Below, piece by piece: positions 1-64,000 of a stretch of 64,000 bases of DNA. The notes under the pieces are model-generated. The model was not told the DNA's origin and did no database searches. It was given only the letters and a program-made list of their open reading frames with translations. The position numbers were made by a program, and so were the translations under genes. This DNA comes from an uncultured Acidimicrobiales bacterium (GTDB lineage: Bacteria; Actinomycetota; Acidimicrobiia; Acidimicrobiales; DATKAS01), in NCBI GenBank assembly GCA_963726495.1, contig CAVSCP010000009.1:157112-221111 (forward strand). The letters run 5' to 3'. Positions within the stretch are counted from its first letter, which is position 1; each line of letters starts with the position of its first letter.

Positions 1-216
1 CGCGAGCGAGGGCTCGTCGACGGCGACGCGTTCTCCGAGAAAGGCGAGGAGCTGCGCGGCGAGATCGAGCTCTCCACCGACAGGCAGGAACGGTCGATCG
101 TCGAGGCGATCGGCGACGACTTCGAGGAGCTCTGCATGATCCTCTCGCCCATGAAGGACGCGATCGTCGCGGGCGGTGGCTACCCGCGCGACCCGGCAAC
201 GATGACCCGGCCATGA
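1..216 (+). CDS. 3' end of SCO6745-like family protein (partial; paralog of the next gene)
   Basis: Frame 1 reads RERGLVDGDAFSEKGEELRGEIELSTDRQERSIVEAIGDDFEEL...GGGYPRDPATMTRP*. This aligns with the C-terminus of the next ORF (GGRELRESIEISTD...IEAIGDDADEL...AGGY). ATGA overlap at 213-216. Confidence 0.75.
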   Translation, partial: RERGLVDGDAFSEKGEELRGEIELSTDRQERSIVEAIGDDFEELCMILSPMKDAIVAGGGYPRDPATMTRP

Positions 217-1265
217 GCGACCCGAGGCTGCACACCACTGCGCGCCAGCTCGCCGCCTACCTCGAGCCGGTCGTCGGCTCGGTCTACTTCGCGCCGGAGT
301 GCCACGAGCGATACGCCGCGCTCGGCTTCAACGCGAGCGCCGCCAAAGCGGGAGCGGTCGCGCTCCCCGATGGCCCCGCGTACTTCACGAGCCGTGGCTC
401 GTGCCTCGGTCAGGTGCCGGGCGAGCTCGTCGCGTCGGCGTTCGCGGTGTTCAACCCGAAGGCGGTCGTTCCGAGCGTCGCCTACGGCTGGACGCTCACC
501 GACGCGAAGACGATCGCGACGGCGCGCACCGAGGGCGCGGTCGCGCAGCTCGAGCGCATCCTCGGCCCCGAGCCCGAAGGCCTCGACCGCGCGACCGAGA
601 TCCTCCGCCGTGCCACCGACCCGCTGCGGCCCGAAGGGCGCCCGCTGTACTCGGGCCTGCTGAGCCTCGGGCTCCCGGGCACGCCGATGGGCGACTTCTG
701 GCGCCTCGGCGACTACCTGCGCGAGTTCCGCGGCGACTCGCACACCGCAGCGTGGGTCGCGCTCGGGCTCGACGCGACCGAGATCGGTCTGCTCACCGAG
801 CTGTTCATCGGCCTGCCGATGCGCACCTACATCCGCACGCGCGCATGGAGCGACGAGGATCTCGACGCGGCGGTCGAGCGACTGCAATCGCGCGACCTCA
901 TCGACACGGACGGCACCGGCTTCACCGACGGGGGACGCGAGCTGCGCGAGAGCATCGAGATCTCGACCGATCTCTCGATGGCGCCGACGATCGAAGCGAT
1001 CGGCGACGATGCCGACGAGCTCTTCGCGTTGCTCGGTCCGTGGGGGCAGAAGGTGCGCGAGGCGGGTGGCTACCTCGGCGGCGGCGCCTCCGACCTGGCT
1101 CCGCGAGCGAACGAGATCCCGGCGCCTAGCTCTTCACCTAGAGCTCGGGCGCGTTCACGTACTTCTCGCCGCCACCGAGCCGCACGACGTCCGCGTACCA
1201 GCTGCCCTCGTACACGTCGTTCGGCGGCTGCAGCAGGTCGGGCGGTTGGCCTTCGGGCGTGGTGA
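213..1265 (+). CDS. SCO6745-like actinobacterial conserved protein; true stop probably near 1110-1140 (ORF runs on through a probable indel)
   Basis: Motifs LEPV..SVYFAPE, YFTSRG..LG, GRPLYSGL, LREFRGDSH. The Arg-rich tail after about aa 300 overlaps the convergent gene. Confidence 0.7.
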   Translation: MSDPRLHTTARQLAAYLEPVVGSVYFAPECHERYAALGFNASAAKAGAVALPDGPAYFTSRGSCLGQVPGELVASAFAVFNPKAVVPSVAYGWTLTDAKTIATARTEGAVAQLERILGPEPEGLDRATEILRRATDPLRPEGRPLYSGLLSLGLPGTPMGDFWRLGDYLREFRGDSHTAAWVALGLDATEIGLLTELFIGLPMRTYIRTRAWSDEDLDAAVERLQSRDLIDTDGTGFTDGGRELRESIEISTDLSMAPTIEAIGDDADELFALLGPWGQKVREAGGYLGGGASDLAPRANEIPAPSSSPRARARSRTSRRHRAARRPRTSCPRTRRSAAAAGRAVGLRAW

Positions 1266-2209
1266 CGAACGTCCACGCCTGCCGCTTGTACGTCCAGTTC
1301 TCGGGGTTGAGACGATGCGCCTCGCGCCACCACGGCACCGCGGCGTCTCGCAGCCCGCGGTGCCACAGCTCCTGGCCGAGCTCGAAGCACGCTGTCGCGC
1401 GGGCGTGCTCGATCGGCCGTGGCTGTGACCGAGCGATCACCTCGTCGGGGCTCAGCGCGTAACGGCTCGCGCCGCCGTTGTTGGCCCAGTCGACGATCGC
1501 GGCGCGATAGGCAAGCGCGTCACCGGGGATCTTCTTCACTTCCTCCATGATCTCGCGGACCCCGTCAGGGAAGCCTGAGATGTCCATCGTGCGCAGCGGT
1601 GACTCTTCGACGGAGGCGCCTTCGGGCGGACGCACGAGCACACCGTCCTCGTCGATCCACACCGCCATCGGGACGTTCCAGAAGCCGAGCAGCTCGTCGA
1701 GCAGGTGGGCGGAGTCGATCAAGCGACGGATGCTCTGGTGCCGCGGCATCGATGAACGGATGAGCGAACGTCGGATCGACGTCGAGTGCGACCGTGACGA
1801 CTTCGAGCTTGGGGAAGAGCTCAGCGCGCAGTGCCTGCCACCCGGGCAGGCTCGTGCGGCATCCTCACCAGCTGGCCCACGCGACGAGCAGCACCTTCTG
1901 CCCACGGAGCGACGACAGTGAGAACGGGTTGCCGTTGCGATCGGGCAGCGTGATGTCGGGAACGACTGCCGTCGTCAGCGCGCGACCACCGCTCTCGGGA
2001 CCCAACGCCCAGAGACCGTGCGCCTCGTCGTGGACGAGCGGCATGCGCAGCCGTTCGGCCACCATTTCGACCGACAGCTGTCCGTCGGACGGCGTGCCAC
2101 CGGGGAGCGGAACGCAGACGTCACCCTTGCAAAGCCCCTGTGGCTTCGCCTCCCAACCGGTCCGCGTTGCGAAGTCGTCAGCGGCGATGGAGAGGGAATC
2201 AACGATCAT
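1138..2209 (-). CDS. ResA/TlpA-like redoxin selenoprotein (WASW-U-GC motif) with C-terminal TPR-like region; in-frame UGA at 1867-1865 and one probable indel near 1722
   Basis: ORF 1865..2209 ends ...PDITLPDRNGNPFSLSSLRGQKVLLVAWASW-TGA. The same frame continues GCRTSLPGWQALRAELFPKLEVVTVALDVDP...APEHPS, then joins ORF 1138..1905 (LIDSAHLLDELLGFWNVPMAVWIDEDG). Confidence 0.8.
1833..1851 (-). promoter_or_regulatory. Putative bacterial SECIS hairpin
   Basis: On the minus strand, 13 nt after the UGA: GCCUGCC-CGGGU-GGCAGGC, a 7-bp perfect stem with a G-containing loop. Confidence 0.65.
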
Positions 2210-2243
2210 GAGACGACGCTATCGGCCGGTAGGGTGATCAGCC

Positions 2244-3128
2244 ATGGAGCACGTGCGGTGGTCGTCGCGACCCCGCCTTCGCACGCCTGTCGTGATCGCC
2301 GCGTTCGCAGGATGGAACGACGCGGGCGAGGCGGCATCGAACGCCGGTCACCATCTCGCCGACGTGTGGGCGACACGGCCGTTCGCGACGATCGACGCGG
2401 AAGACTTCTACGACTTCAGCTCGACGCGACCGCACGTGCGGCTCGTCGACGGCGGACAACGCGAGATCGTGTGGCCGATCAACGAGCTCTCGGCGTCGTC
2501 GGTGCTCGGCGCCGACATGGACGTCGTGCTGCTGATCGGCACCGAGCCTCAGCTGAAGTGGCGCACGTTCTGCTCCGAGGTGCTCGAGGTCGTGACCGAG
2601 CTGAACGCTCGCATGCTCATCACGCTCGGCGCGCTGCTCGCCGAGGTCCCGCACTCACGGCCCGTCTCGGTGATCGGCACCGCCGCCGATCCCACGCTCA
2701 TCGAGCAACACGGCCTGCAGCGCTCCCGCTACGAAGGCCCGACCGGCATCGTCGGTGCGTTGCACGATGCGTGCAACACCGCCGGGCTGCCGTCGCTCTC
2801 GCTGTGGGCCGCGGTGCCCGCCTACGTGCAGGGAGCGCCCTCGCCGAAGGCGGCACTCGCCCTCGTCGAACGGGTTGGCGACGTGCTCGACCTCATGATC
2901 CCGACGACTGCACTCGAGATCGCCTCGGCCGCCTACGAGCGCGAGGTCGATGAGGTCGTCACGAACGACGACGAGCTGTCCGGCTACGTGCGCCGCTTGG
3001 AAGACATGGTCGACAGCGGCGAGCCCTTCGGCGACGACGACGAGGACGAAGCGATCAGCGCCGACGACACGGTCGACGAGCTCGTCGAGGAGCTCGAGCG
3101 GTTCCTGCGCGATCAGCAAGGCGACTGA
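2244..3128 (+). CDS. PAC2 family (proteasome assembly chaperone-like) protein
   Basis: AFAGWNDAGEAAS, DFYDF..RP, GTEPQLKW, LGALLAEVPHSRP, YEGPTGIVG, WAAVP.Y, ELVEELERFLR. Confidence 0.9.
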   Translation: MEHVRWSSRPRLRTPVVIAAFAGWNDAGEAASNAGHHLADVWATRPFATIDAEDFYDFSSTRPHVRLVDGGQREIVWPINELSASSVLGADMDVVLLIGTEPQLKWRTFCSEVLEVVTELNARMLITLGALLAEVPHSRPVSVIGTAADPTLIEQHGLQRSRYEGPTGIVGALHDACNTAGLPSLSLWAAVPAYVQGAPSPKAALALVERVGDVLDLMIPTTALEIASAAYEREVDEVVTNDDELSGYVRRLEDMVDSGEPFGDDDEDEAISADDTVDELVEELERFLRDQQGD

Positions 3129-3157
3129 CATGACGCTCGTACCGAGCGGCGGCTGAC

Positions 3158-3628
3158 ATGGCGCTCGTGCCGAGCTGCGTGTGGAAGGCGACGCCCCAGC
3201 TGATCATCGCCCTCGACGAACGCTTCGGTGAGCCGGTCGACGCGTACGTGAACGGATCGCAGGTCTGGATCCGCGACGACGGCCCCGGTGGAGCGGCGCT
3301 CGAATGGCGCTTGCATCCGATCGCTGGCTACTCACGCCCGACCGCGGTCGACACCTACGAGGTCTTCTCGGTCACTGCTCTCGCGCTCGCCAACGGCGAG
3401 GCGCCACCTGCGCCCCTCGATCAGCTCTGGGACGGCCTCGAGGCGTTCCCGACCGAAGGCGACGAGATCGAGCCGGCACCACTCGCCGCCGCGGTTGCCG
3501 ACGCGCTCGGCATCGCGCCCGACGCCGCGGGGCTCGTCGACCACGACCGTGTCGGCGACGCCTGGGAGATGAGTCAGGGCAGCGTGTCGATCATCGACGC
3601 GTTGCTGCAGCAGCTCTCCGCGGGCTGA
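3158..3628 (+). CDS. Hypothetical protein
   Basis: 156-aa ORF with normal codon usage, directly downstream of PAC2. Confidence 0.7.
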   Translation: MALVPSCVWKATPQLIIALDERFGEPVDAYVNGSQVWIRDDGPGGAALEWRLHPIAGYSRPTAVDTYEVFSVTALALANGEAPPAPLDQLWDGLEAFPTEGDEIEPAPLAAAVADALGIAPDAAGLVDHDRVGDAWEMSQGSVSIIDALLQQLSAG

Positions 3629-3636
3629 GTCGCGGA

Positions 3637-4341
3637 CTAGTCGTCGCCGCGCCAGACCGGCGCACGGGGCTTGTCGAACTGCACATCGACCGGCTCACCG
3701 CGGATCGCTGCGAACGCTGCCGGCCCCCATCGGTCGAGGCCGACGATCGGGAACGGCATGTCGTCGGGGCTGAACCACCCGACGTCCGCGGTCTCGAGCG
3801 GATGCCGTTGGAGCGCCCCACCTGTGGCCTTGCAGTGGAACACCAGCGAGTAGAGCGGCACGCGGGTGAACCCCATGCGCAAGCCGTCGATCACGGCGAT
3901 CAGCCGGAGCACCTCGCACTCGATGCCGGTCTCCTCGAGCACCTCTTTCACCGCGACTTCCGCGGGCGAGTAGCCCACGTCGGCCCAGCCCGTCGGGTAG
4001 AGCCAGATGCCCGAGTCCGACCGCTGGACCAGCAGGATCTGCCCTTCGTCGTTGCCGACGACAGCCCCGACCGCGACCTTCGGCGTCACGTATCCCGGCA
4101 CGCCCTCACCGACCGTGTCGAGCCACTCCTGCAGGAAGTGCCCCGCTTCGCGTCGCACTTCGAGGTCTTCCTCGGCCGCGGCCCGCATGTCGGAAGCGAC
4201 CTTCAGCACCTCTTCGAACCGCTCGCGCTCGTACAGGCTCTGCGTGAAGCCGAGGCCGGTGCGCGCGATGCCGGCGAGCGCTTCGCTCCAGCGGAGCAGC
4301 TCTTGGGTGAAGTCCTCGGGACTGGCGGGCACGTCCGACAC
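3637..4341 (-). CDS. NUDIX hydrolase with N-terminal Nudix_N domain
   Basis: LAGIARTGLGFTQSLYERERF; GYVTPKV; Nudix box GWADVGYSPAEVAVKEVLEETGI. Confidence 0.9.
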   Translation of the reverse strand: MSDVPASPEDFTQELLRWSEALAGIARTGLGFTQSLYERERFEEVLKVASDMRAAAEEDLEVRREAGHFLQEWLDTVGEGVPGYVTPKVAVGAVVGNDEGQILLVQRSDSGIWLYPTGWADVGYSPAEVAVKEVLEETGIECEVLRLIAVIDGLRMGFTRVPLYSLVFHCKATGGALQRHPLETADVGWFSPDDMPFPIVGLDRWGPAAFAAIRGEPVDVQFDKPRAPVWRGDD

Positions 4342-4363
4342 CGCGGTGGAGGCTAACGCCGTC

Positions 4364-5699
4364 TCACGTGCGACTCGCCACGCGGGCCGCGACCAGCACT
4401 GGGTCCCAGACGGGCGAGAACGGCGGCGCGTACCCGAGGTCGAGGTCGATCATCTCGGAGACGTTCATGCCCGCGGTGATGGCCGTCGCGAGCACGTCGA
4501 TGCGCTTCGCCGCGCCCTCCTCGCCGACGATCTGCCCGCCGAGGAGCCGACCGGTGCGCTCTTCGGTCACGAGCTTGACGGTGGTGCGCTTGCGGCCGGG
4601 CAGGTAGCGGGCGCGAGTGCTCCCCTCGATGACCGTGCTCCTGAACACGAACCCAGCGTCAGCCGCTTCCCGCTCGGAGAGCCCCGTGCGCGCGATCTCG
4701 GTGTGACAGATCCGCGTGATCGCGGTGCCGACGACGCCGCCGAACGTGGCGTACCCGCCTCCGATGTTGATGCCCGCAACTCGCGACTGCTTGTTCGCGA
4801 CTGTGCCGAGCGCGATGTGCACCGGCCGCCCACTGACGCGGTGGGTGCTCTCGCAACAGTCGCCCGCGGCCCACACTCCGTCGGCGGAGGTCTGCTGCCG
4901 CCGATCGACCCGCACCGCGTCGCGCACTCCAACGTCGAGCCCTGACTCCTTCGCCAGCGCGGAGTTGGGCGCGACGCCGATGCCCAGCACGACGAGATCG
5001 GCCTCGAGGTCTCCGGCATCAGTGAGGACGCGCCCGGGCTCGAAGCCGGTCGCCGCCCGCCCGAGGTGCACGTCGATGCCGAACTCACGCATCGCCGCGA
5101 CGACGAGCTCCGCCATGTCCGGGTCGAGCGAGCGCATCACCTGCTCGCCCGCCTCGATGAGGGTGACCGGCGTGCCGCGGTTGACGAACGCCTCGGCCAT
5201 CTCGAGCCCGATGTACCCACCCCCGACGACGACGACCTGGTCGCAGGTCTTCGCGCGTCGCATGGCCGAGCAGCTCTTGCGCGTCGTCGAGCGTCTGCAC
5301 GCCGAGGACGTGCTCGCTGTCGATGCCCGGAAGGTCGGGCCGTATCGGCATGCCGCCCGTCGCGACGAGCGCTTGGTCGAACCCGAGCCGCAGGGTGCGG
5401 TCTTGCTCGATGGCTCGCACCTCGACCTCACGGGCGTCGAGGTCGATCGCAGTGACCTCGTGGCGCATGCGGACGTCGACGCGGAAGCGATCACGGAATT
5501 CCTGCGGCCTGCGGGCCACCAGCTCGTCGAGGGTGCCCACTTCGCCACCGACGAGATAGGGGATGCCACACGCGGAGTAGGAGGTGTAGTTCCCGCGCTC
5601 GAAGGCGACGATCTCCATGTCGGGACGCGTCTTGCGCACCTGCGACACGGCGGCCATGCCGCCCGCGTCGCCCCCGATGATCACGAGCCGCTCGGCCAC
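4364..5699 (-). CDS. CoA-disulfide reductase/NADH oxidase family flavoprotein (indel near 5250)
   Basis: GGDAGG FAD motif, SYSACGIPY redox Cys, GGGYIGLEMAE, AAGDC, DLGYAPPFS, spread over two frames. Confidence 0.88.
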
Positions 5700-5732
5700 C
5701 GCGCGCGAGGATAGGGGTGCGAGCATGGAGGG

Positions 5733-5918
5733 ATGGCCGTGCGTGACGACTGCCGCCACTATTCGACTCGCTCGCTCGCCACCGGTGACCGAGTGGAGAA
5801 GTGCCGGCTGTCGGTCAACGACGACGCTCCGTTCGCCTGTCCGGAGGGTTGCCTCTTCTTCGAGCCGCGAGCAGGGATGTCGGTGGGCTGGACGGTCACC
5901 GATCCCGACGACGGCTGA
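5733..5918 (+). CDS. Small Cys-rich hypothetical protein (61 aa)
   Basis: GGAGG RBS upstream; CRH...C...CPEGC pattern. Confidence 0.7.
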   Translation: MAVRDDCRHYSTRSLATGDRVEKCRLSVNDDAPFACPEGCLFFEPRAGMSVGWTVTDPDDG

Positions 5919-6342
5919 GGTGGGTGTAGGCCTTCCACGCCCCCCAGGTGATGCCCGGATCTTGCAGCGCCGGATCGATGTCGGCCCAGGTCGCGGGCGC
6001 GAGGTCGTAGACGTCTTCGGGGAACGCGCGGACAGCGAAGTCGTCGCGGCGCGCGGCCTCGGGCACGCCTGCATCGCGGAGGACCTGCGTCGGGTACCGC
6101 ACCGCTCCCCGCAGGATCGAGAGAGGGTTCGTGCGCTGCTCGTCGATGTCGGTCTCGAGGAGCGCGCGCACCGCGGCCCCGACCTCGGCGCGGGCCCGTT
6201 GCCCCGCGTCTCGTGCGGCTTCGATCATCTCCGCGTCGGGCTCACGGCCCGCCCCGCTCGCCACACCCACCACCGCGCGCACCACCCAGCCCGGGATCGC
6301 GTCTTCGATCGCGACTGCCAGCGTCTCGGCCGGCGGCTCCAT
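5896..6342 (-). CDS. Hypothetical protein
   Basis: MEPPAETL...LLETDIDEQRTNPLSILR...RDDF...FPEDVYDLAPA...WGAWKA. Start abuts the larE stop. Confidence 0.7.
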   Translation of the reverse strand: MEPPAETLAVAIEDAIPGWVVRAVVGVASGAGREPDAEMIEAARDAGQRARAEVGAAVRALLETDIDEQRTNPLSILRGAVRYPTQVLRDAGVPEAARRDDFAVRAFPEDVYDLAPATWADIDPALQDPGITWGAWKAYTHLSRRRDR

Positions 6343-7133
6343 CAGAGCAGCGCGTTCAGGTTTCCCGACCGCAATCCCTCGAGGTCGAGCGTCACCCAGG
6401 AGTAGCCCGCGGCCTTCACCGCCTCGACGACCTCGAGTCGTCGTTCGATTCGCGCGCGGAGCACGTCGACGGGGAGCTCGATCCGCGCCACCTTCCCGTA
6501 GTGACGGACCCGCAGCTCGGGGAAGCCCAAGGCGCGAAGGCCGGCCTCGGCTCGCTCGACCTGTCCGAGCACACCGATCGTGACGGGGGTGCCGTAGGGG
6601 ACGCGCGACGCGAGGCACGCAGCCGCGGGCTTGTCCCACGTGCGCAGCCCGAGGTCACGCGAGGCGGCACGCACGTCGTCCTTCGTGAAGCCGGCCTCGA
6701 CGAGCGGGAACCGCGCGCCGCGCTCGGCAGCCGCGCGCTGGCCCGGCCGATGGTCGCCGAGATCGTCGACGTTCACCCCGAGCACGACGGTCGCTGACTC
6801 GACCTCGGCCAGCGGCGCGAGCGCATCCATCAACGACGTCTTGCACCAGAAGCAGCGATCGCCGTCGTTGGCGATGTAGGCGTCGTGCGACAGCTCGTCG
6901 GTCTCGACCTCGGTCCACCACAGTCCCCACTCGCGCGCCAACGCTGCGCAGTCGCTTCGTTCGGACGCGGCGAGTGAGCTCGACACCGCGGTCACACAGT
7001 GGACGTGGTCGGCGCCGAGCGTGCGCGTCGCGACCGACGCGAGGAACGCGGAGTCCGCGCCGCCGGAGAACGCGACCACGACGTCGCCGAGCAAACGGAG
7101 CTCGGCCTCGAGCAGTCGAGCGACGTCAGGCAT
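6342..7133 (-). CDS. larE: ATP-dependent sulfur transferase LarE family (PP-loop)
   Basis: AFSGGADS, RCFWCK, DDLGDHRPG, WDKPAAACLASRVPYG, LRVRH, VTLDLEGLRSGNLN. Confidence 0.9.
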   Translation of the reverse strand: MPDVARLLEAELRLLGDVVVAFSGGADSAFLASVATRTLGADHVHCVTAVSSSLAASERSDCAALAREWGLWWTEVETDELSHDAYIANDGDRCFWCKTSLMDALAPLAEVESATVVLGVNVDDLGDHRPGQRAAAERGARFPLVEAGFTKDDVRAASRDLGLRTWDKPAAACLASRVPYGTPVTIGVLGQVERAEAGLRALGFPELRVRHYGKVARIELPVDVLRARIERRLEVVEAVKAAGYSWVTLDLEGLRSGNLNALL

Positions 7134-7848
7134 CGACGACCTCGAGGCGGATGCGCTTGTTCCCCTTGCCCTTCGACTCGGTCTTCGTGACGCGGATGCG
7201 GCCGACCTCTCCGGTCGAGCGGACGTGGGTGCCACCGTCGGCCTGCTTGTCGAGCCCGACGATGTCGACGACGCGGATCTCGGGCACTGACTCGGGCACG
7301 AGGCTGATCTTGGTGCGGATGAGGTCGTCGTCGAGCACCGCTTCGGCACGCGGCAAGAACGACACCTCGATCGGACGATCCGCGGCGAGCTCGGCGTTCA
7401 CGAGCTGTTCGACACGGGGACCGAAGCCCTCAGGCAGCGGATCGAACTCGAAGTCCATGCGGGCCGACAGCGGCTCCATGTTCCCGCCGGTCACCGGCAC
7501 GCGCCATTCGTTCCAGATCACGCCGCAGAGCACGTGCAGCGCGGTGTGCGTGCGCATCAGCGCGTGGCGACGATCCCAGTCGACCTCGGCCTCGACGTCG
7601 TCGCCGACCGTTGGTGGCACTCCGTCAATGACGTGCCAGACGAGCCCGTCTGCCTTGCGCACGTCGGTGACGCTCACCCCACCGATCACGCCCGTGTCGT
7701 GCGGCTGGCCACCGCCGGTGGGGTAGAACGCGCTGCGATCGAGGGCCACGGCACCGTCTCGCACGGCGACCACCTTGGCCGAGAAGGTGCGCAGATAGGC
7801 GTCACGCAGGTACAGCGAATCGGTGCCGGAGAGGTCGCCCATCGCCAA
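7126..7848 (-). CDS. alaX: Alanyl-tRNA editing protein AlaX (AlaX-M type)
   Basis: FYPTGGGQPHDTG, MRTHTALHVL (HxxxH), QADGGTHV. Confidence 0.9.
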   Translation of the reverse strand: MAMGDLSGTDSLYLRDAYLRTFSAKVVAVRDGAVALDRSAFYPTGGGQPHDTGVIGGVSVTDVRKADGLVWHVIDGVPPTVGDDVEAEVDWDRRHALMRTHTALHVLCGVIWNEWRVPVTGGNMEPLSARMDFEFDPLPEGFGPRVEQLVNAELAADRPIEVSFLPRAEAVLDDDLIRTKISLVPESVPEIRVVDIVGLDKQADGGTHVRSTGEVGRIRVTKTESKGKGNKRIRLEVVDA

Positions 7849-7978
7849 AGATCATGCCCCGTTCCAACCCTGTTGCGGAACGGTGACAGGACTGCAGGTA
7901 CGCCAGGACCAGCACCTATGCTCACGCCCTAACTTGAACGGACCCGGTCGATCCTGACCGGCCATGGAAGGTAGGGAC

Positions 7979-9170
7979 ATGCGAGTAGGAAAACTCTTCG
8001 GCGCTGGCGCGCTGTTGCTGTCGCTGGGCCTCTTCGCCGCAGCATGCGGTGACGACAGCGGCAGCAGCTCGGCGACGACCGGCGGCGGCAGCAGCGCCAC
8101 GACGGCCAGCGGAAGTGCCGCGGCGCCTGGCGCTGCGAAGTGCAGCGGCGTGGCGATCGGCTTCTTCGGCGCGCTCACCGGCGACAACGCCAACCTCGGC
8201 GTGAACATCGAGCAGGGCGTCGAGCTGGCCGTCGACCAGTTCAACACCGCCAACCCCGACTGCCAGGTCGAGGTCAAGAAGTTCGACAGCCAGGGCAGCC
8301 CGGACCAGGCTCCGGCGCTCGCCAAGCAGGCGATCGACGACGCATCCGTCATCGGCATCGTCGGCCCCGCGTTCTCGGGCGAGTCCAAGGTGGCCGACCC
8401 GCTGTTCGACGAGGCCGGTCTCCCGATCATCACCCCGTCGGCCACGAACCCGGCGCTCGCCGAGAACGGGTGGAAGACCTTCCACCGGGCGCTCGGCAAC
8501 GACGCCTCCCAGGGTCCCGGCGCGGCGACCTACATCGACTCGACCCTGAAGGCCGAGAAGGTCTTCGTGATCGATGACGCGAGCGAGTACGGCAAGGGTC
8601 TCGCCGATCAGGTCAGCTCGACGCTCGGCTCGAAGGTCGTCGGCACCGACACCATCGACCCGGCGGCGACCGACTACTCGGCCACGGTCACCAAGGTGAA
8701 GGACGCCCAGCCGGACGCGATCTTCTTCGGTGGCTACTACGCCCAGGCTGGTCCGCTCTCCAAGCAGCTCCGTGATGCCGGCGTCACCGGCGTGCTCGTC
8801 TTCGGCGACGGTGTCCTCGACCCCGGGTACATCGAAGGTGCTGGCAGCGCTGCTGAAGGCGCGATCATCACCTGCCCGTGCGCCCCGGTCGACGCCTCAT
8901 CGGACTTCGCGAAGGCCTATCAGCGCCAAGTTCAGCGTCGCTCCTGGCACCTACACGGCCGAGGCCTACGACTCGGCGAACTTCTTCCTCGCCGGGATCG
9001 CCTCGGGCGCCCAGGACCGCGATGCCCTGAACACCTACGTCAGCACGCAGTCGTACAAGGGCATCACCAAGACCATGAAGTTCGACGAGAAGGGCGAGGT
9101 CTCCGACGTCGCCATCTACGCGAACACGGTCAAGGACGGGAAGATCGAGTCGGTCGGCCTGATCCAATAG
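7979..9170 (+). CDS. Branched-chain amino acid ABC transporter substrate-binding lipoprotein (LivJ/K-like; indel near 8925)
   Basis: Lipobox AAAC, GALTGD.A.LG, VGPAFSG, SATNP, FFGGYY; C-terminus in ORF 8730..9170. Confidence 0.88.
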
Positions 9171-9202
9171 GCTCGCCCAAATTCTTGAAGACCCGCAGTA
9201 GC

Positions 9203-9237
9203 CGAGACCGGGAGCGACTCGCTCGCTCCCGGTCTCG
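9203..9237 (+). terminator. 15-bp perfect intergenic stem-loop (mRNA stabiliser or partial terminator)
   Basis: CGAGACCGGGAGCGA-CTCGC-TCGCTCCCGGTCTCG between the binding-protein gene and livH; no U tract. Confidence 0.6.
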
Positions 9238-9264
9238 CGCGTCGAGACACCTTCGGGGGTAGGT

Positions 9265-10251
9265 GTGGGCGTGCTCGCAACCAGCTTCTTCCATCCGGAC
9301 TGGTCGCTTCTGCGCGACCAGTTCTGGAGCCTCACGGTGGGTGGGCTGAGCGCAGGCTCGATCTACGCCCTCGTGGCCCTCGGCTACACGCTCGTGTACG
9401 GCGTCCTGCGGCTCATCAACTTCGCGCACTCCGAGATCTTCATGTTCGGCACGTTCGGTGCCGTGTACGCCACACGCTTCCTCGGCATCAACCCAGACGA
9501 CTCGATCCAGACCGGGTTCACGCTCATCGCAGTGCTGCTCGTCTGCCTCGCGTTCGCGATGCTGTGGTCGGGAGGCGCCGCGGTGCTCCTCGAGCGAATC
9601 GCCTACCGGCCCCTCCGCAAACGAGGAGCCACCCGACTCGCCGCCCTGATCGCGGCCATCGGTGCGTCGCTTGCGATGCAGCAGATCATGGCGCTGCGGC
9701 TCAAGCACGGCACAAACCAAGTCGCGTTCCCGCGGCTCGTCGCGCACAAGACGGCGTTCACCTTCTTCGGGGCCGACATCCGCAACGACCAGATCATCGT
9801 GATCGTGTCCGCACTCGTCATGATGGTGGCGCTCGACCAGTTCGTGGGCCGCACTCGCCTCGGCCGTGGCATCAGAGCCGTCTCACAAGACTCCGAGACC
9901 GCGACGCTGATGGGAGTCAACATCGACCGCGTCGTGATGTTGACGTTCCTGCTCGGCGGCCTCATGGCGGGCGCCGCGGGGCTTCTCTACGTCTTCTTCC
10001 TCGAGGTCACGAAGTTCAACGTCGGGTTCACCATCGGGATCAAGGCGTTCACCGCGGCGGTGCTCGGTGGCATCGGCAACTTGAGGGGCGCCCTGCTCGG
10101 CGGCCTCGCGCTCGGTCTGATCGAGAACTACGGGTCGGCGTTGTGGGGAACCGAGTGGAAGGACGTCATCGCGTTCCTCGTGCTCGTGCTCGTGCTGATG
10201 GTCAGGCCCACCGGTCTCCTCGGTGAATCTCTGGGGAAGGCGCGGGTATGA
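9265..10251 (+). CDS. livH: Branched-chain amino acid ABC permease LivH
   Basis: GSIYALVALGYTLVYGVLRLINFAHSE, GIKAFTAAVLGGIGN. Confidence 0.92.
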   Translation: MGVLATSFFHPDWSLLRDQFWSLTVGGLSAGSIYALVALGYTLVYGVLRLINFAHSEIFMFGTFGAVYATRFLGINPDDSIQTGFTLIAVLLVCLAFAMLWSGGAAVLLERIAYRPLRKRGATRLAALIAAIGASLAMQQIMALRLKHGTNQVAFPRLVAHKTAFTFFGADIRNDQIIVIVSALVMMVALDQFVGRTRLGRGIRAVSQDSETATLMGVNIDRVVMLTFLLGGLMAGAAGLLYVFFLEVTKFNVGFTIGIKAFTAAVLGGIGNLRGALLGGLALGLIENYGSALWGTEWKDVIAFLVLVLVLMVRPTGLLGESLGKARV

Positions 10252-11416
10252 CCGCAGTCACCGATCTGCGCAAGAAGGTGCAGGGGCGGATCCCCCAATA
10301 CGACCTTCGCGACAAGATGGCGAACAGGTGGGCGAGCCTCCCGCGCTCGGGGCGGGCCGCTCTCACGTTGGTCGCCATCGCGTTCTTCTACGTGCTTCCC
10401 AACCTCACCATCCCGATCGTCGACACGCCGACGCCCTGGGCGAGCGTGCTCTTCTCGCCGATCGCCCTCTACATCATCGCGGCGCTCGGCCTCAACATCG
10501 TCGTGGGGTACGCGGGCCTGCTCGACCTCGGGTATGTCGCCTTCTACGCAATCGGCGCCTACACGATCGGCGTGCTCACGTCTGCTCACGCCCACCTCGA
10601 CTTCTGGGCCGCGCTGCCGTTCGCGATCGGGTTCGCGATGCTGGCTGGCCTTCTGCTCGGGACGCCCACCCTGCGGCTTCGAGGCGACTACCTCGCGATC
10701 GTCACCCTCGGCTTCGGCGAGATCATCCGCCTCACCGCCCGGAACAGCAACTGGCTCGGCGGCCCCCGGGGCATCAGCCAGATCCCCCGGCCTCCCGACA
10801 TCGGGCCGTTGCACTTCACGGGCCTCGACGCGAGGGCGTACTACTACCTGGCTTTGACGTTCATCATCGCCATCATCCTGATGGCGCGCGCGCTCGAGCG
10901 CAGCCGCGTCGGCCGGTCGTGGACCGCCATCCGTGAAGACGAAGACGCAGCGGAGCTGATGGGCGTGCCGACGTTCAAGTACAAGATCTGGGCGTTCGTG
11001 ATGGGAGCAGGCATCGGTGGTCTGTCGGGCGCGCTGTTCGCGTCGTATCAGACCTCGATCACGCCCGACAGCTTCATCCTGACGCTCTCCATCCTGTTCC
11101 TGGCCGCGGTCGTCCTCGGCGGCGCCGGCAACATCCCCGGCGTCATCCTCGGCGCGATACTCGTCGCCTACCTGCCCGAACGCTTCCGCGTGCTCGGCTC
11201 CACTCGAGTGTTCTGGTACGGCGTCGCGCTCGTCGTCATGATGATCTTCCGACCCCAGGGCATCTTCCCGAGTCGTCGCCGGGCCGCCGAGCTCGCGGAC
11301 CCCGAGGTCGGCGAGGGTCTCGCTGCGGTCACAGAGGCCGACATCGAGCGGTCGAGGAGGGCCTCGACGAGGTCAGCTTGCCGGCGGGCGAGCTCGAGGG
11401 GCATCAGGATGACTGA
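10248..11416 (+). CDS. livM: Branched-chain amino acid ABC permease LivM (indel near 11350)
   Basis: GLNIVVGYAGLLDLGYVAFYAIGAY, LRLRGDYLAIVTLGFGEI. An alternative frame gives an acidic tail [18 protein letters not shown] ending at 11416. Confidence 0.85.
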
Positions 11417-12182
11417 ACGGCTCCTCGAGCTCGCGAACCTCACGATGCGCTTCGGCGGCGTCACCGCGCTCGACACCGTCACGCTCAACGTCGACCGCGG
11501 CGAGATCTTCGGCCTCATCGGACCGAACGGCGCGGGAAAGACGACCGTCTTCAACGTCGTGACGGGAGTGTTCGAGCCGACGAACGGCGAGGTCCGTTTC
11601 ACCGGCAAGAGCATCGCGGGCTTGAGCCGCAACGAGATCACTCGCCTTGGCGTCGCCCGCACGTTCCAGAACATCCGCCTGTTTCGCGAGATGACCGCGC
11701 TCGAGAACGTGATGGTCGGCGCCGACGCGCATCACCGCACGAGCGTGCCGGGCGCGATCATCCGGTTCGGCCGGCACCGAGCCGAGGAGGCAGACGGGCA
11801 CGAGCGGGGCATGCAGCTGCTCGAGTTCATGGGGATCGCACGACGATGGGGCGAGGCCGCCCGCAACCTGCCGTACGGCGATCAGCGCCGGCTCGAGATC
11901 GCCCGGGCGATGGCGACCAAGCCGCAGCTGCTGCTGCTCGACGAGCCCGCCGCAGGCTTCAACCCGGCCGAGAAGCGGGAGCTCATGGACCTCATCCTGA
12001 GGATCAGGGAAGAGGGCTACACCGTGCTGCTCATCGAGCACGACATGAGCCTCGTGATGGGCATCTCCGACCGGATAAACGTCCTCGACTTCGGCAGACT
12101 GATCGCCGAAGGCACCCCTGCCGAGGTGCGCGAGAACCCGGCCGTCATCGAGGCGTACCTCGGAGCTCCCAATGCTTCTTGA
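11409..12182 (+). CDS. livG: ABC ATP-binding protein LivG
   Basis: [44 protein letters not shown]. Confidence 0.92.
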
Positions 12183-12897
12183 GATCGAGGACATGCAGGT
12201 CAGCTACGGACGCATCGCGGCGCTGAAGGGCTTGTCGTTCACCGTCGACGACGGTGAGATCGTCACGCTCATCGGCGCCAATGGCGCGGGCAAGACGACG
12301 ACCTTGAAGGCGATCTCCGGCGTTCGCCCGCTGTCGGCAGGCAAGATCACGTTCGACGGTCGCGACATCACCCGAGTGGCCGCGCACGAGAGAGTGGCAC
12401 TCGGCATCTGCCAGGCGCCGGAGGGCCGGGGGATCTTCCCGGGCATGTCGGTCACCGAGAACCTCGAGATGGGCACCTACATCCGCAAGGACCGGAAGTC
12501 GGCGGCGAAGGAAGCAGACCTCGAACGCGTCTTCAGCCTGTTCCCCCGGTTGCTCGAACGCCGGGCGCAAGCGGGCGGCACCCTGTCCGGTGGCGAGCAG
12601 CAGATGCTCGCGATCGGCCGCGCGCTCATGGCGCGCCCGCGCGTGCTGCTGCTCGACGAGCCGTCGATGGGGCTCGCCCCGATGCTCGTCGCGCAGATCT
12701 TCTCGATCATCACCGAGATCAACCAGCAGGGCACCACCATCCTGCTGGTCGAGCAGAACGCCGCGCAGGCGTTGCAACGCGCCCATCGCGCGTACGTCCT
12801 CGAGACCGGCCGGATCGTGCGCACCGACGACGCCAAGGTGTTGCTCGGTGACGACTCGGTGCGCGCCGCGTACCTCGGCGGCGACGTCGAGGGCTGA
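12172..12897 (+). CDS. livF: ABC ATP-binding protein LivF
   Basis: [37 protein letters not shown]. Confidence 0.93.
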
Positions 12898-12910
12898 CGC
12901 CCGGGCCGAG

Positions 12911-14203
12911 ATGACAGTCACCCGCACAGTGGCCGCGCTCATGGTGGCGGTTGGCCTGTTGGGTGCCGCTGCCTGCAGTGACGACGGATCTTCCGCGTCC
13001 CCCACGACGAGCGAAGCCACACAGCCGACGATCCCCGACCGCGGCAACGTGGACGGCGTGCTGCGCATCGGCTACCTCCTTCCGACTTCGGGGCAGTCCG
13101 CAACCGTCGGACCTCCGATGATCAAGGGCATCGAGATGGCGGTCCGCGACATCAACGCCGCCGGAGGCGTCAACGGCGAGCAGGTCACGCTCGTCGGCGG
13201 CGATGAGGGCGACGACCCCTCGGTCGCAGGAGTCACGCTCGACAACCTGCTGAACGTAGAGAAGATCGACGTGCTGATCGGCCCCGCGTCATCGACGACC
13301 GCGCTGCGCGTCCTCGGCCGCGTCACCAATGCGGGCGTGCTCACGTGCTCACCGTCGAACACCGCCCTCGCGCTCGAGCAATTCCCCGACGACGGGTACT
13401 ACGTGCGCACGGCGCCATCCGACCGGTTGCAGGGCGTCGCCCTCTCAGAGGTCATCGCCGAGGGTGGCTACCGCACGATCGCGCTGATGAGCCCGAACGA
13501 CGACTACGGGCGCGGCATGGCCGACGTGCTCGTCGATCAGCTGAAGATCCAGGGCATCCGGGTGACGATCAACTACCTGTACGACCCGAACGGCACAAAC
13601 TTCGCACCCGACGTGCGCAAGGTCCTCGAGACGAACGCGGAGTCGATCGCAGTGATCGGCCTCCCCGACACGGCGGGGCTCATCCTGCGCAAGCTCGTCG
13701 ACCTCGGCGCCGGCCCCGACCGCCTGCCGACGTTCGTCACCGACGGGCTGAGGGTCACGAACCTCTACCAGAGCGTCGACCCGACGCGGCCTGAAGTGAC
13801 CGCGGGCATCCGCGGCACGTCGGTGGCCACCGTGCCTGTGAGCGCGACCAGCGACTTCGCCACCGAGTTCGCCGCGTTCGCTCCAGGGTCGCCGATGACG
13901 TTCGCGCCCTACGCCTACGACTCCGCGGTCAGCCTGGCCCTCGCCGCGCAAGCGACCCGATCCGACGACTCCGCGCTCCTCCGCGACGAGATCATCAACG
14001 TGACGCGAGGCGGCGTCGGCTGCCGCACCTACCCGGACTGCAAGCGGCTCCTCGACCTCGGACGCAACATCGACTACGAGGGCGCGTCGGGCCCACTCGA
14101 CCTCAACGACATCGGCGACCCCAGCCGCGCCACGTACGACGTGTTCGTCTACAACCCGGACGGCACCGACACGACCGAGCGCCAGATCCAGGTCAGCCCC
14201 TGA
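12911..14203 (+). CDS. Second ABC substrate-binding lipoprotein (Leu-binding family)
   Basis: Lipobox AAAC, IGYLLP.SG, INAAGGVNG, RTAPSD.LQG, IDYEGASG. Confidence 0.87.
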   Translation: MTVTRTVAALMVAVGLLGAAACSDDGSSASPTTSEATQPTIPDRGNVDGVLRIGYLLPTSGQSATVGPPMIKGIEMAVRDINAAGGVNGEQVTLVGGDEGDDPSVAGVTLDNLLNVEKIDVLIGPASSTTALRVLGRVTNAGVLTCSPSNTALALEQFPDDGYYVRTAPSDRLQGVALSEVIAEGGYRTIALMSPNDDYGRGMADVLVDQLKIQGIRVTINYLYDPNGTNFAPDVRKVLETNAESIAVIGLPDTAGLILRKLVDLGAGPDRLPTFVTDGLRVTNLYQSVDPTRPEVTAGIRGTSVATVPVSATSDFATEFAAFAPGSPMTFAPYAYDSAVSLALAAQATRSDDSALLRDEIINVTRGGVGCRTYPDCKRLLDLGRNIDYEGASGPLDLNDIGDPSRATYDVFVYNPDGTDTTERQIQVSP

Positions 14204-14204
14204 C

Positions 14205-14888
14205 CTAGCCCAGGTTGAGGCGGGTGACCAGCTCGTCGATCGGACACACCATCCCGACGAAGAAGCGACCGAACTCCGCGTAGAGCGCCGATGCCTCGTC
14301 GAAGCGCATCGTGTACACCACGTCTTTGAGGTCGTCGGGGTGCACCGCGAACAGGGTGACCCCCCACTCGTAGTCGTCGAGGCCGGTCGAGCCGGTGATG
14401 AGCTGCAGCACGCGACCGGCGAACGTGCGGCCGGTCTTGCCGTGGCCGTGCATGAGCTCGAGACGCTCGTCATACGGCAGCGAGAACCAGTTCTGTCCCA
14501 CGTTGCGGCGCTTCGACATCGGATAGAAGCAGAACGCAGGCTTGCCCTCGGGCGGCAGCGTGGGGTGCAGCCGAGCCTCGAGCATCGCCTCGGGGAGGCC
14601 CTTCGCGTACTCGCTCACCTCGGTGAGCGACACGTACGAGTCGACGATCGAGACGCCCGCGGCCTGAAGGTCGGCCTGCAGCGTGTGGAGCCGCCACAGG
14701 TCGGGCCCGACGGCCATGACCGCGAAGTCGGCCTTGTGCCCCAGCAGCGCAGCGGTGACGACCTGGTGCTCGCCTTCGGACGCGCGCTTGATCGCAGACG
14801 TGAGCGCGCCGCTGTCGGCCGCGGGTGTGATCTTGCAGAAGAGGTGGAGGACCCCCCACCCTTGGGTGGGAGACAGCGGTTCGGTCAT
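14205..14888 (-). CDS. Coproheme decarboxylase/chlorite dismutase family protein (ChdC/HemQ-like)
   Basis: SYVSLTEVSEY, CFYPMSKRR, W..LP..ER..LM..HG, GSTGLDDYEWGVTL, MRFDE.SA.Y. Confidence 0.88.
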   Translation of the reverse strand: MTEPLSPTQGWGVLHLFCKITPAADSGALTSAIKRASEGEHQVVTAALLGHKADFAVMAVGPDLWRLHTLQADLQAAGVSIVDSYVSLTEVSEYAKGLPEAMLEARLHPTLPPEGKPAFCFYPMSKRRNVGQNWFSLPYDERLELMHGHGKTGRTFAGRVLQLITGSTGLDDYEWGVTLFAVHPDDLKDVVYTMRFDEASALYAEFGRFFVGMVCPIDELVTRLNLG

Positions 14889-17377
14889 CGCTCCTGCGGC
14901 GGAGGAAGCGGCTCGGTGCGACCGTTGTCGCTCTTGGCGCCGTTGCCGGTGTCGGTCTTGGCGCCGTTGCCGTTGCCGCTGCCGTTCGCCAGCGGCACGA
15001 GCGCGTGGTGCATGACCGGCTGGAACACGGGAAGCGTCTGGTCGACCGAGCCCTGGCTCTGATGCGCCGCGACGACGCTGAGGTGGTACGCCTCGTAGGA
15101 GATCATGAAGTCGTCGGTGTGGTACACGTCACCGTCGAGCGTCGGACCCTTGCCCCCTTCGAAGATCGCGACGATGTCTTCGCCCGTGATCGTCTTGTGG
15201 GTCTCGAGCGCATGCGCGATCGCCAGCACGTAGCGACGGTCCTCGACGAGCATCCCGTGCGCGCGCTCGCAACAGCTCTTGCAACCGCGTCTCGACCCGC
15301 CGGCCGAGCTCGGTCTCGAGGAAGTTGCGGTCCTCGCCGGTGATGACGCTGCCCGTCGCACCGGCCGCGCCCGGCATGTAGCCACGCGAGCCGACCGTCG
15401 CTCCCATGCCGGCGTACGCCTCCATGCCCGCGACGATCGTGGTCGCGTTCTGCAGGTCGCCGCCGACGCCCGCGGAGTTGTCTCCGTCGAAGAAGAGCCG
15501 CTCCCCGGCAAGCGACGCGACGAACGTGATGACGTCGCGCTCCTTGCCCGACTTCCAGTCGACGAACTGCTCCTCGAGCGGGACCGGAGCGACGAAGCCG
15601 CCGGTGCCACCGCGGCGCTCGATCGTCGCGACGTCGATCATCTCGCGCTTCTGCAAGCGGTACATCGCAACCGCGTGCGACGCCTCGTGGATCGCCACCG
15701 CGTGGCGCTCCCAGTCGGCGTACTTCCAGTCGTCGGCCGGGCCGTTGTTCTTCAGATGCTTCGCCTTCGAGCGCGTCGGCGTACTCCACCGTGTCGCGAC
15801 CCTCACGGATCGCGACGATGAGGGCCTCGTTCACGACGTCCTTGATGGTGGCGCCGGTCGCATAGGGCGACATCGAGCGCGAGCTTCTCGATCTCGTCGG
15901 GTGTGAGCGAGTGCTTCACCCTGTCGAAGTAGCCCTGGAAGGTGCGCGTGCGACCCTCGAGGTACGGGTAGCCGACCTTGTAGATGCGGTCGATGCGGCC
16001 CGGCCGGAGCAGCGCCTCGTCGAGCGCCTGAGGCATGTTCGTCGCCATCATCACGAGGATGCGGTACTTCGGCGGCGGCTTCGGCTTCATCGTCAGCACA
16101 CGGCGGACGGTGCGGTTGAAGAACCCGCGCGGCTTCTTCAGGCCCGAGAGCTCGGTCAGCAGGGCCTGCAGCGTGCCCATGCCGCCACCGCCACCGCCCA
16201 TCCCTGCGCCCATGATGAAGCCGCGCACACCGCCGGCCTTCGGCGCCTCGGGCTCCATCGGCCGGTTCGACCACCACAGCTCGTTGCGGGTCTGCTCGGA
16301 CACGTAGTCGAGCGAGTTGCAGCACATGTTGAACGGAAGCTTCGTTGCTTCGTCTGCCATCCGCCGCCTTGCGCGAGCTGACCGCGGTTGCCGAGCGTGT
16401 CGGCCTCGTCGAAGAACACGATCACGCCGCCGTAGCGCAACGCGAGCTTGCGCAGCTTGCGGAAGAGCGACTTCACCTTGAGGATGCCGACCCCGAAGAA
16501 CATGTTCGTGAACGCGCCCGGGTCGACGAAGACGAACGGCTTGCCGGTCTCACCCGCGACCGCCTCGGCCATGAGCGTCTTGCCGGTGCCGGGAGGACCC
16601 CACAGCAAGATGCCGGACGGCACGTGCCCGCCCTTGCTCTCGATCTTCTCCGGGATCCTCGAGGAACATCACGTTCTCTTTGACCCGCTCGAGCACCGGG
16701 TCCTGGCCCCAGACGTCAGAGAACCGCGTCTTGATGTCGTCGGGGTAGTAGGTGTCGACGCCGCCGCGCGAGAGGAACCAGAAGATCGCGACGAACTGGC
16801 CGACCGCGAGGCCGAGCAGCATGAAGACCTGGAAGATGAACGGCAGGCCCTGCGCGGTCGAGAACAGGATGTCGTAGATCCGCGACGGCGCCTGGAAGAA
16901 CGCCTCGATCGGCGTGACGTCCCACCGGCCGGCGAAGAACACGCAGAGCACGACGCTGACGAACACGAACTTGAGCGCCCGCGAGATGCGGAACCGCGTC
17001 CACGGGTTCATCCTCTCGGCGCGCTTGTTGAAGCGGCCGAACACCTGGTCTTCCCAGAACATGTTGTACCGGGTCGAGTGCTCGCAGACCACGTAGTGGA
17101 TCTGGCGCACGAGCTCGAGCAGGAACGCGAGGAAGAACCACCACTTCGCCCGGGCCGTCTCGCGCAGCGCGTCGCGGAACGGGATGATCGGGTTGTCCGC
17201 CATGTCGTTCCAGGTGAGGAACGCGAACAGCAGCGCGATGACGATCAGGATCTTCGTGCGATCCCACATCGCCATCTTCTTGCGGGTGCGCTTCACCTCG
17301 GCTTCGGGCACGGGGACGTGCACCGGCGGAGGAGGCGGAGGGGGCGCAGGCGACGGATCGGGCCAGGCGATGCTCAT
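14885..17377 (-). CDS. Divergent FtsH-like membrane AAA+ ATPase/M41 metalloprotease (several indels)
   Basis: N-terminal TM helices; RFSDVWGQD; Walker A GPPGTGKT; Walker B VFFDEAD; [12 protein letters not shown]; HEASH zinc motif; GVGGDL. Pieces lie in ORFs 16550, 16156, 15803, 15103, 15129 and 14885. Confidence 0.82.
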
Positions 17378-17378
17378 G

Positions 17379-18044
17379 TCAGCTCTTCTTCCTGATCTGC
17401 CACGAGTCGACGACAGCGTCGATCTCACTCCGATGCTGCAAGTAGCACTTCGATGAGCACTTCACGAGGAACCGGTACAGGGTAGTGGTGCCCGGATCGA
17501 CCAGGGCGATCTGATCGATGGTCACGTACGACCCGTTGATCAGCTTGTTGAGCACGATCCGGTTGCCTCGCAGGCCGTCGTGCGTCGTGAGTGCTTCGTA
17601 CTTCACGATCTCGATGTCGGTGCTGCCCTGCTGGTACATGGCGATCGGGTCACCGGTACCGTCGAGGGCGAGCGCGCGCAGGTCGACGTTCGACACCTGG
17701 TCGCGCACCGACTCTCCGATGGGGCTGATCTCGGCCTGGCCCACGATCGCCTGCGGGATGTCTTCCTCGAAGTGGGTGACGTCGGGCTTCTGGTCCGCGT
17801 CGAACACGATCCGCCACGGGCCCGTCGGCTGGTTCGCGGCGGTCGCGGCGTCAGGGAAGGGACGATCGTCGGGCAGGGCGTTCGGGTCGAGCTTGTAGAG
17901 CTTCCAGTCGTCCGGGACCTTGAAGTACGCGCCTTCGCCGGTGTTCTTGACGTAGGTGAACCCGGACGACGAGCAGGCGGCGGACGAGATCGCGATTGCG
18001 CCCACGACGCCCAGGAGCGCGAGCCGCTGGAGCCGAGGGGCCAT
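17379..18044 (-). CDS. Putative lipoprotein
   Basis: Signal peptide with SAAC lipobox; 221 aa; adjacent to the FtsH-like gene. Confidence 0.7.
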   Translation of the reverse strand: MAPRLQRLALLGVVGAIAISSAACSSSGFTYVKNTGEGAYFKVPDDWKLYKLDPNALPDDRPFPDAATAANQPTGPWRIVFDADQKPDVTHFEEDIPQAIVGQAEISPIGESVRDQVSNVDLRALALDGTGDPIAMYQQGSTDIEIVKYEALTTHDGLRGNRIVLNKLINGSYVTIDQIALVDPGTTTLYRFLVKCSSKCYLQHRSEIDAVVDSWQIRKKS

Positions 18045-18050
18045 GCGTCA

Positions 18051-20902
<2,852 letters not shown>

Positions 20903-20974
20903 CAGCAAACCACCTCCGGAGGCGACCTGCAACCTCGCCCGAGATGTCGACGGGGGCCTGTACCTTCAGTCGTC

Positions 20975-22438
20975 GTGGGGTCTGACGAGAAGCGCATCGT
21001 GGTGGTCGGGGCCGGAGTGGCCGGGTTGGGCGCCGCCCTGGCGCTGAGCAGGGACGGACACCAGGTCACGCTGCTCGAACGCGACGCCACCCCCTTGCCA
21101 CCCGATCCGAGCTCCGCGTTCGAGTGGGACCGGCGGGGCGCTCCCCAGGTCCGCCACAGCCACGCGTTCCTCGCCCGGCTGTACAACCTGCTGCGCACCT
21201 CGTATCCCGACGTGCTCGCCGACCTCCTCGCGGCCGGCGCGACCGAGATCCGCATGGCCGAGAACCTGCCGCCCACGATGACCGACTGGACCCCGCGTCC
21301 CGGCGACGAGGAGCTCGTGATGCTCGCCTGTCGGCGCACGACGTTCGAGTGGGTGCTCCGGCGGTCGGTGCTCGCGAGCCCGAGGTGCTCGATTCGCGAC
21401 GGCGTCGCCGCTGAGGGGTTGCTCGGCTCACCGGGCGCCGACGGCATCCCGGTGGTGACCGGCGTGCGCACGAGTGCGGGCGACTTCCCGGCCGACCTCA
21501 CGGTCGTGGCCGGCGGACGACGCTCGACCCTCCCCGACTGGCTCGCCGAGATCGGCGCCGATCCCGTGCCCGAAGAGGTCGAGGACACCGGGATCGTCTA
21601 CTACTCACGCTTCTACGAGCTGCTCCCCGGCGCGGAGCCCCCGCCGCGAGACGGCCCCATCGGCGGCGACCTCGGGTATCTCAAGTACGCGATCTTCCAG
21701 GGCGACAACGGCACGTTCTCGATCACGCTCGCGACGCCCACCGACGACTCCTTGTTGCGCGGCGCGCTGTCGACGATCGACGCGTTCGACACGACGGCGG
21801 CGGTGCTGCCCGCCACGAAGGCGTGGGTCGATCCCGCGATCTCGCGCCCGATCACCGACGTGCACTTGATGGCGGGGTTGCTCAACCGGCTGCGCACCTA
21901 CGTCGTCGACGGGCGCCCGCTCGCTCTCGGAGTGCATGCCCTCGGCGACGCCAGCGTGTGCACGAACCCGCTCTACGGGCGTGGGTGCTCCACCGGCTTC
22001 TGGCACGCGCATCTGCTCGCCGGCGTCCTACGTGAGCATCCCGACGACCTGATGGCGCAAGCACTCGAGCTCCACGCGCTCACCGACGAGCACCTGCTTC
22101 CGTGGTACCGCTCGTCGGTGGTGCAAGACGCCGAGGCGAGGCGCATCGCGGCCGCAATGCTGGCGGGCGAGGACATCGACGATCCCGAAGATCCCCGTTC
22201 GTTCATGCGCTCGGTGCTGCGCGAAGGGCTCGCACCGGCGATGCGCACCGATCCCGAGGTGTACCGGGCGTTCGTGCGCACGTTCAACCTGTTGCTCCCG
22301 CCCGAGACGCTGATGAGCGACGCCGACATCGGCGCGCGCGTGCTGGCCGTGTGGAACGACAGAGAGAACCGTCCGCCCGAGCCGGTGCTGGGGCCGCCGC
22401 GGCCCGAGCTGCTCGAGGCGCTGGGGCTCGCTGCTTAG
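20975..22438 (+). CDS. FAD-dependent oxidoreductase/monooxygenase
   Basis: VVGAGVAG, PQVRHSH, LGDASVCTNPLYGRGCS. Confidence 0.85.
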   Translation: MGSDEKRIVVVGAGVAGLGAALALSRDGHQVTLLERDATPLPPDPSSAFEWDRRGAPQVRHSHAFLARLYNLLRTSYPDVLADLLAAGATEIRMAENLPPTMTDWTPRPGDEELVMLACRRTTFEWVLRRSVLASPRCSIRDGVAAEGLLGSPGADGIPVVTGVRTSAGDFPADLTVVAGGRRSTLPDWLAEIGADPVPEEVEDTGIVYYSRFYELLPGAEPPPRDGPIGGDLGYLKYAIFQGDNGTFSITLATPTDDSLLRGALSTIDAFDTTAAVLPATKAWVDPAISRPITDVHLMAGLLNRLRTYVVDGRPLALGVHALGDASVCTNPLYGRGCSTGFWHAHLLAGVLREHPDDLMAQALELHALTDEHLLPWYRSSVVQDAEARRIAAAMLAGEDIDDPEDPRSFMRSVLREGLAPAMRTDPEVYRAFVRTFNLLLPPETLMSDADIGARVLAVWNDRENRPPEPVLGPPRPELLEALGLAA

Positions 22439-22453
22439 CGGTTGGTCAGCGGG

Positions 22454-22729
22454 TCAGCCGCCGGCGACCGCGGGGATGATCGACACCGTCTCGCCGTCGG
22501 GCACCGGCGTGTCGAGGCCCTGCAGGAAGCGCACGTCGTCGTCGGCGACGAACAGGTTCACGAAGCGACGCAGGTTGCCGTCGTCGTCGAAGATGCGTGA
22601 GCGGAAGCCCGGATGCGCAGCTTCGAGGTTGTCGAGCACCTCTGCCAGCGTGGCGCCTTCGACCTTGACCTCGGAAACACCGCCGGTCGCGGGACGCAGC
22701 GTGGTGGGGACTCGCACGGTGACGCTCAT
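22454..22729 (-). CDS. MoaD/ThiS (CysO/SAMP-like) ubiquitin-fold sulfur carrier
   Basis: LRRFVNLFV.DDDVRFLQGLDT, C-terminal IIPAVAGG. Confidence 0.9.
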   Translation of the reverse strand: MSVTVRVPTTLRPATGGVSEVKVEGATLAEVLDNLEAAHPGFRSRIFDDDGNLRRFVNLFVADDDVRFLQGLDTPVPDGETVSIIPAVAGG

Positions 22730-22763
22730 CGGGGGCGCAGCGTAGCGGCCCCATCGCGCTCCA

Positions 22764-22863
22764 ACTGTGGCGTTTGAGGCGATCGCACTCCCGCACCACA
22801 GTGTCCGCCCGATCACGCCCCGGACTGTGGCGTTTGAGCGCAATCCGCACTGTCACGCCACAG
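22764..22863. repeat. Two REP-like imperfect palindromes (about 40 bp, period 60 bp)
   Basis: ACTGTGGCGTTTGAG...CCACAGT at 22764-22802 and ACTGTGGCGTTTGAG...ACGCCACAG at 22824-22863. Confidence 0.8.
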
Positions 22864-23788
22864 CCGCTCGCAGCGGAGGATACACCTTCTCGACGGACCG
22901 GCAGAAGCGCTCGGGATCTTGCTGATCGGCCCACAGTGCGTAGAGCACCTCCCAGCTCTCGGCCGCGAGCCAGAAGTCACGCGCGTGGTCTCGACGCCGG
23001 TTCCGGTCGCCCCCATGACCCTTCGCCCCCGAAGGCTCGACGGCGAGACCGACCTCTGGCCAAGCGAGGTCGAGGTACGCGACTCGAGTGCCGCCGGTCT
23101 CGCACACCTTGTGCTGTCGCACGGGTGGAGGAAGCACCGAGCTCACGAGCAGACGCTCGACGAGCCGTTCGAACCAGCTGTCGGGCAACGCGCCCGAACG
23201 GTCAGGCAGGTCGAAGATGCGTCGCAAGGTCGCGGTGCCGCTCGGGCCGGGGCGATCGACCCGCGACAAGGTCTCCCGGATCCAACGCTCGCTGGCGCCC
23301 CGGCGCAGCGCGTCGTCGAGCGCTTGCTCGACCTTGTCTTGCGACGCGACCGCGCCGAGGTCGCACAGCGTTCGCGCGATGTTCGTGCAAGGGATGCCGT
23401 CCACCTTCGTGAGGTCGCATCGGTCGAGCACTGCAACGCGGTGGACGACATAGCCCGGCGCCCGAAGGTGTCGCTGCGAAACGACGCTCACATCGAGGAA
23501 GCCCGGTTGGAGCCCGTCGAGCTCGTGCAAAGCGCCCGCTGCCCGGAACGACGCCACGCCATCGCCCCGCGCGCTGAGGGTCGGGATGACGAGCTGTTGC
23601 CGCCATGTCTTCGGCGCGGCCGTGAACACGAGCACCCCAGGAATCGGTTCTGACAACACCCCGGACCGAATGCGCGCCGCGATCACCTTCGTGGACATCC
23701 CAAGTGAGGCGGCCTGGCGTCTGCCGAAAGCACTGTGTTGCGAGGCCGCAAGCGCAGCCACAGCGCGCTCGGCGCCGGCCGCATCCAT
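22853..23788 (-). CDS. AbiEi-type wHTH plus DUF559/Vsr-like endonuclease-fold protein
   Basis: N-terminal LAASQHSAF.RRQA..LG; middle GIPCTNIARTLCDL; C-terminal DSWFE...LPPPVRQ..V...YLDLAWPEVGLAVE.SG..GH...D.ARD..L...WEVL. Confidence 0.8.
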   Translation of the reverse strand: MDAAGAERAVAALAASQHSAFGRRQAASLGMSTKVIAARIRSGVLSEPIPGVLVFTAAPKTWRQQLVIPTLSARGDGVASFRAAGALHELDGLQPGFLDVSVVSQRHLRAPGYVVHRVAVLDRCDLTKVDGIPCTNIARTLCDLGAVASQDKVEQALDDALRRGASERWIRETLSRVDRPGPSGTATLRRIFDLPDRSGALPDSWFERLVERLLVSSVLPPPVRQHKVCETGGTRVAYLDLAWPEVGLAVEPSGAKGHGGDRNRRRDHARDFWLAAESWEVLYALWADQQDPERFCRSVEKVYPPLRAAVA

Positions 23789-23797
23789 GCACGTGTG

Positions 23798-23818
23798 AGC
23801 GTACGAAGGGGTGTGACA
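23798..23818 (-). promoter_or_regulatory. PafBC/RecA-NDp-like promoter motif (spacer 1 nt short)
   Basis: Minus strand TGTC-acaccccttcg-TACGCT (N11), 9 nt before the ATG. Confidence 0.5.
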
Positions 23819-23848
23819 TTTCCCGACAGACCGGTCAATGACCGGACC

Positions 23849-23964
23849 ACTTGTACCGGCAGACGCCCGAACGGGCATCCACAGGTACAAGTCGGCGGGA
23901 GGATTCGATCGGCCGCGACGACTTGAACCCGCAGACGCCCAAATGGGCACTCACCGGTACAAGT
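23849..23964. repeat. Two REP-like imperfect palindromes (44 bp, period 72 bp)
   Basis: ACTTGTACCGGCAGACGCCCGAACGGGCATCCACAGGTACAAGT at 23849-23892 and ACTTGAACCCGCAGACGCCCAAATGGGCACTCACCGGTACAAGT at 23921-23964. Confidence 0.85.
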
Positions 23965-24043
23965 GCCCGGCGGCGAGGGAGAACGGCGCTGCTGGAGGGG
24001 GAGCGCCTTGCGGGATGGACGTGTCGCAAGGGACCATGGCGCC

Positions 24044-24949
24044 GTGCCAGCCCCCGTGGTGCGCGCGTTCCACTACCGCGCGTTCGACCTGCCGCGCCTC
24101 GTCGAGGCCAAGCGCGAGACGACGATCTCGGTGTGCTTGCCCGCGCGCGACGAGGAGGACACGGTCGGCGAGATCGTCGAGCTGATCCAGCACGAGCTCG
24201 TGGAGCGGTGCCCGCTCGTCGACGAGATCCTCGTGATCGACGACCGCTCGATCGACGGCACCGCGAAGGTCGCGGCAGATGCAGGCGCCCGGGTCGTGAG
24301 CACCGAGGAGGTGCTGCCCGACTTCGACGACCTCGGCGGCAAGGGCGACGCGCTGTGGCGATCGGTGTTCGCTGCGGACGGCGACGTCATCGTCTGGTGC
24401 GACGCGGACATCCGCAACTTCGGCCCGCGGTTCGTCATCGGCCTCGTCGGTCCGCTGCTGATGCGCAACGACGTCGACTTCGTGAAGGGCTACTACGACC
24501 GCCCGCTCGACGGTCGCCATGGCGAGGGAGGACGAGTCACCGAGCTCGTCGCTCGGCCGCTCGTGTCGCTCCTCTTCCCGCACCTGTCGACGATCATCCA
24601 GCCGCTCGGAGGCGAGTACGCCGGGCGCCGCGAGATCCTCGAGCAGCTGCCCTTCGCGACGGGCTACGGCGTCGACCTCGCGCTGCTGATCGACATCAGC
24701 GCGCGGTTCGGGCTGGACTCGATCGCGCAGGTCGACCTCGGCACTCGCATCCACCGCAATCGCTCGCTGGATGAGCTGTCACCGCAGTCGATGGCGATCA
24801 TGCAGACGGTCTTGGCCCGCTCCGGCCTCACGCTGCCGCAAGGCCCGGCCCGGCCGCTCGTGCGCCCGGGATTCGAGCCCGTGCTGGTCGAGACGATCGA
24901 CCGGCCACCGCTCATCGAGCTCGCTGCCTACCGCCGACGCAGCGCCTGA
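24044..24949 (+). CDS. gpgS: Glucosyl-3-phosphoglycerate synthase
   Basis: ISVCLPARDEE.TVG, GKGDALW, DAD, VKGYYDRP, GGRVTELVARP, QPLGGEYAGRR, GYGVD, HRNRSL.EL..S. Confidence 0.88.
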   Translation: MPAPVVRAFHYRAFDLPRLVEAKRETTISVCLPARDEEDTVGEIVELIQHELVERCPLVDEILVIDDRSIDGTAKVAADAGARVVSTEEVLPDFDDLGGKGDALWRSVFAADGDVIVWCDADIRNFGPRFVIGLVGPLLMRNDVDFVKGYYDRPLDGRHGEGGRVTELVARPLVSLLFPHLSTIIQPLGGEYAGRREILEQLPFATGYGVDLALLIDISARFGLDSIAQVDLGTRIHRNRSLDELSPQSMAIMQTVLARSGLTLPQGPARPLVRPGFEPVLVETIDRPPLIELAAYRRRSA

Positions 24950-24970
24950 CCTCAGGGGTACGCTTCCCCC

Positions 24971-25183
24971 GTGGGTCAAGTCGAACCGCGCAAGCCGCAG
25001 CACCCGGAAAAGCCGTCGTTCCCCGCGGGGATGGTCGTCGTCGGAGTCCTCGCCGTGCTCGGCGCGCTCTGGCTGCTTCGCTTCGTCACCGGCCTGCTGT
25101 TCACCGGCGTGAAGCTCGCGTTGATCGGCATCGTCGTCTACGCCGCGGTGCGGCTGGCGATGGGCCCGCGCGACCGCCGCTAG
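24971..25183 (+). CDS. Small membrane protein
   Basis: Two hydrophobic segments; TACGCT 6 nt before GTG. Confidence 0.6.
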   Translation: MGQVEPRKPQHPEKPSFPAGMVVVGVLAVLGALWLLRFVTGLLFTGVKLALIGIVVYAAVRLAMGPRDRR

Positions 25184-25192
25184 CAACGGTCG

Positions 25193-26185
25193 CTAGCGCT
25201 TCAGCCGCTCGGCCACCACTTCTTCGATGCACACGACGGTGTCGGCCATCGCGCGCTCGCGCCCGAACCGTGCGACGAGCGACACCGCGTCGACACGCTC
25301 GTCGCAGCCGTCGAAGACCTCACCGGCGACGACGAGCGCGGGCACACCGAGTGAGGCCGCGAGGTCGACCACCCCGCCGACGACCTTCCCGTCGAACGAC
25401 TGCGCGTCGACGAACCCTTCGCCGGTGACGACGAGATCGGCGCCTTCGATCGCGTCGGCGAGGTCGGTCTCGTTCGCGACGAGCTCGAACCCCGAGACGA
25501 GCTGCGCACCGATCGCCGCAAGGCCGCCCGCGAGACCGCCCGCCGCGCCACTGCTCTCGATCTCACGCACGTCGACGCCGTAGTCCTCCAGGTAGATCTG
25601 CGCGAGGCGCTCGAGACGACGCCGCAGCAGCTCGACCTGCGCGGGAGTCGCGCCCTTCTGCGGGCCGAACACGGCAGCTGCGTCGACGAACAGGGTGCGC
25701 ACGTCGCAGGCGACCAACATCTCGATGCCGCGCAGCCGGGCCGGCGGGAACATCGCTCGCAGCGCGCCCAGGCCGCCGTCGGTCGTCGCCGAGCCGCCCA
25801 CTCCGACGATCACCCGGTTCGCTCCTGCCTCGAGCGCGGCCGCGATGAGCTCGCCGGTGCCGTGCGTCGACGCCGCCACGGGGTCGTTGCCCTCGGCGCC
25901 CCCGACGAGGGCAAGGCCCGACGCGCGCGCCATCTCGATGACCGCGGTGCGCTTCGTGAGCCTCCACTCGGCGTCGACCTGATCGCCGAGCGGACCCATC
26001 ACCGTGGTGCGACGGTTCGGGCCACCCAGCGCGTCGAGGGTGCCCTCGCCGCCGTCGGCCATCGGACGCGCGTCGCACTCGGCGCCGGTGCGCGCGGCAG
26101 CGCGACACACCGCGGCGGCAGCCTCGGCCGCGGTGGCGGTGCCCCGGAACTTGTCGATGGCGGCCACGACGCGCACGCCGCCCAT
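25193..26185 (-). CDS. Glycerate kinase (GlxK/GarK family)
   Basis: DKFRGT, ADGGEGT, IEMARASGL, GVGGSATTDGG, FGPQKGA, GAAGG, TGEG..D.QS..GK. Confidence 0.9.
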   Translation of the reverse strand: MGGVRVVAAIDKFRGTATAAEAAAAVCRAAARTGAECDARPMADGGEGTLDALGGPNRRTTVMGPLGDQVDAEWRLTKRTAVIEMARASGLALVGGAEGNDPVAASTHGTGELIAAALEAGANRVIVGVGGSATTDGGLGALRAMFPPARLRGIEMLVACDVRTLFVDAAAVFGPQKGATPAQVELLRRRLERLAQIYLEDYGVDVREIESSGAAGGLAGGLAAIGAQLVSGFELVANETDLADAIEGADLVVTGEGFVDAQSFDGKVVGGVVDLAASLGVPALVVAGEVFDGCDERVDAVSLVARFGRERAMADTVVCIEEVVAERLKR

Positions 26186-26193
26186 GGTCGCAC

Positions 26194-27105
26194 TCAGGCG
26201 GCCCCTGCATATGCGGCGGCGGTCTCGAGGTATCGATCGGCGATCTGGCGCACCGCTGCGTCGCGCGTCAGCTTTCCGGCGAGGAACCCTTCGAGGGCCG
26301 TCTGCCACAGCGTCCGCCCGACAGCGAACCCGTCGAACCCATGCACCGGAGCAGCGATCTTCAGCCACTCGATCACCTTGGGCTCGTCGGCCCCGCGCCC
26401 GAGCACCACGCACACGACGCCGTCGCGACCTCCCGATCGGGCCAGGTCAGCGACGCTCGCGCAGTCGCCTCGCTCGTCGAGGCCCTCGATCTTCCACACG
26501 TCCGGCTCGACGCCGGCGGCCTGCATCGCGCTCACGATCTCGAGGAGCAAGCGCGGTCGGATCTCCCGGTCGTAGCGGCCGTGGTCGCCGCCGCACTGCA
26601 CGAGCTGCGCGTCGGTGGGAGGAACCAGGAGCTCGAACAGGAAACGGCGGTCGCGTTCGTGGAGCCAGTCGCTGAGCCGATGCAGCCGCTCGGTCTGCCG
26701 AGCGTTCGTCGCCGCGTCGCCTTCCGGGTTGTAGCGCACCAGGACCTTGGCGAACGTGGGGTCGAACGCCTCGATGTGCGAGCCGAAGTCGTCGCCGTAC
26801 TCGAAGTCGAACTCGTCCTGTCCCGAGCGTTCGACGGGCATCGCGAGTGCGAACCCCGCGTCGATCGCGGCGCGCGCGACGGCGGCGCCGTACTCCTCGT
26901 CGACGAGCACTCCCGCGCCGTGACGCGGCGCGCCGTCTTCGACCGCCCGCACGAACGCCTCGTAGATGAGGTTCTTCGCGTCGACGATGCCCGCGTGCAC
27001 CCCAGCCGAGATCGGCGGAGTGGCGCCGAAGAGGCCCTTCTCGAACGACCCGCGGTGGTCGAACGCCATGAGGTAGAGCGGCTTGTCGTAACCGAGATGC
27101 GTCAC
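26194..27105 (-). CDS. DUF2090 / IolC C-terminal-like aldolase-fold protein
   Basis: LMAFDHRGSF, VLVDEEYG, MPVERSGQ.EF.FEYG, KVLVRYNP, FLFELLVP, DVWKIEG, LGRG, GFAVGRT. Confidence 0.8.
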   Translation of the reverse strand: MTHLGYDKPLYLMAFDHRGSFEKGLFGATPPISAGVHAGIVDAKNLIYEAFVRAVEDGAPRHGAGVLVDEEYGAAVARAAIDAGFALAMPVERSGQDEFDFEYGDDFGSHIEAFDPTFAKVLVRYNPEGDAATNARQTERLHRLSDWLHERDRRFLFELLVPPTDAQLVQCGGDHGRYDREIRPRLLLEIVSAMQAAGVEPDVWKIEGLDERGDCASVADLARSGGRDGVVCVVLGRGADEPKVIEWLKIAAPVHGFDGFAVGRTLWQTALEGFLAGKLTRDAAVRQIADRYLETAAAYAGAA

Positions 27106-27112
27106 GAATGCC

Positions 27113-28545
27113 TCACTCCGGGAGGCGCCACTGGAACGGCGCGATCAGCTGCTTGATCGACGGCGGGCCCCACGAACCAGGTGCATAGGACTCGACCGGC
27201 GCTCGGGTTGTCGAGCAGCGGCATCGAGATCTCCCACAGCCGCTCGATGCCGTCCGAGGTCGGTGAACAGCGCCTGGTCGCCGAGCATCGCGTTGAGGAT
27301 GAGCCGCTCGTAGCCCTCGAGGTTGTTCGCCGCGGCCCACGAGTCGGTGTACCGGAAGCGACATGTCGACCTCGGCGAGCTGCATGTGCGGGCCTGGTTC
27401 TTTGATGAGGAAGCTCGCGGTGATCGACCCGGGATCCTTGAAGTCGATCACGAGCTCGTTGCGACGGCTGCCGTGGGTCGCGGCGACGTTCACCGGGAAC
27501 ATCTTCAGCGCAGGACCGTGGAAGCCCATCGTGATGACCTGACGGCTCTCGGCGAGGCTCTTCCCCGTGCGCAGGTAGAAGGGCACGCCGTGCCAACGCC
27601 AGTTGTCGACGAAGACCTTCGCGGCGATGAACGTCTCGGTCTGGGAGCGCTTCGCCACCCCTGGCTCGTCTCGATAGCCCTTGTACTGACCTCGCACCAC
27701 CTGGGTCACATCGATCGGACGCATCGCGTCGAAGACCTTCGTCTTCTCGTCCCGTAGCGACTTCGCGCCGAGCGAGGACGGCGGTTCCATCGCGACGAAC
27801 CCGACGACCTGGAGCAGGTGCGTGACGATCATGTCGCGGTATGCGCCGGTCTTGTCGTAGAACTCGGCGCGTCCCTCGATGGACAGCGTCTCAGGAACGT
27901 CGATCTGCACGTAGCTGACGTGGTTGCGGTTCCAGATCGGCTCGAAGAGGCCGTTCGCGAAGCGGAAGGCGAGGATGTTGTCGATGGCCTCCTTCCCGAG
28001 GAAGTGGTCGATGCGGAAGATGCACGACTCGTCGAACACCTTGTGCACGGTCTCGTTGAGTGCGCGAGCGCTGGCGAGATCGGTGCCGAATGGCTTCTCG
28101 ATGATCACGTGCGCGTCCTCGTTCAGGCCGCACGCGCCGAGCATCCCGACGACCGACCCGAACGCGACGGGCGGGATCGCGAGGTGGTGCAAGAGACGCG
28201 GGTGACCGCCGATCGCGGCCTTCGCCTTCGCGACGGCCTCGAGGAGTGGCTTCGGGTTGTCCGGATCCGCGGCGCCGAAGTCGAGTGCGGCCTCGAACGT
28301 CTTCCACGTCTCGCCGGAGGGCTTCACGATGCCGAACTCGCGGATCGAGTCCTTCGCGTGCTTGCGGAACTGCGCGGGGGAGATGGCGAAGCTCGCAGGC
28401 GAGGTGCCGATGATGCGATAGCGCTTCGGCAGCAGTCCCGCGGACGCCAGGTGGTACAGGCCGGGGAGGAGCTTGCGCTTGGCGAGGTCGCCGGTGGCTC
28501 CGAAGAGCACGATCACGTGGTCGTCGGGGATGTCAGTTCGGTCAT
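27113..28545 (-). CDS. zwf: Glucose-6-phosphate dehydrogenase (indels near both ends)
   Basis: FGATGDLAKRKLLP, IEKPFG, RIDHFLGKE, RDMIVTHL, RWHGVPFYLRTGK. Confidence 0.93.
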
Positions 28546-28598
28546 GGTCGACTCACCGTTCTGTCAGGGAAGGGGCTGTCCGATAGGTTCCCGCAGTC

Positions 28599-29250
28599 AT
28601 GGCGACCGTGGAAGACGAGAAGCGGCTCGCCGCCGAGGCGTCGGCTGAGCTCGTGGAAGACGGGATGACCGTCGGGCTCGGCACGGGCTCGACGGTGGCG
28701 TACCTGTTGCCCGCGCTGGCCCGGCGAAAGCTCGACCTGCGCTGCGTCGCGACATCGCCTCGCACCGAGAAGGCCGCGACCGAGCTGGGCCTGCGAGTCG
28801 AGCCGTTCGACACGATCGATCGCTTCGACATGACGATCGACGGCGCGGACCAGATCGCGCCCGACGGCTGGCTCGTGAAGGGTGGAGGCGCCGCGCACAC
28901 GCGCGAGAAGCTCGTCGCGATCGCGGCCGATCGGTTCGTGGTCATCGCCGACTCGTCGAAGCCGGTGCCGGCGTTGCGCACTCCGGTGCCGCTCGAGCTG
29001 CTCGAGTTCGGCCTCGCGGCGACGCTTCGCCGCCTCGGGAACGTGACGTTGCGCGATGTGCCTCGTAGCCCCGACGGCGGCGTGATCGCGGACTACCACG
29101 GTGTGCTCACCGACCCGCAGGTCCTCGCCCTGCTGCTCGACTCGACTCCCGGCGTCGTCGACCACGGCCTCTTCCCGCCGTCGATGGTCGCGACGGTGAT
29201 CGTCGCCCGAGGCGACGAGATCGAGCATCGGGAGATCAGGCTCCATCTAG
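28599..29250 (+). CDS. rpiA: Ribose-5-phosphate isomerase A (end approximate; ORF reads through into pgi)
   Basis: [34 protein letters not shown]. Confidence 0.9.
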
Positions 29251-30872
29251 AGCTTGAGCGCGCGGTACTTGCGGATCAGCGCGTTCGTCGACGAGTCGTG
29301 GGTGAGGTTGGGCTCGTCCCCGCTCTCGAGCTCCGGAACGATCCGAGCCGCGAGGACCTTGCCGAGCTCGACCCCCCACTGGTCGAACGAGTCGATGTTC
29401 CAGATCACGCCCTGCGTGAAGACGCTGTGCTCGTAGAGCGCGATGAGCGCGCCGAGCACGTGCGGTGTCAGCACCTCGGCGAGGATCACGTTGGTCGGGC
29501 GATTGCCCTCCATCACGCGGTGCGGCACGACGCCTTCAGCCGTGCCCTCTTCGCGCACCTGCTGCTCGGTCTTGCCGAACGCGAGCGCTTCGGCTTGCGC
29601 GAAGACGTTCGACGACAGGATGTCGTGATGTGAGCCGATCGGGTTCAGCGACTTGCCGAACCCGATGAGGTCGACGGGGATGAGCTTCGTGCCCTGGTGG
29701 ATCAGCTGGTAGAAGCTGTGCTGCCCGTTCGTGCCGGGCTCACCCCAGTAGACCGCGCCCGTCTGATAGTCGACGTGCGTGCCCTCGATGGTGACGTGCT
29801 TGCCGTTCGACTCCATCGTCAGCTGCTGCAGGTACGCAGGGAACCGCTTGAGGTACTGCTCGTAGGGCATCACGCCGACGGTCTGCGCGTCGAAGAAGTC
29901 GCCGTACCAGAGCGCGAGCAAGCCCATGATCACGGGCAGGTTCTGCGCGAGCGGCGCCGTGCGGAAGTGCACGTCCATGTCGTGGAAGCCCGCCAGCATC
30001 TCCTTGAAGCCGTCGGGGCCGACCGCGAGCATCGTCGACAGGCCGATCGCCGAGTCCATCGAGTACCGACCACCGACCCAGTCCCAGAAGCCGAACATGT
30101 TGTCGGTGTCGATGCCGAACTCGGACACCTTCTCGGCGTTGGTCGAGACCGCGACGAAGTGCTTCGCGATCGCGGCCTCGTCGCCGAGCTGCTGCAACGC
30201 CCACGCTCGCGCGGAATGCGCGTTCGTGAGCGTCTCGAGCGTGGTGAACGTCTTGGACGAGATGATGAAGAGGGTCTCGTCCGCGGAGAGGTCGCGCGTG
30301 GCCTCGGCGAAGTCGGTCGAGTCGACGTTCGAGACGAAGCGGAACGTCATGTCGCGGCGCGTGTAGTGGCGGAGCGCCTCGTACGCCATCACGGGCCCGA
30401 GGTCGGACCCACCGATGCCGATGTTCACGACGTTCTTGATGGTCTTGCCGGTGTGCCCCTTCCAGTCACCGGACCGCACTCGGTCGCAGAACGCGCTCAT
30501 GCGGTCGAGCACCTCGTGCACCTGCGCCACGACGTCGACCCCGTCGACCATCAGCGACGTGCCCTTGGGCATCCGGAGCGCGACGTGCAGCACCGACCGG
30601 TTCTCGGAGACGTTGATGCGCTCGCCGGTGAACATCTTCTCGGTGTGCTCGCGGAGCCCCGACTCCTCGGCGAGCTGGATGAGCAGTCGCAGCGTCTCGT
30701 CAGTGATCCGGTTCTTCGAGTAGTCGAGGTAGAGCCCGATCGCCTCGACAGTCAGTCGCTCGCCGCGCCTCGCATCCGAGGCGAACAGATCGCGGAGATG
30801 GGTGCCTGCGATCTCGGCGTGGTGCTGCTCGAGCGCCTTCCAGGCCAGTCGGTCACGCAATCCTGTTGCCAT
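29247..30872 (-). CDS. pgi: Glucose-6-phosphate isomerase
   Basis: [50 protein letters not shown]. Confidence 0.96.
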
Positions 30873-31945
30873 CACGTCACCGCTGCGCTCTTCTGCTCGA
30901 TCGCGTGCATGAGGTCCATCCACGCGTCGACGAACGAGCGAGCCCCATCGGACTGCAGCTTCGCGGCGAGCGCCGTGAGGTCGACCCCGGCCGCTTCGAA
31001 CTTCTTGAACAGCTCGTCACAGTTGCCTCCGTCAGGAGGCAGCGGATCGCCCGCGTCGCCGTGGTCGTAGAACGCCTCGAGGGTCTTGTCGGGCATCGTG
31101 TTGATCGTGAACGGCGCCGCGAGGCCCTGCACGTAGAGCGTGTCGGGCGCGTTCGGGTCCTTCGTGCCGGTGCTCGCCCACAGCAGCCGCTGCATCTTCG
31201 CTCCCGAGTTCTCGAGCCGCAGCCATCGATCTGATGACTTCAGCTCTCGATACGCCCGGTACACGTCGAGGCCGATCGCGACGCCGAGGTCGTTCTTCAG
31301 GTCGTCGGGGACGCTCTCGCTCACCGACGAGTCCCATCGGGAGATGAACACCGATGCGACCGATCCGACGAACGGATCCTGGTTGTGCGCGACACGCCGC
31401 TCGATCCCCTTCATGTACGCGTCCGCGGCCGCCCGGTAGTGCCCCTCGTCGAAGAGGAGCGTCACGTTCACAGGCACGCCACTCGCAATGGCCTCCTCGA
31501 TCGCAGGGAGGCCCTCCTCGGTGCCCGGGATCTTGATGAACAGGTTGCGCCGGCCGGCACGAGCGCACAGGTCTTTCGCGGCAGCGACCGTCTTCTCGGT
31601 GTCGTATGCGAGCTCGGGCGAGACCTCGAGCGAGCACCACCCGTCGATGCCGTGCGTGCGCTCGTGGATGGGGAGGAACAGGTCAGCGGCGCGTTGGAGG
31701 TCCTCGATCGCGAGCTCGAAGAAGAGGTCCTCGCCCGAGAGCCCCGCCTTGGCCTTCTCGCGGATCGCGTCGTCGTAGTCGCCTGACTGGATCGCCTTGT
31801 CGAAGATCGAAGGGTTCGAAGTCAGCCCGGTGACCGAGTAGCGGTCGATGTACCGCTGGACGACGCCGTTGTCGAGCATCGATCGGGTGATGTTGTCGAG
31901 CCAAAGGCTCTGGCCCTGATCGTGGAGGGTCTCGGTCGCCTTCAT
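30872..31945 (-). CDS. tal: Transaldolase
   Basis: [45 protein letters not shown]. Confidence 0.95.
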
Positions 31946-34006
31946 GCGCTGTCCTTTCCGGCTGCGACTCTCTGCGCGCGACCTGCGCCACGCGGTCAGG
32001 GGTGAAGCCGAACTTCTCGAGGAGGTGCTTCAGCGGCGCTGACGCACCGAACGTGTTCATGCCGATGACTGCCCCACCGTCACCGACGTACCGGTCCCAC
32101 CCCAATGTGGATGCTTGCTCGATCGCGACCCGCGCCTTCACCGAGGGCGGCAGCACCTCGTCGCGGTACTCCTTCGGCTGGCGGTCGAAGAGCTCCCAGC
32201 ACGGCATGCTCACGACGCGTGCCTGCAGGCCGCCTGCCGCGAGCTCGTCGCGCGCCTCGAGCGCGAGACCCACCTCGGAGCCGGTCGCGAGGAGGATGAC
32301 GTCGGGGTTGCCGTCGGGCGGGTCGGCGAGCACGTAGGCGCCCTTCGCGACGCCCGACGCCGGCGCGTACACCGTGCGATCGACCGTACGGAGGTTCTGC
32401 CGCGACAGGATCGAGCACCGCGGCCTCGTCGTGCAGGCCCATGAGGATCCGCCAGGTCTCGACGACTTCGTTCGCGTCGGCAGGCCGGAAGACCAACAGG
32501 CCCGGCATCGCACGAAGCGAGGCGAGCTGCTCGACGGGCTGATGGGTCGGGCCGTCCTCGCCGACACCGATCGAGTCGTGCGTGAAGATGTGCACGACGG
32601 GGATCTCCATGAGCGCGGAGAGCCGGATCGCGCCACGCGCGTAGTCGGAGAAGATGAGGAAGCCCGACCAGTACGAGCGGAGCTTCGTCAGTGCCATGCC
32701 GTTCGCGACCGCAGCCGACGCGTGCTCACGGACGCCGAGGTGGAGGTTGCGTCCGCCCCGGCTGTCGGCTTGGAAGTCGCCGGCTCCGTCGAACGTGAGG
32801 TTCGTCTTCGTCGACGGTGACAGGTCGGCAGAGCCACCGACGACCCACGGCACCGCCTGCGCGACGGCGTTGAGCACTCGGCCCGACGAGTCACGGCTCG
32901 CGATGCCCTTCTCGTCCGCGGGGAAGGTCGGCAGCGCGCTCTCCCAGCCCGTCGGGGAGCTCTCGGCGCTGGATGCGCTCGAGCTCGTCGGCCAGATCGG
33001 GGTACTCCACGCGGTACTTCTCGAACATGGTGTGCCACGCGTCGCGCGCCTCGCGCCCGGTCGCGCCGATGCCGGCCGCGAAGTGGTCGTAGACACCGTC
33101 GGGGATGTAGAAGTCCTCGTCCTCGGGGAAGCCGAAGAAGCGCTTCGTGGCCTTGCAGCCTTCGACTCCGAAGGGCTCACCGTGTGCCTTGGGCGAGTCC
33201 TCCACCGGCGAGCCGTAGCCGATGTGGCTGTGCACCACGATCAGGGTCGGGCGGTCGCGCTCGGCCTTGAACGTGTGGAACGCGCGCTTGATCGCGTCGA
33301 GGTCGTTCGCGTCGGCGACCGTCGTGACGTTCCAGCCGTACGCCATGAACCGAGCGGCGACATCCTCGGTGAACGCGATGTTCGTGTGCCCTTCGATCGT
33401 GACCCGGTTGGAGTCGTAGATCCAGCACAGGTTCGAGAGGCGCTGATGCGCGGCAAGCGACGCCGCTTCTGACGAGACGCCTTCCATCATGCAGCCGTCG
33501 CCCGCGAGGGCGTACACGTCGAAGTCGAAGATCGGGAAGCCCTCGCGGTTGTAGCGAGCACCGAGCCACTGCCCGGCGATCGCCATGCCCACCGACGTCG
33601 CGACGCCCTGGCCGAGCGGGCCTGTCGTCGTCTCGACACCGCTCGTCCACCGGTACTCGGGATGGCCCGGGCACTTCGAGTCGAGCTGACGGAAGGTCTT
33701 GAGGTCGTCGAGCGACACGGCGGGCTGTCCGAGGATCTCGTAGTCGGGATCGACGGCGCGCACGCCGGTGAGGTGGAGCAGCGACCAGAGCAACGCCGAC
33801 GCGTGGCCTTCGGAGAGCACGAAGCGATCGCGGTTCGGCCAGATCGGGTCTTGTGGGTCGAACCGCATCACGCGCTGCCACAAGGAGTACGCGACTGGCG
33901 CGATGCCCATCGGCGTGCCCGGGTGGCCCGAGTTCGCCTTCTGGATCGCGTCCATGCAGAGCGTGCGGATCGTGTTGATGGACAGCGTGTCCAGGTCGGG
34001 GGTCAC
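31942..34006 (-). CDS. tkt: Transketolase (indels near 32950, 32410 and the 3' end)
   Basis: DAIQKANSGHPG, NRDRFVLS.GH, TTGPLGQG, GDGCMMEG, GVREH, THDSIGVGEDGPTHQPVE. Confidence 0.95.
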
Positions 34007-34164
34007 GGGCGCCTCCTGTCAACAGGGCGCCCGACAATGCCACACGAGTGGGGGGTCGGGCTCAGGGCAGGCACGGCCTGGACACGCATGCCTCGGACCG
34101 TAGAAGCGTGGGGCGCAGACGCCATCCGCCAATGGGGATGACGGCGCCTGATGCGCGAAGCGAG

Positions 34165-34725
34165 CTACGCGGGCTTGGCGACGTCCGGGCCGAGCACGAC
34201 GAGCACTTGCGCGCCTTGGATGTCAGCGATCGGCGGTGGCGTCGGCATCGGCTGCACCGAAGCCGCAGGCGCGCCGAGTGCCGCAGCGACTCCCTGGGCC
34301 TCGGCTTGGTAGCCCTCGGTGTAGTACACGGTCGTCGTCTGGACCCGGTTGGGTGAATTCCCGGCGACCGCGACGTAGCCGAGCGGGGTGAGCGTCTCGA
34401 CGGCCTTGCCCGCCGCGCCCTGGATGCCGGCTCCGTTGGCCACGAACACCTTCACCTGGTTGGCCGGACGGGTCGACGGTGTGGTGGCCGCGGTGCTCTC
34501 GGTGCTGCCTCCCGCCGCCGTCGTGTTCGTCGAGACCGAGGTGACCGCGCCGCCCGCCGACGTCGTGGGCGGAGACGAAGAGCCGCCTCCACTGTCGAAG
34601 CCGTTGCGCAGGATCAAGACGCCGACCAAGACGGCGACCGCGATGAGCAGGATGCCGCGACCTGCTGCGCCGCCCGCGGACTTGGCGAACGACCCGTCAG
34701 ACGCGGCGTGACGGCGTTGGCTCAC
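34165..34725 (-). CDS. LytR C-terminal domain membrane protein
   Basis: One TM helix, Ser/Thr linker, V.VANGAGIQGAA, TTVYY, VLVVLGPD. Confidence 0.8.
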   Translation of the reverse strand: MSQRRHAASDGSFAKSAGGAAGRGILLIAVAVLVGVLILRNGFDSGGGSSSPPTTSAGGAVTSVSTNTTAAGGSTESTAATTPSTRPANQVKVFVANGAGIQGAAGKAVETLTPLGYVAVAGNSPNRVQTTTVYYTEGYQAEAQGVAAALGAPAASVQPMPTPPPIADIQGAQVLVVLGPDVAKPA

Positions 34726-34982
34726 CGGCCCGGGGGCTCGGAGACCGAGGGCCCCTCGAAGCGTGCACGACGTCGCCGGTCGCGCATGCGGCGGAGACGC
34801 CGGATGACCAACGGGTCGTACTCGAGGGCGTCGTCGGAGTCGACCAGCTCGCCGAGGAGCTGGTAGTAGCGGGTGGCTGACAGGTCGAAGCGCTCACGGA
34901 TCGCGAGCTCCTTCGGGCCCGGCTCGGCCCACCAGCTGCGCTCGAACTCGAGGATCGCGCGTTCCCGTTCGGTCAGCGTCAT
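34722..34982 (-). CDS. DUF3263 domain protein
   Basis: LTERERAILEFERSWW...KE.AIR.RFDLSATRYYQ.L..L.D...AL..DP..IRRLRR. Confidence 0.9.
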   Translation of the reverse strand: MTLTERERAILEFERSWWAEPGPKELAIRERFDLSATRYYQLLGELVDSDDALEYDPLVIRRLRRMRDRRRRARFEGPSVSEPPGR

Positions 34983-35076
34983 CGCGGGCAGCCTTGTCGG
35001 CCACCCCACGCGAATCAAGCATCCTCGGCCCGGGGGGCGACTTGGCGCCCGTTCTGACCAGGCAGAATCGGAGGAC

Positions 35077-35148
35077 GCCCGAGTAGCTCAGAGGCAGAGC
35101 AGGCGCCTTGTAAGCGTCAGGTCGTGGGTTCGATTCCCACCTCGGGCT
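35077..35148 (+). tRNA. tRNA-Thr(UGU), CCA not encoded
   Basis: Cloverleaf: GCCCGAG/CTCGGGC acceptor stem, GCTC/GAGC D arm, anticodon loop CTTGTAA, GTGGG-TTCGATT-CCCAC T arm. Confidence 0.95.
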
Positions 35149-35152
35149 CGCG

Positions 35153-35619
35153 TCACCCCGCGGACACGATGCGCGCCGTTGCGTTTGCGAGGAGCCGTCC
35201 GACTTCCTGCCTCGTCTGATCGACGGAAACGACGACGATGCCGGCTTGGCGGGCTTCGAGCAGATCTCCCATGCGATGCAGCTCGGACCTCGGGACGTTC
35301 TGCCAGAAGTGGGCTGCGATGCGCAGCGACGGCGACCCAGCTCTCTCGGTTGACGATCACGGACGACAAGAATCGGAGACCGAGCGGCGCGGCGAGCACG
35401 ATCAGCGCCGCGCCGAGCAGGTGACCTCCCCAGCTCGAATCGGGCGCCGCGGAGTGATGGCGATCCATCGTCAGCGAGCCGTCAGCGCCCTTCTCGACGA
35501 TCGCTGCCGTCACCTGGCCGAGCGGCGGCCTTGCACGCGCGCACATCGGCGAAGTCCCGCTCGGCGGCACTCTTCGACGCGTAGCTGGCGACGGCCATGA
35601 TGAGGCGGTGATCGTCCAC
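35153..35619 (-). CDS. DUF1269-like membrane protein (two indels; possibly a pseudogene)
   Basis: Stitched reading MDDHRLIMAVASYASKSAAERDFADV / AAIVEKGADGSLTMDRH...WGG.LLGAALIVL / HFWQNVPRSELHRMGDLLEARQAGIVVV. Confidence 0.55.
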
Positions 35620-35662
35620 GGGCTCTCCGGGACCATCGTTCGACTCGCGGTCGGCATTCCTT

Positions 35663-35679
35663 TCATCCACACCGGGTGA
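35663..35679. promoter_or_regulatory. Inverted MalT-box-like palindrome
   Basis: TCATCC-acacc-GGGTGA in the divergent intergenic region of the MalT-like gene. Confidence 0.5.
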
Positions 35680-35705
35680 ACCGGAGGGCGAGGTAGGTTC
35701 GTGCG

Positions 35706-37998
35706 GTGAGGCCCGAGCCCGGCGACCAGCGCCGCCGAGCGCGCAGACGCCTCGGCTCGTTTCCGGTGGGCTTCGACCTCGATGAGTCCAAGCTGTTGGT
35801 GCCACAGGTGCGCCCTGGGGTCGTCGCCAGGCGGTCGCTCCTCGATGCGCTGTCGGGACCAGATCCGATCCCGCTGATCGCCGTGGTGGCGCCAGCCGGG
35901 TATGGCAAGACGACGCTGCTGGCGGAGTTCGCGAGTCTGAAGTCGAGCCGGGTGGCTTGGGTGTCTGTCGATGATCGAGACAACGACCCGGCCGTGCTCT
36001 TCACCTACCTCGCAGTCGCGCTCGACGGGGTGGAGCGCGTCGAGCCGAAGGTGTTCCGATCGATCGCGGCTCGAGGAGTCGGCGTCGCCGATGTGGTTCG
36101 GCTGGTCTCGGCGATCGCGCGGATGTCTGAACCCGTGATCGTGGTGCTCGACAACGCCGAGCTGCTGAGCAACGCGGAGTGCCACGACATGATTGCCGAG
36201 CTCTCGCTCCGGCTTCCCCCGGGCTCCCAGCTGGCTGTCGGCTCGCGTCGGCCGGTGCCTGTACCCGTCCCGCGTCTTCGCTCGCAGCGAGGCATCGTCG
36301 AGGTCGGCCGAGACGATCTGGCGATGGATGCCACGCAAGCGCGCGCACTGCTCGACGGTGCCGGGGTTCACCTCTCGGATGTCGATGTCGAGCGGCTCGT
36401 CGCCCGAACCGAGGGCTGGCCCACTGGGCTCTACCTGGCAGCGCTGGCGATGAACGCCGGCAGCCCCCACCTCGTGGCGGCCTCGACCTTCAGCGGGACC
36501 GACCGCTTCGTTGCGGAGTACTTGCGCTCGGAATTCCTGGACCGTGTCTCGAGGTCCGACGTGCTGTTCCTGACGCGCACCTCCATCCTCGACCGGATGT
36601 GCGGTCCGCTGTGTGACGAGACTGTCGGGCGGACGGGGTCGAGCCGAGTCCTCCAACGGCTGGAACAGCGAAACCTGCTCGTCATCCCGATGGATCGCGA
36701 CAGCGAGTGGTACCGGTACCACCACCTCTTCGGGGAGCTCCTCCATGCGGAGCTGATGCGGCGGGAACCAGAGATGGTCCGCGAGCTTCATCTCCGGGCG
36801 GCGTCGTGGTACGAGGCGAACAACCTGCCGGAGGCAGCGGTCGAGCATGCGCAACGCGCCGCGGATGCTGATCTCGCTGCTCGACTCGTCCTGACCCTCG
36901 CGAATCCAGTCTGGGCGAGTGGCCGTCTCGACACGGTGCTGCGATGGATGCAGTGGTTCGCCGACAACGAGCTCATGGAGCAACAGCCCGCTGTCGCGGT
37001 GCACGGTGCCTTGTTGCTCGCTCTCGCCGGCAACGCCCCCGCTGCGGAGCGGTGGGCAGACGCCGCACAGCACACGACGCGGACGGGAACGCTCTCCGAC
37101 GGGAACACCATGGAAGGCACGCTCGCCTACCTGCGGACGCTGATCTGCCGAGACGGCCTCGAGGAGATGCGACGCGACGCGGCAGACCGCGCTCCAGGGA
37201 CTCAGCCCGACAAGTCCGTATCGACCCGCGATGCTGCACGCCGAGGGCGCCGCTCACCTCCTCGGCGGTGACGCAGACCTTGCGGATGGCTGTTTTGTGC
37301 AAGCCGTGGAGGAAGCCGCCAGCACCGGCGCTACTCCGTTCATTCCTCTGCTCTTGGCCGAGCGCGGCATTGTCGCGATCGACCGCGGCGATTGGTCGTC
37401 CGCGGAGACGCTCGCGTCACGAGCACTCGAGATCGTGCAGCCCGAGTTCGACAACTACTGGACGAACGCCCTCCCCTATGCCTGGGCTGCCCGTGTGGCG
37501 GCGCACGGAACCGATCTGACGTCCGCGCGTGAGCTCGCGGCCCGAGCAGCCCGACTCCGCCCACTCCTCACCTACGCACTTCCCGTCGTGTCGGCTCAAG
37601 CCCTGCTCGAGCTGGCGCATGCCTACTCCGCGGTCGGCGACCCGGGGGGCGCCCGCGCCGCGCTGCGCCAGATGCACGACATCCTCCAACGCCGCCCGTG
37701 GCTCGGCACTCTGGCGCGGCAAGCAGCGGAGCTGAGCACCGAGCTCGAGCGATCGCGCGCCGACTCGTTCGGAATTTCGTCGCTCACCACGGCCGAGCTT
37801 CGACTCCTGCCGCTGTTGCCGACTCATCTCACTCTCGCCGAGATCAGTGAGCGGCTGCTGGTGTCGCGGAACACCGTCAAGACACAGGCGATCTCGATCT
37901 ACCACAAGCTCGGAGTGTCCAGCCGTAGCCAGACGGTTGCGCGGATGTACGACCTGGGCTTGGCCGTGCAGCCCGAGACGCCTCGACTCAGGCGGTAG
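35706..37998 (+). CDS. MalT-like STAND ATPase/LuxR transcriptional regulator (indel near 37190)
   Basis: SKL.VP, APAGYGKTTLL, WVSVD..DND, RTEGWP.GL, WYRYHHLF, C-terminal HTH LTTAELRLL..L...LT..EI...L.VS.NTVKTQ..SIY.KLGVSSR. Confidence 0.9.
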
Positions 37999-38020
37999 GA
38001 CGGCTCGCGGTTGGCTCCGG

Positions 38021-40000
38021 TCAGCCGACGGGCACCGCGATGCGAGCGCCCGCGGCAGCAGTGCGAACGCCGCGAGGTAGAGCACCCCAGCGAGCACGAG
38101 CAGCGCCGGATAGCCGATGACGAGCGCCGTGTACTCGAGGCATCCGCCGACCATGGCGCCGAGCAGGTTCGCGCCGAAGGCCGTCGTCGCGTCCGCCGTG
38201 TCGGCGAATCGCTTCGAGAACACGATGTTCGCGAAAAGATCGGGAGGAAGGCCAGTGCGGGTGCGACCACGAGCCGCACGGGCAGGTCGAGGTCGAGCAG
38301 CCAGCCATTCGGCACGAGGTACGAGAGGAGCAGGCTCGCCGCCAGCAGGGCGTACATCGTCCGCAGCGAGGGGGTGCGGAAGCGCCGCGTCACCTCCACA
38401 GCCGCGAGGACGGCGACGAGCACCCCGGTGAAGACGATCGAGTTGACCACCCACGTGGTGCCGAAGAGCAGCGCGAACCCAGCCACCGATTTGGTCTCGA
38501 GCAGCAAGAACGCCGCCCCAAGGAAGAAGAGGTCGGCATAGGGCCGCATGCGCCGCAACGGTCCGGCCACGACACGCACCGCGGCCAGGCTGACCAGCAG
38601 GATCATCGCGATCGCGTAGAGGTAGATCGACGGGATGCCCCGGTCCTTCAGGTAGAGGAATGGGTGGTTGTCGGTGACCGGCGCAGGGCCGGCGAGCTCG
38701 GCGCGAGTGCGAGCCTCGGCACCGGTGCCGCACGTCTGGTCCTGCTGGGTGAGGCCGCTGACGATGACCGCGCGCACTTCGCTCAGCAGGTCGATGCACG
38801 GGTCGTGACCGAACGCGGCGGCCGCGGTGTTCGCGAGCCGGCCCACGAGCCAGTCCTGCCGGTAGTAGTTGTACATCGCGAACGCGCCGCCGGGTCGCAG
38901 GTGATCGCGCGCGGCCTTCAGCGACTCCTCCGTGAAGAGGTAGCTCTCGAGCCGCAGCTGGCTGTTGCCCGCGACCAACGTCAACGAATCGGGCAGCGCG
39001 AACACGATGAGGTCATAGGTGTTGTGCGTGCGTTCGAGGTAGGCGCGGCCGTCGTTGATGTGCACGTCGACCCGTGGGTCGTCGTACGGACGATCAGGGT
39101 TCTTCTGCGTGCCGATCTCGTAGATACGCGGATCGATCTCGACCGCGTCGATGTGCTGGGCGCCCTTGCTGAGCGCGAGCGCGACGTCGGTGCCCGTGCC
39201 CGCGCCGACGATGAGCACGTTCGAGAGCGGGTTGGTGCCGATGCGCTGGTAAGGCACGAGGTACTGCGGGTCGAAGCTCACCTTGTCTTCGGTACGGGTG
39301 ACGCTCTGGTGGGGTACGCCATTGACTTCGACCTGCGTGACATCGCCCGACGTCTCGGTCCGGATCTTGTAGTAGGGCGACCACGACACTCCCGGCGCCA
39401 TGCACTCGAGGAAGAGCACGAAGACGAGCAGCACGGCCGCACCGGTCACGGGCAACGGGGCTTCGGCCCGAACAGCACGACGATCAACGCGGCGACGACG
39501 AGCCCCCACACCACCGACGGCGCCTGCAGGAACGACAGCAACGTGAACGACGAGATGCCCGCGATGCTGCCAATGAGGTCCCAGCGGTAGGCCTCGAGCC
39601 GCGGAAGCTCTTGAAAGCACGAGGCGACGAGCTCGCCCGGGCCTGCGAGGACGAACGCGACCGCGGCGAACAGCAGGGGAAGCGCGAGCCATGCGGGCGG
39701 GCCGCTGGTGTGCAGGCTCGTGAAGAAGACGAGGTCGCTGCTCGCCCGGTCGACGGTGACGGGGAAGCGGAGGACGAGAGTGACGAGCGAGACGAGCGCG
39801 ATCGGGAAGTAGAGGGGCTTGCGCCGCCCTGGGCGCCACCGGAGGAAGCCGATGCCGACTCCGAGAAACGACCCGAGCAACACGAAGTTGCTGAAGTAGC
39901 CCAGGTGGACGACGTTCCCCGCGAGCCATCGGATGAGCGCCAGCTCGAGGAAGAGCATGAGCGCGCTCGACAGAACCAAGCGCACACGCACGTTCATCAC
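38021..40000 (-). CDS. Membrane-fused spermidine synthase-like SAM-dependent transferase (indels near 39450 and 38235)
   Basis: TM-rich N- and C-termini; WSPYYKI, VLIVGAGTGTDV, AVEIDP, DGRAYL, YDLIVF, TDNHPFLY. Confidence 0.8.
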
Positions 40001-40018
40001 ACCATCATCGGCAGCAGA

Positions 40019-42054
<2,036 letters not shown>

Positions 42055-42096
42055 AACCGTCAGCCTGCCATGAGCGAGGGGTAACCTCGCCGGTCG

Positions 42097-42756
42097 ATGG
42101 TCGAGAGCGCCCTCCTCACCGACACCGACTTCTTCCGCGACTTGAGTGAGGAAGACCTCGGCTTTCTGCTCCCGACCTGCACGATCCGCAGCCTCCGGCG
42201 TGGCGATCTGCTGTTCGAAGAGGGCGACGACTGCTCCGAGCTGTTCGTCGTGTCGTCGGGCCTGATCGCGATCTCGAAGAAGTCGATCGACGGACGCGAG
42301 TCGGTCGTGGCGCTCATGGAGCGCGGTGAGCTCTTCGGCGAGATGGGCATGCTCGACGGTCTCGGCCGTTCCGCCGAGGCGCGGGCGCTCGAACCCTCCG
42401 AAGTCGTGGCGATCCCCTACGCGCCGATCCGTCAGCTCTTCGAGGAGCGCCCGGCGCTGCTCTGGGGCACGACTGCGATGCTCGTCGGCCGGCTCCGCGC
42501 GATGGACGAAGCGCTCGCGGATTCGGTCTTCCTCGACGTCACAGGTCGCACGGCCAAGCGGCTGCTCGAGCTCGCGGGAGAGGCGAACGAGTTCTACCTC
42601 CCGGTGACACAGGAAGAGCTCGCCGGCATGGTCGGCGCGTCGCGCGAGCGCGTGAACAAGGCGATCTCGTCGTTCATCCGCCTCGGCTGGCTCGAGCAGT
42701 CAGACCGCCACTACCGCATCGTGAACCGCGAGCGGCTCGCGCAGCGATCTCGTTAG
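42097..42756 (+). CDS. Crp/Fnr family transcriptional regulator
   Basis: LFGEMG..DG..RSA (cNMP pocket); TQEELAGMVGASRERVNKA (HTH). Confidence 0.92.
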   Translation: MVESALLTDTDFFRDLSEEDLGFLLPTCTIRSLRRGDLLFEEGDDCSELFVVSSGLIAISKKSIDGRESVVALMERGELFGEMGMLDGLGRSAEARALEPSEVVAIPYAPIRQLFEERPALLWGTTAMLVGRLRAMDEALADSVFLDVTGRTAKRLLELAGEANEFYLPVTQEELAGMVGASRERVNKAISSFIRLGWLEQSDRHYRIVNRERLAQRSR

Positions 42757-43409
42757 GTCGTCAGGAACGCGATCGCCTTCTGCCACGCGTCGGCGGCGTC
42801 GTCGGGGCGGTGGGCGGGACGGTCGGGATCGTGCACGAACCCGTGCTCGGCGTCGGGGTAGCGCACCACGGTCACCCGCGTGTCGCGCTCGAGCGCGGCG
42901 ACATCCTCCGGCGGCGTGTACGGGTCCTGCTCGCCGATGATCGCCATCGTCGGCGACGCGAGCGGGTTCGCGAGCTTGTCGAGCGGCTCGGCCACGCCGT
43001 AGCCCTTCCATGCGGGCGGGATGCGGATCATCCCGTAGAAGGCGACGACGCGGCGGAAGTGCGAGAGCCCCGCGGCCTTGAGCGAATACATGCCTCCCAT
43101 GCAGAACCCGATCAGGCAGACGTTCGCGTTGCCCGTCGCGTTGCCACCCGCGATGAGGTCGCCGAGCACGCGGTCGTCGTCGAGATTCGGCACCGCGGCG
43201 AAGCGCTCGTCGACGTCGCCCAGCGTGCGACCGGGGAAGGGCTCGACCGCGCACACCGCCCAGCCGTGCTCGGCTGACAGGCGCGCGCAGAGGTCGTCGT
43301 AGAGCGGTCGCAATCCGAAGATGTCGGGCGCGATCACGAGGCCGAGCGAGGCGTCGCCTTCGGGCTTCACGAGCTCGGCCGGCGTCCCCGAGGGAAGCTC
43401 GATGCGCAT
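42753..43409 (-). CDS. Dienelactone hydrolase family protein
   Basis: DIFGL, GFCMGG, AFYG, D, HGF catalytic pattern. Confidence 0.9.
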   Translation of the reverse strand: MRIELPSGTPAELVKPEGDASLGLVIAPDIFGLRPLYDDLCARLSAEHGWAVCAVEPFPGRTLGDVDERFAAVPNLDDDRVLGDLIAGGNATGNANVCLIGFCMGGMYSLKAAGLSHFRRVVAFYGMIRIPPAWKGYGVAEPLDKLANPLASPTMAIIGEQDPYTPPEDVAALERDTRVTVVRYPDAEHGFVHDPDRPAHRPDDAADAWQKAIAFLTT

Positions 43410-43430
43410 GAGGTCTCGATCTCCTTCGCG

Positions 43431-44507
43431 TCAGGAGTAACGGTCGAGGATGCTGCTCTCGGCGAGGCGGGACAGGCCGTCCTTGATCGCCCGCGCCCGC
43501 GCGGTGCCGACGCCTTCGACGTCGACGAGGTCGTCGATCGTCGCCCGCATGATCTTGTGGAGCGTGCCGAACCGCTCGACCACGCTCTCGATCACCGGGT
43601 CGGGCAGACGCGGGATCTTGCTGAGCAGTCGGTAGCCCTTCGGTTGCACTGCACCATCGAGGTCGGCCGCGGCCCCCTCGGGATGCACTGCCGCCGCCGC
43701 GACTGCTCTCAGGTCGACGAGCTCGTCGGTGTCGAGCGCGCCGAGCGCATTCATGAGGTACTCGATCGAGCGCGCGTCGCCGTCGGCGAAGTAGTCGCGC
43801 ACGACGAGGCGCCCGTCGTCTTCGATGCCACCGAGCTGCTCGTCGAGCTGCAGCCGCACGAGTCGACCGTCGACGCCGAGCTCGACGATGTAGCCCGCGA
43901 TCTCGTCGGCGATGCGCATGACCATCTCGGTGCGCTGCAGGACCGACAGCACGTCGCGCAACGTCACGAGGTCTTCGACCTCGAGCGCGGACAGCGCACC
44001 CGACACGGCGTCGAGCCTCGTCTTGTACCGCTCGACCGCCTGTTGCGCCTGGTTCGCGCGGTTGAGCAGCCGAGGGATCTCTTCGAGCGGATGCTTCTCG
44101 CTGCGCATGTAGACCGCGATGATCGACAGATCCTCGGACACCGAGATCACCGGGATGCCGATCGAGCGCGCGACACGCTCGGCAGTGCGGTGCCGGGTGC
44201 CGGTCTCGGACGTCGGCACGTTCGGGTCGGGCACGAGGTGCACGTTCGCCCGAGCGATGCGGCTCGCGTCGGACGCCAAGATGATGGCGCCGTCCATCTT
44301 CGCCAGCTCTGACAGACGCTGAGGGCTGAATGCGGCGTCGAGCAGGAAGCCACCCGAGCAGATGTTGAGCACCTCGGGACCGTCGCCCACGACGATCAGC
44401 GCGCCCATCTTCGCCTTCAGGACGCGATCGAGTCCCTCACGAAGGGCGGTGCCAGGCGCGACAGCCCGAAGGGCCTGCACCAGGTCGGGGCTGCGACGAG
44501 GCACCAC
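43431..44507 (-). CDS. disA: DNA integrity scanning diadenylate cyclase DisA
   Basis: APGT.LREGL, ELAKMDGA, ETGTRHRTAER, C-terminal HhH. Confidence 0.96.
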   Translation of the reverse strand: MVPRRSPDLVQALRAVAPGTALREGLDRVLKAKMGALIVVGDGPEVLNICSGGFLLDAAFSPQRLSELAKMDGAIILASDASRIARANVHLVPDPNVPTSETGTRHRTAERVARSIGIPVISVSEDLSIIAVYMRSEKHPLEEIPRLLNRANQAQQAVERYKTRLDAVSGALSALEVEDLVTLRDVLSVLQRTEMVMRIADEIAGYIVELGVDGRLVRLQLDEQLGGIEDDGRLVVRDYFADGDARSIEYLMNALGALDTDELVDLRAVAAAAVHPEGAAADLDGAVQPKGYRLLSKIPRLPDPVIESVVERFGTLHKIMRATIDDLVDVEGVGTARARAIKDGLSRLAESSILDRYS

Positions 44508-44540
44508 GGCGCGATCGTAGTTGCGGTGACGGACGCGTCG

Positions 44541-45914
44541 TCACCAAGCGGCGGCCTCGACGTCACCGCGCACTCCGACGAGGTCGAGCGCGTCGGCGAG
44601 CGTCGCGGCGCGCAACAGCACGGGGGCCTCGACCGACGCCGGCGCGGACTGCGGCACGACGAGCTGTTCGAAGCCGAGTCGCCGCGCCTCGGCCACGCGC
44701 CGTGGTGTCTGCGCGACTTGGCGGAGCTCGCCGGCGAGACCGACTTCACCGAGAGCGACGAGATCGGGCGGCAGCGCGTGCCCCGACACGGCCGACACGA
44801 GTGCGAGCGCGATGCCGAGATCTGAGCCCGGCTCGGTCACCCGCACGCCACCCACCACCGAGACGTAGACATCGAGGCCCGCGAGGCTGACCCCGACTCG
44901 CTGCTCGAGCACCGCGACCAAGAACGCCAGCCTGCCGGGGTCGACGCCCTGCGCCGAGCGGCGAGGACCGCCGGGGCCCGCGGACGCCACCAACGCCTGC
45001 ACCTCGACGAGCAGCGGACGGTTGCCGTCGACGGTCGGCACGACGATCGAACCGGCGACACCAGACCGCCGATCCGCGAGGAACAGCGCGCTCGGGTCGG
45101 GCACGCCGATCAGGCCCTGCTCCCCCATCTCGAACAGGCCGAGCTCGTCGGTCGAGCCGAAGCGATGCTTCAGCGCGCGCAAGAGCCGCAACGCGTGGTG
45201 CCGATCGCCGCCGAACGAGAGCACCGTGTCGACCGCGTGCTCGAGCACGCGCGGGCCGGCGATCTCGTTCTCCTTCGTGACGTGGCCGACGAGCACAGTC
45301 GCGGTCTGGCGGCGCTTCGTCGCCTCGATGAGCTGCTGCGCGCAGCCGCGCACCTGGTTCACCGTGCCGGGCGTGGTGCCGAGCTCGGAGTCGTGCATCG
45401 TCTGCACGGAGTCGACGACCACGAAGTCGGGATCGACCGAGTCGATCAACGCGACGATGCCCTTGACGTCGCTCTCGGCCGAGAACCACAGCCCGTCGAC
45501 CAGCGCGTCGACGCGTGCAGCGCGGCCCTGCACCTGCGCGGCCGACTCCTCTCCCGACATGTAGAGGCACCGCGCACCGCTGCGCGCGACCGAGGCCGCG
45601 GCCTGCAACAGCAACGTGGACTTGCCGACGCCCGGCTCGCCGCCGACGAGCGTCACCGAGCCAGCGACGAGCCCTCCGCCCAGCACACGGTCGAGCTCGC
45701 TGACGCCGGTCGGCCGCGGCTTCCATTGCGTCGGGTCGACCTGCGTGATCGGCAACGGCGCCTCGACGGCGAAGGCGGCCGCGGCGGCCGCTCGCACGGG
45801 CTCGGCCTCTTCGACCAGCGTGTTCCACTCGCCGCACCCGGGGCACCGCCCCGCCCATTGGTGGGCGTGCGTGCCGCAGTCGGTGCACGAGAAGACGGTG
45901 CGTTGGCGAGCCAT
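44541..45914 (-). CDS. radA: DNA repair protein RadA/Sms
   Basis: C4 zinc finger, GEPGVGKST, DSVQT, GHVTK, KHRFG, GEVGLAGE. Confidence 0.96.
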   Translation of the reverse strand: MARQRTVFSCTDCGTHAHQWAGRCPGCGEWNTLVEEAEPVRAAAAAAFAVEAPLPITQVDPTQWKPRPTGVSELDRVLGGGLVAGSVTLVGGEPGVGKSTLLLQAAASVARSGARCLYMSGEESAAQVQGRAARVDALVDGLWFSAESDVKGIVALIDSVDPDFVVVDSVQTMHDSELGTTPGTVNQVRGCAQQLIEATKRRQTATVLVGHVTKENEIAGPRVLEHAVDTVLSFGGDRHHALRLLRALKHRFGSTDELGLFEMGEQGLIGVPDPSALFLADRRSGVAGSIVVPTVDGNRPLLVEVQALVASAGPGGPRRSAQGVDPGRLAFLVAVLEQRVGVSLAGLDVYVSVVGGVRVTEPGSDLGIALALVSAVSGHALPPDLVALGEVGLAGELRQVAQTPRRVAEARRLGFEQLVVPQSAPASVEAPVLLRAATLADALDLVGVRGDVEAAAW

Positions 45915-45921
45915 GTCCGCG

Positions 45922-45943
45922 ACGGTACGAGGGGGGTGGGACA
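45922..45943 (-). promoter_or_regulatory. PafBC/RecA-NDp-type DNA-damage promoter of radA
   Basis: Minus strand TGTC-N12-TACCGT, 7 nt before the ATG (leaderless spacing). Confidence 0.7.
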
Positions 45944-46077
45944 TTCCCGGGGATGTCGGCGAGGCGGCGCGGGCATCTGACGACGCTCGAAGGGACTCAG
46001 GTCCAAGTCCCGATCGGTGGCGGATCGCCGCCGACTCAGCCGAGCACGTCCCGAGAGGGCGGCGAGGAACGCTGCGG

Positions 46078-47998
46078 TCAGCCGGCGGGGCGCTCCACGA
46101 GCAGGTTCGGGGAGGGCTGGTCGCGCACGAGCGTGTGGTACAGCTCGGAGTACAGGCCTCCGGCGGCGAGCAGCTCGTCGTGGCTGCCGCGCTCGATGAT
46201 GCGGCCGTCGTCGACGACGAGGATCTCGTCCGCGTTCGTGATCGTCGACAGCCGGTGCGCGATCACGATCGAGGTGCGACCGCTCAGCGCGGCGTCGAGC
46301 GCGGCCTGCACGAGGGACTCGTTCTCGGAGTCGAGGTGGCTCGTCGCCTCGTCGAGGATCACGATCGCCGGGCTCTTCAGCAGCATGCGCGCGATCGCGA
46401 TCCGCTGCTTCTCGCCACCGGAGAGCCGGTAGCCGCGCTCGCCGACGAGGGTGTCGTAGCCGTCGGGCAGCGCGGCGATCACGTCGTGGATCTGCGCGGC
46501 GCGGCACGCAGCCTCGAGCTCGGCCTGCGTGGCCGACGGCTTCGCGTACCGCAGGTTGTCGGCCACTGATTCATGGAAGAGATGCGGGTCCTGCGCGACC
46601 ACTCCGATCGCGGCGCGCAACGAGTGCTGCGTCAGCTGGCGCACGTCGTGCCCGTCGACGAGCACCGCTCCGCTGGTCACGTCGTAGAGCCGCGGGACGA
46701 GGGACGCGAGCGTCGTCTTGCCCGCGCCGCTCGGCCCGACCAGTGCGATGAGGCGGCCCGGCTCGATGATGCGCGGAGACGTGGTGGAGCACCTCGACGC
46801 CGGCATCGCCGTCGAGCACCGGCACACTGCCGTCGGCCTGGGCGCCGCCGACCTCGAGCGTCGCGACCGACACCGAAGCTCCCGCGGGATAGCGGAACGT
46901 GACGTCGTCGAACTCGACGCGACCGACCGGATCGACGAGGTCGAACGCGCCGGGTGAGTCCTCGAGGGGGTTCGGCGCGTCGAGCACCTCGAAGACCCGC
47001 TCGAACGACACGAGCGCGGTCATGACGTCGACGCGGGCGTTGGTGAGGCTCGTGAGCGGTCCGTAGACACGCCCCACGTATGCGGCGAGCGCGACGAGCG
47101 TGCCGATCGTGATCGTCCCCGAGATCACCATCTGCGCGCCGAGGCCGTAGATCACGGCGGTGCCGATCGCCGCGACGAGGCCGAGGGCGACGAAGAACAC
47201 TCGGCCGTACATGGCGCTCTTGATGCCCATGTCGCGCACCCGGCTCGCACGGTTCGAGAACGACTCGGCCTCGGCGTCGGGGTCGCCATAGAGCTTCACG
47301 AGCATGGCGCCGCTGACGTTGAACCGCTCGGTCATCGTCGTGTTCATCGACGAGTTGAGGTTCATCTGCTCACGCGTGATGACCTGCAGCTTGCGGCCGA
47401 CCCTCTTGGCCGGGATCACGAAGATCGGCAGCACCAGCAGCGCGATGAAGGTGAGCCGCCACTCGAGGGCGATCATCGCGACGAGCGTCAGCGCGAGCGT
47501 GATCACGTTCGAGACGACGGTGCCGAGCGTGCCGGTCACCGCGCTCTGCGCGCCGATCACGTCGTTGTTCATCCGGCTGATGAGCGCGCCGGTCTGGGTG
47601 CGTGTGAAGAACGCGATGGGTTGACGCTGCACGCGGTCGAACAGCGCGGAGCGCAGCTCGTAGATCAGGCCTTCGCCGATCCGTGCCGACCACCAGCGCT
47701 GGGCGACCGACAGGATCGCGTCGCCGAGCGCGGCGAGCACGGTGAGGCCGGCGAGGATCCAGACCTGCCGGCGATCGCCCGACGGGATCGCGTTGTCGAG
47801 CATCGACCGCAGCAGCAGCGGCGGCGCGAGCACCAGGATCGCGTCGAGCACGATCGTGGCGAGGAAGCCGATGATCATGATCCGGTAGGGCCGCGCGAAC
47901 ACCCAGGCGCGCTTGAGGATCTGCGTGTCGACCTTCGACCCGGCAATGTTCTCGGGGTCGTGGCCGAGCATCCCGTGAGGGCCACCCATCATGCGCAC
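46078..47998 (-). CDS. ABC exporter, fused permease/ATPase (indel near 46772)
   Basis: TM domain, GPSGAGKT, LSGGEKQR, ILDEATSHLD, IAHRLST. Confidence 0.9.
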
Positions 47999-48056
47999 TG
48001 GTTTGGAGGCTACGGCCCGCGATCTCAGGCTCCACGGCCGCCCCTACCATCAGCGG

Positions 48057-49586
48057 GTGCGCCGGCTCGTCTTCCTCGTTGCCGCCGCGCTCGTGCTCGC
48101 GGCGTGCGGATCGAGCGATGACAGCGGCAGTGCGGCGACCACCGGCGCGTGCACGACGACGGCGCAGCGACGACCGCAGACGACGTCGACCACCGAGACG
48201 AGTGCGGCCGCTGCCGCGTCCACGCTCGACTGGAAGTCGTGTCCCGACGCGGGAGCGCGCATCGAGTGCGCGACGCTGACCGTCCCGATCGACTACGAGA
48301 ATGCGTCGGGCGGAACGATCGACCTCGCGCTCATGCGCCTGCCTGCCAGCAAGAAGTCGGAGCGCGTCGGGTCGATGCTCGTGAACCCCGGTGGCCCTGG
48401 CGTGCCCGGCACCGAGCTCATCCCGGCGGCGACGTCGATCTGGCCGAAGGACATCCGTGACCGGTTCGACATCGTGGCCTGGGATCCGCGGGGCACCGGC
48501 GGCAGCGCTCCCGTCGACTGCGTGGCCGACGTCGACCGCTACTTCGCCGAGCCCGATCCGTCGCCCGACACGCCCGCCGAGAAGCAGGAGCTCGTCGACC
48601 GGGCCCAAGAGTTCGACAACGCGTGCGAGAAGGCCGACGGCCCGATGCTCGCCCACATCTCGACCGTCGACACCGCCAACGACCTCGAACGCATCCGCCA
48701 GGCGCTCGGCGAGGACACGATCACGTACTTCGGGTTCTCGTACGGCAGCGAGCTCGGCGCGACCTACGCGACGTTGTTCGGGAAGCACATCAGGGCGATG
48801 GTGCTCGACGGCGCGATCGACCCCGACCTCGACGGCGTCGAGACCGCGCACGCGCAGGCGGTCGGGGCCGAGCACGCGCTCGACTCGTTCCTGGCCGACT
48901 GCTCCTCCCATCGCACGTGCGCGTTCAACAACAACGGCAACGCGGAGGGCGCGTTCGACACGCTCATGGCGAAGCTCGACTCGAACCCTCTGCCGCCACC
49001 CGAGAAGGGTCGGCCAGAGGTCGGCCAGGGTGTCGCACTCAACGCCGTGATCCAGGCGCTGTACAGCGTTGACTTGTGGCCGTCGCTGGCCGAGGCGCTC
49101 AACGACGCACAGCACGGCAACGGCGACGGGCTGCTCGCGCTCAGCGACTCGTACCTCGAGCGCGAAGACAACGGCACCTGGAGCAACACGATCGAGGCGT
49201 TCATCGCGATCAGCTGCCTCGACGATCCGGTGCCGACCGACATCAACGCCTACGACGCGCTCGCCGAGCAGTTCGCGAAGGACGCGCCCCGCCTCGGTCG
49301 CTCGTTCGCCTACGGCTTCCAGTGCGCGCTGTGGCCGGTGCCGCCGCGGCCCGGGCCCAAGGCGACGGGCGCCGGCGCTCCCCCGATCCTCGTCGTCGGC
49401 ACGACCGGCGACCCGTTCACTCCCCTCGCGCAGAGCCAGCAGCTCGCGGACGCGCTCGAGAGCGGCGTGCTGCTCGTGCGTGAGGGCGAGGGCCACACCG
49501 CCTACGGCGAGGACAAGTGCGTCGACGACGCCATCGACGCGTACATCCTCGACCTCACCGTCCCCGCCGACGGCACCCGCTGCTGA
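48057..49586 (+). CDS. Secreted alpha/beta hydrolase (TAP-like peptidase S33) lipoprotein
   Basis: LAAC lipobox, VNPGGPG, DPRG, GFSYGS, DP.TP, GEGHTAY. Confidence 0.9.
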   Translation: MRRLVFLVAAALVLAACGSSDDSGSAATTGACTTTAQRRPQTTSTTETSAAAAASTLDWKSCPDAGARIECATLTVPIDYENASGGTIDLALMRLPASKKSERVGSMLVNPGGPGVPGTELIPAATSIWPKDIRDRFDIVAWDPRGTGGSAPVDCVADVDRYFAEPDPSPDTPAEKQELVDRAQEFDNACEKADGPMLAHISTVDTANDLERIRQALGEDTITYFGFSYGSELGATYATLFGKHIRAMVLDGAIDPDLDGVETAHAQAVGAEHALDSFLADCSSHRTCAFNNNGNAEGAFDTLMAKLDSNPLPPPEKGRPEVGQGVALNAVIQALYSVDLWPSLAEALNDAQHGNGDGLLALSDSYLEREDNGTWSNTIEAFIAISCLDDPVPTDINAYDALAEQFAKDAPRLGRSFAYGFQCALWPVPPRPGPKATGAGAPPILVVGTTGDPFTPLAQSQQLADALESGVLLVREGEGHTAYGEDKCVDDAIDAYILDLTVPADGTRC

Positions 49587-49595
49587 ACCGTTTCG

Positions 49596-50780
49596 TCAGG
49601 AGTTGAGGGCGGCGGCGAAGCGGCGGACGCCTTCGTCGAGCTCTTCGGGTGACGCAGTCGCGAAGCTCATGCGCAGCGTCGAGACATCGGGTGGCCCCGA
49701 GTAGAAGGGCTCGCCGGGCACGAAGGCCATGCCCTGCTCGACCGCCTTCGGGAGCAGCTCGGTCGCCGAGCGGCCGTCGGAGAGGCGGCCCCACAAGAAC
49801 ATGCCGCCGTCGGGACGTGTGAACGCGAACTGCTCGCCCACACGAGCGGCCAGACGAGTCTTCGAGCGCCTTCGCGCGAGTGCCGTACACGCGGACCAAC
49901 GCCTCGATGTGATCGGACAGCCATCCCCGCTCCGACACGAGCGCGCTCAGCAGCACTTGCCCCCAGCTCGACGTGTGCAGGTCGGCGCCTTGCTTCACCT
50001 TCGCGAGGTGCTCGCGCGCCCACGTCGGCGCGACGGCATACCCAACTCGCAGTCCGGGCACGACGAGCTTGGAGAACGTGCCGAGCGAGATCACGTTGTC
50101 GGACCACGACGCGATCGACGGCAGCTGCTCGCCCGCGAAGCGCAGCGCCCAGTAGGGATCGTCTTCGACGATGACGAAGCCGTACTTCTCGGCGAGCTCG
50201 GCGAGGTGCATCCGGCGTTCGAGCGAGAGCGTCGCACCGGTCGGGTTCTGGAAGTTGACGACGGTGTAGAGCACACGCGGCCGATGCCCGGCAACCAACA
50301 ACGACTCCAAAGCAGCGCTGTCGATGCCGTGCTCGTCGACCGGCACGGGAGCAACGCCGGCTCGAACACCTGCAGCGCCTGGATCGCCCCGATGTAGCCG
50401 GGTTCGTCGATCGCGACCTCGACGCCCGGGTCGACGAACACCTTCGACACGAGGTCGAGCGCCTGCTGCGACCCGTGGGTGATGAGCACCTGATCGGGGT
50501 CGACCTCGCGCCCGCGGCTCGCGGCCGCCTGCTCCGCGATCCACGCTCGCAGCTCGGGGAACCCCTCGGTCGTCGAGTACTGCAGCAACGACGTCGGGTC
50601 GTCGCGCAGCAACCGCGCGGTCACCGTCCGGATCTCGTCGACCGGGAACGCATCGGATGCGGGCAGCCCACCGGCCATCGAGATGACGTCGGGTCGTTGC
50701 GTGATCGCGAGCAGCTCGCGGATCGCGTTCGAGCGCAGATTGCCCATGCGGCCCGCGAGCGGGACCGGAGTCATGTCCAT
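49596..50780 (-). CDS. PLP-dependent aminotransferase class I/II (LysN-like; two indels)
   Basis: ISMAGGLP, GSQQALD, NFQNPTG, EDDPY, GTFSKL.PGLRVG, GGMF.W, LRMSF. Confidence 0.88.
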
Positions 50781-50850
50781 GTCAGAAGGATCACACGAGA
50801 TGGCTGGCCGAGGTCGTCGAGTTGGACTCGACGACCCCACCAGCCCTGGC

Positions 50851-52543
50851 TCATCGGGTCGCGAGCCCCCCAGCTCGCGCGCCGTCGATGTAGCCCTCGG
50901 ATGCGCTCCACGTGACCTCGCCGTCCACCAGCACCGTGTCCATGCCCGACCGAGTGACGGATCCAGCGGATGCCCCCGCCTGGGAAGTCGTCGGACGACG
51001 ACCTCCGGCCCGCGGCCGAGGGTGTCGGCGTCGAACACCACGACGTCGGCGTGGTAGCCCTCGCGGAGCAGGCCGCGCTCGGGGAGCCCCCAGATCGTCG
51101 CGGGGTCGAGCGTGATCTTCTTCACCGCCTCTTCGAGCCGCAGGGCGCCGGTCTCGCGCACGTACCGCGAGCACGAGGAAGCCGGTGTCGCCGTAGGTCG
51201 CGAACGAGCCGACGTGCGCGCCGCCGTCGCTCGCGCCGACGTGCACGTACGGATGGGCGAGCAGACCACCGACCGCGTCGGCGTCGCTGTGGCCGATGTC
51301 GGCGCGGATGAACCACGTGCCGAGGTCTTCCTCGACGGAGAGGTCGATGAGGAGGTCGCCGGGCGTGACCCCGCGCTCCCCGGCGATCTCGCCGAGCGTG
51401 CGGCCGACGAGGTCGCGGTTGCTGTCGAGCGCGACCTCGCGGACGACGAAGCCGCTCGGGTCGAGGCCGGCGTTCGGCACGCTCGCGAGCATGTTGATCG
51501 TGCCGGCGAGCGCGGCGCGCTTGTCGGGGTCGGCGAACGCGGCGAGCTTCTCTTCCTTCGTGGGCAGCGAGAGCACCGGCCACCAGCCCGGCAGCGCGAG
51601 GAACATGATGCTGCGCTGGTCGAGCGTCCAGCTGATGTCGATCGGGCGGGTCTGCACCTGCGGCCACACCCGCGCGCCCGCGGCCCACTCGCGCTCGACG
51701 GCTGCCATCACCTTGTCGCACGCCTCGGGCACGGCCTTGCTGTGGAAGATCGGCGAGAGCGTCGTCGGGATGCCGTGCTCGCGCGACAGCTTGCCGAGCA
51801 TCTCGACCCGCGACACGGTGAGCCCGGCGTCGAAGAACTCGTGGACGATCTGGAGCATGCGGCCGCGCTCGCCGAGCACCGCGCACAGCGCCTCGAGCTC
51901 GGAGTGCTCGGCCCAGCGGCACGGCACCGGGTTGAAGTCCTCCTCGATGTCGACGTAGCTCGTCGACATGCCGACCGCGCCGGCGTCGAGGCACTCGCGC
52001 AGCAGGTCGCACATCGCCGCGACCTCTTCTGCGGTCGCCGGCCGGCGCACGTCCTGCCCGAGCACTGCAGGCGCAGCACCGAGTGGCCGACGAGCGGCGC
52101 GAAGTTGAGCGCGAGGTTGCCCTTGCAGCGCGTCGACCATCCCGCCGAACGACTCGCCCCAGCGCCAGTCGACGCCCTGCGCGAACGCGGCCTCGGGCAT
52201 CTCCTCGATCAGGCGGAACATCCGCGAGAAGCGATCGCGCAGCGGCGCGGGCACGGGAGCGAGGCTCAGCGAGCAGTTGCCGGTGACGACCGACGTGATG
52301 CCGTGCTCGATCGCCGGGATAGGCGTACGGGTCGAAGCAGAGCTGCGCGTCGTAGTGCGTGTGCGGATCGATGAAGCCCGGCGTCACGACCTTGCCGGTC
52401 GCGTCGATGACCCGCGCCGCGTCGGCGAGCGTGCGGCCGACCGACACGATGCGGCCGCCCTTGATGCCGACGTCGCCGAGGTAGGCCGGGCAAGCCCGGA
52501 GCCGTCGACGATCTTGCCGCCGCGGATGACTGACGTCGAGCAT
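50851..52543 (-). CDS. N-acyl-D-amino-acid deacylase family amidohydrolase (several indels)
   Basis: [37 protein letters not shown]...G...RG.L..GY.ADVVVFD. Confidence 0.85.
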
Positions 52544-52786
52544 CAGAGCTCTGCTCTCGATGCTGGTTCGGGACCGAACAGCACGGTCCACGGTTGGCCT
52601 TCGAGATCTTCGAGGCGGTCGAGCGCCGGCGGCGTCGAGCGCGCGGGCCATCGCCTCCTCGGTGACGCTGAGGTGCGTGCGGGCGCCGTTCGGGTACGCG
52701 AGCTCGACCACGAGCTCGGCCCGGCCGTCGTGGCCTGCGGCGACCGAGGTCGCGGCGATGACCGGCGCGTCGGCTCGAGTCGTCAC
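52544..52786 (-). CDS. Small hypothetical protein (about 80 aa; one indel)
   Basis: [35 protein letters not shown]...; translationally coupled to both neighbours. Confidence 0.6.
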
Positions 52787-52996
52787 GGCAGCGGGGCCTC
52801 GACGTACACGATGTCGGTGGGCAGCAGCTCGCCCGGCGCGCCGATCGGGAACGGGCGCATCGCGAGATGGAGGTTCCACGACAGCAGCAGCTGCGCGCCG
52901 TCGTCGACGTCGGGCAGCACGCGCTTGGCGACCATGCCGATCGTCTCGCCCGGATCGGGGAAGACGTAACGTCGATTCCGGACTCGCGTCAGACAT
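52783..52996 (-). CDS. Small hypothetical protein with LysM-like pattern (about 70 aa; probable indel near start)
   Basis: [22 protein letters not shown]...LLSWNLHL...[14 protein letters not shown]. Confidence 0.6.
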
Positions 52997-54167
52997 CGAT
53001 CTTGAACAGCTGCCTGCAGTTGTCGCCGAGGAACTTGCGCCGGCTCTCGTCCGGGAACATCGACGCGAGCACGTCGAGGTCTTCGATGTACTCGGGCGTG
53101 TGGTCGGCGTGCGGGAAGTCGCTCGCCCACATGAACCGGTCGTCGCCGAACCGCTCGGCGAGCCACGGGATCGACCGCTCGTCGGGATCGCAGCTGATGT
53201 AGCAGCGCTCGGTGAAGTAGTAGGACGGCGGGTTCTCGAGCGGCACTCGCTGACCGATCGCGGTGTGGCCGAACACGCCGTCCATGCGGTCGAGCCAGTA
53301 GCCGAGCCAGCCGCCGCCCGACTCGAGCACGAGGATCTTCAGGCGCGGGAACTTGTCGAACACGCCGTAGTCGAAGAGCGTCGTGAACTGATGGCGCACG
53401 CCGTCGGACGCCTGCACCGACGCGGTGAGGCGCAGCTCGCGCACGTTCTCCCACGCGCCCATGCGGTTGCCCTTCGTCCACTGCGGCTCGAACGTCGGGT
53501 GGATCGCGAACGGCACGTCGTGGTCTTGCGCGGCTGCGAAGACGACGTCGTTGTCGGGATGCCCGAGCGGCTTCGCCGAGTGCGTGAACGGCGCGACGTA
53601 CACGCCTCGGGCGCCGTCGCCGACGGCACGAGCGAGCTCGTCGGCCGCACCCGCAGGATCACCGAGCGAGAGATGCGCGGCGGGCACGAGCCGGCCGCCG
53701 CTGTCGGAGCACCAGTCGCAGATCCACCGGTTGTACGCGCGGGTGTAGGCCTGCGAGAGCTCGGCGTCGTCGAGCTCGGCCTCCCACAGCAGACCGGTGG
53801 TCGTGTAGATGACCGCGGCGTCGATGTGCTCGGCGTCGAGCAGCTCGAGCCGCTCCTTCACGTCGGTCGAGCCGTAGGCGGCGTGGTTGTCGTAGGTGAC
53901 CTCGGGATCGCGGGCCATCTGGGCGAGGTCCATGCGGCCCATCGCGGCGAGCGTCGACGGCATCCCGCGGCGCGCCATCATCGAGCGCTTGCCGTCGATC
54001 TCGAGCTCGTCGAGGCCGCGGTCGTCCTTCGCGATGCGCAGCGCGCGGTCGCGGTACTTCGGCTCGAGGTAGCGCTCCCACAGGTCGGACGGCTCGAGGA
54101 TGTGGCCGTCGGCATCGACGGCGCCGTCGTAGGACAGCCGATGGGTGTCATGCAGCGCCTCGTGCAT
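52989..54167 (-). CDS. Amidohydrolase family protein (Amidohydro_2)
   Basis: [45 protein letters not shown]. Confidence 0.9.
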
Positions 54168-54190
54168 CAGGGCCAGCCTCACAGCGACCC

Positions 54191-54269
54191 GACACCACTG
54201 TCAACTTCCCTGGCGCGATGGGTGCTGCGCCTTGACACCGGGCCTCTGCTCGCTTCGACACGCGTGTCG
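54191..54269. promoter_or_regulatory. Divergent promoter region with two GACA-N4-TGTC inverted repeats (candidate TetR operators)
   Basis: GACA-ccac-TGTC at 54191-54202; CGACACGCGTGTCG at 54256-54269; TTGACA on both strands (54204-54199 minus, 54232-54237 plus). Confidence 0.55.
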
Positions 54270-54293
54270 GGTTCTGCGAAACTCCGGCCCGGA

Positions 54294-54911
54294 ATGGCCA
54301 CGGAGCGAGCGACCGCCAGGACCGCGCGGGGCGAGGAGACCCGGCGCGCCCTGCTCGACGCCGCCGAACGCCTCTTCGCCGAGAACGGCTACCACGCGAC
54401 GAGCGTCCCCGACATCGTCAAGGCGGCCGGCGTCGGACACGGCACGTTCTACGAGTACTTCGGCAGCCGCCACCAGATCCTGCTCGCGCTCACGCAGCAG
54501 GCCCTTGCCTCGCAGCAGCGCCGGCCGAAGCTCGCGAGCCAGACGCTGGCCGAGCGGATCCGGTCCGAGATCTTCTGGTACCTGTCCGACCACGTCGAGC
54601 ACCTGACGCTGTCGAAGGTCTGGCACGAGGCGTCGAGCTTCGACGACGAGATCGCGACGGCCCGGCGCGTCGAACGCGCCCGCCGCGTCGCCCGTGTGAA
54701 GCGGGGCATCGAGGAGGCCGGCCCGCGTCCCGGCATCGACCCGGACGTCGCGGCGACCGCGCTGAACGCGATGCTCGAGGAGTTCGCGCACCGGTGGTTC
54801 GTCGAGGGTCTCGGTCCCGGCACCAGCGCGGCCGACGTCGTCGCCGCGTCAGAGACGTTGACGACGATCTGGCTCGCTGCGATCGGCCTGTCTGACAAGG
54901 GGGATGCATGA
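54294..54911 (+). CDS. TetR/AcrR family transcriptional regulator
   Basis: TRRALLDAAERLFAENGYHATSVPDIVKAAGVGHGTFYEYF. Confidence 0.93.
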   Translation: MATERATARTARGEETRRALLDAAERLFAENGYHATSVPDIVKAAGVGHGTFYEYFGSRHQILLALTQQALASQQRRPKLASQTLAERIRSEIFWYLSDHVEHLTLSKVWHEASSFDDEIATARRVERARRVARVKRGIEEAGPRPGIDPDVAATALNAMLEEFAHRWFVEGLGPGTSAADVVAASETLTTIWLAAIGLSDKGDA

Positions 54912-56548
54912 GCGATCTCTTCGAGATCGTCGAGGAGGACGTGCGGGGCACGCCGACGCGTGTGTTCAAGGGCGCCCCTCCGTCGCTGCGTGCGGTCTGG
55001 CTCGCGAGCGCGGTGCACGGCGACAAGACCTTCCTCGTCTACAACGACGAGCGCTACTCGTTCGGCGAGTCGCACCGCATCGTCAACGCGCTCGCCCAGC
55101 GCCTCGGCACCTATGGCGTGCAGCCCGGCGATCGCGTCGCGATCGCGATGCGGAACTACCCCGAGTGGGCGTTCGCGTTCTGGGCCGCGATCGCGGTCGG
55201 CGCCGTCGTGGTCCCGCTCAACGCGTGGTGGACCGGTCCCGAGCTCGCCTACGGCCTGACCGACTCGGGCAGCGTCGTGCTCTTCGCCGACGAGGAGCGC
55301 GCCGAGCGGCTCGCACCGCTGCTCGGCCAGACGACCGTGCGCCAGGTCGTGCTCGCCCGCACCGAGCGCTACATGCCGAACGCCGAGACGTTCGCCGACG
55401 CCCTCGGAGAGCTCGACGTCGCGGCATTGCCTGACATCGCCGTCGAGCCCGACGACGACGCGACGATCATGTACACGTCGGGCACGACGGGGAAGCCGAA
55501 GGGCGCCGTCGCGACGCACCGCAACTTCATGGCGTTCCTCATGAACCTCATGTACCGGCAGACGATGGCGGCGATCGCGAACCCACCGAGCGCCGACGCG
55601 CCGCCTCCCCTGCCGCCCTCGACCCTCCTGACGTTCCCGTTGTTCCACGTCGGAGGGCTGCAGTCGGCGCTGATGGTCTACGCCGCGTTCGGCGGCAAGA
55701 TCGTGCTGATGTACAAGTGGGACGCGGTCGAGGCGGTCGACATCATCGAGCGGGAAGACGTGACGGCCGTGGCTGGCGTGCCGACGACGATGTTCCAGCT
55801 GCTCGAGGTCGCGCACGCACAAGGACGCGAGCTGCCGTCGCTCGCGAGCGTGTCGTCGGGCGCGACGTTGGTGCCGCCCGAGCTCGTGCGGCGCATCGAC
55901 AGCCAGCTCGCGTCGCGGGCCGCGCCGACGAACGGCTACGGGCTCACCGAGACCTCGGGCGCCGCCATCGCGAACGGGGGCAAGGCCTACATCGACCGGC
56001 CCGACAGCGTCGGCACCGTCATCTCTCCCGTCATCGAGGTGAAGATCGTCGGGGCCGACGGCACCGACCTCGCAACCGGAGAGGTCGGCGAGATCTGGCT
56101 GAAGGGGCCGACGGTCGTACGCGGCTACTTCAACAACCCCGAGGCGACGGCCGCGGCCTTCAAGGACGGATGGTTCGCGACCGGTGACCTCGGCCGGCTC
56201 GACGACGAGGGCTACCTGTATGTCGTCGATCGGTTGAAGGACGTCATCATCCGCGGCGGAGAGAACATCTACGCGGCCGAGGTCGAGGCCGCGCTGTACG
56301 AGCACCCCGACATCACCGAGGCCGCGATCATCGGCATCCCGGACGAGCGCCTCGGCGAGGAGGTCGGCGCAGTGGTGCGCGTGCGCGACGGCGCCGGCCT
56401 CACCGAAGACGACATCCGCACCCACGTGCGCGAGCGCCTCGCCTCGTTCAAGGTGCCGACACGGATCTGGATCACCAACGAAGAGCTGCCGCGCAACGCG
56501 GCGGGCAAGGTGCTGAAGCGCGAGCTCCGCGAGACGCTCGCCGTCTGA
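54908..56548 (+). CDS. Acyl-CoA synthetase (AMP-forming)
   Basis: YTSGTTGKPKG, GYGLTET, TGDLG, DRLKDVIIRGGEN, LPRNAAGK. Confidence 0.93.
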   Translation: MSDLFEIVEEDVRGTPTRVFKGAPPSLRAVWLASAVHGDKTFLVYNDERYSFGESHRIVNALAQRLGTYGVQPGDRVAIAMRNYPEWAFAFWAAIAVGAVVVPLNAWWTGPELAYGLTDSGSVVLFADEERAERLAPLLGQTTVRQVVLARTERYMPNAETFADALGELDVAALPDIAVEPDDDATIMYTSGTTGKPKGAVATHRNFMAFLMNLMYRQTMAAIANPPSADAPPPLPPSTLLTFPLFHVGGLQSALMVYAAFGGKIVLMYKWDAVEAVDIIEREDVTAVAGVPTTMFQLLEVAHAQGRELPSLASVSSGATLVPPELVRRIDSQLASRAAPTNGYGLTETSGAAIANGGKAYIDRPDSVGTVISPVIEVKIVGADGTDLATGEVGEIWLKGPTVVRGYFNNPEATAAAFKDGWFATGDLGRLDDEGYLYVVDRLKDVIIRGGENIYAAEVEAALYEHPDITEAAIIGIPDERLGEEVGAVVRVRDGAGLTEDDIRTHVRERLASFKVPTRIWITNEELPRNAAGKVLKRELRETLAV

Positions 56549-56563
56549 CTGAAAGGGCACACC

Positions 56564-57864
56564 GTGGACTTCGACATCCCGAAGGATCTGGCCGACTACC
56601 TCGACGAGCTCGACGAGTTCATCGAGCGCGAGATCAAGCCGCTCGAGCAGGAGAACGACAACATCCGGTTCTTCGACCATCGACGCGAGGACGCGCGCAC
56701 CGACTGGGAGCGAGGCGGCCTGCCGAACCACGAGTGGGAGCTGCTGCTGCGCGAGGCGAGGCGCCGAGCCGACGCCGCGGGCCACTACCGCTACCCGTTC
56801 CCGAAGGAGTACGGCGGCAAGGAGGGCACGAACCTCGGCATGGCCGTGATCCGCGAGCACCTCGCCCGCAAGGGCCTCGGCCTGCACTGCGACCTGCAGA
56901 ACGAGCACACGATCGTCGGCAACAACGTCGGCCTGCTCCTCATGATCAAGTACGGCACCGAGCGAGCAGAAGGCGGAGTGGATCGACGACCTCGCCGAAC
57001 GGTCGCGGCGGCTTCGCGTTCGGCATCACCGAGCCCGAGCACGGCTCCGACGCGACGTGGATGGACACGCACGCCGAGCGCGACGGCGACGAGTGGGTGA
57101 TCAACGGCGAGAAGACCTGGAACACCGGCATCCATGCCGCGCAGTACGACCTGATCTTCGCCCGCACGAGCGGCAAGGCGGGCGACGGCATGGGCATCAC
57201 CGCGTTCCTCGTGCCGACCGAACAGCCCGGGCTTCGAGGTGCTCGAGTTCCTCTGGACGTTCAACATGCCGACCGACCACGCGCACATCCGGCTGACCGA
57301 ACGTGCGCGTGCCCGACAGCTCCATCTTCGGCGGCGAGGGCCGCGGCCTGCAGGTCGTGCAGCACTTCTTCAACGAGAACCGCATCCGCCAAGCCGCTTC
57401 GAGCCTCGGTGCGGCTGAGTTCTGCATCGACGAGGCCGTGAAGTACGCGAACCAGCGGGCGCCGTTCGGCAAGAAGCTCTCGACCAACCAGGCGATCCAG
57501 TTCCCGCTCGTCGAGCTGTCACACGCAGTGCGAGATGCTGCGCGTGCTGATCCAGAAGACCGCGTGGTCGATGGACAAGTACGGCGCGTTCTCGCAGTCC
57601 GACAAGGTCTCGATGTGCAACTACTGGGCCAACCGGCTGTGCTGCGAGGCGGCTGATCGTGCGATGCAGGTGCACGGCGGCATGGGGTACTCGCGGCACA
57701 AGCCGTTCGAGCACATCTATCGCCACCATCGCCGCTACCGCATCACCGAAGGCAGCGAGGAGATCCAGATGCGCCGCGTCGCCGGCTACCTGTTCGGCTT
57801 CATGAGCCAGCAGGCGCCGAAGGGCGTGGACGAGAGCAGCGCGGCGGCCGCCGCAGCGCGATGA
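56564..57864 (+). CDS. Acyl-CoA dehydrogenase (several indels)
   Basis: FGITEPEHGSD, WVINGEKTW, R..FGK.L...QAIQF, AMQVHGG.GY, RITEGSEEIQ. Confidence 0.9.
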
Positions 57865-59826
57865 GCGCATGGCCCGAGCGTCCGGTCGCGGACGCGATCA
57901 CCGCGACCGACGACGAGATCCGCGCGCGCGCTCGCCGAGGCCGAGGTCCCGCCGCTGCTGCCCGCGCTCGCGTACCTCACCGGTGACCTGTCGCTGCTGC
58001 GCGACGACCTGCGGCCCGATCCCGCTGCTCATCGCGCATGCCGCAGGGCGGGCTGAGCGAGGAGCAGCTCGCGACGGCGCGCGACGCTCGCGCTCGACGC
58101 GCTCATCGCGTTCCGCGACGGCGGGTGCCGAGCCCGCGCCGCTCCCGACCGACGACGAGCTGCTGCGAGATCATGGAGTACGCGGTCGGCGGCGCCGGAG
58201 ATGGCCGCGTACCTCCCGCTGCTCGAGGAGGAGCTCGCGTACCGCGGCGAGGACCGGCGCGCGCCCGGCTGGCGCAAGGCCGACATCGCGCCCGACGTCG
58301 ACTTCCGCGTCGTCGATCATCGGCGCGGGCATGTCGGGCCTGCTCGCCGCGCACCGGCTGCAGCAGGCCGGCGTCGCCGTTCGTCATCGTCGAGAAGAAC
58401 GACGACGTCGGCGGCACCTGGTTCGAGAACACGCTATCCCGGGCTGCCGCGTCGACAACCCGAACCACAACTACAGCTACTCGTTCGCGCAGCGCCACGA
58501 CTGGCCGTTCCACTTCTCGACGCAGGACGTGCTGCTCGACTACTTCCGCGACTGCGCCGACGACGTTCGGCGCTGCGCGACCACATCCGCTTCGGCACCG
58601 AGGTCGTCGTCGGCGACGTGGTCCGACGACGACGCGCACGTGGACCGTGCGCGTGCGCGACCGCCGACGGCGGCGAGGAGACGATCGACGGCGAACGCGG
58701 TCGATCAGCGCGGTCGGCCAGCTCAACCGGCCGTCGCTCCCCGACATCGCCGGCCGCGACTCGTTCGCGGGCCCGTCGTTCCACTCGGCGCGGTGGGACC
58801 ACGACGTCGATCTCGCGCGGCAAGCGGGTCGCGGTGATCGGCACCGGCGCGAGCGCGGTGCAGTTCATCCCCGAGATCGCGCCGACGCGTCGGCGAGCTG
58901 CTCGTGTTCCAGCGCACGCCGCCGTGGCTCGGGCCCGACGCCCGACTACCACGACGCGGTCTCCGACGGCCTGCGGTGGCTCTACGCGCACGTGCCGTCG
59001 TACAGCGAGTGGAACCGCTTCTGGATCTTCTGGCGGATGGGCGACGGCGTGCTCGCCGGGCGTGCGCGTCGACCCCGAGTGGGAGCCGCAGGACGGCGGT
59101 CGGTGAGCGCGGTCGAACGAGATCGTGCGCATGATGCTCATCGAGTACCTCGAGGCCGAGTTCGCCGACCGGCCCGACCTGCTCGAGAAGGTCGTGCCGA
59201 CCTACCCGCCCGGCGCCAAGCGGATGCTCCGCGACAACGGCGTCTGGGCGCGGCACGCTGAAGCGCGACAACGTGCAGCTGGTCACCGACGACGATCCGC
59301 GAGATCACACCGACGGGCGTCGTCACCGCCGACGGCGTCGAGCACGAGGTCGACGTGATCATCTACGGCACCGGCTTCCAGGCGTCGAAGTTCCTCACGC
59401 CGATGAAGGTGACCGGCCGCGGCGGCGTCGACCTGCACGAGCAGTGGGACGGCGACGCCCGCGCCTACCTCGGCGTGACCGTGCCCGGCTTCCCGAACCT
59501 GTTCTGCCTCTACGGGCCGAACACGAACATCGTCATCAACGGCAGCATCGTCTACTTCTCCGAGTGCGGGGTGCGCTACATCCTCGGCTGCATCGAGCTG
59601 CTGCTCGACGAGCGGCCACGCGCGCTCGACGTGCGCAAGGACGTGCACGACGCGTTCAACGAGCGCGTCGACGCCGAGAACACGCGCGATGGCGTGGGGC
59701 GCGTCCGACGTGAACAGCTGGTACAAGAACGAGCACGGCCACGTCGCGCAGAACTGGCCGTTCACGCTGCTCGAGTACTGGCAGCGCACCAGCGAGCCCG
59801 ACCCCGACGACTACGTCCTCAGCTGA
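57861..59826 (+). CDS. Baeyer-Villiger-type flavin monooxygenase with N-terminal extension (many indels)
   Basis: [18 protein letters not shown], fingerprint [40 protein letters not shown]. Confidence 0.85.
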
Positions 59827-59868
59827 TACGGACTACGTCCTCAGCTGATACGACTACGTCCTCAGCTG
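59809..59868 (+). repeat. Tandem triplication of a 21-22 bp unit spanning the monooxygenase stop codon
   Basis: GACTACGTCCTCAGCTG starts at 59809, 59831 and 59852. Confidence 0.9.
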
Positions 59869-59893
59869 CGTCGCGTCTCCCGAACTCGCGCGG

Positions 59894-59919
59894 ATAACCC
59901 GCCACCGATGGCGGGTTAT
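59894..59919. terminator. Stem-loop after the catabolic operon (terminator or REP-like)
   Basis: ATAACCCGCCA-CCGA-TGGCGGGTTAT, with an imperfect outer extension to 59885-59927. Confidence 0.6.
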
Positions 59920-60056
59920 TCGAGCGAGAACCCCGGGGGATACTGATGGGCATCGACCGGAGTTGGGGTCGGCGATGGTCGAAGGGTCTGGAGACGTTCA
60001 GCGACGCGTCGGGTGAGGTGCCCGATCAGGCGTGGGCCGCGGGTTGGGATACCCCG

Positions 60057-61310
60057 ATGAGCGACGTCGAGACCGCGTGCGACGAGTCGTCGAGAAGTCG
60101 GCGCAAGTCGTCGTGATCGGCCGGGCTCGTCGGCGCGGTCACCGGCTTCGGCGTCGCGGCGTTCGAGCGCATCGTCGTGAACGGCTTGTTGCTCCACATC
60201 GAGGAGCTGCCGCTCTGGATGGTCGCGCTCGCCCCGATGGTCGGGCTGCTGCTCGCGCTGGCCGCGCTCGACGTTCATCGGAGGTGGGATCTCGTCTGCG
60301 ACGTCGGACGAGTACCTGCGCGTGTTCCACGACCCGGCGGTCCCCCTCTCGATGCGAGGGCTGGCGGCGCGCATGACCGCGTCGATCACGACGCTCGGCT
60401 TCGGCGGCGCGATGGGGCTCGAGGGCCCGTCGCTGTACCTCGGCGCGACGCTCGGCTCGCAAGCTCAGCGCTGCCTGCCACGCCTGTTCCGCGACGCCGA
60501 CCGCCAGCTGCTCATGGTCGCGGGCGCGGCCGCCGGGGTCGCGGCGATCTTCAAGGCGCCGGCGACGGGAGCGATCTTCGCGATCGAGGTGCCGTATCGC
60601 GACGACCTCGCTCGGCGGATGCTGCTGCCCGCGCTCGTCTCCGCGGCCACCGGCTACCTCGCGTTCGTCGCGATCAACGGCACCGACCGCCTCTTCCCGA
60701 TCGCTGGCGAGCCGAACTTCAACTTCCGCGACCTGATCGGCGCGCTCGCACTCGGTGTCGCGGCCGGGCTCGCGGCACGCGTCTTCGCGGTCATGGTGCT
60801 CAAGGCGAAGGAGCTGTCCGCGAAGCCCAGCATCTGGCAACCGCTCGTCGCGGGCGCCGCACTCGCCGGGATCTTCGTGATCGGCCGGATCGCCACGGGC
60901 GAAGACCTCACGTTGGGCCGGGCTACGACACGATCGCGTGGGCGCTCGATCCCCACCACGGCGCCTGGCTCGTGTTCCTCGTGTTCGTGCTCAGGTGCGC
61001 GGCGACGACCGCGACCGTCGGCGGGGGCGGCGCGGGTGGCCTCTTCATCCCACTCGTGGTCGGCGGCGCGCTGATGGGACGCGTCGTCGGTGGCGCGGTC
61101 GAGAGCCTCAACACGACCCTTTTCGTGGTGATCGGCGTCGCCGCCTTCCTGGGCGCGGGCTACCGCGTGCCCCTTGCGGCCGTGATGTTCGTCGCCGAGA
61201 CGACCGGACGGCCGGGTTTCGTGGTGCCTGGGCTCCTGGCTGCGGTGGCCGCCGAGCTCACGATGGGCCGTCGGTCGATCACCATCTATCAGGCCGCCGA
61301 CCCCCGCTGA
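60057..61310 (+). CDS. CLC family chloride channel/transporter (indels; start uncertain)
   Basis: GLEGP, AGAAAG..AIFKAP..GAIFAIE, GGLFIP, AVMFVAETTG, C-terminal IY. Confidence 0.85.
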
Positions 61311-61319
61311 TCGCCGTCG

Positions 61320-61336
61320 TCATCCGCCGTGGATGA
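61320..61336. promoter_or_regulatory. Inverted MalT-box-like palindrome upstream of cydDC
   Basis: TCATCC-gccgt-GGATGA, same spacing as the site at 35663. Confidence 0.45.
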
Positions 61337-61443
61337 TGCGTTCGGCCAGCCTCTGGGCGAGCCTGCTCCTCGTGATGGCCTCCGGGGCAAGGGCTACCGT
61401 GCCTCATTCCTCGGACAGCGCGAGCGCGAACAGGGCGAGAAGA

Positions 61444-63115
61444 GTGACGACGCGCAGGGGCCCGGTCGACCCGCGGCTCATGCAGCTCGGTCGCGGCGTG
61501 CGCGTGCACATGGCGCTCACGGTCGTCCTCGGCGGCGTCACCGCGCTCCTCGTGATCGCGGAGGCATGGCTGCTCGCCGACGTGATCGCCCGAGCGTTCG
61601 ACGGCACGATCACCGTCGCCGACGTGCGAGCGCCACTCACGGTGCTGCTGGTCGTCGTCGTCGCCCGTGCGGCCACCGCCTGGTACACGGAGGTGTCGGC
61701 CAACCGCGCGTCGAGTCGCGGTGAAGTCGCAGCTGCGCGTCGCGCTCGTCGAGAAGCTCGCCGCCGAACCGCCGCGCTCGCGCGCCGAGTCGGAAGGCCA
61801 CCTGACCACACTCGCGACGCACGGGGTCGACGCGCTCGACGGGTACTTCTCGCGCTACCTGCCTCAGCTCGTGCTCGCCGTGATCGTGCCGGTCGCGGTG
61901 ATCGTCGCCGTCTGCACGGCGGACTGGGTCTCGGCCGCGATCATCGCGATCACCGTCCCCCTCATCCCGCTGTTCATGGCCCTGATCGGCATGCGCGTGC
62001 AGCGCCGACAGGATCATCAGCTCCGCACTCTCCAGGTGCTGTCGGGCCACTTCCTCGACGTCGTGCGAGGGCTGACGACGCTGAAGGTGTTCGGGCGATC
62101 GAAGGCTCAGGTCGAGACGATCAGGTCGGTCACCGACCGCTACCGGCGCACGACGATGTCGACGCTGAAGCTCGCGTTCCTCTCGTCGCTGGTGCTCGAG
62201 CTGCTCGCGAGCGTGTCGGTGGCGCTCGTCGCCGTGTCGGTGGGGTTGCGCCTTCTCTACGGTCATCTCGACCTGCGGACCTCGCTGTTCGCGCTCGTGC
62301 TCGCGCCCGAGGCCTACCTGCCACTCCGCCTCGTCGGCACCAGCTTCCACGCGAGTGCCGAAGGGCTTGAGCGCGGCCGACCAGGTCTTCGAGGTGCTCG
62401 AGCGACCGATGCCCGAGCACGGCAACAGGCCGACGTGCCCGACCCGGCCGCGCACGCGATCACGGTCGATCGAGTCACGGTTGCGTATCCGGGCAGGACC
62501 GAAGCCCGCGATCGACCGGCTGCTCGCTCACGATCGAGCCCGGCGAAGTCCGTCGCGATCACCGGACCGAGCGGGTGCGGCAAGTCGACGCTCGTCGCCG
62601 TGTTGCTCGGGTTCGCCACTCCGAGCGAAGGCGCCGTCCGCATCGGCGACGTCGATCTCGCCGAGGTCGATCCCGCGGCGTGGCGCGAGCACATCGCATG
62701 GGTGCCGCAACGGCCCCACCTCTTCGCCGCCTCGATCGCGGAGAACCTGCGCCTGGGCGCGCCTCGATGCGACCGACGACGAGCTCTGGAGCGCCCTCTC
62801 GGCCGCGTCACTCGAGCGTCGGATCGCTGCGTTGCCGGATCAGCTCGACACGAGGCTCGGCGAGCGTGGCAGTGGCCTGTCCGCTGGTGAGGCCCAGCGA
62901 CTCGCGATCGCGCGCGGCGCTTCTGAAGCCCGCGTCACTCGCTCCTCCTCGACGAGCCCACCGCCCATCTCGACGCCGACACCGAAGCGCGTGTGATCTC
63001 GTCGCTGCAACAAGCGGCGCGTGGCCGGTCGATGGTCGTCGTCACGCACCGACCGGCGGTGCTCTCGATCGTCGACCGGGTCGTGTCACTCGAGCCGGCA
63101 ACGGTGCTGCGATGA
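61444..63115 (+). CDS. cydD: Thiol/heme ABC exporter subunit CydD (several indels)
   Basis: GPVDPRL, LDGYFSRYLPQL, PLIPLFMALIG, FLDVVRGL.TLK.FGR, LAPEAYLPLR..G..FHA, GPSGCGKST. Confidence 0.9.
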
Positions 63116-64000
63116 CAAGCGCATCGACCCGCGACACCATTCGGCTCGCACGCCCCGCGACGCGGGGCCTCGTGCTCTCGACGCTGCTGGGAGCCGCGTG
63201 CATCGCCTCGGCCATCGCGCTGCTCGGCACGTCGGCCTGGCTGATCTCGCGCTGCGCACAGCACGGATCGGTCGCCGACCTCGGCCTCGCCGTGGTCAGC
63301 GTGCGGTTCTTCGCGCCTCGCCCGCGGCCTGTTCCGCTACGGCGAGCGGCTCGTCGGTCACGACGGAGCGTTCCGTGCTCTCGCCGACCTGCGCGTCACC
63401 GTGTACGAGCGGCTCGAGCGCATCACCCCGTCGGGCCTCCGCTCGTTCCACCGCGGCGACCTGCTCGATCGCGTGGTGGAGGACGTCGACGCCCTGCAGG
63501 ACGTCGGCCTCCGCGTCCTGCCGGCGTGGTGCATCGCGGGCGTCGTCGGTGCGGCGACGACGATCGCGGCTCTGGATCATGCTTCCGGCCGCCGCGGTCG
63601 TCGTGGCGATCGCTCTGCTAGTCGGAGCGGTCGTGGTCCCGTGGCTGTCGCGGGCGTTGGCGCACCGCAACGAAGCCCGCCGGGCGGCAGCGCGCGGCGA
63701 GCTCACCGCATCGGTCGTCGACCTGCTCGAGGGCGCTCCCGACCTCGTCGCCTTCGGCGCCGTCGACGTGGAGGTGCAGCGAGTCGTCGACCACGACCGT
63801 GAGCTCACTCGAGTCGCGGCGGCGAGTGCGCACACCACGGAGTGGGCAGCGGGCTGGTCGTGCTCTGCACGGGGATGGCGATGTGGGCGGCACTCGCGCT
63901 CGGGGTGGGCGCCGTGCACGCCGGACGTCTCGACGGCGTGTTCCTCGCCGTCGTCGCACTGATCCCCCTCGCCGCGTTCGAGCTCGTCGTGCCGCTTCCC
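63112..64000 (+). CDS. cydC: ABC exporter subunit CydC (5' part; indels; truncated by window edge)
   Basis: ALLGTSAWLISR, VSVRFF, FRYGERLVGHD..FR.LADLRV.VY.RL, GDLL.R.V.DVD.LQD. Confidence 0.88.

What the first reader, a model, noticed from the sequence alone, without database searches (positions are those of the whole stretch)
1138..2209. Hidden selenoprotein: two split ORFs are one redoxin-TPR gene read through UGA
Seen: the 114-aa ORF stops at TGA exactly where a TlpA/ResA fold needs its first redox residue (WASW-TGA-GC). The frame continues with sensible thioredoxin-fold sequence, and a hairpin follows. The stitched protein (about 355 aa) has an N-terminal GLCKGDVC Cys pair, a U-G-C centre instead of CxxC, and a TPR-like tail. 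Known: bacterial Sec is encoded by UGA plus an adjacent SECIS; I recall a WAxxUGC ResA-like family being catalogued, but know of no characterised function. Inference: this actinobacterium uses Sec, and standard annotation would split the gene. No sel genes lie in this window.
Basis: partly seen in the sequence, partly recalled or inferred. Interest (0 to 1): 0.75.

Follow-up and report, generated by a model that had tools for sequence, protein, structure and literature searches.

The report
Known selenoprotein gene, broken by frameshift
This is one gene for an already catalogued selenocysteine-containing redox protein, and it looks split partly because gene callers stop at the selenocysteine codon and partly because the assembly carries one extra base, probably an error.

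Summary
The TGA at 1867-1865 (minus strand) is real and sits at the first redox position of a ResA/TlpA-like fold (WASW-TGA-GC).

**Family.** The gene belongs to NCBIfam NF041054, "ResA-like WAxxUGC motif-containing protein". Reviews list it as the "UGC-containing TlpA/Prx-like" selenoprotein.

**Evidence for selenocysteine**
- 77 of 80 orthologous loci have TGA at this column, and 3 have TGC.
- A 6-bp hairpin 14 nt downstream is paired in all 79 distinct sequences, with some compensatory changes.
- The genome holds selA, selB, selD and tRNA-Sec.

The 114-aa and 255-aa ORFs are in different frames. Reading through the TGA gives sensible protein for only 48 more codons. One extra base at about 1722-1723, absent from all five intact congeneric orthologs, shifts the frame.

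**Why the extra base is probably an assembly error**
- The window carries 86 such lineage-specific frameshifting indels. Seventy are +1 insertions.
- They break transketolase in this window and selB elsewhere in the genome.
- Codons after the break still show a mainly synonymous substitution pattern.
- The source reads were not found, so this is not proven.

**Function.** It is uncharacterised. The protein has an N-terminal Cys-hairpin domain without a recognised fold, a U-G-C redoxin core and a helical tail.

**Verdict.** Ordinary and already known.

The parts
2207..2209 (-). ATG start codon of the gene (model position 1 of NF041054)
   Evidence: Orthologs start with ATG or GTG at the same column.
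1982..2209 (-). N-terminal domain, residues 1-76. It carries invariant C27 (2131-2129) and C32 (2116-2114), one on each of two short neighbouring strands in the model.
   Evidence: C27 and C32 are invariant in 12/12 and 45/45. AF2 gives pLDDT 89.6, with strands 25-28 and 31-33. The best PDB match is only Z 3.4.
1865..1867 (-). TGA = selenocysteine codon (residue 115) in W-A-S-W-U-G-C. C117 is at 1861-1859.
   Evidence: TGA at this column in 12/12 and 77/80 loci, TGC in 3/80. U aligns with the first Cys of CxxC, with one residue deleted.
1827..1858 (-). SECIS-like hairpin. The upper stem CCUGCC/GGCAGG is 1850-1845 / 1839-1834. The loop CGGGU is 1844-1840. The weak 3-bp lower stem is 1858-1856 / 1829-1827.
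   Evidence: On 79 distinct sequences the upper helix is 100% paired. Pair 18-34 is CG71/UA4/UG3/GC1 and pair 19-33 is CG77/UA1/UG1. No shuffle of 500 reaches the covariation score. The Leu codon is CUG or UUG in all 80 Sec forms, but CUC in 2 of 3 Cys forms.
1594..1981 (-). ResA/TlpA-like thioredoxin-fold (redoxin) domain, residues about 77-205. The frame break lies inside it.
   Evidence: Pfam AhpC-TSA 34.6 bits and Redoxin 30.8 bits. In the congener's model, residues about 73-249 match DsbE, ResA and TlpA at Z 15.5-17.1 and Foldseek E about 5e-8.
1722..1723 (-). One extra base (T in CTTG on the coding strand, one A of AA on the + strand). It shifts the frame between ...EHPSL and IDSAHLL... 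and is probably an assembly insertion.
   Evidence: It is the only indel against 5 congeners. Contigs of relatives in runs X1 and X3 lack it. It is one of 86 window-specific non-3n indels. With it ignored, the only stops are TGA115 and TAG357.
1141..1593 (-). C-terminal helical extension, residues about 206-356. It holds one TPR-like unit at about 1297-1398.
   Evidence: NF041054 positions 153-351 are matched by this frame. TPR_2 scores 18.7 bits, below its cut-off of 27. Consensus-TPR chains match profile positions 271-305. Helices run from 215 to 344 in the model.
1138..1140 (-). TAG stop codon of the gene

Best explanation
Window 2209..1138 (-) is one gene of about 356 codons. It encodes a soluble, probably cytoplasmic selenoprotein of the catalogued family NF041054, "ResA-like WAxxUGC motif-containing protein, long form".

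**Shown**
- UGA at codon 115 lines up with the first Cys of the CxxC motif of ResA-type redoxins. The centre here is one residue shorter (U-G-C).
- A hairpin conserved across orthologs starts 14 nt after the UGA.
- The genome holds selA, selB, selD and tRNA-Sec.

**Inferred: decoding**
- SelB with Sec-tRNA binds the hairpin and inserts Sec at the UGA.

**Inferred: the frame break**
- The break at about 1722-1723 is a one-base insertion error of this indel-rich assembly. In the organism the gene is intact.

**Inferred: mechanism**
- Sec115, at the N-terminus of the first helix of the fold, attacks a disulfide or an oxidised substrate.
- It is then resolved by C117 as a selenylsulfide.
- The invariant C27/C32 pair of the N-terminal domain is a second redox or metal site.
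- The helical TPR-like tail holds a protein partner.

No substrate is known.
For: **Family**
- The two halves match NF041054 positions 1-166 (246.7 bits) and 153-351 (248.1 bits) of 354.
- Intact congeners score 488-499 bits.

**Selenocysteine**
- TGA sits at the same column, with conservation on both sides, in 12/12 fetched orthologs.
- It does so in 18/18 over-cut-off matches among 401 genomes of the phylum.
- It does so in 77/80 loci, with TGC in the other 3.
- selA scores 389 bits, selD 337 bits and tRNA-Sec 63 bits with anticodon TCA. selB lies next to selA.

**SECIS**
- The 6-bp helix is paired in 100% of 79 distinct sequences. Two of its six pairs show changes on both sides.
- Synonymous sites are frozen in Sec forms and relaxed in Cys forms.

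**Frameshift as artefact**
- It is the only indel against 5 congeners.
- The window has 86 lineage-specific non-3n indels, 70 of them +1 insertions and 10 of them 1-nt deletions. G008 has 16, G009 has 24 and G010 has 67. These counts rise as completeness falls: 65% for this genome, then 96, 84 and 77%.
- Transketolase lies in 3 frames and an FtsH-like gene in 6 alternating pieces.
- selB lies in 3 frames.
- Congeners with low completeness break this same gene at other positions.
- The synonymous to non-synonymous ratio is the same before the break (46:18) and after it (53:22).

**Fold**
-.
- No 19-residue hydrophobic segment was found. The maximum Kyte-Doolittle mean is 1.04.
Against: - The source reads were not found. 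No run holds more than 0.39 of the sampled words. The extra base could therefore be a real, very recent mutation.
- The two contigs that lack it come from relatives about 95% identical, not from this organism.
- The +1 insertions are not enriched in homopolymer runs: 27% against 37% of random positions. A simple homopolymer error model does not explain them.
- Indels are sparse near this gene. The first 4 kb of the window has only this one.
- selB is itself split in the assembly. If that were real, Sec could not be inserted.
- Sec insertion, selenium content and activity are untested here. The 'WAxxUGC' search found no paper, and the passages read list the family only in tables and in a sentence on habitats.
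- The redox mechanism is inference from the fold and invariant residues only.
- The full-length model is of a congener that is 89% identical, with Cys in place of Sec.
Confidence: 0.85

Rival explanations
1. The frameshift is real. In this strain the selenoprotein gene is a recent pseudogene. Its product would be residues 1-163 plus about 51 out-of-frame residues, ending at the next TGA.
For: - The base is in the assembly.
- No source reads were available to contradict it.
- It is the only lineage-specific indel in the first 4 kb of the window.
- The insertions are not of the homopolymer type.
Against: - There are 86 such indels in 64 kb, with a 70:10 bias of insertions over deletions. They hit transketolase, and selB is likewise in three frames.
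- Their number across four congeners rises as completeness falls.
- There is no second lesion, and the downstream synonymous to non-synonymous ratio is unchanged.
Confidence: 0.1
2. TGA is an ordinary stop. The locus holds separate small genes: a 114-aa N-terminal protein and an independent downstream redoxin or TPR protein.
For: - Public gene calls list the 114-aa product as a protein of its own.
- The 255-aa ORF has a GTG start.
Against: - Conservation runs straight through the TGA in the same frame in 12/12 and 77/80 orthologs. Three of 80 have Cys (TGC) there.
- The 255-aa ORF's first ~60 residues are out-of-frame nonsense over the redoxin core.
- A single profile of 354 positions covers both halves co-linearly.
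- The Sec machinery and a conserved hairpin are present.
Confidence: 0.03
3. The extra base is read by programmed +1 ribosomal frameshifting at CUU-G.
For: The site follows a CUU Leu codon, as in the prfB shift site. That parallel is recalled, not tested.
Against: - None of 5 congeners or 7 other genera has the extra base.
- No stop codon sits at the site.
- Dozens of similar insertions occur elsewhere in the window.
Confidence: 0.01

Closest known systems
NCBIfam NF041054 "ResA-like WAxxUGC motif-containing protein" (WAxxUGC_long). [quoted passage not shown]
   Same: - All 354 profile positions are covered co-linearly.
- The WAxxUGC motif has TGA at U.
- The length is about 356 aa.
- It is found in Sec-decoding soil Actinomycetota and Chloroflexota.
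- The 2026 review lists the UGC family in a table (PMC13188914, passages read). So does the 2008 ocean-sampling study (PMC2398784, passages read).
   Different: - In this assembly the gene is broken by one extra base, so each half scores under the 300-bit cut-off.
- The papers name only the redoxin core (cd02966 or pfam00578). Whether their entries are this long form was not checked.
ResA / TlpA / CcmG(DsbE) thiol-disulfide oxidoreductases
   Same: The central domain has the same fold. Against 3gl3, 2f9s and 1jfu it scores Z 15.5-17.1 with rmsd 2.3-2.8 over 136-139 residues. The conserved W before the active site and the cis-Pro region (VNVP) are also shared.
   Different: - The centre is U-G-C, one residue shorter than CxxC, with Sec in place of the first Cys.
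- There is no membrane anchor or signal-like hydrophobic segment.
- There is an extra 76-residue N-terminal domain and a tail of about 150 residues.
CnoX/YbbN-type thioredoxin-fold plus TPR "chaperedoxins" (recalled, not tested here)
   Same: The architecture is similar: a soluble thioredoxin-fold domain followed by a TPR-like helical domain.
   Different: No sequence or fold match to it was seen in any call. This protein has a Sec/Cys centre and an extra N-terminal domain. It is an analogy only.

Membership tests
NCBIfam NF041054 (WAxxUGC_long) | Whole-protein score at or above the curated cut-off of 300 bits | tested here: met
   It is met only by adding the two frames. The halves score 246.7 bits (positions 1-166) and 248.1 bits (153-351), and neither reaches 300 alone. 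The rough sum is about 495. Intact congeners score 488-499.
NCBIfam NF041054 (WAxxUGC_long) | The W-A-x-x-U-G-C motif with an in-frame TGA at U | tested here: met
   The motif reads WASW-TGA-GGA-TGC at 1879-1859. It sits at the same column in 12/12 orthologs.
NCBIfam NF041054 (WAxxUGC_long) | Long form: a C-terminal extension beyond the redoxin core (profile positions about 205-351) | tested here: met
   The frame of the 255-aa ORF matches positions 153-351.
Bacterial selenoprotein gene | Sec-decoding machinery in the genome (selA, selB, selD, tRNA-Sec) | tested here: met
   selA scores 389.2 bits, selD 336.9 bits and tRNA-Sec 63.3 bits, with anticodon TCA from ARAGORN. selB lies next to selA but in three frames in this assembly, and each piece is under its cut-off.
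Bacterial selenoprotein gene | A SECIS hairpin shortly downstream of the UGA, within the coding region | tested here: met
   The 6-bp helix lies at nt 18-34 counted from the U of UGA. It is 100% paired in 79 distinct sequences, with compensatory changes at 2 pairs. SelB binding was not tested. No Rfam family matches.
Bacterial selenoprotein gene | Orthologs with Cys at the Sec column | tested here: met
   Three of 80 loci have TGC: L089, L108 and L116.
ResA/TlpA/CcmG thiol-disulfide oxidoreductases | A C-x-x-C active site | tested here: not met
   The centre is U-G-C. The profile alignment to 3kcm shows WaswcG.c against WATWCPpC, so the centre is one residue shorter.
ResA/TlpA/CcmG thiol-disulfide oxidoreductases | An N-terminal membrane anchor or signal peptide (extracytoplasmic enzyme) | tested here: not met
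   The highest 19-residue Kyte-Doolittle mean is 1.04, and the N-terminus is acidic. This was a simple scan; no dedicated predictor was run.
ResA/TlpA/CcmG thiol-disulfide oxidoreductases | The thioredoxin fold of the TlpA/ResA type | tested here: met
   Z is 15.5-17.1 to DsbE, ResA and TlpA chains, measured on the model of the congener.
TPR repeat proteins | Pfam TPR match over the gathering score | tested here: inconclusive
   TPR_2 scores 18.7 bits against a cut-off of 27. A single 34-residue unit matches designed consensus TPR chains at about 10 bits per repeat.

The most novel reading that the evidence does not exclude
The long WAxxUGC proteins are an uncharacterised kind of cytoplasmic selenoenzyme with three modules:
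- a 76-residue N-terminal domain of no recognised fold, which presents an invariant Cys27/Cys32 pair;
- a redoxin core whose centre is a U-x-C selenylsulfide rather than CxxC;
- a TPR-like tail that holds a client.

Electrons or a bound metal or substrate would pass between the Cys pair and the U-G-C centre within one polypeptide. That mechanism is not described for ResA/TlpA enzymes.
Probability: 0.2. Interest if true: 0.5.

Novelty: already known. Interest (0 to 1): 0.22.

Why it matters
**For annotation.** This is a clear case where a gene looks broken for two unrelated reasons: a Sec codon that gene callers read as a stop, and an assembly indel. Indel-rich assemblies can pass for pseudogene-rich genomes.

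**For biology.** It adds nothing new in kind. The family is catalogued and widespread in soil Actinomycetota and Chloroflexota.

**What stays open.** The family's function is unknown. The invariant N-terminal Cys pair, in a domain without a recognisable fold, and the shortened U-G-C centre are concrete handles for a biochemical study.

Tried and rejected
- **Source reads.** The run search found no run holding more than 0.39 of the sampled words, so the extra base and the TGA could not be checked in this organism's own reads.
  - Contigs of four runs were laid. Only two contigs bridge 1723, in X1 and X3, both about 95% identical, and both lack the base.
  - X2's contigs stop at 1722 and resume at 1731.
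  - The RNA run X14 covers only 1857-1897 within a partly fitting contig. That shows nothing about expression.
  - No difference at 1865-1867 is among the 40 listed, but 49 more were not shown.
- **Rfam.** No SECIS family matched. The only hit was a chance 5.8S match at E 4.7.
- **Hairpin stability alone.** z = -1.27, which is not significant.
- **Gene neighbourhood.** Of 89 flanking ORFs from 20 of the 80 loci, none recurred as a partner. GatB appeared twice, and selB plus a selD-like AIRS gene once, in L085. Context gives no function.
- **ESM Atlas on residues 1-76.** It returned only unannotated clusters of 85-111 aa from Actinomycetota, at scores of 0.88-0.91. These are probably the truncated products themselves.
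- **Fold search of the N-terminal domain.** The best Z was 3.4 and no chain reached Z 5 among 48,161. A weak match does not prove a new fold.
- **CnoX/YbbN.** It did not appear among the listed fold matches. This does not exclude likeness of the tail, which was not searched alone.
- **Homopolymer test.** The +1 insertions are not homopolymer-enriched.
- **Literature.**
  - 'WAxxUGC' occurs in 0 papers.
  - Of PMC13188914, PMC2398784 and PMC5029168, only passages found by term were read.
  - No supplement was opened, although the supplementary tables of PMC5029168 may list this family by organism.
- **Unpublished genome.** G121, marked unpublished, appears only in the tally "26 of 401 at E <= 1e-40". 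No claim here rests on it.
Full report
**Observation**

On the minus strand, an ATG at 2209 opens a 114-codon ORF that ends W-A-S-W-TGA at 1867-1865. The next codons are GGA TGC (G-C).

Reading the TGA as a residue, the same frame continues with GCRTSLPGWQALRAELFPKLEVVTVALDVDPTFAHPFIDAAAPEHPSL. It then turns into Arg-rich nonsense with two further TGAs.

The 255-aa ORF listed at 1905..1138 is in another frame. Its first ~60 residues are nonsense. It makes sense only from ...LIDSAHLLDELLGFWNVPMAVWIDEDG onward.

The span 1138-2209 is 1072 nt, one more than a multiple of three. The two ORFs are not joined by read-through alone, because a frame shift lies between them.

**What the gene is**

Both halves match one NCBIfam equivalog model, NF041054 "ResA-like WAxxUGC motif-containing protein" (354 positions, cut-off 300 bits).
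- The first half covers positions 1-166 at 246.7 bits.
- The second half covers positions 153-351 at 248.1 bits.

Pfam sees AhpC-TSA and Redoxin in the first half. In the second it sees one sub-threshold TPR_2 unit. The genome holds no second copy.

**Orthologs**

Among 40 relatives plus this genome, 16 of 41 have a match over the cut-off.
- Five genomes of the same genus (G003, G006, G008, G009, G010) carry the gene as one uninterrupted frame. It scores 488-499 bits and contains exactly one TGA.
- All 12 orthologs that I fetched, from 5 congeners and 7 other genera, have the TGA at the same column. The motifs are WASW*GC, WSPY*GC and WAPY*GC. Conservation runs on both sides.
- In a sample of 401 genomes of the phylum, 18 have a match over the cut-off. 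All 18 contain one TGA.
- Among the best 80 loci from the species-representative genomes, 77 have TGA and 3 have TGC (Cys) at the column. Three loci carry a second tandem copy, also with TGA.
- Record titles of these loci name Acidimicrobiales or Acidimicrobiia, other Actinomycetota, Solirubrobacterales, Ktedonobacteria and other Chloroflexota, one Dormiibacterota, and a few Pseudomonadota MAGs.

This Sec/Cys pattern is the classical signature of a true Sec codon.

**Decoding machinery**

| Component | Place | Result |
|---|---|---|
| selA | C10:251198-252325 | 389 bits |
| selB | directly downstream of selA | present, but in three frames in this assembly |
| selD | C5:126886-127806 | 337 bits |
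| tRNA-Sec | C10:214898-214989 | 63 bits; ARAGORN gives SeC with anticodon TCA |

I did not test it.

**SECIS**

Counting the U of UGA as nt 1, nt 18-23 (CCUGCC) pair with nt 29-34 (GGCAGG) around a CGKGU loop.
- In the window alone the fold is not unusual for G+C-rich sequence (z = -1.27).
- On 81 Sec-form sequences (79 distinct), the six pairs are formed in 100% of cells.
- Pair 18-34 occurs as CG 71, UA 4, UG 3 and GC 1. Pair 19-33 occurs as CG 77, UA 1 and UG 1.
- No shuffle of 500 reaches the covariation score, and slid registers pair far worse.
- Synonymous sites are frozen in the 80 Sec-form copies. The Leu codon is CUG in 78 and UUG in 2, and never CUC. Pro is CCC in 78, and the next codon ends in G in 78.
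- Two of the three Cys forms use CUC, and all three differ in the loop.

Four of the six pairs never vary, so the covariation rests on two pairs. No Rfam family matches. As far as I recall, the position of the loop fits the range published for bacterial SECIS elements. I did not check this.

**The frame break**

Aligned with the five intact congeneric orthologs (83-84% identical), the gene has a single indel. It is one extra T in CTTG, at window 1722-1723, inside the Leu codon of ...HPSL|IDS.... With that base ignored, the only stops are TGA at codon 115 and TAG at codon 357.

Three lines of evidence point to an assembly error.

1. *The window is full of such lesions.* I compared it with the syntenic ~60 kb of G008, G009 and G010, and counted indels that all three comparisons share.

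| Genome | Completeness | Own indels | Not a multiple of 3 |
|---|---|---|---|
| This window (G000) | 65% | 91 | 86 |
| G010 | 77% | 67 | 67 |
| G009 | 84% | 26 | 24 |
| G008 | 96% | 19 | 16 |

Of the window's 86 frameshifting indels, 70 are +1 insertions and 10 are 1-nt deletions. The counts rise as marker-gene completeness falls.

2. *Housekeeping genes are hit.*
   - Transketolase (window 31971-34018) lies in three frames at 88-94% identity.
   - An FtsH-like gene (14888-17518) lies in six alternating pieces.
   - selB lies in three frames.
   - Congeners of low completeness (G001, G002, G004, G005) break this same gene at other positions.

3. *There is no decay after the break.* Against G008, synonymous to non-synonymous differences are 46:18 before the break and 53:22 after it. 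The other four congeners give similar ratios.

Points against this reading:
- The source reads were not found.
- The two contigs of relatives that bridge the site and lack the base are only about 95% identical.
- The insertions are not homopolymer-biased.
- This is the only lineage-specific indel in the first 4 kb of the window.

I put about 0.85 on an artefact and 0.1 on a real recent pseudogene.

**Protein anatomy and likely mechanism**

*Full-length model.* I modelled the G008 ortholog with Cys in place of Sec. It is 89% identical in protein, with 40 of 356 codons differing non-synonymously. The model has mean pLDDT 76.8 and pTM 0.75.

*Redoxin core.* Residues about 73-249 match DsbE, ResA and TlpA chains.
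- For 3gl3, 2f9s and 1jfu, Z is 15.5-17.1 with rmsd 2.3-2.8 over 136-139 residues.
- Foldseek gives E about 5e-8 and target-normalised TM 0.71-0.76.
- A profile alignment puts U115 on the first Cys and C117 on the second Cys of CxxC, with one residue missing. The centre is therefore U-x-C.

*N-terminal domain.* Modelled alone from the window's own sequence, residues 1-76 reach pLDDT 89.6. C27 and C32 lie on two short neighbouring strands. The two Cys are invariant in 45 of 45 sequences. No PDB representative reaches Z 5, and the best is 3.4.

*Tail.* It is helical, with one TPR-like unit.

*Location.* There is no hydrophobic segment. Unlike ResA and TlpA, the protein is probably cytoplasmic.

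*Inferred mechanism.*
- Sec115 is the attacking nucleophile.
- C117 resolves it as a selenylsulfide.
- The C27/C32 pair is a second redox or metal site.
- The tail binds a partner.

None of this was tested.

*Context.* Gene neighbourhoods are not conserved.

**Comparison with what is known**

- The 2008 ocean-sampling study lists "Prx-like (UGC-containing)". It says the family is more abundant in non-marine samples (PMC2398784, passages read).
- PMC5029168, which the review cites for this family, does not hold the term UGC in its main text. Its supplements were not opened.
- NCBI holds a dedicated model for the long form.
- The string 'WAxxUGC' occurs in no paper of the library.
- The passages I read list the family only in tables and in one sentence on habitats, with no function.
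- Public gene calls still list the 114-aa stump as a "hypothetical protein". In clusters of 73 and 11 members, most listed members are exactly 114 aa.

**Verdict**

This is a genuine Sec gene of an already catalogued family. It missed the frame difference between the two ORFs, which is most likely an assembly error. Interest is low. The residual interest lies in the unknown function, the U-x-C centre and the N-terminal domain without a recognised fold.

Noticed in passing
window 1-64000, densest at 52000-52650 and 56900-59700: The window has 91 window-specific indels against three congeners, and 70 are +1 insertions. Twenty-six of the frameshifting ones fall in the bin 56000-60000. The assembly looks indel-rich, which fits its 65% marker completeness at 3.85 Mb in 11 contigs.
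   Followed up: partly
window 31971-34018 and 14888-17518: Transketolase lies in three frames. An FtsH-like AAA protease gene lies in six alternating-frame pieces relative to the intact G008 orthologs.
   Followed up: partly
G000 C10:252334-254087 (L002:1474-3227): selB, directly downstream of selA, is split over three frames: GTP_EFTU, then EFTU_D2, then the SelB barrel and wing_3.
   Followed up: partly
window 4364-6074 (-): A pyridine nucleotide-disulfide oxidoreductase gene lies three genes from the selenoprotein gene (after the PAC2, unnamed and NUDIX genes). It is split over three frames here. It could be a redox partner, but this neighbourhood is not conserved in distant orthologs.
   Followed up: partly
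L062:4427, L064:4412 and L099:4423; also G015:C142:1485-2363: Some genomes carry a second, tandem copy of the family directly downstream, with the motif WAPY-TGA-GC. It is also a Sec form.
   Followed up: no
L085:162-2988: In one Actinomycetota MAG, selB and a selD-like AIRS gene sit immediately upstream of the WAxxUGC gene.
   Followed up: no
window 2210-2243: Only 34 nt separate the ATG of this gene from the divergent PAC2-family gene at 2244-3128 (+). No clear Shine-Dalgarno sequence is visible upstream of the ATG, so both mRNAs may be leaderless or short-leadered.
   Followed up: no
window 213-1265 (+): The convergent HTH_67-family ORF runs to 1265 and overlaps the 3' end of the selenoprotein gene by about 128 nt. 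Its G008 ortholog aligns only to about 1115, so its true end here may differ.
   Followed up: no

Follow-up and report, generated by a model that had tools for sequence, protein, structure and literature searches.

A predicted damage-inducible AbiEi/Vsr-like nuclease gene and its REP-like palindromes in an uncultured Acidimicrobiales bacterium

How REP-type palindromes arise is, to our knowledge, understood only for genomes with a RAYT transposase, mainly in Proteobacteria; in most other phyla their source is an open question, which the locus described here raises for the Acidimicrobiia. In a 64-kb stretch of genomic DNA from an uncultured Acidimicrobiales bacterium (the window, whose positions are counted from its first letter), a gene for a protein with AbiEi and Vsr-like nuclease folds is bracketed by palindromes. 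Our main reading, with a probability of roughly 0.55, is that the gene belongs to a large Acidimicrobiia family of predicted sequence-specific DNA-binding nucleases in which each lineage is coupled to its own REP-like palindrome. The palindromes would be best read as the protein's specific sites, the copy by the promoter serving as an operator and the dispersed copies depending on the protein. The family would thereby pair a DNA-binding nuclease unrelated to RAYT with lineage-specific palindromes, and it suggests what the "AbiEi plus DUF559" proteins, abundant in Actinobacteria but uncharacterised, may do, and would place them in the PafBC DNA-damage regulon.

The gene, its product and its palindromes

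Features of the locus and palindrome types of the paralogous genes (C, contig of the same genome; other positions are those of the window)
Feature	Position	Strand	Details
Palindrome A1	22764..22802	.	3' of gene; degenerate copy, ACTGTGGCG...CACCACAGT (ACTGTGG...CCACAGT)
Palindrome A2	22824..22863	.	one arm formed by the gene's last codons and TGA stop
Nuclease-family gene	22853..23788	-	311-aa product; AbiEi-type wHTH and Vsr-like nuclease domain
PafBC (RecA-NDp)-type promoter	23798..23820	-	TGTCAC (23818-23813), 9 nt, TACGCT (23803-23798)
Palindrome B1	23849..23892	.	ACTTGTACC...GCCCGAACGGGC...GGTACAAGT; genome-wide REP-like family, 66 bits (model R1)
Palindrome B2	23921..23964	.	tandem copy of B1, lying between promoter and gpgS; 58.3 bits
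T2 palindrome type	flanks gene C5:150543-151496		15 matches genome-wide
T1 palindrome type	flanks gene C5:242134		3 copies
T5 palindrome type	flanks gene C5:267004-267612		8 copies

The gene lies between a MoaD/SAMP1-like ThiS-fold gene and gpgS, the latter identified by NCBIfam PRK13915 (367 bits, cut-off 262). As the preliminary description of this DNA had stated, neither an AbiEii partner nor a transposase is adjacent. Inspection of the adjacent genes found no AbiEii (DUF1814) nucleotidyltransferase toxin gene, so the gene does not form part of an AbiE pair. An Rfam search of positions 21500-25500 at E <= 10 returned no relevant match.

Both palindrome pairs are real. A1 and A2 start 60 nt apart and share their first 15 nt, and the gene, on the minus strand, has its TGA stop (22853-22855) within A2; B1 and B2 start 72 nt apart within surrounding 48-nt stretches that are 83% identical, and the end at 23964 is correct. 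The two pairs had been called distinct, but A and B have a common architecture, an ACT...AGT outer stem round an inner GC hairpin, and elements at C6:492632 and C2:444619 are hybrids that combine an A-type outer stem, the same as that of A1, with a B-type core. A2 itself has a weak match to the B model R1 (L010:1464-1514, 13.8 bits, E 0.13). When each palindrome was folded alone as DNA, A2 (z -3.96) and B1 (z -3.41) were each equalled by 1 of 200 shuffles. The folds of A1 (z -0.83, 36 of 200 shuffles as good) and B2 (z -0.99, 38 of 200) are unremarkable alone, and these two are ranked as copies solely because of their likeness to A2 and B1.

The A pair is peculiar to this genome: at the orthologous locus, two related genomes, G004 and G008, retain just the arm formed by the last codons, and a natural variant carries 49 other letters in place of 22756-22878. 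A doublet of the B1/B2 type is also found at the orthologous loci of both G008 and G004. Soil metagenome contigs in public runs match parts of the window. Contigs from two RNA libraries, apparently a single data set deposited twice, match stretches of both the gene and the B region with 88-97% likeness, which is no proof of transcription.

The protein begins with an AbiEi-type wHTH and AbiEi C-domain (residues ~1-175), which a linker joins to a Vsr/DUF559/MTES_1575-like nuclease domain (~220-300). The first part matches Pfam AbiEi_4 just above its cut-off of 25 bits (26.8 bits, E 5.7e-6) and the PADLOC AbiEi profile at 1.1e-27 (residues 6-174). An AF2 model of the protein has a pLDDT of 90.2, and its AbiEi fold was recovered by Foldseek with 6y8q_A (E 9.8e-6; 198 aligned columns, the chain being 195 residues) and 1zel_A (E 9.8e-5). 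For the nuclease domain the structural matches were 3r3p_B (probability 0.99, target-normalised TM 0.72, rmsd 3.1), 3hrl (probability 0.96) and 4oq2 (probability 0.99). By sequence, the protein reaches only 12.4 bits with Pfam MTES_1575, whose cut-off is 38.2, the profile of the protein family matches 3r3p weakly (E 0.0066), and PF18741 is annotated on some homologues in a precomputed table. NCBIfam holds no family matching the protein.

Catalytic activity had been doubted since the usual ExDG motif reads EPSG here (VEPSGAKGH). That doubt is not supported: family members differ at the third motif position, whereas D240, H258 and D267 never vary among 36 sequences and at least 90% of these keep E251. 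All four residues are present in this protein and are putative catalytic residues.

The promoter and its neighbouring palindromes

The gene is preceded by a promoter motif with a -26 GTC element and a -10 TAnnnT element but no -35 element, a class that it shares with recA. One published account gives the PafBC (RecA-NDp) consensus as tGTCgg(N10)tA(N3)T (PMC8635444). In this genome recA has TGTCAC-N10-TACGGT and radA has TGTCCC-N10-TACCGT, whereas the spacing at the nuclease gene is N9. The genome contains 28 sites with the motif, those of recA and radA included, against 6.3 expected; comM/dprA and rmuC are also under promoters of this type, and the genome has two WYL genes in tandem. The motif is kept ahead of orthologues and paralogues of the nuclease gene. 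These sequence features lead us to predict that the gene is DNA-damage-inducible through a PafBC-type promoter. The gap from TACGCT to the ATG at 23788 is 9 nt, and the mRNA is probably leaderless or almost so. We know of no prior report that places this nuclease family in the PafBC regulon.

About 30 nt separate the end of the upstream palindrome B1 from the -26 element, and at many family loci a palindrome ends 3-31 nt before that element. AbiEi proteins repress their own promoters through inverted repeats. In our preferred reading the wHTH module would probably bind the outer arms of its own palindrome, and it is fairly likely, by analogy with AbiEi, that the promoter-proximal copies would serve as an autorepression operator restraining a damage-induced nuclease.

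Regulation might also be the whole explanation. The upstream palindromes would then be an AbiEi-like operator and the downstream one a terminator, the look-alikes elsewhere would be ordinary REP-type terminators spread by other means, and palindrome abundance would reflect shared ancestry. The N-terminal part, to which AbiEi proteins (6y8q, 1zel) are nearest in fold, the autorepression by AbiEi and the palindrome-to-promoter distances just given all fit this account, as do the position of solo palindrome copies, which lie chiefly right after stop codons (measured as distance to the preceding stop codon), and the synteny and largely vertical inheritance of the paralogues described below. We nevertheless consider it unlikely, since it leaves unexplained why paralogues are flanked on two sides by their own palindrome type rather than the genome's commonest, as well as two abundance contrasts between related genomes to which we return.

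Palindrome types within and beyond the genome

A genome-wide count of the upstream palindromes had been proposed to establish whether they are unique to this locus. They are not: model R1, built from 13 of the elements and newly finding 3 others, places 16 B elements at 11 loci of this genome (E <= 0.006). In the aligned stems 91.3% of cells are paired, compensatory changes affect both sides of 5 of the 15 pairs, and the covariation score was attained by 0 of 500 shuffles. The B doublets are tandem rather than inverted, both members scoring best on the same strand. A conserved spacer or bigger MITE-like unit was sought around these doublets and is absent, and no target-site duplications were seen at REP insertion or deletion sites. 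Detection of palindromes by a general pattern (an 8-bp stem with an inner hairpin) was too noisy: the genome itself gave 1172 matches, and two shuffled versions gave 571 and 626. Clustering by arm sequence gave mainly GC-rich coding stems, so that a filter for AT-richer arms was required.

A check for co-location of the palindromes with paralogues of the gene had likewise been proposed. The paralogues are indeed palindrome-linked, but every one comes with a type of its own instead of the same two families. Four family members in this genome are each bracketed by their own palindrome type, and every type has solo copies too. Acidimicrobiia homologues are likewise flanked, with the type differing by lineage.

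It is conceivable that this association is coincidental, variable intergenic spots gathering REP-like hairpins and dispensable selfish genes independently. A DUF222-HNH gene occupies the site of a G000 (this genome) B element in G005 and G008, and a hairpin lies at the 3' end of 196 of 1982 predicted genes (9.9%) regardless of family, both of which suit that account. Hairpins with a perfect stem of at least 9 bp no more than 130 nt from a gene end were found at 9 of 15 loci of the subfamily and 11 of 14 distant paralogue loci within the genus, at 13 of 21 loci in other genera of the order, and at 9 of 12 additional Acidimicrobiia loci. Their enrichment is in part due to intergenic position. 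Coincidence is all the same very improbable to us, given that hairpin density is 2.4-4.2 per kb near gene ends against 0.24-0.47 per kb in far flanks (5- to 17-fold, in three separate locus sets), that some single genes have near-identical palindrome copies on both sides, and that a palindrome type stays with its paralogue lineage between genomes, as does the GTTTGCTCAC type at L032, L033, L035, L038 and G000:C5:267004. On the two sides of a gene, copies stand in inverted orientation at certain loci and in direct orientation elsewhere.

The paralogues occupy conserved syntenic loci across the genus, indicating mostly vertical inheritance, and this synteny argues against a recent move of the gene itself. 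The mobile module envisaged in the preliminary description thus lacks support as far as transposition of the gene is concerned, the paralogue loci being syntenic and no target duplication being seen. One near-identical pair in G009, L016 and L024, was considered as a recent transposition and rejected, as the 92% identity runs through all of the flanking sequence compared; the pair stems from a larger duplication or from contig redundancy.

Comparison across the genus and with known systems

Checking the moaD-gpgS interval for an empty site, as had been proposed, showed variation. Among 11 related genomes (57-96% complete), 6 have the gene at this site, 1 (G005) keeps a remnant of it, and 4 have an empty site or a solo palindrome. 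The gene-less sites of G001 and G009 hold a solo palindrome and those of G010 and G006 none, while G002 and G007 have the gene without an upstream palindrome.

These sites bear on the possibility that the palindromes are targets, with a homing-type selfish nuclease cutting existing REPs and being copied into or beside them, hence bracketed. The nuclease domain is nearest to the I-Bth0305I homing endonuclease by sequence profile and fold, G001 and G009 have a solo palindrome and no gene at the moaD-gpgS site, and the mismatch between gene and flank identity (gene 91% against flanks 86-88% in G008, 69% against 96-98% in G004) fits allele replacement through recombination. We regard this as quite improbable, since recent gene copies at new loci were not found among the genus loci compared, the upstream palindrome is missing beside the gene in G002 and G007, and the empty sites of G010 and G006 have no palindrome.

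The central idea of the preliminary description, a REP-like system tied to a wHTH plus Vsr-like protein, is partly supported, also by abundance: across the 11 genomes, compared without phylogenetic correction, the numbers of B and T2 palindromes track a close orthologue of the matching gene. B-type matches (E <= 0.01, both strands) number 34 in G008, 29 in G000 (32 at E <= 1), 28 in G004, 17 in G002, 7 in G010, 6 in G005, 4 in G009, 2 each in G007 and G001, and none in G003 and G006. For the B gene, the identity of the closest orthologue reaches 91% in G008 but 70% in G003. T2 elements number 25 each in G003 and G005, 15 in G000, 11 in G004, 5 each in G009 and G002, and at most 1 each in G006, G008, G001, G007 and G010; the T2-gene orthologue is 99% identical in G005, 93% in G004, 81% in G003, 75% in G009 and 70% in both G006 and G008. 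A plain-pattern B count across the genus was noisy (5-17 control matches per genome) and served as a cross-check by eye only.

Two of these contrasts are those that regulation alone leaves unexplained. G003 and G008 are about equidistant from G000 (flanks 83-86% alike), yet their B and T2 abundance patterns are opposite, and B elements are scarce in G005, a close relative that has lost the gene and has no B element at any of the 5 G000 loci compared. B elements also turn over: 4 of 13 G004 B loci have none at the corresponding G000 site, and of 8 such G008 loci 4 have none, 2 are shared and 2 are not resolvable. Against the abundance link, G004 has about as many B elements as G000 though its gene carries 2 TGA stops and a frameshift, and G002 carries B elements with an orthologue only 60% identical.

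In our reading, the dispersed copies would be made or kept by a process that depends on the protein, for example through nuclease cutting and subsequent repair or gene conversion. By analogy, this would be a functional counterpart of RAYT-REP on an unrelated fold, a step to which we give nearly, but not quite, an even chance. More tentatively still, with the odds leaning somewhat against it, the family may represent a second, HUH-less class of REP-associated enzymes in Acidimicrobiia, whose lineages recognise, regulate themselves through, and create or maintain their own palindromes, each pair co-evolving within a genome. The several pairs per genome and the gene-loss contrasts in close relatives make the question of REP origin experimentally tractable.

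The likeness to the RAYT-REP/REPIN systems of Proteobacteria lies in a gene bracketed by hairpin palindromes of its own type that recur, dispersed, in intergenic regions, in about one gene copy per palindrome type, in mainly vertical inheritance and in palindrome abundance tied to the gene. Unlike those systems, the protein here combines an AbiEi wHTH with a Vsr-like nuclease in place of an HUH/Y1 transposase, each palindrome type has few copies (3-25), several gene-palindrome pairs share a genome, the doublets are tandem whereas REPINs are inverted, and the promoter is predicted to be damage-inducible. The RAYT domain PF01797 has no match in this 65%-complete genome. Given this and the different fold, the locus is not a member of RAYT-REP, and the likeness is functional at most. 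The titles and abstract openings that made up most of our literature search yielded no published link between this protein family and REP-like palindromes.

With AbiEi (S. agalactiae AbiEi, 6y8q; M. tuberculosis Rv2827c, 1zel) the protein shares its N-terminal 175-195 residues, by profile and fold, and the inverted repeats beside its own promoter. It differs in that the AbiEii partner is missing and a nuclease domain is fused instead, and in that its palindromes are hairpins of 38-49 nt found far from the gene too. To the Vsr/DUF559/MTES_1575 nucleases, I-Bth0305I (3r3p) and NGO0050 (3hrl), it is similar in its C-terminal fold (TM 0.65-0.72, target-normalised), the weak profile match noted above and the conserved acidic and histidine residues, but here the domain is joined to a full AbiEi module and lies outside any intron, intein or phage. 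The REP13E12/DUF222-HNH genes of Actinobacteria belong to another protein family; they too are multi-copy dispensable nucleases at the same kind of variable intergenic site, and in this genome they likewise have a PafBC-type promoter (L130, L134).

Palindromes of the locus and their relatives in the genome

The gene under study (the B gene) codes for a 311-aa protein with an AbiEi-type winged helix-turn-helix and a Vsr-like nuclease domain, and its neighbours are a MoaD/SAMP1-like gene and gpgS. The two pairs of palindromes placed around it by the preliminary description, A1/A2 downstream and B1/B2 upstream, are confirmed in the sequence at their positions and spacings. When folded singly as DNA, A2 and B1 were each better than 199 of 200 shuffles, while A1 and B2 were not outstanding against 200 shuffles.

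Features of the window, G000:C9:157112-221111 (plain numbers), and of other contigs (prefix C; source genome, G000, unless another is named)
Feature	Position	Strand	Remark
A1	22764-22802		starts 60 nt from A2
A2	22824-22863		contains the TGA stop of the B gene
B gene	22853-23788	-	ATG 23788 to TGA 22853-22855
B1	23849-23892		starts 72 nt from B2
B2	23921-23964
Pre-gpgS hairpin	about 23995-24040		CCTTGCGG...CGCAAGG
GroEL-like ORF	18385-20811	-	808 aa
radA	44541-45945	-	promoter near 45945
recA	C5:18765-19850
Family member, type T2	C5:150543-151496		GATTGATGA...; 15 matches genome-wide
Family member, type T1	C5:242134		one further copy
Family member, type T5	C5:267004-267612		GTTTGCTCAC...; 6 further copies
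Insert locus L096	G005:C2:26415-28100		1.28-kb insert
Insert locus L097	G008:C2:1213848-1215528		1.28-kb insert

The likeness to REP elements drawn in the preliminary description is supported for the B palindromes by copy number. Searching first with the inner GCCCGAWCGGGC hairpin and then with nhmmer turned up further G000 loci of B architecture, many of them doublets spaced 69-72 nt, and a covariance model placed 16 elements at 11 loci (E <= 0.006), 3 of the 16 being outside the set that built the model. Among 13 copies, 91.3% of stem cells were paired, both sides had changed in 5 of 15 stem pairs, and the covariation score was reached by none of 500 shuffles; spacers and flanks of the doublets showed no conservation. 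A and B can be seen as two forms of a single design, since elements at C6:492632 and C2:444619 combine an A-type outer stem with a B-type core. Rfam gave no relevant match at the B-gene locus, and no RAYT was found in G000 (3.85 Mb in 11 contigs, 69% G+C, completeness rated at 65%).

A third hairpin type (GAAGTCGAGT...GCGCGCCCAAACGGGCGCGC...CAACTTCG) adjoins B doublets at C8:391170-391220 and C8:472590-472640, and occurs in G002, G007, and G005 on the downstream side of the B gene or what is left of it (loci L014, L015, L040). This arrangement suggests composite clusters like BIMEs.

Palindrome types, paralogues, and abundance across the genus

The protein family is multi-copy, with a match in 31 of 41 genomes of the order and 4-11 matches in each of the 10 other genus genomes (G001-G010). 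Relatives with a name belong to uncultured Acidimicrobiales. Flanks of orthologues and paralogues contain hairpins of the same design with quite different stems. Their usual place is some tens of bases ahead of the start, and frequently they also span the stop or follow it closely; several loci carry near-identical copies on both sides of the gene. Hairpins with a perfect stem of at least 9 bp, no more than 130 nt from a gene end, occurred at 9/15, 11/14, and 13/21 loci in three sets; within the genus the effective number of loci is smaller than these counts imply, orthologous loci not being mutually independent. Density was 2.4-4.2 per kb near gene ends versus 0.24-0.47 per kb in far flanks, and 9 of 12 further loci from other Acidimicrobiia had such a hairpin. 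The background level is 9.9% of 1982 predicted G000 genes with a 3'-end hairpin of this kind. Coincidence of gene and palindromes is an unlikely alternative.

Four family members in G000 are each bracketed by a palindrome type of their own (B, T1, T2, or T5), with solo copies of each type elsewhere, and type follows paralogue lineage across genomes. The co-location with paralogues that the preliminary description proposed to check holds in that paralogues are bracketed, but each by its own type rather than by the same families.

Abundance of B and T2 elements and identity of the matching genes to those of G000
Genome	B-type matches	B-gene orthologue	T2 elements	T2-gene orthologue
G008	34	91%	<=1	70%
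G000	29		15
G004	28	73%, broken	11	93%
G002	17		5
G010	7		<=1
G005	6	remnant only	25	99%
G009	4		5	75%
G007	2		<=1
G001	2		<=1
G003	0	70%	25	81%
G006	0		<=1	70%

B-type counts are model matches on both strands at E <= 0.01, which gives 29 for G000 versus 32 at E <= 1. G003 and G008 show opposite B/T2 patterns though they are about equally distant from G000, and the hairpins flanking the B-gene orthologue of G003 are of another type. G005, a close relative in which the B gene is lost and the T2 gene persists, has few B and many T2 elements. This abundance pattern, from 11 related, incomplete genomes, is the main evidence that dispersed copies may depend on the matching gene. On the reading we judge most likely from all of this, the protein binds these palindromes specifically, and the dispersed copies would be dependent on it in some manner. 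A full-text literature search found no description of this protein family paired with palindromes.

Promoter and protein

Nearly all genus family members are preceded by the motif GGGAATGTC[ACG]CACCCC, then a TAnnnT box, about 9 nt, and the start; the pattern has 28 matches in G000 versus 6.3 expected. The promoter class GGGAATGTCxCACCCC-N-TAnnnT also stands at radA and about 23 other G000 sites, among them those before recA, comM/dprA, rmuC, a PD-(D/E)XK nuclease, an SNase, an HNH gene, and two DUF222 genes. It fits the consensus of PafBC (RecA-NDp) promoters as quoted in PMC8635444 and PMC6789036, tGTCgg(N10)tA(N3)T, a -26 element with no -35, and G000 contains a tandem WYL gene pair. We infer damage induction of the family promoter, and the sites of this promoter class would sketch out, for an Acidimicrobiales genome, a damage regulon independent of LexA. 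Between the palindromes and the -26 element are 3-31 nt, a position suited to a candidate operator, and promoter-proximal copies would serve autorepression. Regulation only is one of the alternatives to the reading in which the dispersed copies, too, depend on the protein.

The B-gene protein matches Pfam AbiEi_4 (E 5.7e-6), and PADLOC AbiEi profiles span residues 6-174 (1.1e-27). In its AlphaFold model (36 homologues as input; pLDDT 90.2), the N-terminal two thirds resemble AbiEi (6y8q) and Rv2827c (1zel), while the last ~100 residues resemble the Vsr-type nuclease folds of I-Bth0305I (3r3p), NGO0050 (3hrl), and PvuRts1I; the family profile matched 3r3p at E 0.0066. A below-threshold Pfam match was to MTES_1575, which Anantharaman et al. 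(PMC3710099) present as a novel Vsr-type restriction-endonuclease domain. D240, H258, and D267 are invariant in the family and E251 nearly so. Catalysis had been doubted because 'ExDG' reads 'EPSG'; since the D of this motif varies among family members, that reading is no sign of decay.

Turnover at the moaD-gpgS site and at B loci

The B gene is syntenic in G008, G004, G003, G002, and G007, the G004 copy having two TGA stops and a frameshift. Empty sites, which the preliminary description had looked to relatives for, do occur: the gene is absent in G001 and G009, where the interval has a solo palindrome, and in G010 (95 nt) and G006 (84 nt), whose intervals have no palindrome. The G005 remnant retains the promoter, the first ~45 nt of the gene, and a downstream hairpin. 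Identity of the gene is at odds with that of its flanks in G008 (91% versus 86-88%) and G004 (69% versus 96-98%), which suggests allele replacement. The proposal of a mobile insert is not supported as far as the gene itself is concerned: paralogues are otherwise at conserved loci, so no recent gene transposition is seen.

In a soil-metagenome contig (run X1), 49 other letters replace window 22756-22878, linking 22755 to 22879, so alleles without the A palindromes occur in nature; the contig's loose ends are similar to the G005 version of the site. The pre-gpgS hairpin is in the same place in loci L040-L044, is conserved in every genus genome inspected, including those without the nuclease gene, and is a possible gpgS leader or regulatory element. 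The GroEL-like ORF begins as a normal GroEL and continues into an arginine-rich tail, which looks like a frameshift, assembly error, or run-on reading frame.

Single elements are gained and lost. Nine of 13 B loci in G004 correspond to B loci of G000, and the other 4 are at places with no B locus in G000; of 8 in G008, 2 are shared, 4 specific, and 2 not assignable. Five G000 loci were checked in G005, and none of them has a B element there, the space being an 8-28 nt gap or taken up by other genes; G005 does have the doublet at one shared locus. No target duplications were seen at the compared B-element sites. A further, less likely alternative is that the palindromes are homing targets.

Two gene-sized insertions or deletions adjoin B elements: G000 has 888 nt more than G004 at C10:229509-230397 (by eye from translation, a cupin-like ORF) and 684 nt more than G008 at C6:492689-493373 (a 221-aa ORF). 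The 1.28-kb insert of G005 and G008 occupies the position that in G000 has a single B palindrome (C8:888763). In G005 it is a 13E12-type gene for a DUF222-like protein of 405 aa that contains an HNH motif. Beside the C8:7479xx doublet, ~100 nt (locus L003, about 3128-3228; C8:748028-748128), probably a tRNA gene, are 94-99% conserved across the genus. In G005, 1.17 kb of other sequence with a membrane-protein-like ORF (by eye) replaces this doublet between the ~100-nt stretch and the upstream flank, and the downstream flank has its match some 9 kb farther along.
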